A stretch of DNA of 38,258 nucleotides from a virus (Duplodnaviria > Caudoviricetes): the IMG/VR virus record IMGVR_UViG_3300030376_006133, positions 1 through 38,258 of that record. One strand, given 5' to 3'. Position 1 is the stretch's first letter. Each line of letters begins with the position of its first letter. The notes under the pieces were generated by a model. It had not been told where the DNA came from. It saw nothing but the letters and a program-made list of their open reading frames with translations, and ran no database searches. Both the position numbers and the translations under genes were made by a program. This document shows, one piece after another, positions 1-38,258 of this stretch.

Positions 1-690
1 CATATTCAAAACGCTACTGGGGATTTATATGTAGAAAATTTAGCCGATGATAAAGATGTAATATTTAGGTCAGATGATGGAAGTGGTGGGTTTATTGAGT
101 ATCTTAGATTAGATGGTGGAGACGTTAGAATGTACGCGTCAAGAGAAATTAGGTTTGTTGATGGAGTTGCTTCTAAATATGGTGATTCTGGTGACTTAGA
201 AATATACCATGATGGCACAAATTCTCATATAAAAAACGATACTGGGATTTTAAATATAAATAATGACGATATAAGATTTAAAACATCTGGTGATGAGACA
301 TCGCTTAGAGCAGTTGCAAATGGAGCTGTTGAATTAATGTATAATAATAGCACCAAAATAGCAACAACAAATACAGGAGTTAGTGTAACTGGCGCGATGA
401 CAGCTAGTGGAGAAGTAACTGCTTTCTCTGATGAACGACTAAAATCTAATATAGAAACATTAGATGGCTCTAAAGTTTACGATATGAGAGGTGTTAGCTT
501 TACAAAAGATAATAATAAAGGTAGTGGTGTTATAGCACAGGAGTTAGAAAAAGTAGCACCAGAATTAGTAAACAACGACAGTGAATATAAGTCTGTAGCG
601 TATGGTAACATTACAGGGTATTTAATTGAAGCTATTAAAGATTTAAAAGAAGAAGTTGAAGATTTAAAAAAACAATTAAAAAATAAATAA
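1..690 (+). CDS. Tail fibre/tailspike, C-terminal part with intramolecular chaperone (peptidase S74) domain; 5'-truncated
   Basis: Frame is open from base 1. SDERLKSNIE autocleavage motif, GVIAQELEKVAPELV, SVAYGNITGYLIEAIKDL and terminal coiled coil. Confidence 0.9.
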   Translation, partial: HIQNATGDLYVENLADDKDVIFRSDDGSGGFIEYLRLDGGDVRMYASREIRFVDGVASKYGDSGDLEIYHDGTNSHIKNDTGILNINNDDIRFKTSGDETSLRAVANGAVELMYNNSTKIATTNTGVSVTGAMTASGEVTAFSDERLKSNIETLDGSKVYDMRGVSFTKDNNKGSGVIAQELEKVAPELVNNDSEYKSVAYGNITGYLIEAIKDLKEEVEDLKKQLKNK

Positions 691-1265
691 TGCCAACATT
701 TGCAGAAAATTACAGGACAGCAGATTTAACATTTGATGATAATGGTATTTATTGGGTCAATCCCGAAAACGATGAGACCTATCAAGTAATGATGGATTGG
801 GAACAACCTATAATGGATAAGATGGCAGAGTTGTGTGTAAATGAAGGAGATGATGTATTAGAAATAGGTTTTGGTATGGGTATATTATCTGATGCAATAC
901 AATTAAAAAAGCCTAAATCACATACTATAGTAGAGTGTCATAAAGATATTATACCTAAACTGAAGGCATGGGCTGAAGACAAACCTAACGTTATTATAAT
1001 AGAAGGTTTGTGGATTGAGGTATTAGATAAGTATGGTAAATACGATTGTATATTACAAGACACTTATGGAGATGAATATAGACACGCTCTAAGACCTATT
1101 GTAGAAAGACACGCAAAATCTACTTGTAAAGTAACTTATTGGAATAATGATTCAGACTTAGGGTTTGATGAAGTAGAACATCATGAGGTTTCTATCAATC
1201 CCCCAGACAATAAATACTACACAAAAGATATATATAAAGTACCACTTGTAAATTTTAAATCATGA
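690..1265 (+). CDS. Class I SAM-dependent methyltransferase, GAMT/Rmt2-like
   Basis: VMMDWEQPIM, motif I VLEIGFGMG, HTIVECH, GLW and DTY match the guanidinoacetate/arginine methyltransferase motif order. Confidence 0.8.
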   Translation: MPTFAENYRTADLTFDDNGIYWVNPENDETYQVMMDWEQPIMDKMAELCVNEGDDVLEIGFGMGILSDAIQLKKPKSHTIVECHKDIIPKLKAWAEDKPNVIIIEGLWIEVLDKYGKYDCILQDTYGDEYRHALRPIVERHAKSTCKVTYWNNDSDLGFDEVEHHEVSINPPDNKYYTKDIYKVPLVNFKS

Positions 1266-1849
1266 CTTTACCAGCATCAGGAGCGTTATCAATGGGCGCT
1301 ATAAATACAGAGTTAGGAAGAACTAGCAACACAGCTAATACGAAACTATCAGAGTTGTCTGATGGCACTCATGGTACTATAAATATTACTAATTTAAATG
1401 ATAATAAGTCTGATGCAACCGCACCACATAATATAGGTGCATTTTATAAATATGAACATAGTGTTACGTTAGGAACTACACCTGCTTCTTTTTCAGAATT
1501 TTCTACAAGTTCTCATAGTAGTGCAGGAACAATAACGGTTACACATGCAGAATATTCTACATTTTATGTGTCTTCAAAACCTAGTTGGGTAACAATTACA
1601 TCTGGTAATGAAGGAAGTAGTTTAAAAGACACAGGAGATGGAAATGTAACATTTAATGTTGATGCTAATAGTGGAAGTGCTAGAAGTGGTAACATAGTAG
1701 TTACATTTGATGTAGGAACAACTGGTGGTGGATTAGGTGATGCAAATTCTACAACTACAAGGTCTACTGCTGTAAGTCAAGCTGGTACTTCTGGAGGAGG
1801 AGGCGGAGGCGGTGGTGGCGGCGGTGGTCGTGGTAACGCTGCTCCATAG
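1262..1849 (+). CDS. Tail-associated protein with BACON-like Ig domain and poly-Gly tail
   Basis: N-terminal MTLPASGALSMGAINTELG typical of tail-fibre-adjacent proteins; PSWVTIT..GNVTFNVDANSGSARSGNIVVT BACON-like signature. Confidence 0.65.
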   Translation: MTLPASGALSMGAINTELGRTSNTANTKLSELSDGTHGTINITNLNDNKSDATAPHNIGAFYKYEHSVTLGTTPASFSEFSTSSHSSAGTITVTHAEYSTFYVSSKPSWVTITSGNEGSSLKDTGDGNVTFNVDANSGSARSGNIVVTFDVGTTGGGLGDANSTTTRSTAVSQAGTSGGGGGGGGGGGGRGNAAP

Positions 1850-1895
1850 ATTACATAGTTGTTCTTGTAACAAAAGGTATTTAACCTTTTTAGGT

Positions 1896-1903
1896 TATTT
1901 TTG
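1896..1903 (+). promoter_or_regulatory. Bacteroidota-type -7 promoter element
   Basis: TATTTTTG (TAnnTTTG) in the intergenic gap ahead of ATG 1926. Confidence 0.5.
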
Positions 1904-1925
1904 TTAAAATTAAATTTATAAAATT

Positions 1926-2297
1926 ATGGCATTAGAAGGAGCATACTCTTGGAAAGGTCTTGACATTGCAAAAGCATATGTTAAAATCAATAGTGTAAAC
2001 TGGTCTTGCGGTAGCAATCGAGTTACAAGTGAAAAAACACCTGCTAAATATAACGAAGATGGAACTATTAAAAGTGAAGCTGTTATGGAAACTAAGTGGG
2101 TACAAAACGCTTATGGTAACTGGAATGCAAATGTATATAAAGACAAAGCATCTAGAGACAGCAAACCAAATGAATGGATTTGTTCAGTAGGTGGTTCTGT
2201 TGAAATGGACGTTAAAGCAAGTGCTAAAAATCCAGTTGTACAGGCATATACTGCAATGAAAGCAGACGATACTTGGAAAGAGTACAAAGACGTTTAG
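1926..2297 (+). CDS. Hypothetical phage protein (possible tail fibre assembly protein)
   Basis: 123-aa ORF with A-rich leader, located in the tail module. Confidence 0.6.
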   Translation: MALEGAYSWKGLDIAKAYVKINSVNWSCGSNRVTSEKTPAKYNEDGTIKSEAVMETKWVQNAYGNWNANVYKDKASRDSKPNEWICSVGGSVEMDVKASAKNPVVQAYTAMKADDTWKEYKDV

Positions 2298-2300
2298 TAA

Positions 2301-2582
2301 ATGAACAAGTCTGAGAAAGATAACTTAAAGTTAATTGAGTATCAGGTTGAACAAATATTTGTAGAAATAAAAGCTATAAAGCAAAGTAACGATGTTGCCC
2401 ATAAAGAGGTAAAAGACGACTTACGCTTTATTAAGAATAATTTGTTTGACCCAAAGGAAGGGTTATGGTCTGAGGTTCAAGCAAACACAGAATTTAGAAG
2501 AGACACTACTAAGTGGAGAACGGGGATTGGTTTGGGTGTCTTTGGTTTAATTGGTAAATACATATACGATATATTTAGATGA
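2301..2582 (+). CDS. Coiled-coil protein with C-terminal transmembrane helix
   Basis: Charged helical N-terminus; hydrophobic GIGLGVFGLIGKYIY end. Confidence 0.6.
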   Translation: MNKSEKDNLKLIEYQVEQIFVEIKAIKQSNDVAHKEVKDDLRFIKNNLFDPKEGLWSEVQANTEFRRDTTKWRTGIGLGVFGLIGKYIYDIFR

Positions 2583-2881
2583 AGCAAATAGAAGAATTAG
2601 GAGATAAAACAATAGGTATAGACATTGATGGTGATAAAAAGCCAGATTTTAAAATTGATGTAAAAAGCATTGCTATTGTTATAGGGTTTATTATATCTGG
2701 TACTATGGGTTATAATAATCTTAAGCAAGAGATAGAATTAGCTAAAGAACTACCTGCTTATGAAGTAAAAGAAACATCTGATGGTTTGCTGTTAAAACAA
2801 AAAGTTCAATATCTTGAAAAAGAAATAGAAAAGTTAGAAGATAAGGTTAATGACTTGGAAAATAAAGTATATAAAAGATGA
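2579..2881 (+). CDS. Single-TM coiled-coil protein (paralogue A)
   Basis: IAIVIGFIISGTMGY TM segment; ends LENKVYKR; ATGA overlaps at both ends. Confidence 0.65.
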   Translation: MKQIEELGDKTIGIDIDGDKKPDFKIDVKSIAIVIGFIISGTMGYNNLKQEIELAKELPAYEVKETSDGLLLKQKVQYLEKEIEKLEDKVNDLENKVYKR

Positions 2882-3213
2882 GAAAATTAATTTTAATTAT
2901 ATTTTTATTTTTTGGTCACGCAAGCTATAGTCAACGTTATGCGAGCAGTAGTCAAGAAATAAGAGTTATACAAATCAACGCAAAGTGGAATCAAAAAAAC
3001 ACATTATACTTAGATAATTTAAAAGGTTGTAAATACGAGTACGCTTGGTTAGAAGAACAACCTAACAATCTTAAAAGTCAAATTAAATCTGTTCCTGTAA
3101 TATTAATCTGGTTAGATGGTAAAAGAGTAAAAACTTACCAAGCTGGATTAGATTTTAAATTACCCGTAACGAAAGATAATATACAAGAATATATAAACCA
3201 ACTTAAAAAATAA
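2878..3213 (+). CDS. Secreted thioredoxin-fold-like protein lacking CxxC
   Basis: Signal peptide; IQINAKWN at the usual FxAxWC position; IKSVPVILIWLDGK cis-Pro motif. Confidence 0.55.
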   Translation: MRKLILIIFLFFGHASYSQRYASSSQEIRVIQINAKWNQKNTLYLDNLKGCKYEYAWLEEQPNNLKSQIKSVPVILIWLDGKRVKTYQAGLDFKLPVTKDNIQEYINQLKK

Positions 3214-3518
3214 TGACAAAAATTAGTGAAGACACAGAAGTTAAATTAGACCTTAAAACAATCGGCATATTAGTTGGTGGTGTAATATCACTAGCTAGTA
3301 TGTGGTTTACTCTACAAGGAGAAATACAAGAACTTAACAATAAAATAGACAACTTTAGTAGTGAAGAGTTTGTACAAAAAATGGAGTTTCAGTTAAAAGA
3401 TGAACTTGTTAGGTCAACTATTATACAAATAGAAAAATCAACAGATGTGTTAAAAGAGGATATACTTGATAATAAACAATCAATAAAAGAATTAGAAGAC
3501 AAAGTTTATAAAAGATGA
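3213..3518 (+). CDS. Single-TM coiled-coil protein (paralogue B)
   Basis: KLDLKTIGILVGGVISLASMW TM segment; ends LEDKVYKR. Confidence 0.65.
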   Translation: MTKISEDTEVKLDLKTIGILVGGVISLASMWFTLQGEIQELNNKIDNFSSEEFVQKMEFQLKDELVRSTIIQIEKSTDVLKEDILDNKQSIKELEDKVYKR

Positions 3519-3835
3519 CACATCTTGTTTATATTTTTTTATTAGCATTAAACACTATAACATTTAAAATAGACGGTCTTACATGCAGTATGTGCTCTTT
3601 AAGTGTACAAAAAAGTTTAGAAAAAATTTACTTTGTAGAAAGTGTTGATGTAGATATAGAAGAAGTTACTTACGAGGTTAATTTTGTAAAAAATAATTAT
3701 ATTGATTTTTTTGCTTTGCAACACGCTGTAGAAGATGCGGGTTTTACAATTCAAAAAGAATCAGTAAATGTAAATACTAAAAACACAAACGAGTTTTGGC
3801 AAAATAGTAATTACATAATATGGAAAAATGAATAA
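3515..3835 (+). CDS. Heavy-metal-associated (HMA) domain protein
   Basis: FKIDGLTCSMCSLSVQKSL (GMTCxxC-type motif) and AVEDAGF C-terminal motif; hydrophobic N-terminus. Confidence 0.85.
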   Translation: MTHLVYIFLLALNTITFKIDGLTCSMCSLSVQKSLEKIYFVESVDVDIEEVTYEVNFVKNNYIDFFALQHAVEDAGFTIQKESVNVNTKNTNEFWQNSNYIIWKNE

Positions 3836-3838
3836 TTT

Positions 3839-3931
3839 ATGGTAGAAGAGTCAATGTATACACTTTTTATGGTGTCATGTATTTTTATATTTTGTTTGAC
3901 TGCCATGAATAAATACTTTAAAGATGATTAA
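3839..3931 (+). CDS. Small membrane peptide (30 aa, absent from ORF track)
   Basis: MVEESMYTLFMVSCIFIFCLTAMNKYFKDD fills the gap between neighbouring genes. Confidence 0.4.
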   Translation: MVEESMYTLFMVSCIFIFCLTAMNKYFKDD

Positions 3932-4115
3932 TAAACTGATAAAAAAATACAACGAATTAGATTTCAAAGAAAATGTACATTGGATGATTATGGCAATAGC
4001 AATATTAGGAATAGTATTAGCTTTTGTTATGAGAAATAATGGATATATGGGCGGAGAAAAAAACAAAATAGTTGATTCCTCTGCTGTTATTGTTGACACA
4101 TTAAATATTAAATAA
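3924..4115 (+). CDS. Small single-TM protein
   Basis: WMIMAIAILGIVLAFVM hydrophobic segment. Confidence 0.6.
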   Translation: MINKLIKKYNELDFKENVHWMIMAIAILGIVLAFVMRNNGYMGGEKNKIVDSSAVIVDTLNIK

Positions 4116-4238
4116 ATGGCTAAAGTAAGTTGGTTATGGGGTGGAAAAAGGTACTATGGTACTAAAATACGTGAGACTAAAACACATATTTTTGCTCGTA
4201 CACATAACAATAAAATAAAGAAGATTAAGAAAAAGTAA
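4116..4238 (+). CDS. Small basic protein (40 aa, absent from ORF track)
   Basis: MAKVSWLWGGKRYYGTKIRETKTHIFARTHNNKIKKIKKK; abuts the upstream stop and overlaps the next gene by TAATG. Confidence 0.65.
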   Translation: MAKVSWLWGGKRYYGTKIRETKTHIFARTHNNKIKKIKKK

Positions 4239-4528
4239 TGTCTGGAAAAAAAAAGAGAGGAGACAGGCGATTAGCACGTGCTGGTGTGTCTGGGTATAAT
4301 AAACCTAAAAAAACTCCTAATCATCCTAAAAAATCACATGTTGTGGTTGCTAAAGAGGGCAACAGAATAAAACTTATTAGGTTTGGTCAGCAAGGAGTAA
4401 GAACAGCAGGCAATAGAACAGATGCTAAATCTAATGCTAGGCGTAAAAGTTTTAAAGCTAGACATGCTAAAAATATCAAAAAAGGCAAAATGTCTGCTGC
4501 TTATTGGGCTAATAAAGTAAAGTGGTAA
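4238..4528 (+). CDS. Highly basic phage protein
   Basis: KLIRFGQQG..SFKARH..SAAYWANKVKW motifs; very Lys/Arg-rich. Confidence 0.75.
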   Translation: MSGKKKRGDRRLARAGVSGYNKPKKTPNHPKKSHVVVAKEGNRIKLIRFGQQGVRTAGNRTDAKSNARRKSFKARHAKNIKKGKMSAAYWANKVKW

Positions 4529-4998
4529 TGACAGATAATCAAAAAGACAAAGGTAGAGTTATAACACTTTCTATTTTAATAGTAATATTATTGGTAGGCA
4601 TGTGTTCGAGTTGTGCTAGTGTATTATATGATTCAAATAGAGTAATAGTAACGCATGTCCTAGCATTAACAAACTCAGGCGATACAGTAAAAATAAAAAT
4701 ACAAGACATACAGCCACAAAGAATGTACAATGTAGTTGGATATGATTTTGTAAGATGGAATGATAATAGATATTATGTGCCTCATTACGATAGACGCTAT
4801 GATTATAGGTATGAAGACAGCAGATGGAGGTATTACGGAAATCATACTGGCAGTTTTGGTTATATAACGCCAAACCCTAACACAAACAACAATACGCCAA
4901 TAGTAGTAAGTAGTCAAACAACAGGGGGAGGTGATGCGCCAATAGCAAGTAATCCTGTAACGTCAGGAGGTGGAAGTTCAAGGGGTAAAAACAATTAG
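4528..4998 (+). CDS. Putative lipoprotein
   Basis: Hydrophobic stretch followed by GMCSSCAS lipobox-like motif; Tyr/Arg-rich middle; ATG 4528 preferred over GTG 4522. Confidence 0.55.
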   Translation: MTDNQKDKGRVITLSILIVILLVGMCSSCASVLYDSNRVIVTHVLALTNSGDTVKIKIQDIQPQRMYNVVGYDFVRWNDNRYYVPHYDRRYDYRYEDSRWRYYGNHTGSFGYITPNPNTNNNTPIVVSSQTTGGGDAPIASNPVTSGGGSSRGKNN

Positions 4999-5136
4999 AT
5001 GCGTAAAATATCAGGATTTTCTGTAAGAGAAAAAAAAATTATAAAAAGAAAAGGAATACATTCTAAAAATTTAAGTAGAGGTAAACACGCTTCTAATAAA
5101 CAATACAAAAAATCTTACAACAGACAGGGTCGCTAA
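4999..5136 (+). CDS. Small basic protein (45 aa, absent from ORF track)
   Basis: MRKISGFSVREKKIIKRKGIHSKNLSRGKHASNKQYKKSYNRQGR; starts immediately after the upstream stop. Confidence 0.65.
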   Translation: MRKISGFSVREKKIIKRKGIHSKNLSRGKHASNKQYKKSYNRQGR

Positions 5137-5184
5137 GTAAGTAGGGTTTAAGCTAATCTGCAAGGATTTATCAAATACTCTGAG

Positions 5185-5192
5185 TAAATTTG
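5185..5192 (+). promoter_or_regulatory. Bacteroidota-type -7 promoter element
   Basis: TAAATTTG in the intergenic gap upstream of the tail operon. Confidence 0.55.
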
Positions 5193-5209
5193 TTACAAAC
5201 AATTGAATT

Positions 5210-5593
5210 ATGTTAAAAAACAAAAAAATGAAAGTAATAGACATTCAGGCTCTAGGTATAGCTTTGATGTCATTCGAAAAAGCTGCTGAAGGGCAGGGAA
5301 TTAGTGCTAAACTTGGTTATAAAATGGCTAGGTTTAGAGATGAAGTTGCTAAAGTTTCTGAAACTATAGAGAAACAAAGGCAAGAGATTTTTAAAAAACA
5401 TGGTGAGGAAAATGACGGGCAAGTAGAGATTCCTAAAAAAAATGTAGAAAAGTTTCAAAAAGACTTAACTGCATTTTTGAATCAAGAAGATGAAGTAAAA
5501 GTGTTATCCGAGCCAGTTAAAATAGATGAATTTGGTGATATAAAATTGCCACCAAGTTTTATGAATGTATTTAAAGAGTATATAGAAGAATAA
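5210..5593 (+). CDS. Helical phage protein (DUF1617-like)
   Basis: AKLGYKMAR..RQEIFKKHG..FQKDL pattern; start may be 5228. Confidence 0.55.
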   Translation: MLKNKKMKVIDIQALGIALMSFEKAAEGQGISAKLGYKMARFRDEVAKVSETIEKQRQEIFKKHGEENDGQVEIPKKNVEKFQKDLTAFLNQEDEVKVLSEPVKIDEFGDIKLPPSFMNVFKEYIEE

Positions 5594-6280
5594 ATGGCAA
5601 TTAAAATTGATGAATTACATGATTTTATACGAGGCACTATAAAGAAAAATTATGGTGGATTTGTTTCTCCTAGCGATATAGATAGAGCTGTAAACAGAGC
5701 TTCGTTTGATTTATTTGATTCATTAGTTGAAAGTTATAAAAAAACTGAAGAGTTTGATTATGACCATTTATTTCTAAAAAGATTTAATATATCAGTAGCT
5801 ACGTCTGATAACGGTGTAGCTACTTTACCTTCCGATTATAGTGTAGGAGTTGGTTTTTATTATAAAGATTCCAGCAATAATTTATATGAAGGTAATTTAC
5901 TAAAGTGGGATACATTTATGGACAGAAATCGTTCATCTATATCGCCGCCAGTTATCAACACATCAACATCCGAATACCGACCTATAGGGACGATATATGA
6001 TAATAAAGTAGAGTTTGCTCCTAGACCTAGCAGCGGTTCACACAATTTTGTATTAGTGTATTTTAAAGAACCAAGAAAAGCTGTATATGGGTTTACAGAC
6101 AGTAATGGAGTTATAACTGTAAACAGAGGTACTTGTACAGATTTAGATTGGGACGAGCGTTCTTTTTCAGATATAGCTTCGAGGGCTTTAACGTATTTAG
6201 GTTTTCCTATAAGAGATGCTAACTTAGCACAATTTGAAAGTGTAATAGATACTAACCAGGTAAGAGATGTCAACAACTAA
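5594..6280 (+). CDS. Tail ring/adaptor protein (crAss-like)
   Basis: GFVSPSDIDRAVNRA N-terminus, ATLPSDY and VYFKEP motifs; first of three 230-250 aa ORFs before the muzzle gene. Confidence 0.65.
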   Translation: MAIKIDELHDFIRGTIKKNYGGFVSPSDIDRAVNRASFDLFDSLVESYKKTEEFDYDHLFLKRFNISVATSDNGVATLPSDYSVGVGFYYKDSSNNLYEGNLLKWDTFMDRNRSSISPPVINTSTSEYRPIGTIYDNKVEFAPRPSSGSHNFVLVYFKEPRKAVYGFTDSNGVITVNRGTCTDLDWDERSFSDIASRALTYLGFPIRDANLAQFESVIDTNQVRDVNN

Positions 6281-6962
6281 GAAAAAAATTGCAGAACAAA
6301 TACAGCGTAATTATGCTAGATATTTAGACAAAGAAAACATTGTCGGTACTAAAGAGTCTTTAGATTCTAGAGAATTACATTTAATGATAGAACAGTCTAT
6401 CAACAAAATATTAAGAGTACAAACATTTGAAAGGTTTAGAGAAGGGTATGTAGATATACCAAGATGTAATATTATAAAATACGCAAATCAAACTGTTACA
6501 TCAGATTCAAGTAACAGCAGGGCAACTGTAGCTTTGCCAGCAATACCTTTAAGTTTACCTATGGATATGGGAGTGTGGTCTATTACTAAATATAACGACA
6601 TAACCACAACATACATTCCTATACCTTCACAAGATTTTCATGTTATGGACATAGCTTTTTCATCATTAAACACACAAAGCTCTGGTTTAAATGCTTCATA
6701 TTTAGAACAGCAGGTAGGATATTACGTACAAGGTAAGTCTATACATTTTACAAAAGATATAACGCAATCTGCATTAGGGTCTGTTACAGCTGTAGATTTA
6801 TACTTATTAGTTTCAGATATGTCTAAGTTTACTGACACAGAAGTACTTCCTGTAAACCCAGAGGTAGAGGCTGAGGTTATTGACGACGTTTTTGCGCGTA
6901 TAAATAATGGAAGAATATCACAATTAGAACTGAATACAAAACATGAAAACGATAACGCTTGA
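6267..6962 (+). CDS. Tail ring protein (crAss-like)
   Basis: LPAIPLSLPMDMGVWSI motif; size and synteny. Confidence 0.6.
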   Translation: MSTTKKKIAEQIQRNYARYLDKENIVGTKESLDSRELHLMIEQSINKILRVQTFERFREGYVDIPRCNIIKYANQTVTSDSSNSRATVALPAIPLSLPMDMGVWSITKYNDITTTYIPIPSQDFHVMDIAFSSLNTQSSGLNASYLEQQVGYYVQGKSIHFTKDITQSALGSVTAVDLYLLVSDMSKFTDTEVLPVNPEVEAEVIDDVFARINNGRISQLELNTKHENDNA

Positions 6963-7698
6963 CCATATAGTTAGAAACTCTTTATTAGAAGCACAATTAC
7001 CTTTGCATTATTATTTAAGGTTTTTGCATTTTGGTATAAGACAACTAGAAGAAATAAATTACGACAACCCTATAAATGTAAAAAGAAGTGAATTAACAGT
7101 AACTAATTATAAAAGAGCAATACTGCCTTCTGATTGTGTAGATGTTGTAGAGGTATACTTAAAATACGGCGAACATGTTTTGCCAATGTCGCAAGACCCT
7201 AACTTAAACACTACACAAAAGTTTGATTCTAATGGTAACAAAATTGCGTATGATGACCCTTCTACTACTACATATGATACGTTACTTGTTTTTAATGCCA
7301 CACATCCTTTTGGTTACACTAACGACCACGGAGAGCACACAGGTAGGCATTATGGTTCTATACCAACACAAAAGCAATCTTACGTATTAGATTACGCAAA
7401 CAGCGAGTTAGTATTTGACAACGCTGTTGACGTAACAGAAGTAACAATAACTTATGTCAGCAACGGAGTATCTACCTCTGCAGCTAACGTTGTGCATCCA
7501 TACGCACAAGATACAATAGAAAAATACATACACTATTGTAGATATAAAAATTCTATGTCAGCGTTAAATAAAGTTGCTTTAGCAAAACAAGAATATGTAA
7601 ATGCAAAAAGAAAATTAAAATCTAGATTAAACGCTATGACTTACGCAGATGTACTAAGAATAATGAGACAAGGCGTACATGGCTCAATTAAAAATTAA
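6943..7698 (+). CDS. Tail ring protein (crAss-like)
   Basis: AILPSDCVDVV, ITYVSNG and VHPYAQDTIEKYI motifs; synteny. Confidence 0.65.
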   Translation: MKTITLDHIVRNSLLEAQLPLHYYLRFLHFGIRQLEEINYDNPINVKRSELTVTNYKRAILPSDCVDVVEVYLKYGEHVLPMSQDPNLNTTQKFDSNGNKIAYDDPSTTTYDTLLVFNATHPFGYTNDHGEHTGRHYGSIPTQKQSYVLDYANSELVFDNAVDVTEVTITYVSNGVSTSAANVVHPYAQDTIEKYIHYCRYKNSMSALNKVALAKQEYVNAKRKLKSRLNAMTYADVLRIMRQGVHGSIKN

Positions 7699-10600
7699 TG
7701 GAAAAGGATGTATTTGTACCTAATGGCGGACTTAACCAAGACATGGAAGAATTTTTCTTGCCTAAAGGAGATTATATTGATGCAAAAAATATAGTTATAG
7801 ATGCAGGAAATAAAGGAGGAGCGTCTGCAATAAAAAAAATAGAAGGAGTTGCTAGTGTAGATTCATATTCAGGAACTATCAAAGCTGTTACAGAAACTAA
7901 AGAAGTTATATATTTTGTAACAAGACATGGCAACACGGCTAGAATTTATAAACTAGCAAATAGCAAAGTCACAGAATTGTTAAATTATCAACACTCTATA
8001 TTAGTTGCGGATGACTTTTCACCAGACATCAAAGTCTTAGGCGATGTTGTAGTTTGGAATTACTACAAAGGAGGAACTCCTTTAAGTTGGTATTTTGGTG
8101 GGTCAAGACCTGGTGGAAACATTCCGCCAGAAAGAATTAAGTTTGCTAAACAGACACCTAATTTTATATTTAATATAACAAAAAATATTGCAAGTACAAC
8201 TGCTAAAGATTTTTTAGAGCAAAACGATTTTCAATTTGCTGCTACATATAAGTATGATAGTAATGAAATGTCAGCTCTTGGTCCTATATCTATATGTTTC
8301 AAAGCAGAGCCTAATGTATCTACATATACAATAAACAAAACCATAACTAATAAACCATTATACGCTAAAGAGTTAGATTTATATGCTAGAGTAGGGAATG
8401 CAGGTGTTTTTAGAAGAATACATACTTTTGATATATCTGATGATATATATAACGACAGAACAATTTTAACTAGCTTTACATGGAGTGGTCAAACTTACGA
8501 AGCATTAGATTCTACAATAAGTGGTAAATTATTTGATAACATACCTGTAGAAACAAAAGCTATTGAGGTTGCTGATAATAGAATATTTTTAGCAAACAAT
8601 CAAGATGATTATGTTAATGACGCAACAGGAACTATAACTATATCTATACCATCAGATAATGGATACGAGTTACCAACTACATCAGGAACTATAAAAAATT
8701 ATTTTTCTTCTAGCAACGTCACAGAGGCAGGTGTAAATTCTACAGAAGACGGCACGGCAAACTTTAAAGCTTTTGCAAATAACTCAGAATACGCTGTAGG
8801 TTATGCTTTTTATGACGACGCTATGAAAACTAGAGGCGTAGAATCTACAACTACATTTCAAACTAATGATTTTGCATATCCTATTATACCCACAGTACAA
8901 CTAACTTTAGATAAAAGTTCTAGTGAATGTTTTCCTAGCTGGGCTAAATACTTGCAAATACTGTATAGTAAAAATTTAAACAAAACCTTTTTTTATGAAG
9001 GTTATGCTTCTGCGTTTTGGTTTGAGTTACAAGAAGAAGGTCTAGCTGACCCTTTCTTTACAAATCAAACAAGAACTACATTTGAAACTCGTAAAGTTTT
9101 GAAATTAAACATAAATGATAATGATTTAAAAAATGTTAAGTTTTTAGTAATTAGTTTGATGGGAATGTTTCGTGATGAAAAACCATATAATTATCAAGAC
9201 GGCGACAGAATAAGAATAAATTTAGTTTCTAACTCAAGTGCTTCTGACAATATATTAGACATGCAAATATCAGGTCAAGTAGGAGCTTTGCTATATGTAG
9301 AATACACAGGCGGTTCTATAGATTTACAAAATGCCTTTTCATATCCAGAAAAAAACTTTTTTGAAATATACACACCTAAAGAAATAGCAGAAGATGAAAA
9401 TTTAATATTTTACGAAAGTGGAACTTTGCTATCTGTAGATGATTTTGACGCAGCAGGAAATTACAACATAACACAAAGAAGTGGTGTTGGTGATTCTATA
9501 CCTAATCAACAACCACTAGGAGATTCTATATTTGAAAAACTAGATTTACTAACGTACACAGAAGCTCCATTTGAAGACACTGTAAATGTAGCTTCTAGTG
9601 AATCAGCAGCAGGCGCTATTGTTACTACTAGAAATTCTGGAACTAATATACTTAACAAATTTTACTCATCAACAACTACACAAGGCTCTATAACAGGACC
9701 AAGTTACACAGGTTCTTTTTTAAGTTTTGTTGCAGGTTCAGATTTAGCCAAAAGAACAACACATGATAACACTAACGATTCTTTACAATTCAACAATAGT
9801 ATTAAAATTTCAGATAACACATCATCTAATACCGTCAAATTAATATCTGGTAAATTAAGATTACAGCTGTCTATTTCTAACGGAACATTAAATAATTTAA
9901 ATTTTGTTACAACTATAACGTTGTTTCATGTAGATTCTGACGGCACAGAAGTAGCTATAGGCACAGCATACTCCACAACATGGACTAACAATGGCAACAC
10001 TGTATCATCTTTAAGTACTGCCTCTACAGAAATAAATTTTGCTTCCTCGAACCATACTTTTGGTAATTTATCTAGCGGCAGTATTAATAAAGACATAGAT
10101 TATAATGATAAACTTAGAATTAAAGTATCATCTACTATTGCCTACACAGTTACTCCGTTTTCAGGAAGTACCGCTACAGTTACTAGCTCTGCTTCTACAA
10201 GCGCAGACCCAATACAACTGCAAGTAAATCATGACTATAGAGCTGTTACTACCAGCATAGTGTTTGATAACGATGCAGCTGTGCAAGATGGTGGCGACTT
10301 TTTAATAAGAACTACATCTAAAGCTAAAAGAAAATTATTTTGGAATACATCTATAGGTAAACCAAACATACGTTCTATAGAAAAAAATATAGCAAGAAAA
10401 ATAAATAACATAAGGTACGGTGGCAAGTTTGTACAAGGAACTAACATAAACGATATATCTTCATTTTTTATATTAGACAGAAAAGACGTGCCACATGAAA
10501 ATGGTGCTATACAGATATTGCAAAAAACTTCTAAGCTACAAGCAGAGGGGCAAGTTATGTTGTGTATATGTGATAACGAAACATCATCTATATATTTGAA

Positions 10601-11447
10601 TGAAAGAATATTATCTGATGGGGCTGGTAATTCTCTTATTGCTGCATCTGGTAAAGTATTAGGTACAGTAAGAAATCTAAAAGGTAGTTATGGTACAGCA
10701 GATAGAAAGTCTGTCGTCCAATACAAAGGGAATGTGTTTTGGTGGGATTCTAAAACAAAAAACATAGTTAGATATAACAGAAACGGACTAACACCAATAT
10801 CAGATTTAGGTATGAAAAAATACTTTAAAGCAAGAACAGAAAATCCTGTAAGTTACATATTACCAGAATACGATATGTATGTAATAGATTTTGGAACTAA
10901 TAAAGCTGTAGGTTTTAATAATAGAAATGGCAGATGGGTTTCTTTTTATAACGGAGCTGTAGACATGGCAATACACATGAACAACGAAACGTTTTATTTT
11001 AAAACAGAATCTATAAAAAAAACATCTAGTTCTAATTACGATACGTATGTAGATGGTCAATCAAGTGAAGGATTTATACAGTACAAGTTAAACGCACAAA
11101 CGCCAGTAGCTTTAGAAAATATGACTATATTACAAAACGGTGGAGACTTTGTAGATTACGCACAAACTAACAACATTAAAAGCGGTGTGTTAGAAATACT
11201 AATAGAAAACGAAAATGGACAAACAACTACACTATTAGACGCTAATTTTATGTTAGATAACAAATACATGTTTGCACACATTTTAAGGGATTCTGGGTCA
11301 GCTGGAGGACTTGTAAACGGTGATTTTATGATTGGTTCTAACAATAAAATAAAATTAAGACTTAAAGATATTAACGACACAACTAATGATTATAAAATTA
11401 ATGCTGTATCAGTAGGTTACAATAACTCTGCAGGACACACATTATAA
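7698..11447 (+). CDS. Tail muzzle/stabilisation protein (P22 gp10-like)
   Basis: 1249 aa; GGLNQD..LPKGDYIDAKNI start, FQFAATYKYDSNEMS and IEVADNRIFLAN motifs; beta-rich C-terminus. Confidence 0.75.
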   Translation: MEKDVFVPNGGLNQDMEEFFLPKGDYIDAKNIVIDAGNKGGASAIKKIEGVASVDSYSGTIKAVTETKEVIYFVTRHGNTARIYKLANSKVTELLNYQHSILVADDFSPDIKVLGDVVVWNYYKGGTPLSWYFGGSRPGGNIPPERIKFAKQTPNFIFNITKNIASTTAKDFLEQNDFQFAATYKYDSNEMSALGPISICFKAEPNVSTYTINKTITNKPLYAKELDLYARVGNAGVFRRIHTFDISDDIYNDRTILTSFTWSGQTYEALDSTISGKLFDNIPVETKAIEVADNRIFLANNQDDYVNDATGTITISIPSDNGYELPTTSGTIKNYFSSSNVTEAGVNSTEDGTANFKAFANNSEYAVGYAFYDDAMKTRGVESTTTFQTNDFAYPIIPTVQLTLDKSSSECFPSWAKYLQILYSKNLNKTFFYEGYASAFWFELQEEGLADPFFTNQTRTTFETRKVLKLNINDNDLKNVKFLVISLMGMFRDEKPYNYQDGDRIRINLVSNSSASDNILDMQISGQVGALLYVEYTGGSIDLQNAFSYPEKNFFEIYTPKEIAEDENLIFYESGTLLSVDDFDAAGNYNITQRSGVGDSIPNQQPLGDSIFEKLDLLTYTEAPFEDTVNVASSESAAGAIVTTRNSGTNILNKFYSSTTTQGSITGPSYTGSFLSFVAGSDLAKRTTHDNTNDSLQFNNSIKISDNTSSNTVKLISGKLRLQLSISNGTLNNLNFVTTITLFHVDSDGTEVAIGTAYSTTWTNNGNTVSSLSTASTEINFASSNHTFGNLSSGSINKDIDYNDKLRIKVSSTIAYTVTPFSGSTATVTSSASTSADPIQLQVNHDYRAVTTSIVFDNDAAVQDGGDFLIRTTSKAKRKLFWNTSIGKPNIRSIEKNIARKINNIRYGGKFVQGTNINDISSFFILDRKDVPHENGAIQILQKTSKLQAEGQVMLCICDNETSSIYLNERILSDGAGNSLIAASGKVLGTVRNLKGSYGTADRKSVVQYKGNVFWWDSKTKNIVRYNRNGLTPISDLGMKKYFKARTENPVSYILPEYDMYVIDFGTNKAVGFNNRNGRWVSFYNGAVDMAIHMNNETFYFKTESIKKTSSSNYDTYVDGQSSEGFIQYKLNAQTPVALENMTILQNGGDFVDYAQTNNIKSGVLEILIENENGQTTTLLDANFMLDNKYMFAHILRDSGSAGGLVNGDFMIGSNNKIKLRLKDINDTTNDYKINAVSVGYNNSAGHTL

Positions 11448-11459
11448 TAAAAAAACGTT

Positions 11460-11467
11460 TAATTTTG
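11460..11467 (+). promoter_or_regulatory. Bacteroidota-type -7 promoter element
   Basis: TAATTTTG ending 12 nt before ATG 11480. Confidence 0.5.
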
Positions 11468-11479
11468 AACAGATAAATT

Positions 11480-12253
11480 ATGCCCTTTGGAAGTTTAACA
11501 GGAACACAACAACAACAAAATAAAAAAAACAATATGGACCCGACTGTAGCAGCAAGTTTGATAAATAAAGGCGTGGGGATGTTTGGAGGTTTATTCAGTG
11601 GTTTAGGTGAAAATGCAATGCTTAAAGCTATGATTCCTGGTATGCAACAAAATTTAGCACAACTAGGAATATACGGTAAAGAAAACATTGGCATGAGAGA
11701 AAAAGCTTACGGCGGTTACGGTAACCTAGTTGATTTGAATACAGACCCAACAAGAAACGCCATGCAAGCTGCTACTAATATAGCTACAGATAATGCTTTA
11801 ATGGCATCTGGCGGTAGAGTAGAAGGCTCACAAATGGCTTTTGATGAATTAGCAGAAGCTAGAGCAGAAGGCGCAGGTTTAACAAGAAGAAGTGTAGGAG
11901 ATACAACTGACGTGTTACAAAGCACTGCATTACGTAATGTGCTAGACAATAGAACACTGTCAAGAATGGGAACTGATTTTGCAAGACAAGGTCAAGCAAA
12001 CCAGATGGCTGCAAATCAAAACTTACAGTCTGCTTTCCAAAATCAAGCGCAAGTAGAAAGAAGTTTAGCGTTAGATGAAATGAGAGCTGAAAGAGAAAAA
12101 CAAATGTTAGGCATACAAGGTCAATTAGGTATAGCAGACGCAACGTTTGATTTAAACATGGCAAAGTTACAACAACAAGGCGCTATAAATCAAACACAAG
12201 CACAAAGGAAGGGTGCGTTTTTAAGAGGTTTAGGTCAAGGCTTAATGAGTTAA
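11480..12253 (+). CDS. Putative ejection/pilot protein
   Basis: Gly/Ala/Gln/Met-rich, amphipathic N-terminus and coiled coil; follows the muzzle gene. Confidence 0.6.
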   Translation: MPFGSLTGTQQQQNKKNNMDPTVAASLINKGVGMFGGLFSGLGENAMLKAMIPGMQQNLAQLGIYGKENIGMREKAYGGYGNLVDLNTDPTRNAMQAATNIATDNALMASGGRVEGSQMAFDELAEARAEGAGLTRRSVGDTTDVLQSTALRNVLDNRTLSRMGTDFARQGQANQMAANQNLQSAFQNQAQVERSLALDEMRAEREKQMLGIQGQLGIADATFDLNMAKLQQQGAINQTQAQRKGAFLRGLGQGLMS

Positions 12254-12256
12254 TAA

Positions 12257-14026
12257 ATGTCTAGAGAGTACTACATATACAATCCTAAAGAATTAATAAA
12301 TCGAGCTACACGTGGTATAGAACAAAGTGTTGCACAGGGCACTAGTGGTATTGGAGAATTATTGGGAGATGCTATAAAAACTAAAGCTGCGAACGAAGAG
12401 CTCAATAAAAGAAACAACGAAACATTTTTGTCTAATATAGATGGACTATTACAACAAGCAGACGCTAACAATATAGAACTTATAAGAGGTAGGGTTGATG
12501 GATTAAGAAGTTTTGCTGAAAAACATTTCGAGAATGGCGGTAAGGTAGAAGACAGTGAGTTTATGAACGAAGTTAGAAACAAAACTAGAGAAATAAATAA
12601 CATAGGTCTTAATAGTAAATTAGCTAATAACATTATATCTAATACTATGAAGTCTTTAACCAATCATATAAAATCTGGTGTTATAAGGTCAGGCGTTTTT
12701 GAAAACGTGTTAGCGTTAAATACTGATGAAGATGTTTTATTAAACTTAAATCCAGAGCAATTAAGGCAAAGAATAGATGAAGTTGTAAATAATCACATAG
12801 ACTACGAAACTCCATCTATTTCTTTTTTACATACAAACAGAGGTATGCCAATTAATTCAGATAACATAGAAACAGAAACAGAACGTGATGGTAAATTTGA
12901 CTATGAGTACAAAAACACAAACAAAGGACATTCTAATTTTATGGATAAATCTACAGGTAAATTGCGTTCAGATTTATCTGGTTATATAGGAGGTTTGTAT
13001 CAAGAAAAAATAGGTACTTATATACCATTAGCAGAACGTAAAAAAGCTGGTGTAGGTGTTTATGACATGTACCAAATGATAGCTGACAAAGCTATTGAAG
13101 ATTACGAAAGAATAAGATATACCGAAGGCTTTCAAGGGGCGCAAACAGATAATGTCTTTGAAAAAATAGGCATAATGTTATCTGGTCACAGTTATTTTGA
13201 TGAAACAAATCAAATTGTAAACAACGAAAGACAACTTGTAAGTAAAACAGAAAGAACAGACCAAGATTATTTAGATACGTTACCAACAGAAGAAGAAGGC
13301 TTTACATATTTAGGTATGGATTTTGATTCTAAACCAACAGAAAAAGACAAAAAGAGAGCTGCGTTAAATGTTGTAACGCCTGCATTTAGTAACATACTTG
13401 TGAAAAGCGCAAATAGAGAAGAATTATCACAAGGCGAAAATCAAGATTTAAATTCTATAAGAGAATTGATAGATGCAAGCACAGATGCTAACACAGAATC
13501 GTATTCTGGGGAAGAGCTTATAAATAATGTTTTTGCTGGTGATAAAAGATTAGATGCTTATTTATTTCCACAAGTAGAAAAAAAGGCAGGTAGCAATATA
13601 AGAATTGAAGATTCAGATATTTCTAAAGCTAACAAACAAAAAATTAGAGAGTTAGCAAACGAAGTAGAAAAAGAACCTACAGGTATTTTTACAAGTGCAA
13701 GGTCACATGAAGATAACATGGGTATAGTACAAAAAGCTATAAACAAAGGTGATATAAGCGGTGATGAAATACTTAAAATGTTAGGAATAGCAGAAAACAC
13801 TACGTATCAACCGAATGATGAATACATATTATTTGAACCAACTAAAGGTGGTTTGGAAAATGAAATAGTTAATTTAACACGTAGCACACCAGAACTAATG
13901 ACTTCTATATTAAGTAAATACACAGATGAAGCATCGTTGATAAATTTTGCTGAAAGCATATACAATAGAACATACAAAAATGTAAATACAGGAGACAAAA
14001 AAGCCCCATTATTTGAAGAGGACTAA
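12257..14026 (+). CDS. Putative internal virion (ejection) protein
   Basis: 589 aa, helical and acidic; lies between the pilot-like and giant proteins. Confidence 0.5.
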   Translation: MSREYYIYNPKELINRATRGIEQSVAQGTSGIGELLGDAIKTKAANEELNKRNNETFLSNIDGLLQQADANNIELIRGRVDGLRSFAEKHFENGGKVEDSEFMNEVRNKTREINNIGLNSKLANNIISNTMKSLTNHIKSGVIRSGVFENVLALNTDEDVLLNLNPEQLRQRIDEVVNNHIDYETPSISFLHTNRGMPINSDNIETETERDGKFDYEYKNTNKGHSNFMDKSTGKLRSDLSGYIGGLYQEKIGTYIPLAERKKAGVGVYDMYQMIADKAIEDYERIRYTEGFQGAQTDNVFEKIGIMLSGHSYFDETNQIVNNERQLVSKTERTDQDYLDTLPTEEEGFTYLGMDFDSKPTEKDKKRAALNVVTPAFSNILVKSANREELSQGENQDLNSIRELIDASTDANTESYSGEELINNVFAGDKRLDAYLFPQVEKKAGSNIRIEDSDISKANKQKIRELANEVEKEPTGIFTSARSHEDNMGIVQKAINKGDISGDEILKMLGIAENTTYQPNDEYILFEPTKGGLENEIVNLTRSTPELMTSILSKYTDEASLINFAESIYNRTYKNVNTGDKKAPLFEED

Positions 14027-14041
14027 AGAATATGAAACACC

Positions 14042-17000
14042 ATGATAGAAAACAAAAATTTTCAAAAAATATATGATGTTTTAAAGTCTCAATTTGATAT
14101 AGGTACATTAGAACAATTCAAAGAAAAAATGAACGACGCCAATAATAGAAGGCGCGTTTATGAAACGCTTGGTACAGCATATGACGTAGGCACATACGAA
14201 GAGTTCGAAAATAAAATAGGATTACAACAAGAAGAAACAAACGAAGCACCATACAGAAGATTCGAGTCAAATGATGTTGTAGACACACCTTTAGAAAAAG
14301 TAGAATATTATAATCCTTTTGAAAAAGAAGCGTATGAATTTAGTAAAACAATAAATAAAAACGTTTTTAAAACACCTACCATAACGCAAATCAAAAGACT
14401 AAAGGATGGTAACTTTTTAGAAAGAACTGACAACGAAGGAAACTTGATAAGAGAAAGTCATCGCATGGTTGCTGACATAGACCCTGTAAGTAAAAAACCT
14501 GTAGTGTTTCCTACACTGTATCCTAAAGTAGAAAGTCCTACAAATGACCCAGAAGATTGGATTTCTTTCGATGATAACGAAGAAGCTATACAGTATGCTA
14601 AAGATAACGATGAATTGTATTTTGGTTTAAATACATCTACAGGAGACATACCATTTAAAAATTTAAAAGAAGCGAATGAGTACGCTACTAACGGATACAA
14701 AAAATTACAAACATGGAAAGAGCATTATGATGGATTGTTAAATTACATGGAAAAAAATCCTAAAATAACCACAGAAATGCGTAAAGCTACCGAGCGTGGT
14801 ATTATAAGAAGACAGAAATTAAACGCAGTAAAAGAAGAAGCGTTAAAAAATTATAAAGAAGGTAATTTTGACAATACTATAGTCAAAGTAGGAGGGTTGT
14901 TAAAAGACGCTGTTGTTCATGATTTGTTTTTTAACTCTATAGGCTCTTTAGCTGCAGACATAGAAAATTTTATAGGTGGAACAGACAACATATATAGTTT
15001 TTTAGACAACGTAGCAGAAACAAAAGAACAAAAAGATTTAGTTAAATTTTATACAGAAGCATATAAAAGAAAAGGTGTTATACCAGACGCAGAAGTAGAA
15101 AAATTATTAAAAGACGGTATTTTAAATAACATAACAAACGGTATAGATGATGTTGTAAATAAAGGTGACTTTGGAACATTAACATTAGGTTTTAATGCGC
15201 TAGGCACACAAACATTAAGAGCTATACCAACGGCTGTAGCTATAATGTATACTGGCGGTAGAGTAGGTTCATCTAGATTTTTAAAAGGATTGAGTAGCTC
15301 AAATAGATTGCGTGCTGGTACACTAATATCTGCTACGCCATACGGTTATTCACACTCTGTATTAGATGAATACAGACAAGATAAAAACGTATCTGGTGGA
15401 GACAGGTTAGAAAGTTTTGCTAGGGGTTTGATAGAAGGGTTGACAGAAATAATGGGAGTTACAGCTAATAAAGCTTTTACTAAAACTATAACAAAAAAAC
15501 AAAGACAAGATTTAGTAGACGCATATTTAAAACCTATGAGGGTGAATGTAGGAAGAGCTGCAGGTGAAGAAGGTCTTGAAGAATACATAGCGTCTATAGG
15601 AAATGGTTTAGTAGACATAGTTGCAGACGGAGCAGACCCATTTAAAACATTACAAAAAAGACACAGAGAAGGTTTAGACCAATTTTTTGTTGGTGTAGGA
15701 GCAGGTACATTAATTTCTGGTGGAGCTAGATTATTGTCGAATAGAACTGATATGTTTGATAATCAAGATTTGATGCAAGAATTAGATTTTATTAATGATG
15801 CTATTAATGACGAGACATTATCAGAAACAAGCAAAAACAAATTAAGAGAAAGAAAGAAAAAAATAACTATAGATTACATAGACAGATTTTCAGAAAAATT
15901 AGTTGCTTTTAATAGCTTAGAACAAAAAGACATAGACAAAGGATTAGACAAAGCTGAAGAACTAAAAGACCTTATGGTGTACACGTCTGAACTAAATGAG
16001 ATAAAAAAAAGAACAGGCAAAAAATCATTTGACAAAACCATAAAAACTAACAACGAAAAAATTACACAGTTAAGAAAAGAAATAGACGAAATAACTTCTA
16101 AAGGCGCAGCTGCAAAAGTGCAAAAAACTATAGACGAAAAAACAGAAACACCAACGGTAGTCAACGAGCAAGTAGAAAAAGAAAAAGAAGTAGCAGAAAT
16201 ATCTTTTGACGCAAACACAGCTAATGAGGCTAGTGAGTATGTAAAGGAGACAGGGTTTGGTAATTTACTAGATGGTATATCTAATTTATTAAAAGCCACA
16301 AAAGAACTTACAGCTAAAGATTTACCTTTTAAAATAAACTTTTATAATTCTAATAAAAACTTTGCTAGTGTATCATCTAAAAAAGTTACAGAAAAAACAG
16401 CAGCTAAAATAGGTGGTAGATATGATGAAACAACAAACACTGCTCATATTAACTTAGAAGCCCTTAGAGATTTAGACCCAACACAGGCAAAGGTAACATT
16501 GTTGCATGAGGTTATACATCCTATAGTAGAAGAAGTTATAGCAGCCAATACAACTGGCTTGAAAACTATGGCAGAGTTTGCACTTAAAGACAAAGGAATC
16601 GCAGAGTTTGTAAAAGGTCTCAAGACAAAAAATCAAGAAACATTAGATAAAGAAGCCGTTACAGAATATCTCGCAAGAGTTGCGTCAGGTGATATACAAC
16701 CTACTCTCACTACTATTGAGAGTTTTAAACAATCTGTTATAAACGCGTTAGACTCTATAGGCATAAAACTCCCACAAAGTCTTGACTTTCAGATAGATAC
16801 GGAACAAGATTTTAAAAACTTTGCGTCTAGATTAGGAAATACTCTTAAGAGTGGGAGAGTCGTAAGAGCGGGCGTAAGAGTACCAGAAGGTCAGGAAAAA
16901 AAATCTGGTCCTGAGAGTATGCGAATTGCTACTGATGGTAATATAGAGTTTGAGGATGGTGGTAAAAAAGTAGAAAATTTTTTTGACGAAAAGCGTTTAG

Positions 17001-20000
17001 ATAAAACGCAAGAAGATGATAAGCTGCGTGATTTAACAAATAGTGAAGATTTTAAAAAATGGTTTGCGGGGTCTAAAATTACAGACAAAGATGGAAACCC
17101 ATTGGTTTTATATCACGGCTCAACTGCTGACTGGTATAAATACGACATAACAAAAGCTGGTAATACTGGACTGGATTACTTCGGTCCTGGGATTTACACT
17201 ACACCAGATACAAGAATAGCAAATATATTTGCAGGTGAAAGAGAAGGTGAGACTGGTGGTTCTGTATATCCTTTATATGTGTCTGTAAAAAATCCTATAA
17301 TAGTAGAATCTTCTAATACACCAGAAACTAAATTTACGGAAGAACAGATAGATTCTTTAATTACTAATTCACCTAATTTAGAAGCTACAATAGACAATCA
17401 AGTAGAGTTTGTCAATTTTATTAAAGATGCCATACAGCAAGAGTTTAATGAAGGCGCAAGAATGTCTAGAGAACAGCAAGCGATAAAAAACGATTTATTG
17501 CAAAACGCTAACAACATAAATGATATGTATAATGACTTGCAAAACACTGATAAAACAGACGCAGATTACAGCTCTGCAATGCAATCATATACACCAGATA
17601 TAATTAGTTTTTATCAAAATTTAAGCAACGCAACATTAGAAACTGGTTTACCAGAAATAGACAACATAGCTAATAATGCAGTAGAGTTTATGAAACGAAT
17701 AGATTTTGGGTTCTATAGATTACCTAGTAAATTAGAAAAAGACGTAGATGGTTCTTATACATTAAAACCATCAGTAAGTTTTGGTAAAAAAGAAAACACA
17801 GAATCTATAAAACGTTTTCATAAAGCATTAAATGATATAGGGTATGATGGTATACTAGCTGATGAAATACTCAAGTCTGACGGCACTGTAAAAGACTTTA
17901 GAGTTGTAGTAGCTTTTAGCCCTAATCAAATTAAATCTATATACAATACAGGTAAATTTAATTTAGCTTCTGATAATATATTAAACAGAGAACTTGCAAA
18001 ACCAACAGAACAAAAAGAAACTAAAAAAGAAGAAACACCAACTATAGTAACACAACCAGAGGAAGTAGATGAAATGTTTAGAATACTAACAGAAAAACAA
18101 ACTAAAGCTTTTTATCATAGGTCATTAAAATACAGAAAGAACGCTCCTGTAGTACCAGGTTCTTGGGCGTCTGCATTTAATATACAAAGAGGGTTAATAG
18201 AAAAATACGTCAGAAAAACAGCTGCAGTAAAGTTTGGGGAGTTTACAGAAGATATAGAAATACTTGCTAGATATAACTTGTACAAGTCTTCTAAAAAAAC
18301 TGCAGAAGATTTTCACAAAGCAGTAATGCCTTTAATAGAAAACACTGTACCGTCTATAGAAGATTTACAAATAGCAAAAAAACTTGCTGACGAATTAAAC
18401 AAAAGGTTTAATTCAGATAATGTGTTTATAAATGAAATAGGTACATATGTAAGTATGTTAGATTCTGATTTGTTAAAAGATATTAAAACAGATGAAGACA
18501 TTGTAGCCTTAGTAGAAGAAATACAAATGGAAGAACTGAACGAGGAAGAAAAGAAAAGAATAACTGCGCTTACAGATAATATTATAAAAAGAGGTAATGA
18601 CCTGCATAAAAAGAACGAAGAAAAACAACTAGACGCAAAATATGAATTAAAAGCTATAAAAAGTTTTATAGTGAGGCAAGCAGAAAAAATAATAAAAGCA
18701 AAAGCAAAAACAGAAGCGGCATTAAAAAAATATGTATTATCAGATAAAGACATAGAAACTATAGATAGAGCATTAGCGGGTTCTACTATGCCTGTAGAGG
18801 ATAAAGCTAAAGTTATAGGTAATCTAAAAACTAATAGAAAATTAATAGGTAATGTTGCTAAAAATCAAATAAGAAAATCAAACAACATACAAAAAATAAA
18901 CAGTCTTCTTAAAAAATCTAGAAAACAAATACTAGATTATTTACTCAATAGAAATAGTATATTAGGATTTAATGTAACGTCTAACGAAATAAATACTATA
19001 GATGATGCTTTACCTAAAAATGGTTTTAGTAAAACACACATACAGGTATTAGAAGATACTTTTGAAAATCATGAGATTGATAAACTTTTAAGCACATTAG
19101 AATCATTAGCTGATGGGTATATGTCTCCTGCTACATATAGTAGAATACTAAAAAAATTAGCAAACACAGTTAAAGCAATAGATTTTGTTAATAGTTTATC
19201 AGAACTAAAATTTTTAAAAGATGATTTAGGCAGGTTTATAAGAGACTCTAAAGCTAGAAGAGAGTATAGAGAAAAACCAAACTTAGGGTGGATTAGAGAA
19301 GCTGTAGATAAAAGAGCTGTAAAAAAAGAGCTAGAAAGCGTTATGTCAAACAGTGCTTTTCCTGTATTTGGTAAAATTAAAAACAAAGCTGTTATAAGAT
19401 TATTTAATATTATTAGATTGAATCAAGGTACTGCAGAAGGATACAAGAAAAAAATAAACATACAAAAAACTAACCTTGTTAAAAAAATTAAATTTTCTAC
19501 AGAGTTTGAAGGAGAAACATATACGATTAGAGATTTAAATATATTAGGTCACATGTATATGTTGCATAAACAGTTTTTAAATAATCCTAATTCAAGTAGA
19601 GTGCCAGAGTTGTATCAAAGCTTAATAAAAACAAGGCTTGAAGACAATGATGAAGATTCTAAACAAATAATGCGTGTTTGGAACAATTTTAAAAAAGAAA
19701 ACGCTAACGTACTTGACGTAGCAAAAGCAGATAAGCTATTTAAAAAATCTAATTTTGCTGATTACATAAAATTTGCAAGAAAAACTTTTGATGATTTACA
19801 AGACAAAGTAGCATATTTACAAAAATTTAGAATAAGAGATAAGATACAAATTTTTGCAGATTACGTGCCTGTCTTAAACACAAAGCAATCTGGTAATGAT
19901 GCGCTAGCTAAATCTTTTAATGCAATAATATCATCTGTTTTTAATCCTGCTGCAGTAACACCTGCAAAAACAACTATATCTAGACAAACATATAAAAACA

Positions 20001-21601
20001 ACGATGGGGATTTTACAACTCCACGTGGGGCTAAATCACATTTTGATTTAGATAAAGCTATAAGTTTTGCTGTACATGAAACTATAGATGATTATTATAT
20101 AAAAGAAGGGTTAAAAGATGTAGGTATGATTTTAAATATGGCTATTAAGTTAGGTGACACTAAAACAAGAGACATATTAAAATTGTTTGAAAATACTGTA
20201 AAACAAAAAGTAGAGAACAATTATAATTATGTTAGAGACAACTCAACAATAGAAAGGTCAATTGCTACACTTGCAAATAATTTAAGTTTAAGTTTACTAG
20301 CAAACGTTAGAAGATTAGTTGAAATAGGTGCAAACACAATTTTATTATTTGGTTCACAGGTAACAAATATGTCATTTACTAAAAGCGGTATAAATAGTAT
20401 GAGAGCGTCTTATGATATTGCCTATGAAGTATCTAAGGTTTTTGGTTCTGCTTTTAGAGAAAGATTTGTACGTGGTGGTTTGTCGTATTATGATTTAGAA
20501 AGAATAGGTCAATCTCCATTAGAAAAAACTATACGAGACAAATTTGCAGGCAGTGAGTTTTTAGCGCAAGGAATATTTGAGGCTAACAAAGTAACGAGCA
20601 ATGTGGTTGGATACGCTCAAGGATTAGTAAGATTACCAGATGTGTATTTGACACAGCTAGTTTGGGGTAAAGTATTTGAAAATGAATACAAAAACTTAAC
20701 AAATCAAGATTTTGATTTAAATAATTTAAAAGACAAAACTTGGATGCTGAACAATAGAGATAAAGTACTAGAAGCTATAAACAATGCAGACATAAACATA
20801 AGTAGAGTAATGCCAGCTGTAAAATTTGACCAAGATATACCTACAGGAAATAGAAAAGGTTTAAGCGCAACTATATTTAATTTATTTTCTACATTTAGAA
20901 AAACATTATCAAACACTTTTGTTAATTCTTGGAATAGCTTACTTGGACTAAAAGGCGGTGATTTGACTAAAAAAGAAGCAACCGCTATATTAACAGCAGG
21001 TGCAGGTTCTATTATGTTTTATAGCGTAGTTTCAGCGCAAGTTATGTCTGTTGTCGGTAGTTTATTTATGCAATGGATGGGCGCAGACGACGATGATGAA
21101 AAAAGAAAAGAAAAAGAAAGGGTTGCGTGGACTAATGGGTTAGTTGAAATAATACTATTTAATACAGCTATAGGTAAGTGGAACTCATTTGGTTACGCTG
21201 CAGCTAGTAGTTACTTAAGAAACATGGGAAGACAGTATGTTACACAAGAACCAGAATCTGCTAAAGAGCTGTTTGGTATTGCAAACAAAACTTATTTAAC
21301 AAATATGACTTACGCTCCGTCTTACGCAAGTACTATACATCCTATATTTCAGTATCCTTTTTCTGTTGCAGATGCCATAAAGGCTTACGAAAAAGCGTCA
21401 GACGAAGATAAAGATGTAGCTTTTACAAATGCAGTTTTGACATTAGGTCAAGGTATGGGTGTACCGCATTCATCTGATTTAAAAATATTAGTAGGTAGTT
21501 ACCTTAAAAACAATGCAGGTGTAGCAAAAAATTATAATTACGGTCCATACAAAAGAGACGTTAAGAAAAATAACAATAAAAGAAAAGTAAATAAAAGATG
21601 A
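14042..21601 (+). CDS. Large polyvalent virion protein with zincin-like metallopeptidase and ADP-ribosyltransferase-like (ART-PolyVal) domains
   Basis: 2519 aa; LLHEVIH..EAVTE near 16505; FKKWFAGSKITDKDGNPLVLYHGS..GPGIYTT..GYDGI..VAFSPNQIKS at about 17050-17960. Confidence 0.75.
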   Translation: MIENKNFQKIYDVLKSQFDIGTLEQFKEKMNDANNRRRVYETLGTAYDVGTYEEFENKIGLQQEETNEAPYRRFESNDVVDTPLEKVEYYNPFEKEAYEFSKTINKNVFKTPTITQIKRLKDGNFLERTDNEGNLIRESHRMVADIDPVSKKPVVFPTLYPKVESPTNDPEDWISFDDNEEAIQYAKDNDELYFGLNTSTGDIPFKNLKEANEYATNGYKKLQTWKEHYDGLLNYMEKNPKITTEMRKATERGIIRRQKLNAVKEEALKNYKEGNFDNTIVKVGGLLKDAVVHDLFFNSIGSLAADIENFIGGTDNIYSFLDNVAETKEQKDLVKFYTEAYKRKGVIPDAEVEKLLKDGILNNITNGIDDVVNKGDFGTLTLGFNALGTQTLRAIPTAVAIMYTGGRVGSSRFLKGLSSSNRLRAGTLISATPYGYSHSVLDEYRQDKNVSGGDRLESFARGLIEGLTEIMGVTANKAFTKTITKKQRQDLVDAYLKPMRVNVGRAAGEEGLEEYIASIGNGLVDIVADGADPFKTLQKRHREGLDQFFVGVGAGTLISGGARLLSNRTDMFDNQDLMQELDFINDAINDETLSETSKNKLRERKKKITIDYIDRFSEKLVAFNSLEQKDIDKGLDKAEELKDLMVYTSELNEIKKRTGKKSFDKTIKTNNEKITQLRKEIDEITSKGAAAKVQKTIDEKTETPTVVNEQVEKEKEVAEISFDANTANEASEYVKETGFGNLLDGISNLLKATKELTAKDLPFKINFYNSNKNFASVSSKKVTEKTAAKIGGRYDETTNTAHINLEALRDLDPTQAKVTLLHEVIHPIVEEVIAANTTGLKTMAEFALKDKGIAEFVKGLKTKNQETLDKEAVTEYLARVASGDIQPTLTTIESFKQSVINALDSIGIKLPQSLDFQIDTEQDFKNFASRLGNTLKSGRVVRAGVRVPEGQEKKSGPESMRIATDGNIEFEDGGKKVENFFDEKRLDKTQEDDKLRDLTNSEDFKKWFAGSKITDKDGNPLVLYHGSTADWYKYDITKAGNTGLDYFGPGIYTTPDTRIANIFAGEREGETGGSVYPLYVSVKNPIIVESSNTPETKFTEEQIDSLITNSPNLEATIDNQVEFVNFIKDAIQQEFNEGARMSREQQAIKNDLLQNANNINDMYNDLQNTDKTDADYSSAMQSYTPDIISFYQNLSNATLETGLPEIDNIANNAVEFMKRIDFGFYRLPSKLEKDVDGSYTLKPSVSFGKKENTESIKRFHKALNDIGYDGILADEILKSDGTVKDFRVVVAFSPNQIKSIYNTGKFNLASDNILNRELAKPTEQKETKKEETPTIVTQPEEVDEMFRILTEKQTKAFYHRSLKYRKNAPVVPGSWASAFNIQRGLIEKYVRKTAAVKFGEFTEDIEILARYNLYKSSKKTAEDFHKAVMPLIENTVPSIEDLQIAKKLADELNKRFNSDNVFINEIGTYVSMLDSDLLKDIKTDEDIVALVEEIQMEELNEEEKKRITALTDNIIKRGNDLHKKNEEKQLDAKYELKAIKSFIVRQAEKIIKAKAKTEAALKKYVLSDKDIETIDRALAGSTMPVEDKAKVIGNLKTNRKLIGNVAKNQIRKSNNIQKINSLLKKSRKQILDYLLNRNSILGFNVTSNEINTIDDALPKNGFSKTHIQVLEDTFENHEIDKLLSTLESLADGYMSPATYSRILKKLANTVKAIDFVNSLSELKFLKDDLGRFIRDSKARREYREKPNLGWIREAVDKRAVKKELESVMSNSAFPVFGKIKNKAVIRLFNIIRLNQGTAEGYKKKINIQKTNLVKKIKFSTEFEGETYTIRDLNILGHMYMLHKQFLNNPNSSRVPELYQSLIKTRLEDNDEDSKQIMRVWNNFKKENANVLDVAKADKLFKKSNFADYIKFARKTFDDLQDKVAYLQKFRIRDKIQIFADYVPVLNTKQSGNDALAKSFNAIISSVFNPAAVTPAKTTISRQTYKNNDGDFTTPRGAKSHFDLDKAISFAVHETIDDYYIKEGLKDVGMILNMAIKLGDTKTRDILKLFENTVKQKVENNYNYVRDNSTIERSIATLANNLSLSLLANVRRLVEIGANTILLFGSQVTNMSFTKSGINSMRASYDIAYEVSKVFGSAFRERFVRGGLSYYDLERIGQSPLEKTIRDKFAGSEFLAQGIFEANKVTSNVVGYAQGLVRLPDVYLTQLVWGKVFENEYKNLTNQDFDLNNLKDKTWMLNNRDKVLEAINNADINISRVMPAVKFDQDIPTGNRKGLSATIFNLFSTFRKTLSNTFVNSWNSLLGLKGGDLTKKEATAILTAGAGSIMFYSVVSAQVMSVVGSLFMQWMGADDDDEKRKEKERVAWTNGLVEIILFNTAIGKWNSFGYAAASSYLRNMGRQYVTQEPESAKELFGIANKTYLTNMTYAPSYASTIHPIFQYPFSVADAIKAYEKASDEDKDVAFTNAVLTLGQGMGVPHSSDLKILVGSYLKNNAGVAKNYNYGPYKRDVKKNNNKRKVNKR

Positions 21602-22242
21602 CAATACTACAATCAATACAACTAGCATATAAATCAAAAGGATATAAATTTTTCTCTACAGGAGCGTACAACTTAAATGTTTTTGGAATTAGAAACAACT
21701 CAAATCAGGCTGGCAAGTTTGATGATAAAGTAGGTGTGGTATACGTTGATGATAGTAACAAGCCTCATGTACACATATGGAATGCAACAACAGACCCTGG
21801 TGTTCATTGGTTATCTAATCCTTTAAACAAAGATGGTACAGCTATTATGTTAAAAGGTCAGTACAGAGGAGCGTATAAACTAGGTATACACGGTAGAACG
21901 TGGGCTAGCGGTGGTTATGATGCCTTAGAACAAGTTAAGCCAATGAAATACATAAGAGACAACAATAAAGATGATAAATTAGATTTTGACTTAGCAGATA
22001 ATAAGGAAAACATAATAGAAGATATACTTAAAACAAACATACACAGAGCAAGCAAATGGAAACTTTTACAATATATAGGAAAGTATTCTGCAGGGTGTCA
22101 AGTCATCAGAAGCATAGAAGACTTTAATTTATTAATATCTTTATGTAGAAAACAGATATTAAGAGGACACGGTAATTCGTTTACATATACTTTGTTTGAT
22201 AGTTACGACGTGTTTAAAAATAACTGGAAAAATTTTATATAA
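21598..22242 (+). CDS. Putative endolysin (YkuD/L,D-transpeptidase-like His/Cys catalytic motif)
   Basis: LNVFGIR, TTDPG and NIHRA..SAGCQV motifs; directly upstream of holins. Confidence 0.7.
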   Translation: MTILQSIQLAYKSKGYKFFSTGAYNLNVFGIRNNSNQAGKFDDKVGVVYVDDSNKPHVHIWNATTDPGVHWLSNPLNKDGTAIMLKGQYRGAYKLGIHGRTWASGGYDALEQVKPMKYIRDNNKDDKLDFDLADNKENIIEDILKTNIHRASKWKLLQYIGKYSAGCQVIRSIEDFNLLISLCRKQILRGHGNSFTYTLFDSYDVFKNNWKNFI

Positions 22243-22649
22243 TGTCTAAAATATTAGGAAAGATATTTGGTAATGCCGCAGGCGGTATAGTAGAAAAATT
22301 AGGAAATGTTGCTGACAAATTTATTACTACAGGAGATGAGAAAAGAAAGTTTCAAAAGGAAATGGAAACTCTTTTTATTAACGCTGAGGCAGAAATGCAA
22401 AAAAACGTTACAGAACGTTGGAAAGCAGATTTAGAACACGGTAACTGGTTAACAAGAAGTGTTAGACCTTTAGTGTTAATATTCTTAATAGTAAGTACAG
22501 TTCTTCTTGTCTTTATAGACAGTGGCTCTATACAGTTTGAAGTAGCAGAAAAATGGGTAGATTTATTACAATTAACTCTTATAACTACCGTAGGGGCATT
22601 TTTTGGAGGTCGCTCATACGAAAAAGGTCAGCGTATAATAAAAAAATAA
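22242..22649 (+). CDS. Holin, GTA 3TM-holin-like
   Basis: RWKAD..WLTRSVRPLVLIFL..FFGGRSYEK motifs. Confidence 0.8.
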   Translation: MSKILGKIFGNAAGGIVEKLGNVADKFITTGDEKRKFQKEMETLFINAEAEMQKNVTERWKADLEHGNWLTRSVRPLVLIFLIVSTVLLVFIDSGSIQFEVAEKWVDLLQLTLITTVGAFFGGRSYEKGQRIIKK

Positions 22650-22671
22650 TGTATAAATAAATTAATTAATT

Positions 22672-22890
22672 ATGTGGAGTATTTTTAAAGATGAAAATGA
22701 TTATAACGAGAAAGCAATAGTAGGGTTCATATCGTTTACTGTTATGGTAGTATTTGCTATATTTGATTTAGCAACAGGCTTCTTTGGTAAAGACCTTGTT
22801 ATAAATGAAATTATATACAACTCATTTGTATGGGTTTCTCTAGGTAGCTTTGGTATTGCTGGTGTAGAAAAATTTGCTGCAAAAAAATGA
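22672..22890 (+). CDS. Small 2-TM protein (holin-like)
   Basis: Two hydrophobic helices; ends GSFGIAGVEKF. Confidence 0.6.
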   Translation: MWSIFKDENDYNEKAIVGFISFTVMVVFAIFDLATGFFGKDLVINEIIYNSFVWVSLGSFGIAGVEKFAAKK

Positions 22891-23060
22891 AAATTAAAGG
22901 AGTAGACGTAAAATCGTTGACCAAAAGGCAACAAAGCACTTTAAAAAAACATGCTAAGCATCATACTGTAAAACATATACGAAGTATGGTTATAGCAATG
23001 AGGGGTGGAGCTTCCTTTAAACAATCACATAATGTAGCCATGAGAAAAGTAGGAAAATAA
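22887..23060 (+). CDS. Small basic His-rich protein (57 aa, absent from ORF track)
   Basis: MKIKGVDVKSLTKRQQSTLKKHAKHHTVKHIRSMVIAMRGGASFKQSHNVAMRKVGK; ATGA and TAATG coupling to both neighbours. Confidence 0.7.
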   Translation: MKIKGVDVKSLTKRQQSTLKKHAKHHTVKHIRSMVIAMRGGASFKQSHNVAMRKVGK

Positions 23061-23314
23061 TGTTAAGTAAAAAACAATTAGAAATAGCAAGATTATCAGG
23101 TAACCCTAAAAAATTAGAGGCATCTGATTTTAGTAAATTAAGAAGCATGGGAAATAAAAAGAAAAAAAGCGTAGGTTACGGAAGTAACAGTCCAGCTATA
23201 GCAAAATATACAGCTATAACAGGTAAATCTGACAAGGTAAAAGGCGTCATGGGAACGAAACCTATACCAAAACTTAAATTTGGTAACAACAGTAAAAGAA
23301 TGCAGTATTATTGA
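23060..23314 (+). CDS. Small basic protein
   Basis: 84 aa, Lys-rich, translationally coupled. Confidence 0.6.
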   Translation: MLSKKQLEIARLSGNPKKLEASDFSKLRSMGNKKKKSVGYGSNSPAIAKYTAITGKSDKVKGVMGTKPIPKLKFGNNSKRMQYY

Positions 23315-23354
23315 GGGTAACACTCTAAAACGATATAGTTCTTTATATAATATT

Positions 23355-23362
23355 TAAATTTG
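23355..23362 (+). promoter_or_regulatory. Bacteroidota-type -7 element, probably giving a leaderless mRNA
   Basis: TAAATTTG ends only 4 nt before ATG 23367. Confidence 0.5.
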
Positions 23363-23366
23363 TAGA

Positions 23367-23813
23367 ATGGCAACACTAACCGTAACATTGACAGAAACAC
23401 TAACCCTTAACAACACAGAACAGGGTGGCACAACAACACAGTCTATATCAGGTGTAAACGACACACTAAAAAGAATTTTATCTGTTCCAACTACAGAAGT
23501 TAATTTATATGAAACACACGATACTAACGTAGCTGGAAATAAGTTCGATGACGACAACGTCAAGTATGTTAGAATATCTAATTTGGATTCTACAAATTTT
23601 GTTTCATTAAGAGTAAGCAACGCAAGCAATGATGAATTTGTTTACAAATTAGCAGCAGGAGAATCGTTGTTGTTGTATGGTCATAACGAAACAATGAATG
23701 CGTCTGAAGCAGCTGCTCTTACTATTGGAACTGGTGAGGCTAGCATTACAGATATTGGAGCGAAAGCAAACACTGCTGTTGTGGACGTTGAATTATTTAT
23801 AGCAAGCGCGTAA
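23367..23813 (+). CDS. Beta-rich putative virion protein
   Basis: Thr/Val-rich; VKYVRISNLDSTNFVSL; ends VELFIASA. Confidence 0.6.
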   Translation: MATLTVTLTETLTLNNTEQGGTTTQSISGVNDTLKRILSVPTTEVNLYETHDTNVAGNKFDDDNVKYVRISNLDSTNFVSLRVSNASNDEFVYKLAAGESLLLYGHNETMNASEAAALTIGTGEASITDIGAKANTAVVDVELFIASA

Positions 23814-23953
23814 TGAGAAAGTGTTGCTGTGACGAAAATGTGGGGGAGTGCGACTGTGCGTGTTTTTTAGACGAAGTAAACAGAAATAAATTCGTCGAAA
23901 AAGAGCCGTCTTGCAACTTAGGAGAAGAAGATTGTTTAAGTTGTGGCAGCTAA
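23813..23953 (+). CDS. Cys-rich 46-aa peptide with ribonucleotide-reductase-like C-terminal CxxC tail (absent from ORF track)
   Basis: MRKCCCDENVGECDCACFLDEVNRNKFVEKEPSCNLGEEDCLSCGS; TAATG coupling to the upstream gene. Confidence 0.7.
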   Translation: MRKCCCDENVGECDCACFLDEVNRNKFVEKEPSCNLGEEDCLSCGS

Positions 23954-24140
23954 AAGAAATTATAAAAGAGAGTACAGACTGTATCAATCGTCTACAAAGA
24001 TGAAAAAATACAGAGCTAAACTTAATAGATATAATAGAAGAAGAGGCACGTATGGTAATGGAGATGGATTAGACGCCTCACATAAAAATGGTAGAATTGT
24101 TGGTTTTGAAAACCAAAGTATAAACAGAAGTAGAAAATGA
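23943..24140 (+). CDS. Small basic protein, minimal HNH-like
   Basis: GTG start; RNYKREY..GDGLDASHKNG..NRSR. Confidence 0.55.
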   Translation: MAAKRNYKREYRLYQSSTKMKKYRAKLNRYNRRRGTYGNGDGLDASHKNGRIVGFENQSINRSRK

Positions 24141-24778
24141 GTTTATTAAATTTAAATAACGACCCGCCTAATGTAAGCGCTGCTAATATGGCGTTATCTG
24201 AAAAGTTTGCTAGTCAAGCAATACCTTCACGTGTTGTTCCTATGTTTGATAGAGACCAAGGAAAAATGGTTATGACAGAGTTTGATTTTGGTGGAAACTT
24301 TGAAAAAGCTAATGAATTTATGAAAAGAAGAATGAGGATTGGAGGTTCAGCTTTTCCTTTTAGCAGAGAAGGTAAAGCGGATGGCATGTTATTTAGTGAT
24401 TTTATGGGTTTACCACAAGGAAAACAAGACACAATGCTAAGAGGTGTAGTAGATAACGTTGTTAGTAGTTTAGGTAACTTAAGAAGTGAATATAGAATGG
24501 GAACAAGTGGTGTTGGTAAAACAAGAGAAGCTTCTGGTGGATTAAACATGTATAATAATATTGTTGATGAAATCGGAAAATTAGGAAATAAAGGAAAAAG
24601 ATTTGCTGGAGCAATAAGAGGTCAATCTGGTAAACTTTTTGGTAACAAAACTGATAATTTAATAGCTAAAATAAGAGAACAATTTGGTGACAAAGGTTTA
24701 CAAAAAGTTGTAAACAAAGTTCCAGATTTAAAAATGTATATTGATTTAGTAAGAGGAGCAAGAAAAGAAGATAATTAA
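24137..24778 (+). CDS. Hypothetical protein
   Basis: 213-aa ORF; last gene of the + strand block. Confidence 0.6.
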   Translation: MSLLNLNNDPPNVSAANMALSEKFASQAIPSRVVPMFDRDQGKMVMTEFDFGGNFEKANEFMKRRMRIGGSAFPFSREGKADGMLFSDFMGLPQGKQDTMLRGVVDNVVSSLGNLRSEYRMGTSGVGKTREASGGLNMYNNIVDEIGKLGNKGKRFAGAIRGQSGKLFGNKTDNLIAKIREQFGDKGLQKVVNKVPDLKMYIDLVRGARKEDN

Positions 24779-25116
24779 TATATTTTAACCATATAAGATT
24801 TTTTCTTCATTCTTTCGTCTGGCTGTATTATAATTGCCTTACAGTATTTAGGGCTATCGTCTTTAAACCACTTTAATTTTTTCACTAACACATCTTCTAA
24901 ATATTTTATCATTATAATAGTATTACTTACATCTAATCGACTGTTGTATTTCATTTGTATTTTGTATGTGTCTTGCTTTGGTTTTTTATATTGAAGTAAT
25001 TGTAAATAAAAAAAGTTGTGCCACTCGTCTCTTTGTTTTTTTCTTTTTGACCAATGTGCTTGTGAATATAAAGAGTTTAGGCTGACATGTTTGTCTTGCC
25101 AATAAATTTTAATCAT
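24775..25116 (-). CDS. RusA-like Holliday junction resolvase
   Basis: SLNSLY..RLDVSN..KYLEDVL..DDSPKY catalytic Asp/Asn/Lys pattern. Confidence 0.7.
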   Translation of the reverse strand: MIKIYWQDKHVSLNSLYSQAHWSKRKKQRDEWHNFFYLQLLQYKKPKQDTYKIQMKYNSRLDVSNTIIMIKYLEDVLVKKLKWFKDDSPKYCKAIIIQPDERMKKKSYMVKIY

Positions 25117-26426
25117 ATTTTCTTTTCTTCGTAGGTCATAGTATAATTACAATCTTTAAATATACCTTTACTAGGGTCGTAATCTAAAGATACATAATTA
25201 ATTTCCCCGTGTCTGTTTTTAGCTAAATGCACCTCACACAAATTAGTAATGTCATCGCCGCCTTCATTTTGATTTATACCATAGTATGAGGGTCTATACA
25301 AAAACAATACCTGGTCTGCATCTTGCTCTATAGCACCAGAATCTCTCAGGTCTGAGAGCTTAGGAACTGTAGAAGACCTACTCTCAACAACACGTGAGAG
25401 TTGTGAGAGCACGATAATAGGTATGTTTGCATCTTTAGCTGCCAGCTTCAGCTGCCTCGATATATTTGTTATTTGTTCGTATTTAGAGTTTCCAGATTTT
25501 TCTGTTATAAGTTGCAAGTAATCTATAATAACTAAATCTATATTTTTTAATCTTTTTAAAGTTAATATTTTGTTGTGTATAATAGACATACTTACTATAG
25601 GTTTATCGTCTACGTATATGTTTTGTGTAATGTCTCCCAAATTGTCAAGCACATTATTTTTTTCCTTATCTGACAAAGACATTGTGTTTACTTTTCTTTT
25701 TGAAATATCTAAGCTTGTTGAAATAATTCTTTTTGTTAGTTCTTCTCTTGACATTTCTAAACTCACAAACAAACAATTCTTTTTATGTCTTGCTCCATTG
25801 ATAGCTAAGTTTATTGCAAAATCTGTTTTACCCATACCTGGTCTTGCGGCTAATACAATCATACAACCTCTCATCCATCCTCTTGTGTAAAAGTCTAAAT
25901 TTGAATAACCTGTAGGCACGCCTTTGCTTTCCTCTTTCATGTCTATGTAATCAATAATGTCTTGTGATATATCTATCGTTTGTTCTTGGTTAGACATGTT
26001 TGTTTCAATGCTTTGTATTTGTTTTTTTACTTCGTCCATTATTTTAAATGGGTCATTTTCTTCCTCTGATATAGCTGTGTTTAAATAAAACATAGTCTTA
26101 GTAAGTTCGTTGTATGACCAAGATTGTATAAGGGCTAAAATAACCGAATCTATATTAGTTGTGTGGTCTGCTTTATTTGTTATCTCTAATAGTTCTACTG
26201 CGTTAACTTTTGTTTTTATTGCATTGAGTACACTAAAGTTGTCTATTGGTGTGTTTTTTTCTTTGAGTGCTTTTATCTTATCGTATATGTATTTATTTTT
26301 TTCCTCTGTAAAGTGTTGCGCCTCTACTCTAGATAAAATTATTTCCTGTTTGCTTTTGTCGTCTATTAGTACTCCTAATATTCTTTGCTCTACATCAAGT
26401 GTAGAGATGTCTCTGCCGTGTATCAT
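25113..26426 (-). CDS. dnaB: Replicative DNA helicase
   Basis: AARPGMGKT Walker A, SLEMS, IIDYLQL, LSQLSR, DLRDSGAIEQDAD, AKNRHG; start placed at Met18 of the track ORF. Confidence 0.95.
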   Translation of the reverse strand: MIHGRDISTLDVEQRILGVLIDDKSKQEIILSRVEAQHFTEEKNKYIYDKIKALKEKNTPIDNFSVLNAIKTKVNAVELLEITNKADHTTNIDSVILALIQSWSYNELTKTMFYLNTAISEEENDPFKIMDEVKKQIQSIETNMSNQEQTIDISQDIIDYIDMKEESKGVPTGYSNLDFYTRGWMRGCMIVLAARPGMGKTDFAINLAINGARHKKNCLFVSLEMSREELTKRIISTSLDISKRKVNTMSLSDKEKNNVLDNLGDITQNIYVDDKPIVSMSIIHNKILTLKRLKNIDLVIIDYLQLITEKSGNSKYEQITNISRQLKLAAKDANIPIIVLSQLSRVVESRSSTVPKLSDLRDSGAIEQDADQVLFLYRPSYYGINQNEGGDDITNLCEVHLAKNRHGEINYVSLDYDPSKGIFKDCNYTMTYEEKKI

Positions 26427-27024
26427 ATGTATTTGATTTTTGTTCTGTTTCAATTTCGTCATTCCACCGTTCTCCATTTATGTATGTAGACGGCATGGGT
26501 ATATATTTTTTTTCTACGTTTTTGTATCGTAACTCTAAATTATCATCAAGCATCTTTTGTAGTTCCTTTTTGTTTTTAGACAAACTTACAAATGCTTGTA
26601 ATGTTTTCTTTTTATTCTTCTTTACAGGATATGTTTTCCACCATTCTTCAAACAAAATATTATTTATACTTGTATTTATATTTGTATTGTTAAGTACGGT
26701 TTCAACTTTTCTTGAAGGGGGTTTCAAGTTTTCTTGAAGGGGGGTATCAGATTTTTCCATATAGGTAATCAATGTCCTTCTGCCCGCCTTAGTGTATTCT
26801 GCTTGTAAAAATCCTTTAGCAATTAAAGAGCTTATGACTTCACTAATTCTTGCTCTAGATAAACCAAAAAATTCAGCAAAATATTTATTAGTAGCAAAAC
26901 AACTACCGTTCTTATGTAAGCTATTTATTTCTACTAGCAATACCTTTTCTCTAAGTGTTAACTCTTTAGATAACCATATATCTTTTGGTATCCACACTCC
27001 TTTAAAATCTCTTTCTTTAGCCAT
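26395..27024 (-). CDS. Replication initiator/replisome organiser (lambda O-like, N-terminal HTH)
   Basis: FKGVWIPKDIW..CFATNKYFAEFFG HTH, FEEWWKTYP and PSTYINGERWNDE; directly upstream of dnaB. Confidence 0.85.
   Translation of the reverse strand: MAKERDFKGVWIPKDIWLSKELTLREKVLLVEINSLHKNGSCFATNKYFAEFFGLSRARISEVISSLIAKGFLQAEYTKAGRRTLITYMEKSDTPLQENLKPPSRKVETVLNNTNINTSINNILFEEWWKTYPVKKNKKKTLQAFVSLSKNKKELQKMLDDNLELRYKNVEKKYIPMPSTYINGERWNDEIETEQKSNTYDTRQRHLYT
26698..26763. repeat. Iteron-like 22-bp tandem repeats inside the initiator gene (putative origin)
   Basis: GGTTTCAACTTTTCTTGAAGGG and GGTTTCAAGTTTTCTTGAAGGG plus a degenerate third copy, next to an AT-rich tract at about 26655-26695. Confidence 0.7.
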
Positions 27025-27140
27025 CTTTTTTACAAAACTTACATCTTTTCTTTTCTAACACAGTTCTATTGTAGCAGACGTTACAAAACCTAACATCTAA
27101 AAACAAAGTAACTATGTATGCTATTATTCTATTCATATAC

Positions 27141-27196
27141 AAAAGGGGGCAGATTAAAGAAGAATTATATGAAAGAATCTACAATGCACCGCCCCC
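27141..27196 (-). terminator. GC-clamped hairpin with U tail and large loop (terminator or sRNA)
   Basis: GGGGGCGG..CUGCCCCC-UUUU downstream of the SSB-like gene. Confidence 0.55.
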
Positions 27197-27219
27197 ATGT
27201 TGTTATTAAACCAAACTAC

Positions 27220-27462
27220 CTAAAAAGGTAAATCGCCCTTTGCATCTGGAACAGTTGCAGGGGCAACTTCTTTTTGAGCTACCGCCTCTGATTTGTATGG
27301 CTCTGATATAGTGCCATTATAACCGTTGCCGTTTTTGTTTAGCCAAAGCGCTACGTCTTTGACCTTTTTCCCATCCACTTCTATAAAGCCTTTAAGTGCT
27401 GGGGCTTTGTCATTGTTTGAATCGTTTTTAAATACTGCGATTCTTGTTCCACTTTTTTCCAT
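27220..27462 (-). CDS. Small SSB-like protein (DUF736-like)
   Basis: KAPALKGFIEVDG..VALW beta fold; DLPF C-terminal tail. Confidence 0.65.
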   Translation of the reverse strand: MEKSGTRIAVFKNDSNNDKAPALKGFIEVDGKKVKDVALWLNKNGNGYNGTISEPYKSEAVAQKEVAPATVPDAKGDLPF

Positions 27463-27489
27463 ATAATATAATTAAAAAGTTAAAAAAAA

Positions 27490-27810
27490 TTAAAAATTAA
27501 TTCTGTGATTCCACTTCAAGTAATTCCTTACAAGTCTTACTTTCCGTATGAATTTCTTTTCGTTTGTATTTACACATACCGTTATTCTTTTCATAAGGTC
27601 GTCTAAATACTTTTCGCTTACTCCTAAATTAGTAAGTATTGTTTCTTTGTCGTAACCCATATCCAACGCCACAAAAGTCATAACCATTTCGGGCATTGTT
27701 TTTACACCCTCTACTATTTTGCTAGCCACCCAAGTCTTATCCTTGTCGGGATGTAGCACAAAGTTTTTTCTAATAGCCTGTTCTAATACTAACCAATTAT
27801 TTTTTTCCAT
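27490..27810 (-). CDS. Hypothetical protein
   Basis: 106-aa ORF within the operon. Confidence 0.6.
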   Translation of the reverse strand: MEKNNWLVLEQAIRKNFVLHPDKDKTWVASKIVEGVKTMPEMVMTFVALDMGYDKETILTNLGVSEKYLDDLMKRITVCVNTNEKKFIRKVRLVRNYLKWNHRINF

Positions 27811-28903
27811 TTCTATAAGTTACATATAATCTTCTGTTAAAAGAAACTTTTCCTTTATCATCTGGCAATTCTACCATTCTTACGTTTTCTTTTTGCATAT
27901 ACTGTCTTATCTTGTTCTGTACTAATTTAAGTTTTTTGTCTATAGGTTTTATATCTTCTTTGTAACCGCTATATTCTTCTACCATATCTACAAATTTTTC
28001 ATCCGCTACCATTCTGTTAGACGGGTCTATTTTCTCTAAATAATTTTTATTGTAGTGTTTTGCGCAACCATCCGTGCCATCTACTTCGGGTCTGATTTCG
28101 TCTAACCCCATTTTCATTTGTTCTTCGTTCGTTGCGTTCTTAATAATATCTTTGCCGTGTTCCAACAATTTATGAAAATGATAACTTTCTGTTATGATTT
28201 GCTCTATTAACTCTACATCTAGATATACCTTAGCGCCTTCTATCTTTTTTAAATCTACTTGAGAATATATCTCTGCATAGATGTTTTCATTTAATGGAGT
28301 AAAAACTGTACAGTAGTGTAAACATTGTAGTATGTATCCGTAAGGTATTCCATTCTGCCACATGTTATGTTGCTGTCCGCTTATTGTTTTACACTCTACT
28401 ATAGCTTTTATTGTTTGAGGTAATTGATTAAAGTTTTCTATCAATGGATTTATTGTATCCCATTGACAGTCTTTATCAAAACACACGCCATCGGGATTAG
28501 CTACTAACCATGGGTATTGGTCATTCCATATAGTATAATTAAAATCAAATATTTTTCTTTGCTTTTCTTTCTTGTATGTGTTCTCTATAGTTTTTTCGGG
28601 ATTTTCGAAATCATAATATTGTGCAAAGTTTCTGACGCTTTCTTCATACATTACACCAAAGTATACACTCCAATTACTACTTAGGTCTGGACTTGGAGTT
28701 AACCCTAGCTTTTGGTCGAAAAGTTGAGGCTTGCTTGCATATGGATTTACTCCCATAATAACACCCATGTCGCTACCGCCTATAGCGGTATCATTTATTT
28801 CTCTTATCTGTAACCACTTTAATCTGTCTTCGTGTTTTGTTAGGTCGCCGTACTTTATAATAGTGTAGTTAGTATCGCCACACTCTACATTATACTTGTT
28901 CAT
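27797..28903 (-). CDS. YqaJ/lambda-exonuclease-family recombination nuclease
   Basis: IGGSDMGVIMGVNPY, PWLVANPDG, VECKT and YILQCLHY motifs. Confidence 0.9.
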   Translation of the reverse strand: MNKYNVECGDTNYTIIKYGDLTKHEDRLKWLQIREINDTAIGGSDMGVIMGVNPYASKPQLFDQKLGLTPSPDLSSNWSVYFGVMYEESVRNFAQYYDFENPEKTIENTYKKEKQRKIFDFNYTIWNDQYPWLVANPDGVCFDKDCQWDTINPLIENFNQLPQTIKAIVECKTISGQQHNMWQNGIPYGYILQCLHYCTVFTPLNENIYAEIYSQVDLKKIEGAKVYLDVELIEQIITESYHFHKLLEHGKDIIKNATNEEQMKMGLDEIRPEVDGTDGCAKHYNKNYLEKIDPSNRMVADEKFVDMVEEYSGYKEDIKPIDKKLKLVQNKIRQYMQKENVRMVELPDDKGKVSFNRRLYVTYRNGKK

Positions 28904-29174
28904 AGTACTGTTGTTTTAGTTTTTGTTTTTTATAGTTAAGCTTATCAAAAAGCTTGTCGTCTTTTGTGCCTTGAAAATCAAACTGATAGTGATGTTCTCT
29001 GCACAATAAAACTATGTTGTCTTCTAAAAACTTATATCTAGGATACGCGCCTTTAGAAAGTATATGAGCAAAGTAAAAAGTCTTCGCCTCATATCCTAAA
29101 TTTTTTTTACAAACGTAGCATTTATGATTTCTTTTTTGCCACACTCGTCTGAACAGTTCTTTTTGGGAGGACAT
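28890..29174 (-). CDS. HNH/zinc-finger nuclease-like protein
   Basis: CYVC..AHILSKG..NIVLLCREHH. Confidence 0.75.
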   Translation of the reverse strand: MSSQKELFRRVWQKRNHKCYVCKKNLGYEAKTFYFAHILSKGAYPRYKFLEDNIVLLCREHHYQFDFQGTKDDKLFDKLNYKKQKLKQQYYEQV

Positions 29175-29592
29175 TTTTCAAATTATTTACTAACTTGTTT
29201 TCATCTTTTTCTTCTATAATCTCATCTTGTCCAAAGAAACCGTACTTATAGAGACCTGTTAATTTTAAAACTGCTCTAGATAATGCTCTTTTTTCTGCTG
29301 TTGCTATTGGGTATTTATTTACACAATTCATTGGGCTTGCCTCACCATATGTTTCTATTGTTCTATTGCCTAACTTTCCTGTTGCTTTAACTCTTATGAA
29401 TTGCATCATTCTGCCTTCGTTCTGTACAATATCTTCATGCAAATCAAACGTTACGGACACATTATAATGTGCTTGTATCTTCTCGATACCATTTCTTTTA
29501 ATTACTTTAAATCCACGTGGGTCGTCATATAAGTCTTCTCTTACCAAACCCGCCTGTGTATATAGTTGATTTTTTAATTCAGCTTCTGTCAT
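29122..29592 (-). CDS. Putative single-strand annealing/recombination protein
   Basis: ETYGEAS..AEKRALSRAVLKLTG motif; lies next to the YqaJ exonuclease. Confidence 0.5.
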   Translation of the reverse strand: MTEAELKNQLYTQAGLVREDLYDDPRGFKVIKRNGIEKIQAHYNVSVTFDLHEDIVQNEGRMMQFIRVKATGKLGNRTIETYGEASPMNCVNKYPIATAEKRALSRAVLKLTGLYKYGFFGQDEIIEEKDENKLVNNLKNVLPKRTVQTSVAKKKS

Positions 29593-29863
29593 GTTTTAAA
29601 AATTTGTTAATAATGTTTTTGTTTATAGCGTCTTCTAACACACTATCCCATGCTATAATTTTTTTTATTTTAATATTGTCTTGTGATGTGATAAGCTTAG
29701 ACTTTAGCCTGTGTTTCTCTATTATGTTTGGATGTTTAGTTTTCATATATTTTTTAAACGAAGAGAAATTTGCCAGACTTTTTTTGTTTGACATTTTGTC
29801 TATGTCCAGATTGATGTTCCAATCCTTTACTCTTATTGTATGAAACTTTTGTTTTGCTCTCAT
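29579..29863 (-). CDS. Hypothetical basic protein
   Basis: 94-aa ORF within the operon. Confidence 0.55.
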   Translation of the reverse strand: MRAKQKFHTIRVKDWNINLDIDKMSNKKSLANFSSFKKYMKTKHPNIIEKHRLKSKLITSQDNIKIKKIIAWDSVLEDAINKNIINKFLKHDRS

Positions 29864-29951
29864 TTAGTACTTTAAATAGAGCCTCTACTACCCCTACTAA
29901 TAAAGATACTAATAATATTAGTAATATATTATGTTTTATAAATTTTCTCAT
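29754..29951 (-). CDS. Possible small membrane protein
   Basis: ILLILLVSLLVGVV TM segment, but a long overlap with the downstream ORF. Confidence 0.4.
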   Translation of the reverse strand: MRKFIKHNILLILLVSLLVGVVEALFKVLNESKTKVSYNKSKGLEHQSGHRQNVKQKKSGKFLFV

Positions 29952-30075
29952 ATCTGTCGCTGTGTATTTTTTTTAATATTTCTTCTTGTTTCTTATTAGG
30001 ATAATGTACAAAATGCGAAGCTATACTATTGCCTCCAAACAAATCTGACCTAATACCGCCCCACATCTTGAACAT
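29929..30075 (-). CDS. Small hypothetical protein (48 aa, absent from ORF track)
   Basis: MFKMWGGIRSDLFGGNSIASHFVHYPNKKQEEILKKIHSDRYEKIYKT, downstream of a candidate promoter. Confidence 0.4.
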   Translation of the reverse strand: MFKMWGGIRSDLFGGNSIASHFVHYPNKKQEEILKKIHSDRYEKIYKT

Positions 30076-30119
30076 TTAAATAAACTAATAATAACACAAA
30101 TGAAAAAAACTTCATTAGT

Positions 30120-30127
30120 CAAAACTA
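30120..30127 (-). promoter_or_regulatory. Bacteroidota-type -7 element for the replication operon
   Basis: TAGTTTTG on the - strand just after the recombinase stop. Confidence 0.55.
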
Positions 30128-30143
30128 AGAAATAAAATTCATA

Positions 30144-31124
30144 TTAAAAAATTTTTTTCATGAAATCAGCGTGTTTCTGTCGCCTGTGCTTTTCATTGAC
30201 AGCTACATATGAGTTAAAAGCTACGCTGTTCTTTGAGTGACCGCTAAATGATTTAACTGTAGCCTCGTCTACACCGTTCATTAACATTTCAGATATAAAT
30301 GTGCTACGTACTTTATGTGGTCTAATAAAATCTTTTATGTCTATAACTTCATGCGACCTTGTTCCGTCTGCTGACACTTTATCTTTAACAACCTCGCCTT
30401 TTATATTAGTGCTGTTTACCCACTTTTTAAAAGCATAGTATAAAGAATTTCTATCGTGTCTTGGAAATATTTTTTTTGCTTGTTTTTTACTGTTAAAACT
30501 GTCGCTTTTATTTTGCACCACACGTGATGATAGTAAACGCGCAACCGTTCTAGTTATAGGTACTGTTATAGTAGCGCTGTTTGTTTTACTAGGACAATAA
30601 TGTATAGAGCTAGTAGTAAAATTATCTTCTGATATATTTTCTATGTCTTTAATTCTTGCGCCTGTGATACTTAACAATAAATATAACATAGCGCCGTCAT
30701 CATCTTTTGCCTCGTCTAGTGCTAGTTTATTTAATTTTTTGTATACGTCAGTAGGAATTGTCCTAACAGGGTTGTCTAACTCCACCATATTAAAATGCTT
30801 AAAAGAGCATTTAATACCACTTTCGTCTGCATACTTTAATACAGATTTTATATAACGCATATAGTTGACAGCTGACTTATTAGAAAAGCTAAGTAAATAT
30901 TTCTTAACAGCATCTGCGTAATGCACATATTTAAGTTCGTGCTTTGCATTTTTATTAATGTTGTATGTGCTTATTTTTAAGTCGCCTATATCATTTATCA
31001 TTTTAGCAACTTGATTGTGGTATCTTTTATAAGTTACCATTGTGTTTTCTGAACGCTTCAAAATCTTGTTTTGTGAATATTCATGTTCAGAATATTTTTT
31101 ACTCATTGTAAGTAATGTTTCCAT
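30144..31124 (-). CDS. Tyrosine recombinase/integrase
   Basis: TGARIKD (R), SKT (K), HKVR (HxxR), SGHS and NSY (Y). Confidence 0.85.
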   Translation of the reverse strand: METLLTMSKKYSEHEYSQNKILKRSENTMVTYKRYHNQVAKMINDIGDLKISTYNINKNAKHELKYVHYADAVKKYLLSFSNKSAVNYMRYIKSVLKYADESGIKCSFKHFNMVELDNPVRTIPTDVYKKLNKLALDEAKDDDGAMLYLLLSITGARIKDIENISEDNFTTSSIHYCPSKTNSATITVPITRTVARLLSSRVVQNKSDSFNSKKQAKKIFPRHDRNSLYYAFKKWVNSTNIKGEVVKDKVSADGTRSHEVIDIKDFIRPHKVRSTFISEMLMNGVDEATVKSFSGHSKNSVAFNSYVAVNEKHRRQKHADFMKKIF

Positions 31125-31144
31125 ATATCTAGTAGTTTATATAA

Positions 31145-31175
31145 CAAAATTAAAAGATTTTAATATGAAAACAAA
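31145..31175 (-). promoter_or_regulatory. Full Bacteroidota sigma70 promoter for the recombinase
   Basis: TTTG (31172-31175), 19-nt spacer, TAATTTTG (31145-31152). Confidence 0.75.
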
Positions 31176-31243
31176 GTAATAGGCTCAGTAGTTCCAATTC
31201 CTACGTTTCCCGTGCAGGACACACAATATACGTAAAATCTGTA

Positions 31244-31283
31244 CTCTTACGTATATAAGAGTATTGTAAGAGTATGCTCTTAC
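31244..31283. repeat. Array of four CTCTTAC boxes at 11-bp spacing
   Basis: Boxes start at 31244, 31255, 31266 and 31277 (orientation F,R,R,F; one has a single mismatch). Confidence 0.65.
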
Positions 31284-31360
31284 GGTATATTTACCCAGAA
31301 TACTCCAGCTCCTGACAAATTCCTGAAGCTCTTTCGTAACAAAACTTTTGCGGGTAATGT

Positions 31361-31368
31361 TAGTTTTG
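31361..31368 (+). promoter_or_regulatory. Bacteroidota-type -7 element for Hsp20
   Basis: TAGTTTTG upstream of ATG 31456. Confidence 0.5.
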
Positions 31369-31455
31369 GCATAAAAGTTGTAGTAGTAATAGTAGGGAAA
31401 CAAATGTTCCCGCCTTGTATAACGATAGACTTATAGCTATCATAAATTTTATATT

Positions 31456-31878
31456 ATGACTTTATTACAAAACAGAATGAACAGCGCTTTTGATATTTTA
31501 TTTAAAGACGCATGGGGAGAACTAACAAACGATTATGTTCCCGCATTAAATAGTAAAATCCATTATCCTATTGACATATACGAATATGAAGATGGTATGA
31601 AACTTGAAATAGCCTGTGTAGGACTAAACAAAAGTGACATAGACATTAACATAAACGGGGATGTTATTAGTATTTCATCAGACAAACAAAAGAAAGATGA
31701 CACCGCCTCTGCAATTTGGTACTGTAAAAACATTACTCGTCGAGGTTTTAAACATGAGTACAAAATATCTACGCGTTTTGATTTGTCAAAATCTAACGCC
31801 AACATGGATAAAGGTTTATTAATAATTGACATACCGTTTTCGGAAAACAAAAAACCAAAAACATTAACAATAGACTAA
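31456..31878 (+). CDS. Small heat-shock protein (Hsp20/alpha-crystallin family)
   Basis: YPIDIYE..LEIACVGLNKSDIDI..ITRRGF..ANMDKGLLIIDIP. Confidence 0.9.
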   Translation: MTLLQNRMNSAFDILFKDAWGELTNDYVPALNSKIHYPIDIYEYEDGMKLEIACVGLNKSDIDININGDVISISSDKQKKDDTASAIWYCKNITRRGFKHEYKISTRFDLSKSNANMDKGLLIIDIPFSENKKPKTLTID

Positions 31879-31911
31879 CCTTTTCCAAATACTTATCCTT
31901 ATCCTTAGACT

Positions 31912-32018
31912 TCAATGAGGGTCAATGAGGGTCAATGAGGGTCAATGAGGGTCAATTAGGGTTCTTTAGGGTTTCTTAGGGTTCTTTAGGGGTTCTTTAG
32001 GGTTTCTTAGGGTATGGG
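31912..32018. repeat. 10-bp tandem array with 11 G-tracts
   Basis: (TCAATGAGGG)x4, TCAATTAGGG, five TTCTTTAGGG/TTTCTTAGGG units, then TATGGG. Confidence 0.95.
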
Positions 32019-32044
32019 TAATTACAAATTTTTGTGATGATAGT

Positions 32045-32075
32045 AAAGAGCAATTATATAGTTGCTCTTTTTTTT
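32045..32075 (+). terminator. Intrinsic terminator for the Hsp20 transcript
   Basis: AAAGAGCAAT-TATATA-GTTGCTCTTT followed by a T run. Confidence 0.8.
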
Positions 32076-32128
32076 ATATTGATATTTCTCATCTGGTTCT
32101 GACTGGAGGTTGGGACTCATATCCTGAA

Positions 32129-32188
32129 CTCTTAGATATAATATACTACCTCTTACAAACTCTTACATTAGTGAGAGTATAGTAAGAG
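32129..32188. repeat. Second array of CTCTTAC boxes
   Basis: Boxes at 32129, 32150, 32160 (F) and 32171, 32182 (R); two have a single mismatch. Confidence 0.6.
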
Positions 32189-32382
32189 CGTAATAACTCC
32201 TCCTTCCTTCTCACTGCTGGTTAAAATCTCTCACCTGCTTAGATAAAATTTTTTATAATTTGTAAATTTTCCATAATGGCACAAATACAGGTATTTTGGC
32301 TAAAATTTTGTTATTTGCTTAAAAACGAACTCCATACATGCGCTCTAACAGACTATCTCAATGTAGTTGGTATGTTGGTATC

Positions 32383-32410
32383 AAAAAAAAAGGGAGCTTT
32401 TAAACTCCCC
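32383..32410 (-). terminator. Intrinsic terminator of the early operon
   Basis: GGGAGUUU-AA-AAGCUCCC followed by U9 on the - strand. Confidence 0.85.
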
Positions 32411-32427
32411 AAAATAATACACGTGCG
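32383..32427 (-). ncRNA. Candidate antisense small RNA (3'UTR-derived or from its own promoter)
   Basis: CACGUGUAUUAUUUU directly before the terminator, complementary to the early-gene leaders; TATCTTTA near-consensus -7 element just upstream. Confidence 0.45.
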
Positions 32428-32442
32428 TAAAGATACTAAAAA

Positions 32443-32643
32443 TTACGCATTTTTAATTGTTTTAAATTTATCTAATATCTCGTCTATCTCTTCAACCACA
32501 TCTTTCATCTCACGCCTTACATTAGATAAGTATTCTGTCTTGCCACTTTTATAATAATTAAACTTTACGTCTAGTGTTTCGTAGATTCTATCCATCATAA
32601 AATCTTTATGATTATAAGTTTCTTTATCAGATAAATATTTCAT
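32443..32643 (-). CDS. Hypothetical protein
   Basis: 66 aa; A-rich leader; last gene before the terminator. Confidence 0.65.
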   Translation of the reverse strand: MKYLSDKETYNHKDFMMDRIYETLDVKFNYYKSGKTEYLSNVRREMKDVVEEIDEILDKFKTIKNA

Positions 32644-32649
32644 AATAAT

Positions 32650-32805
32650 TTATTTAGTTAACAATTTATAATACAATATAGTCTTTTCTACTGATTCATC
32701 TATTTTGTGCCAAAGGTCTGATTCAGTATCATTTTGTGAAAATTCTATATACATTTTTATAACCTTACGGCTATCTTCTAAATACTTTAATTGTTTTTTA
32801 CTCAT
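32650..32805 (-). CDS. Small hypothetical protein (51 aa, absent from ORF track)
   Basis: MSKKQLKYLEDSRKVIKMYIEFSQNDTESDLWHKIDESVEKTILYYKLLTK fills the gap. Confidence 0.65.
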   Translation of the reverse strand: MSKKQLKYLEDSRKVIKMYIEFSQNDTESDLWHKIDESVEKTILYYKLLTK

Positions 32806-33061
32806 TGTTTTCCTCTTTATATATTGATTCGTCTCTTATCTTCTTAACTTCATCATTTATAATAAACGTAGCATCAATATGTTTTTTGAACATTTTAATT
32901 TTACCGCTATCCCTAACGTGTCCGACAATCATGGTCTTTAAATGCGTTATCTTGTCGTCATCATCGGGCTGTATATAGCCATCGCCTTTCAGCCCTTTCG
33001 TAAAATTATAAAAGGACTGAAACAATACAACGTCATACTCAAAATATATACTATTAGTCAT
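32798..33061 (-). CDS. Hypothetical protein
   Basis: 87 aa with overlapping operon structure; GDGYIQPDDD. Confidence 0.65.
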   Translation of the reverse strand: MTNSIYFEYDVVLFQSFYNFTKGLKGDGYIQPDDDDKITHLKTMIVGHVRDSGKIKMFKKHIDATFIINDEVKKIRDESIYKEENNE

Positions 33062-33299
33062 TGCTTTTCTTTTTTAAATTATAATCTTTAGCTAGAATAA
33101 ACATAGCATTAGCAATATCCTCTCTCATAGATTCAAAAGTATCTACTAATAATTCCATAGCCTCGTCATTACTACACTCATATAACTCCTTTACATTATT
33201 TATGTGCCATAATTCACATGTTTGCCATCCTTTATCCTCTAAAAACTTTTTAGCTTTCCACTCTTTATCAGTTATTACCATTACTAACCCCCTCTCCAT
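33054..33299 (-). CDS. Hypothetical protein
   Basis: 81 aa; true start may be 33281. Confidence 0.6.
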   Translation of the reverse strand: MERGLVMVITDKEWKAKKFLEDKGWQTCELWHINNVKELYECSNDEAMELLVDTFESMREDIANAMFILAKDYNLKKKSND

Positions 33300-33723
33300 C
33301 TTGTAACAATGTTTTGCCCGCTACAGATAACTTATTACTAGGTATCTTAAGAAACGTATAACCCTGTTTTTCTATCTCACTCTTTTGCCTTAGTTCTTCC
33401 TCTATCTTACCAAACTTTACTACACATTTTTTCAGAACGTAATACATATTTTTTCTGATAATGTAATAGTCGCCTTTGCTATTTGTTTTTTCTATAGTAT
33501 CGACAGCTAAAATCATTTCTTTAATAGCCTTAAACATAAAGTTATATTGATGTATATAATCATCAAACTTTAAGTCTTTCATGTCGCTTACTAATCTATT
33601 AGAATTAATTAGCGCATCGCGTTCCTCTTTTGGTAAAAACTGCGCAAGAAACTCAATCTCTTTCATTGGCTCTGCACAATCGCTTAATATCCATTTTGCG
33701 TACTGCTCTTTAAACCCCCCCAT
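33268..33723 (-). CDS. Hypothetical protein
   Basis: Start placed at Met10 of the track ORF, which overlaps the upstream small gene. Confidence 0.6.
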   Translation of the reverse strand: MGGFKEQYAKWILSDCAEPMKEIEFLAQFLPKEERDALINSNRLVSDMKDLKFDDYIHQYNFMFKAIKEMILAVDTIEKTNSKGDYYIIRKNMYYVLKKCVVKFGKIEEELRQKSEIEKQGYTFLKIPSNKLSVAGKTLLQDGEGVSNGNN

Positions 33724-33856
33724 TGTTACCCCCTTTCTTTTGTTTATCATACATCTTCTTGTAATCTTGCCCCCACGCTTTAAATAATTGTTCTAGTTGT
33801 TTAATGGACGCTTGCTCTCCTTGAGAGCCTGCGCCTTTTTTATTTGTTTTACTCAT
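33710..33856 (-). CDS. Small hypothetical protein (48 aa, absent from ORF track)
   Basis: MSKTNKKGAGSQGEQASIKQLEQLFKAWGQDYKKMYDKQKKGGNNGGV, starting 4 nt after the VWA gene stop. Confidence 0.6.
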   Translation of the reverse strand: MSKTNKKGAGSQGEQASIKQLEQLFKAWGQDYKKMYDKQKKGGNNGGV

Positions 33857-33860
33857 AGTT

Positions 33861-35939
33861 TTAATTGTTAATTAATAATCTTTGTATTCTTGTTCTAATT
33901 AGCCTAACAATATTGTTAGTCATTTGATTAAAATTTTTGAACTGCACCCAATCTTTGAACATCTCATTAGTTTTATATTTTGTTCCTATACCTATTTGCA
34001 TTGGTACAAAACCCATTGAAGATATTTTATCTACAGCCCACTTAGTTTCAGCGACAGCTTTTCCGCCCGCTTGATTTACCCATTTAGTATCATAGCTTAC
34101 GCATGGCAAACCATCAGACAAAACAATAAATAAACATTTGCTATCTGTGTGCTTTCGTACACGTTGCGCGCTGTCCATAATAGATACATAGTCAGCGTTA
34201 GCGCATCTACCTCTAATATTAGTTAGGCTAGCATCGTTGTTTATGTTATTCTCTTTATAGATATATAGGTTATCAGAAAACTTACTATCGAAACCGTATA
34301 TAAATAACTCTAAGTCATCTATAGTCTTAAGAGCCTCATTAAACATAATGGCTATCTTTTTAGCTATTTCGTACTTAGGCACATCATCTATCCAATCGTT
34401 CATGCTACCGCTCTCGTCTATTAATAAACAGATAGATAACTTTTCCTTTGTGCCGTCTGATTTTCTACTATACACAAACTCGTCTCCGATATAACCGTCA
34501 ACTAGTTTATCTAATTTACCGTTTCGCTGTGACTTCTTAATATCATTGTGTGCTGTCATCTGAACACGCAAAGCGTTAGATAATCTTTTGATATTAAACT
34601 TACAGTCTCTTTTAATCAAACCATATTCGTGATGGGATAAACCGTCTTCGTTAACTGTAGGAACTATCTCTTTACTCATAGAGGAACTAACAGTACCCGC
34701 GACACTATCGCGCCAATCAACGATATTGCTTTCTAAATCTTTGACTTGCTTATTACGTGTCGTTTCTGTAGATTTTTTAGCTACTTTCGTTTGTATTCCA
34801 ATAGGACTTGCCGAGCCTCTTTGCTTTTTAGCTGTAGAAGAACTTAAAATTCTGTTAATATCGCTAGCGTCATATTCGCCCCATCTTAAAGAACTTTTTA
34901 ATTGTTCTTTTAAATCATCTAGCTTTTCCCAATATTCGTCTTTTAACTTTTCAGCTTTTTCGTCTTTATATTTGCTAGGCTTATCCTCTATCTTCTTTAA
35001 TTTATCAAGTACGCTCTCTCTTTCTTCTTTTAATAATTCCTTGCAAATTTCGTCTACCTGTTCCCAGACACTTTTTGGAACTTGCCCGTTACCGTTGCTA
35101 CTCTTAATACTATTGAGAGTACTCTCAGATATACTCTTATTGTTCTGAGAGGTAAAATTATCCATGTGATACCTGGAAATTAAATCGTAGATTTTTTTAC
35201 CACGTATAGTCATTTGCTTATAAGACGTCGGGTAATCTTCTAAAATTTCTGTTACTTCTTCTAAGAATTTTCTATAGTCAATATTAGATTTAGCAAGCTT
35301 ATAATTCTTAACGCATTCTTCTAACACGTTTAATGTATCTTCAACGTGTTTTGGATACCTCACTAACAATAACACTAGGTTAATCATGTTACCTATAGTG
35401 TTATTTATAACATCATCATTTTCATTATCGGGTGTCTTGTATAGTTTATCGAAATAATAATTTTTGATACTAGCTAAACAGTCACTATATCCGACGTAGT
35501 CATCTACGATTTTGCGCTCGATTCTTTCGTCTTCTAAGATGTTTAATATGCTGTGATGTATATTATCTATAGACCTAACACTTTTGAAAGGCGTATACAT
35601 TACGTGTGCGCTTTCGTGCGTTACTTCGCCATAGACTACGTCTAGTTTTTCCGACGTCGTTAAATTTCTATCAGATAAAACCTTTGTAGCAACGTTAATA
35701 ATACGTCCGTCTGTAGAATTTTCTTCTTTAGTAAATACTAAAGAGGCTTTTTTATCTACGCCTAAGTTATTCATTCTAGCGCGACAAAGTTTATAAGCTT
35801 TGACGTCTAAATTGTTTTTGCTTACGTTTCGCGCAATGTATCCCGCGCCCGTCTGACCGCCAAAGTCTATAAGACCCGTACCGTTTTTGACGTAGGAGTT
35901 ATTTCTGTCGTTAAATAATCTATCTATATTAAAAGTCAT
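33861..35939 (-). CDS. VWA-domain protein (CobT/NorD-like) with N-terminal HExxH motif
   Basis: HESAH and NILEDERIE at the N-terminus; MIDAS LLIDESGSM; IVLSDGLP. Confidence 0.85.
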   Translation of the reverse strand: MTFNIDRLFNDRNNSYVKNGTGLIDFGGQTGAGYIARNVSKNNLDVKAYKLCRARMNNLGVDKKASLVFTKEENSTDGRIINVATKVLSDRNLTTSEKLDVVYGEVTHESAHVMYTPFKSVRSIDNIHHSILNILEDERIERKIVDDYVGYSDCLASIKNYYFDKLYKTPDNENDDVINNTIGNMINLVLLLVRYPKHVEDTLNVLEECVKNYKLAKSNIDYRKFLEEVTEILEDYPTSYKQMTIRGKKIYDLISRYHMDNFTSQNNKSISESTLNSIKSSNGNGQVPKSVWEQVDEICKELLKEERESVLDKLKKIEDKPSKYKDEKAEKLKDEYWEKLDDLKEQLKSSLRWGEYDASDINRILSSSTAKKQRGSASPIGIQTKVAKKSTETTRNKQVKDLESNIVDWRDSVAGTVSSSMSKEIVPTVNEDGLSHHEYGLIKRDCKFNIKRLSNALRVQMTAHNDIKKSQRNGKLDKLVDGYIGDEFVYSRKSDGTKEKLSICLLIDESGSMNDWIDDVPKYEIAKKIAIMFNEALKTIDDLELFIYGFDSKFSDNLYIYKENNINNDASLTNIRGRCANADYVSIMDSAQRVRKHTDSKCLFIVLSDGLPCVSYDTKWVNQAGGKAVAETKWAVDKISSMGFVPMQIGIGTKYKTNEMFKDWVQFKNFNQMTNNIVRLIRTRIQRLLINN

Positions 35940-35940
35940 C

Positions 35941-37071
35941 CTAGCCGAATTGTTTAATTAAATCTCTAATCTCGTCCTGTTCATCATCTTGGTATCCACT
36001 TATAATAGAATACTCAACAGCATCAAGAAAGCTTTCGCCACACGATATATAATCGCCCGCGTCTATTAACTCACGTAAAGAGGTAGCCCTGTTTAATGTT
36101 TCTTCCTTACATCTCTCACGTATCTTTTCAGCTATCTTAACTAACTTCTGAGCATCTTCGCTAGATATACCGCATCTTTTAACTAGTACGTCAGCCTCAA
36201 TTTTAGACGGTAGATAGTCAATCTGTACCTTAACAAAACGCTGTCTTAACGCTTCGTCTAGTGTCTTTGTTCCTGTATACTGATAGCCCTCATTTGCTGT
36301 AGCTATAATCATACATGAACTGTCAACTTTAGCGACGTTATCGCTGTCGCTCTCACTATATGGGTTAGTAAGTATCTTCCTATCGTCTAAGACGCTGAAT
36401 AAATGATTTCCCGTTTCCCTTGTCGCTCTCGTTATCTCGTCAAGTAATATAATACCGCCTCTTTGTATGTTATTATAAAAATGCGCTTTGTCAAAATAGC
36501 TAGAGCCATTTTTAATTCTATGTGAGCCAAACAGACCCGCCGTGGCGTCTGTAAATGCTGACATATCAAATATCTCAATATTAGATTTAATAGCCTCTGC
36601 AAACCTTTTGACTAATTCGGTTTTTCCTGTACCGCTTGCGCCTGTAAGTAAGACATTTTTACGTAAGACTAAAACGTCAATTATTAATCGTTTCCATGTT
36701 TTTGGCTCAACATAGAAACCATGCTTTTTAACTGTAGGCGCTTTGACTTTCTTAAATAAACTTTCAGAAAGTTTTTTTCTGTCTGTCTCATTGCCTGTTA
36801 AATAAGCTAAATTAAATTCGCCTTTGCTTTTTACTAGAGTTTTAATAATAGGCTTGTTTGTTTGCGTTGTCGTTGCCTGTTTTGGCGTCTCGTTTAATTC
36901 TACTTCGTAGCCGTTGCGTTTAAATCGCATTAGTGCTTCGTGTTTATTGAGCGAAGAGCCTTCCGCCATTAATTTGGTTTCAATTAGCGCCTTTCTCATT
37001 GATGGAAAAGTTATCTTTTCTTTTCCTTTTATGAGCGTTATTCCGCGCGCGTTCCAAGGTGTTGTTTTCAT
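35941..37071 (-). CDS. MoxR-family AAA+ ATPase (CobS/CbbQ/NorQ-like)
   Basis: GASGTGKT Walker A, ILLDEITR Walker B, IIATAN, LDEALRQRF and SLREL. Confidence 0.9.
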   Translation of the reverse strand: MKTTPWNARGITLIKGKEKITFPSMRKALIETKLMAEGSSLNKHEALMRFKRNGYEVELNETPKQATTTQTNKPIIKTLVKSKGEFNLAYLTGNETDRKKLSESLFKKVKAPTVKKHGFYVEPKTWKRLIIDVLVLRKNVLLTGASGTGKTELVKRFAEAIKSNIEIFDMSAFTDATAGLFGSHRIKNGSSYFDKAHFYNNIQRGGIILLDEITRATRETGNHLFSVLDDRKILTNPYSESDSDNVAKVDSSCMIIATANEGYQYTGTKTLDEALRQRFVKVQIDYLPSKIEADVLVKRCGISSEDAQKLVKIAEKIRERCKEETLNRATSLRELIDAGDYISCGESFLDAVEYSIISGYQDDEQDEIRDLIKQFG

Positions 37072-37096
37072 GTGTATTATTTTAATTCTAGTATAT

Positions 37097-37152
37097 GCTA
37101 GAGACTAGCGCCCGCGCGCTAGTTTCGATTAATAAAATCTCGTCAGTCTAGC
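37097..37152 (-). ncRNA. Hammerhead ribozyme, type I (HHR-1)
   Basis: GCUAGA-CUGACGA-GAUU(UUAUU)AAUC-GAAA-CUAGCGC(GCGG)GCGCUAG-UC^UCUAGC: intact core, three perfect stems, GUC site; predicted cut between 37103 and 37102. Confidence 0.95.
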
Positions 37153-37636
37153 TACGTTTTTTAATTGGTTTAAATTTTACCCTTGATTTACTCATTTTTT
37201 TAATACCAACTAAAGAACTTTCTTTGCTTGTGTAAAACATTCTATCAACTTTAGGTATAGAGAACGTGCGCTCGTTTTCCTTTGTTAATTCTTTAATTGT
37301 TTCCTCGTATTTACTTAAAGAAACCGACGCACCGCCAACAATTTTAACCTCGTTTTGAGGTTGTTTTATTATAGCTTCCATGTGTGCATGTTTAATAATT
37401 TGCGCGCCTGTCGGTCTTACTTGAGTCATCTGTTTAGCTGTTGAAACGCTGTATCTGTCTTCCGTTTCATACCAATTTTTTGTTTTATATGAGTAAATAA
37501 ATACGGGATAATAACCATATGATTTGACTACATATAATTTATTTGTGCCTATAATTTCTCCGCTTAAATTGTTCGCTTTAAATTCTGTTAATGTGTTAAC
37601 ATATTGAGAGGCGTTTTTATTACTTGTTTTTTTCAT
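37148..37636 (-). CDS. Hypothetical early phage protein
   Basis: 162 aa; YVVKSYGYYPVFIY..RYSVSTAKQ; flanked by two ribozymes. Confidence 0.75.
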   Translation of the reverse strand: MKKTSNKNASQYVNTLTEFKANNLSGEIIGTNKLYVVKSYGYYPVFIYSYKTKNWYETEDRYSVSTAKQMTQVRPTGAQIIKHAHMEAIIKQPQNEVKIVGGASVSLSKYEETIKELTKENERTFSIPKVDRMFYTSKESSLVGIKKMSKSRVKFKPIKKRS

Positions 37637-37660
37637 TGTGTATTATTTAATTTAAAAATT

Positions 37661-37717
37661 GCTTAAGACCTAGACAAAAAGCCTAGGTTTCGAATATTTA
37701 ATTCTCGTCAGTTAAGC
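37661..37717 (-). ncRNA. Hammerhead ribozyme, type I (HHR-2)
   Basis: GCUUAA-CUGACGA-GAAU(UAAAU)AUUC-GAAA-CCUAGGC(UUUUU)GUCUAGG-UC^UUAAGC: intact core, GUC site; predicted cut between 37667 and 37666. Confidence 0.95.
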
Positions 37718-38191
37718 TTTTTCAAGAATTATATTTGTCTCTGATTTCTTGCATAATAACCAAAGATGAAAAGCCAAAAATTTCCACCATTCATCGCATA
37801 AAAAATCATACATTGTCTCGCTCATGTTATCTTGAAATTTTTTATCAAGGTTAAGAATCTCGCAAAACTTTGGCACGATATCAGAATAATAAAAGTCAAC
37901 GCTAATGGCTAGACCTTGCAACCATTCCGCCATTATTGAAACTCTACAACCTTTAAACCTTTTAATATTATTTTCAAAACAGTATTCAGAATTAAAACGC
38001 TGTAAAATATAATTTAACTTTGAATCGTCACTTTTATAAGTATCATCTTCTAGACCTTGAATGGCGTCTTCTTGCTCTATACATTCAAGTAAATAAGCTT
38101 TGACGTTCTCTCTAATTTTAAGAGCGTTTTCATTGTCGTTATTGTAAAGGTTTAAAAATTGTCTGTAATCGTTTTTAATTGTGTTTGTCAT
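37712..38191 (-). CDS. Hypothetical early phage protein
   Basis: 159 aa; AEWLQGLA; carries the shared leader motif. Confidence 0.75.
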   Translation of the reverse strand: MTNTIKNDYRQFLNLYNNDNENALKIRENVKAYLLECIEQEDAIQGLEDDTYKSDDSKLNYILQRFNSEYCFENNIKRFKGCRVSIMAEWLQGLAISVDFYYSDIVPKFCEILNLDKKFQDNMSETMYDFLCDEWWKFLAFHLWLLCKKSETNIILEKA

Positions 38192-38258
38192 ATGTGTATT
38201 ATTTAAGACGCTTTCGCCTATGTTATTTAGTTGGGCGTTGGCGTCGGTGTTTGTGTTT

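Follow-up and report, generated by a model that had tools for sequence, protein, structure and literature searches.

An antisense copy of the early leader box at the 3' end of a phage early operon: a candidate trans-acting small RNA

Introduction

Why should the early operon of a phage carry, between its last stop codon and its terminator, an antisense copy of the leader box that stands in front of its own first genes? The question is raised by the complete 38,258-base record IMGVR_UViG_3300030376_006133 (Duplodnaviria; Caudoviricetes), the whole stretch of DNA that was analysed and that we call the window. An original prediction had read this copy as part of a small RNA, or 3' UTR fragment, that blocks translation of the ribozyme-released early messages. 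By the sequence comparisons presented here the antisense match is real and far beyond chance, and its interpretation is supported by comparison with related phages. In the following sections, we describe the phage and its early operon, delimit the anti-leader unit, weigh the match against chance and against its relatives, and discuss how such an RNA may work.

Genome and likely host of the phage

The window has a GC content of 32%, with structural and lysis genes on its plus strand and the replication genes, a tyrosine recombinase and the early operon on its minus strand. The phage is found in marine metagenomes, no RNA data set being among the 22 public runs listed, and the window represents a partial genome, as relatives reach 53–55 kb. 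The window lacks a terminase; that of the 98% relative L002 has its nearest matches in phages of Flavobacterium, Cellulophaga and Maribacter (31–33%). From this affinity, from the missing Shine-Dalgarno sequences of the leaders and from the early promoter TATCTTTG of three relatives (L002–L004), we infer a Flavobacteria-like host. No MoxR relative was found in GTDB genomes (0 of 202 pattern matches) and hence no integrated prophage was seen. IMG/VR was scanned with the MoxR protein, an exact 25-nt pattern, an alignment of the integrase and a downstream pattern of 17 nt, and none of these scans turned up a close relative, near-identical records having possibly been excluded. Contigs from four DNA runs, compared over 30000–38258, include the site, and one of them, spanning 32234–33246, is without a difference among the differences listed. 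The tyrosine recombinase or integrase (30144–31124, minus strand; domain and family matches) lies 1.3 kb downstream of the anti-leader unit. Elsewhere in the window, the virion region encodes a 2519-aa protein with an ART-PolyVal ADP-ribosyltransferase domain of the polyvalent-protein type (14042–21601, plus strand). Several chaperone-like functions are also present, namely Hsp20 (31456–31878, plus strand), a Cpn10-like gene (L002 6860–7435, minus strand, upstream of the window) and the MoxR-vWA pair.

The early operon, its leader boxes and its hammerhead motifs

The early operon is transcribed from the minus strand and begins with two genes whose function is unassigned: early gene 1 (37712–38191, 159 aa), which belongs to phrog_11100 by family match, and early gene 2 (37148–37636, 162 aa), defined as an ORF and by domain searches. 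Early gene 3 encodes a MoxR/CbbQ-type AAA+ ATPase (35941–37071; PF07728, PF08406) and is followed by a 692-aa partner gene (33861–35939) with a weak vWA match to PF13519 that lies below the cut-off (E 0.036). The last early ORF (32443–32643) has 66 aa and is 59% identical in the relatives L003 and L004. A 12-nt core, AAATAATACACA, recurs in the leaders of early genes 1 to 3 (starts 38191, 37636 and 37071), forming a box at 38193–38204 before gene 1, at 37637–37648 before gene 2 and at 37072–37083, positions -12 to -1, before MoxR. Box plus AUG occurs only twice in five Bacteroidota MAGs (18.8 Mb), so that it is not a general host start signal.

Type I hammerhead motifs precede the second and third genes on the minus strand, whereas gene 1 has none and its box is preceded by a hairpin. 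The motif before MoxR (37097–37152) has its predicted cut at 37103/37102, 31 nt 5' of the AUG, and that before gene 2 (37661–37717) at 37667/37666, 30 nt 5' of the AUG. Both motifs are complete, with the core CUGAnGA / GAAA / UH and stems I–III, stem I being open. Among seven family copies, 11 of the 17 stem pairs are changed on both sides and 99% of the cells are paired. The Rfam gathering score for hammerheads is not reached, the best score being 30.8 bits against 56.3 (RAGATH-1-hammerhead) for one of the two copies.

Some minor features of this region deserve mention. The stop codon of the upstream gene sits inside the 5' arm of stem I in each hammerhead (37148–37150 and 37712–37714, minus strand), and because of this position cleavage could be coupled to translation termination; a TAA just 5' of the hammerhead core is also present in many unrelated phage hammerheads. 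The 3' product of the MoxR hammerhead would open with a 5-bp hairpin (37102–37087, minus strand), which may shield the cut end of the MoxR leader, and similar 5' hairpins are found on leaders of L003 and of the further lineage G003. In L002, L003 and L004 alike, the +1 predicted for the early promoter coincides with the A of an AUG that shares the reading frame of gene 1 and lies 27–28 codons before the boxed AUG (L002 8898, L003 1516, L004 9092; upstream of window position 38258). Gene 1 may thus exist as a long version that is leaderless and as a short one begun at the boxed AUG, and a start at the upstream leaderless AUG would place the gene 1 box inside the reading frame. Strain contigs lack 37154–37286 and 37718–38182, beside the hammerheads, and the early genes vary among relatives; the early region acts as a set of exchangeable cassettes.

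The anti-leader unit after the last early gene

On the minus strand 32425–32411 reads CACGTGTATTATTTT, which complements the MoxR leader and its AUG (37083–37069) at 14 of 15 positions, and the window contains no other place within two mismatches of this 15-nt complement. This confirms the antisense copy claimed by the original prediction at the 3' end of the early operon, and our complement search likewise recovered its 11-nt complementarity to the other two leaders. Without interruption, the complementarity extends at most over 12 nt with the MoxR leader and over 11 nt with the leader at 37636. The anti-leader lies within the 33-nt zone that separates the last early ORF (32443–32643) and its stop codon from the terminator. 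Complement search, co-folding and covariation delimit its seed against the three leader boxes as 32411–32423 on the minus strand, the match first described having run to 32425. It is followed directly by the intrinsic terminator of the early operon (32383–32410, minus strand; scan and fold), with a stem at 32410–32391 and a U-tract to 32383, which would also form the 3' end of the predicted RNA. The terminator is kept, with altered stem sequence, in L003/L004 and G003.

Just upstream of the seed lies a promoter-like -7 box of the sigma-A type of Bacteroidota (32428–32435, minus strand), recognized from its sequence. It reads TATCTTTA, one base off consensus, and is thus the near-consensus element that had been noticed before; no clear -33 element accompanies it. 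The hairpin formerly placed beside the seed, a UGCGUAA/UUACGCA inverted repeat (32424–32449, minus strand), does fold. The last stop codon is contained in its 5' arm and the -7 box in its loop, and L003/L004 do not preserve its sequence; because of this overlap and lack of conservation it does not belong to the predicted RNA. By its position, it would be possible only in read-through mRNA and not in a promoter-started RNA. Rfam gave no match at gathering in the window and none over 32383–32445 at E up to 1.

Directly 3' of the terminator, a 93-nt non-coding block (32300–32392) is 84–86% identical in L003/L004, above the surrounding DNA, and has no Rfam gathering match; it is possibly an attachment site, an origin or a further RNA. 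Between Hsp20 and its terminator, 10-bp units that each end in GGG are repeated in tandem in two runs and are G-quadruplex-like (31902–32013, plus strand). Contigs of runs X5 and X6 skip 31888–32035, and the GGG repeats are absent in L003/L004.

Where the RNA would begin

In F. psychrophilum, the -7 box is placed at -12 to -5 (PMC9723704), and the start-site table of this species contains TATCTTTA 66 times versus 178 times for TATCTTTG (PMC9723704 supplement 3). Two TATCTTTA rows of the same table are both sigma-A and have the octamer at the -7 place (PMC9723704 supplement 3). The sigma-A box of Bacteroidota, TAnnTTTG at -12 to -5, is represented by the variant TATCTTTA in the window and by the consensus in L003/L004 and in the second of two units of G003; it is absent from the first. 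With the mapped -7 spacing, +1 is predicted at 32423 or 32422, which coincides with the first base complementary to all three leaders. The fold and this spacing together give a predicted small RNA of 40–41 nt (32383–32423, minus strand), made of a 13-nt single-stranded seed and the terminator. It would pair over 12 nt with the MoxR leader and over 11 nt with the other two, and the two pairs to the AUG would fall outside it. The idea of a terminator-ended small RNA or 3' UTR fragment of roughly 45 nt is supported as to the unit and is to be shortened as to its length, and the 15-nt match including the AUG is reduced to 11–12 nt within the RNA itself.

A -7 box stands 5' of three of the four units known in the window and its relatives (the window variant, the consensus of L003/L004 and that of G003 unit 2), which argues for a primary transcript rather than release by RNase E. 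We consider a start at a -7 promoter of its own, placed immediately after the last stop codon, likelier than processing, at slightly short of an even chance. Cleavage from the 3' UTR of the operon would come some way behind, as a possible and rather unlikely origin.

Chance expectation and target ranking

Besides the leaders themselves, the anti-leader is the only site with an 11-nt complement to all three leaders among 15,292 30-nt windows on both strands. The second-order Markov expectation is 0.05–0.13 such sites per strand, and 3e-5 to 8e-5 in the 33-nt zone between stop codon and terminator. When the predicted RNA was co-folded by partition function with 47 start regions of the window, the boxed leaders took the first three places, with MoxR at -13.0, gene 1 at -11.4 and gene 2 at -11.3 kcal/mol, and the next at -6.8; they were also on top at 20 C. 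None of 600 shuffles of the 13-nt seed bound the three window leaders equally well, and across the RNAs tested the shuffles as good as the real seed were 0/600, 2/600 and 0/400. One refuting condition attached to the original prediction, that matches of this quality be common in shuffled AT-rich sequence, is contradicted by these values. A first ranking by duplex and opening energy had placed the window leaders at 12, 13 and 16 of 82. It was replaced by partition-function co-folding; the low ranks arose because the method scored long duplexes that melt the terminator.

With -11 to -13 kcal/mol the predicted duplex is a short one, rich in A and U, and the folds show the seed partly folded back in L003 and G003. 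Once G-U pairs and bulges are admitted, another three 20-nt segments, at two sites (30104; 10988/10982), match or slightly beat the anti-leader in binding the leader cores (-12.1 to -11.5 vs -11.4). The first was rejected as a second anti-leader of the window, being intergenic, not kept in L003 and with no terminator seen after it; the site at 10988 lies opposite a late gene. Two late-gene starts of the window bind the L003 RNA at -11.9 and -10.2, which means that such scores occur by chance in about 2 of 47 starts.

Covariation in related phages

Four metagenome relatives were found (L001–L004), in addition to the further lineage G003. L001 is 99.8% identical to the window and adds nothing, and L002 ends before the site. 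L003 and L004 have identical RNAs, which leaves three independent lineages. The MoxR proteins of L003/L004 are 78–79% identical to that of the window. Their leader boxes read TAAACAC, and at the same place after the early genes they have a consensus -7 box TATATTTG and an anti-box that reads GTGTTTA, followed by a terminator whose stem differs. The extra bases found between box and AUG in their leaders are mirrored by a 5' extension of their seed. The L003 leaders rank 1–3 of 25 (-13.2, -11.8 and -10.8 kcal/mol; next -6.8). L003 is without gene 1 and has a different small gene. In L004 two leaders rank 1–2 of 22, and the MoxR leader, in which the box is lost, ranks 6 (-5.9).

G003 is a third lineage (terminase 72%) and has no MoxR; the same hammerhead is present and its leaders are of the AAACAC...AAACAATG type. 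One boxed early gene of G003 (L244 4776–5816, plus strand) is glutamine amidotransferase-like with a gamma-glutamyl cyclotransferase, where the window has MoxR-vWA. G003 holds two units. Unit 1 lies right behind the last early stop codon and has a complement that includes the AUG; boxed early leaders take six of the top seven places among 73 starts, and no -7 box is found in the surrounding 140 nt. Unit 2 lies after the replication operon, where a stop codon, a consensus -7 box, an anti-box and a terminator follow one another, and the top six of the 73 starts are boxed early leaders. Between the last early ORF of the window and that of G003 no similarity is detectable.

In a cross matrix every RNA prefers its own leaders. 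The near-exception is the L003/L004 RNA on one G003 leader at -11.3, since both share TAAACACA. Where single leaders deviate, as in gene 1 of L003/L004 and gene 1 of G003, G-U pairs are formed; such compatible deviations favour pairing at the level of RNA, a weak indication from few cases. Leader and anti-leader thus change together in relatives, in agreement with what had been anticipated for related phages. As judged from these sequences, the three lineages reject chance and are too few for a tree-based test.

Proposed mechanism

The seed, the terminator, the three boxes and the two hammerhead motifs are present in the sequence, and box and seed change together in three lineages. In the reading that we prefer, with a probability of roughly 70%, 32423–32383 would yield a trans-acting small RNA of about 40 nt that represses translation of the boxed early messages. 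The host sigma-A polymerase would transcribe the early operon, the hammerheads would cut the early RNA 30–31 nt before genes 2 and 3 and leave open leaders, and the small RNA would be made from its own -7 promoter or cut from the operon 3' UTR. Its 11–12 bp would cover positions -13 to -1, the A-rich initiation region. Flavobacterium does without Shine-Dalgarno sequences, and an A-rich region drives initiation. In F. johnsoniae, A at -3, -6, -12 and -13 promotes initiation (PMC6847099). As the stable RNA accumulates, early expression would be confined to a pulse.

Should the ribozymes be active, genes 1 and 2 come to lie on molecules other than that with the operon's 3' end and would be reachable only in trans, and the position of G003 unit 2 on another operon likewise suggests trans action. 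The "shut-off" and the "RNA-only feedback loop" of the original prediction are a possible outcome, and the form of the circuit would depend on the origin of the RNA. With its own sigma-A promoter the RNA would build up as soon as infection starts and would be a delayed feed-forward brake and not feedback, while processing from the 3' UTR would give feedback of the kind known for OppZ.

A wider reading, tentative and rather doubtful in our view, is a protein-free circuit of early genes in which hammerheads produce single-gene messages with a phage-specific leader tag, one tiny RNA switches the whole set off, and the seed of this RNA could also set the immunity or superinfection group. If this were true, any new gene cassette that gains the leader tag would join the circuit. 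The immunity role is entertained because the recombinase lies 1.3 kb away and no repressor-type domain was found among the 48 ORFs of the window and 11 upstream ORFs of L002; against these points stand the incompleteness of the genome and the failure to find an integrated copy.

Alternative explanations

The alternative that survives best, with a small probability, accepts the pairing and denies repression in trans: the 3' UTR would pair with its own 5' leader in cis, as a closed loop, or would stabilise or activate the ribozyme-cut 5' ends. Such pairing between 5' and 3' UTRs has a precedent in icaR. Every unit lies within a 3' UTR, G003 unit 1 is without a promoter box, and the best match of the window is the MoxR leader, with which the cut RNA bearing this 3' end would begin. 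Yet genes 1 and 2 retain the box though the hammerhead cuts would part them from the 3' end, and in L004 it is the MoxR leader that has lost its box while those of genes 1 and 2 are kept. Moreover, G003 unit 2 sits on another operon and still has the early leaders as its best matches, and the predicted duplex spans the initiation region.

Slighter still is the chance that the box serves as DNA, either as an operator or roadblock for a phage protein or as a joint for cassette shuffling, in which case orientation would be irrelevant and the covariation would reflect changed protein specificity. All leader copies are in sense orientation directly before start codons, and the four others are all antisense directly before a terminator; their deviations are G-U-compatible, and the boxes of genes 2 and 3 are distant from any promoter. 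In favour of a DNA role is the swapping of early genes between relatives at box boundaries (L003 without gene 1; the contig of run X6 skipping 37718–38182). The inverted repeat over the -7 box, operator-like as it is, is not conserved, and the lack of a repressor-type domain in the same 48 window and 11 upstream L002 ORFs also speaks against a protein site.

Very improbable is that the anti-box is an ordinary sense leader of a small ORF on the opposite strand. There GTG comes after the box in the window, for an ORF of 43 aa, and ATG does so in the two G003 units (21 and 37 aa), whereas L003/L004 have a stop and no start codon after it. The three ORFs are unrelated to one another, matching only within their own genome or a near-identical copy; a plus-strand -7 box is absent at 32070–32411, and the Hsp20 transcript terminates at 32045–32070. 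A mere chance match of a U-rich 3' UTR with A-rich leaders, for which one may quote the 32% GC and the two other window sites that bind equally with wobble and bulges, has a negligible probability beside the position-specific expectation of 3e-5 to 8e-5, the 0 of 600 shuffles of the same composition and the matched changes in two further lineages. Trans repression of the boxed early messages remains the preferred reading, and it is this reading that is compared with known systems below.

Comparison with known systems

OppZ and CarZ of Vibrio cholerae are autoregulatory small RNAs derived from 3' UTRs, OppZ being 52 nt long (PMC7398697, PMC9438474). As described there, a short RNA at the 3' end of an operon shares the operon terminator, pairs with start regions of the same operon and blocks translation; the window RNA is predicted to do the same. 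Of these traits, a location in the 3' UTR with the operon terminator and a complementarity to the start region of its own operon, predicted and covarying, are found here. The Vibrio RNAs are released by RNase E, need Hfq (shown for OppZ) and belong to a metabolic operon, according to the same accounts. In contrast, the present RNA would have at least three targets that carry the same box, some of them preceded by hammerhead motifs, and likely its own promoter, in a phage of an inferred host group without Shine-Dalgarno use. Small RNAs of the MicX type resemble it in that their promoter lies at the end of the last ORF and the terminator is shared (PMC9438474); their targets are described as other genes (PMC9438474), whereas here they would be the leaders of the parent operon.

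Among phages, the c4 antisense RNA of P1 immI is a phage RNA that silences its own operon post-transcriptionally (PMC8198154), and different alleles would give phage-specific control in both cases. It lies in the 5' portion of the c4-icd-ant operon and has an antirepressor under its control, and no hammerheads are described with it in the available text (PMC8198154). Unlike P1/P7 c4, the RNA described here has no Rfam C4 match, its putative targets are two unassigned genes and a MoxR ATPase, and none of the 48 window ORFs belongs to the ant, icd or repressor families. Clustered hammerheads of phages and prophages are likewise of type I, lie tens of bases before start codons and process polycistronic early RNA (PMC3088659, PMC6765202). 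The biological purpose of hammerheads in phage early genes is stated there to be an open question (PMC6765202). The available text of these sources describes no partner antisense RNA, the word "antisense" not occurring in that of PMC3088659, whereas here the leaders that would be released share a box with a covarying complement.

By analogy, the predicted RNA would be OppZ/CarZ-like and c4-like in its working, yet neither of the two. In the literature searched, which covers subscription journals thinly, we found no publication on an early circuit of ribozymes plus antisense RNA and no phage small RNA that governs a group of the phage's early genes by way of a leader common to them. The system would provide a very small testable case, with a 40-nt RNA, three targets and the natural allele pairs of three lineages as compensatory mutants. 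It would show antisense control in bacteria that do not use Shine-Dalgarno sequences, and it would offer an orthogonal repressor for Flavobacterium genetics, a value that derives from the rarity of the tag in host genomes.

Distribution in other phages

The coupling of box and anti-leader is confined to this clade as far as it is seen, having been found neither in the more distant relatives nor in the unrelated hammerhead loci examined. The MoxR-bearing lineage G001/G002 (MoxR about 35%) has an early terminator without an anti-leader. A unit after the replication operon of G001 (L249 5031–4959, minus strand; 73 nt, with consensus -7 box and terminator) has three early starts as its top 3 of 73 and was not counted as support, as the duplexes are broken and bulged. 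For a wider null, 79 terminator-proximal segments were taken and five rows of L003, L004 and L244 were removed to give 74; the window's own terminator was missed by the ORF filter, and the seeds of L003/L004 lie beyond the 28 nt taken. In none of the 74 segments from more distant relatives did three upstream same-strand starts come on top at -9 or below, the top hits per segment being none in 59, one in 13, two in 2 and three in 0.

Hammerheads before start codons are common among unrelated phage contigs, and a scan of 95 terminase-anchored loci (1.2 Mb), over about a third of the collection, gave one. For none of 54 hammerhead leaders from 44 unrelated phage loci does the DNA examined contain an 11-nt complement ahead of a terminator on the same strand. 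In one unrelated phage of 49% GC, a segment of about 82 nt (L035 6065–5984, minus strand) has a -10-like box and a terminator, and its CTCCCTTGG complements leaders with CCAAGGGAG, one of them behind a hammerhead. The three CCAAGGGAG leaders rank 5–7 of 35 in co-folding, which is only suggestive. The locus L150, from which the anti-leader is absent, carries on its minus strand, between early and replication genes (offsets of about 17610–17728 along the strand), a consensus -7 box and a 94-nt RNA without an Rfam match, in which the loops of two hairpins are mutually complementary and would form a kissing loop or pseudoknot.
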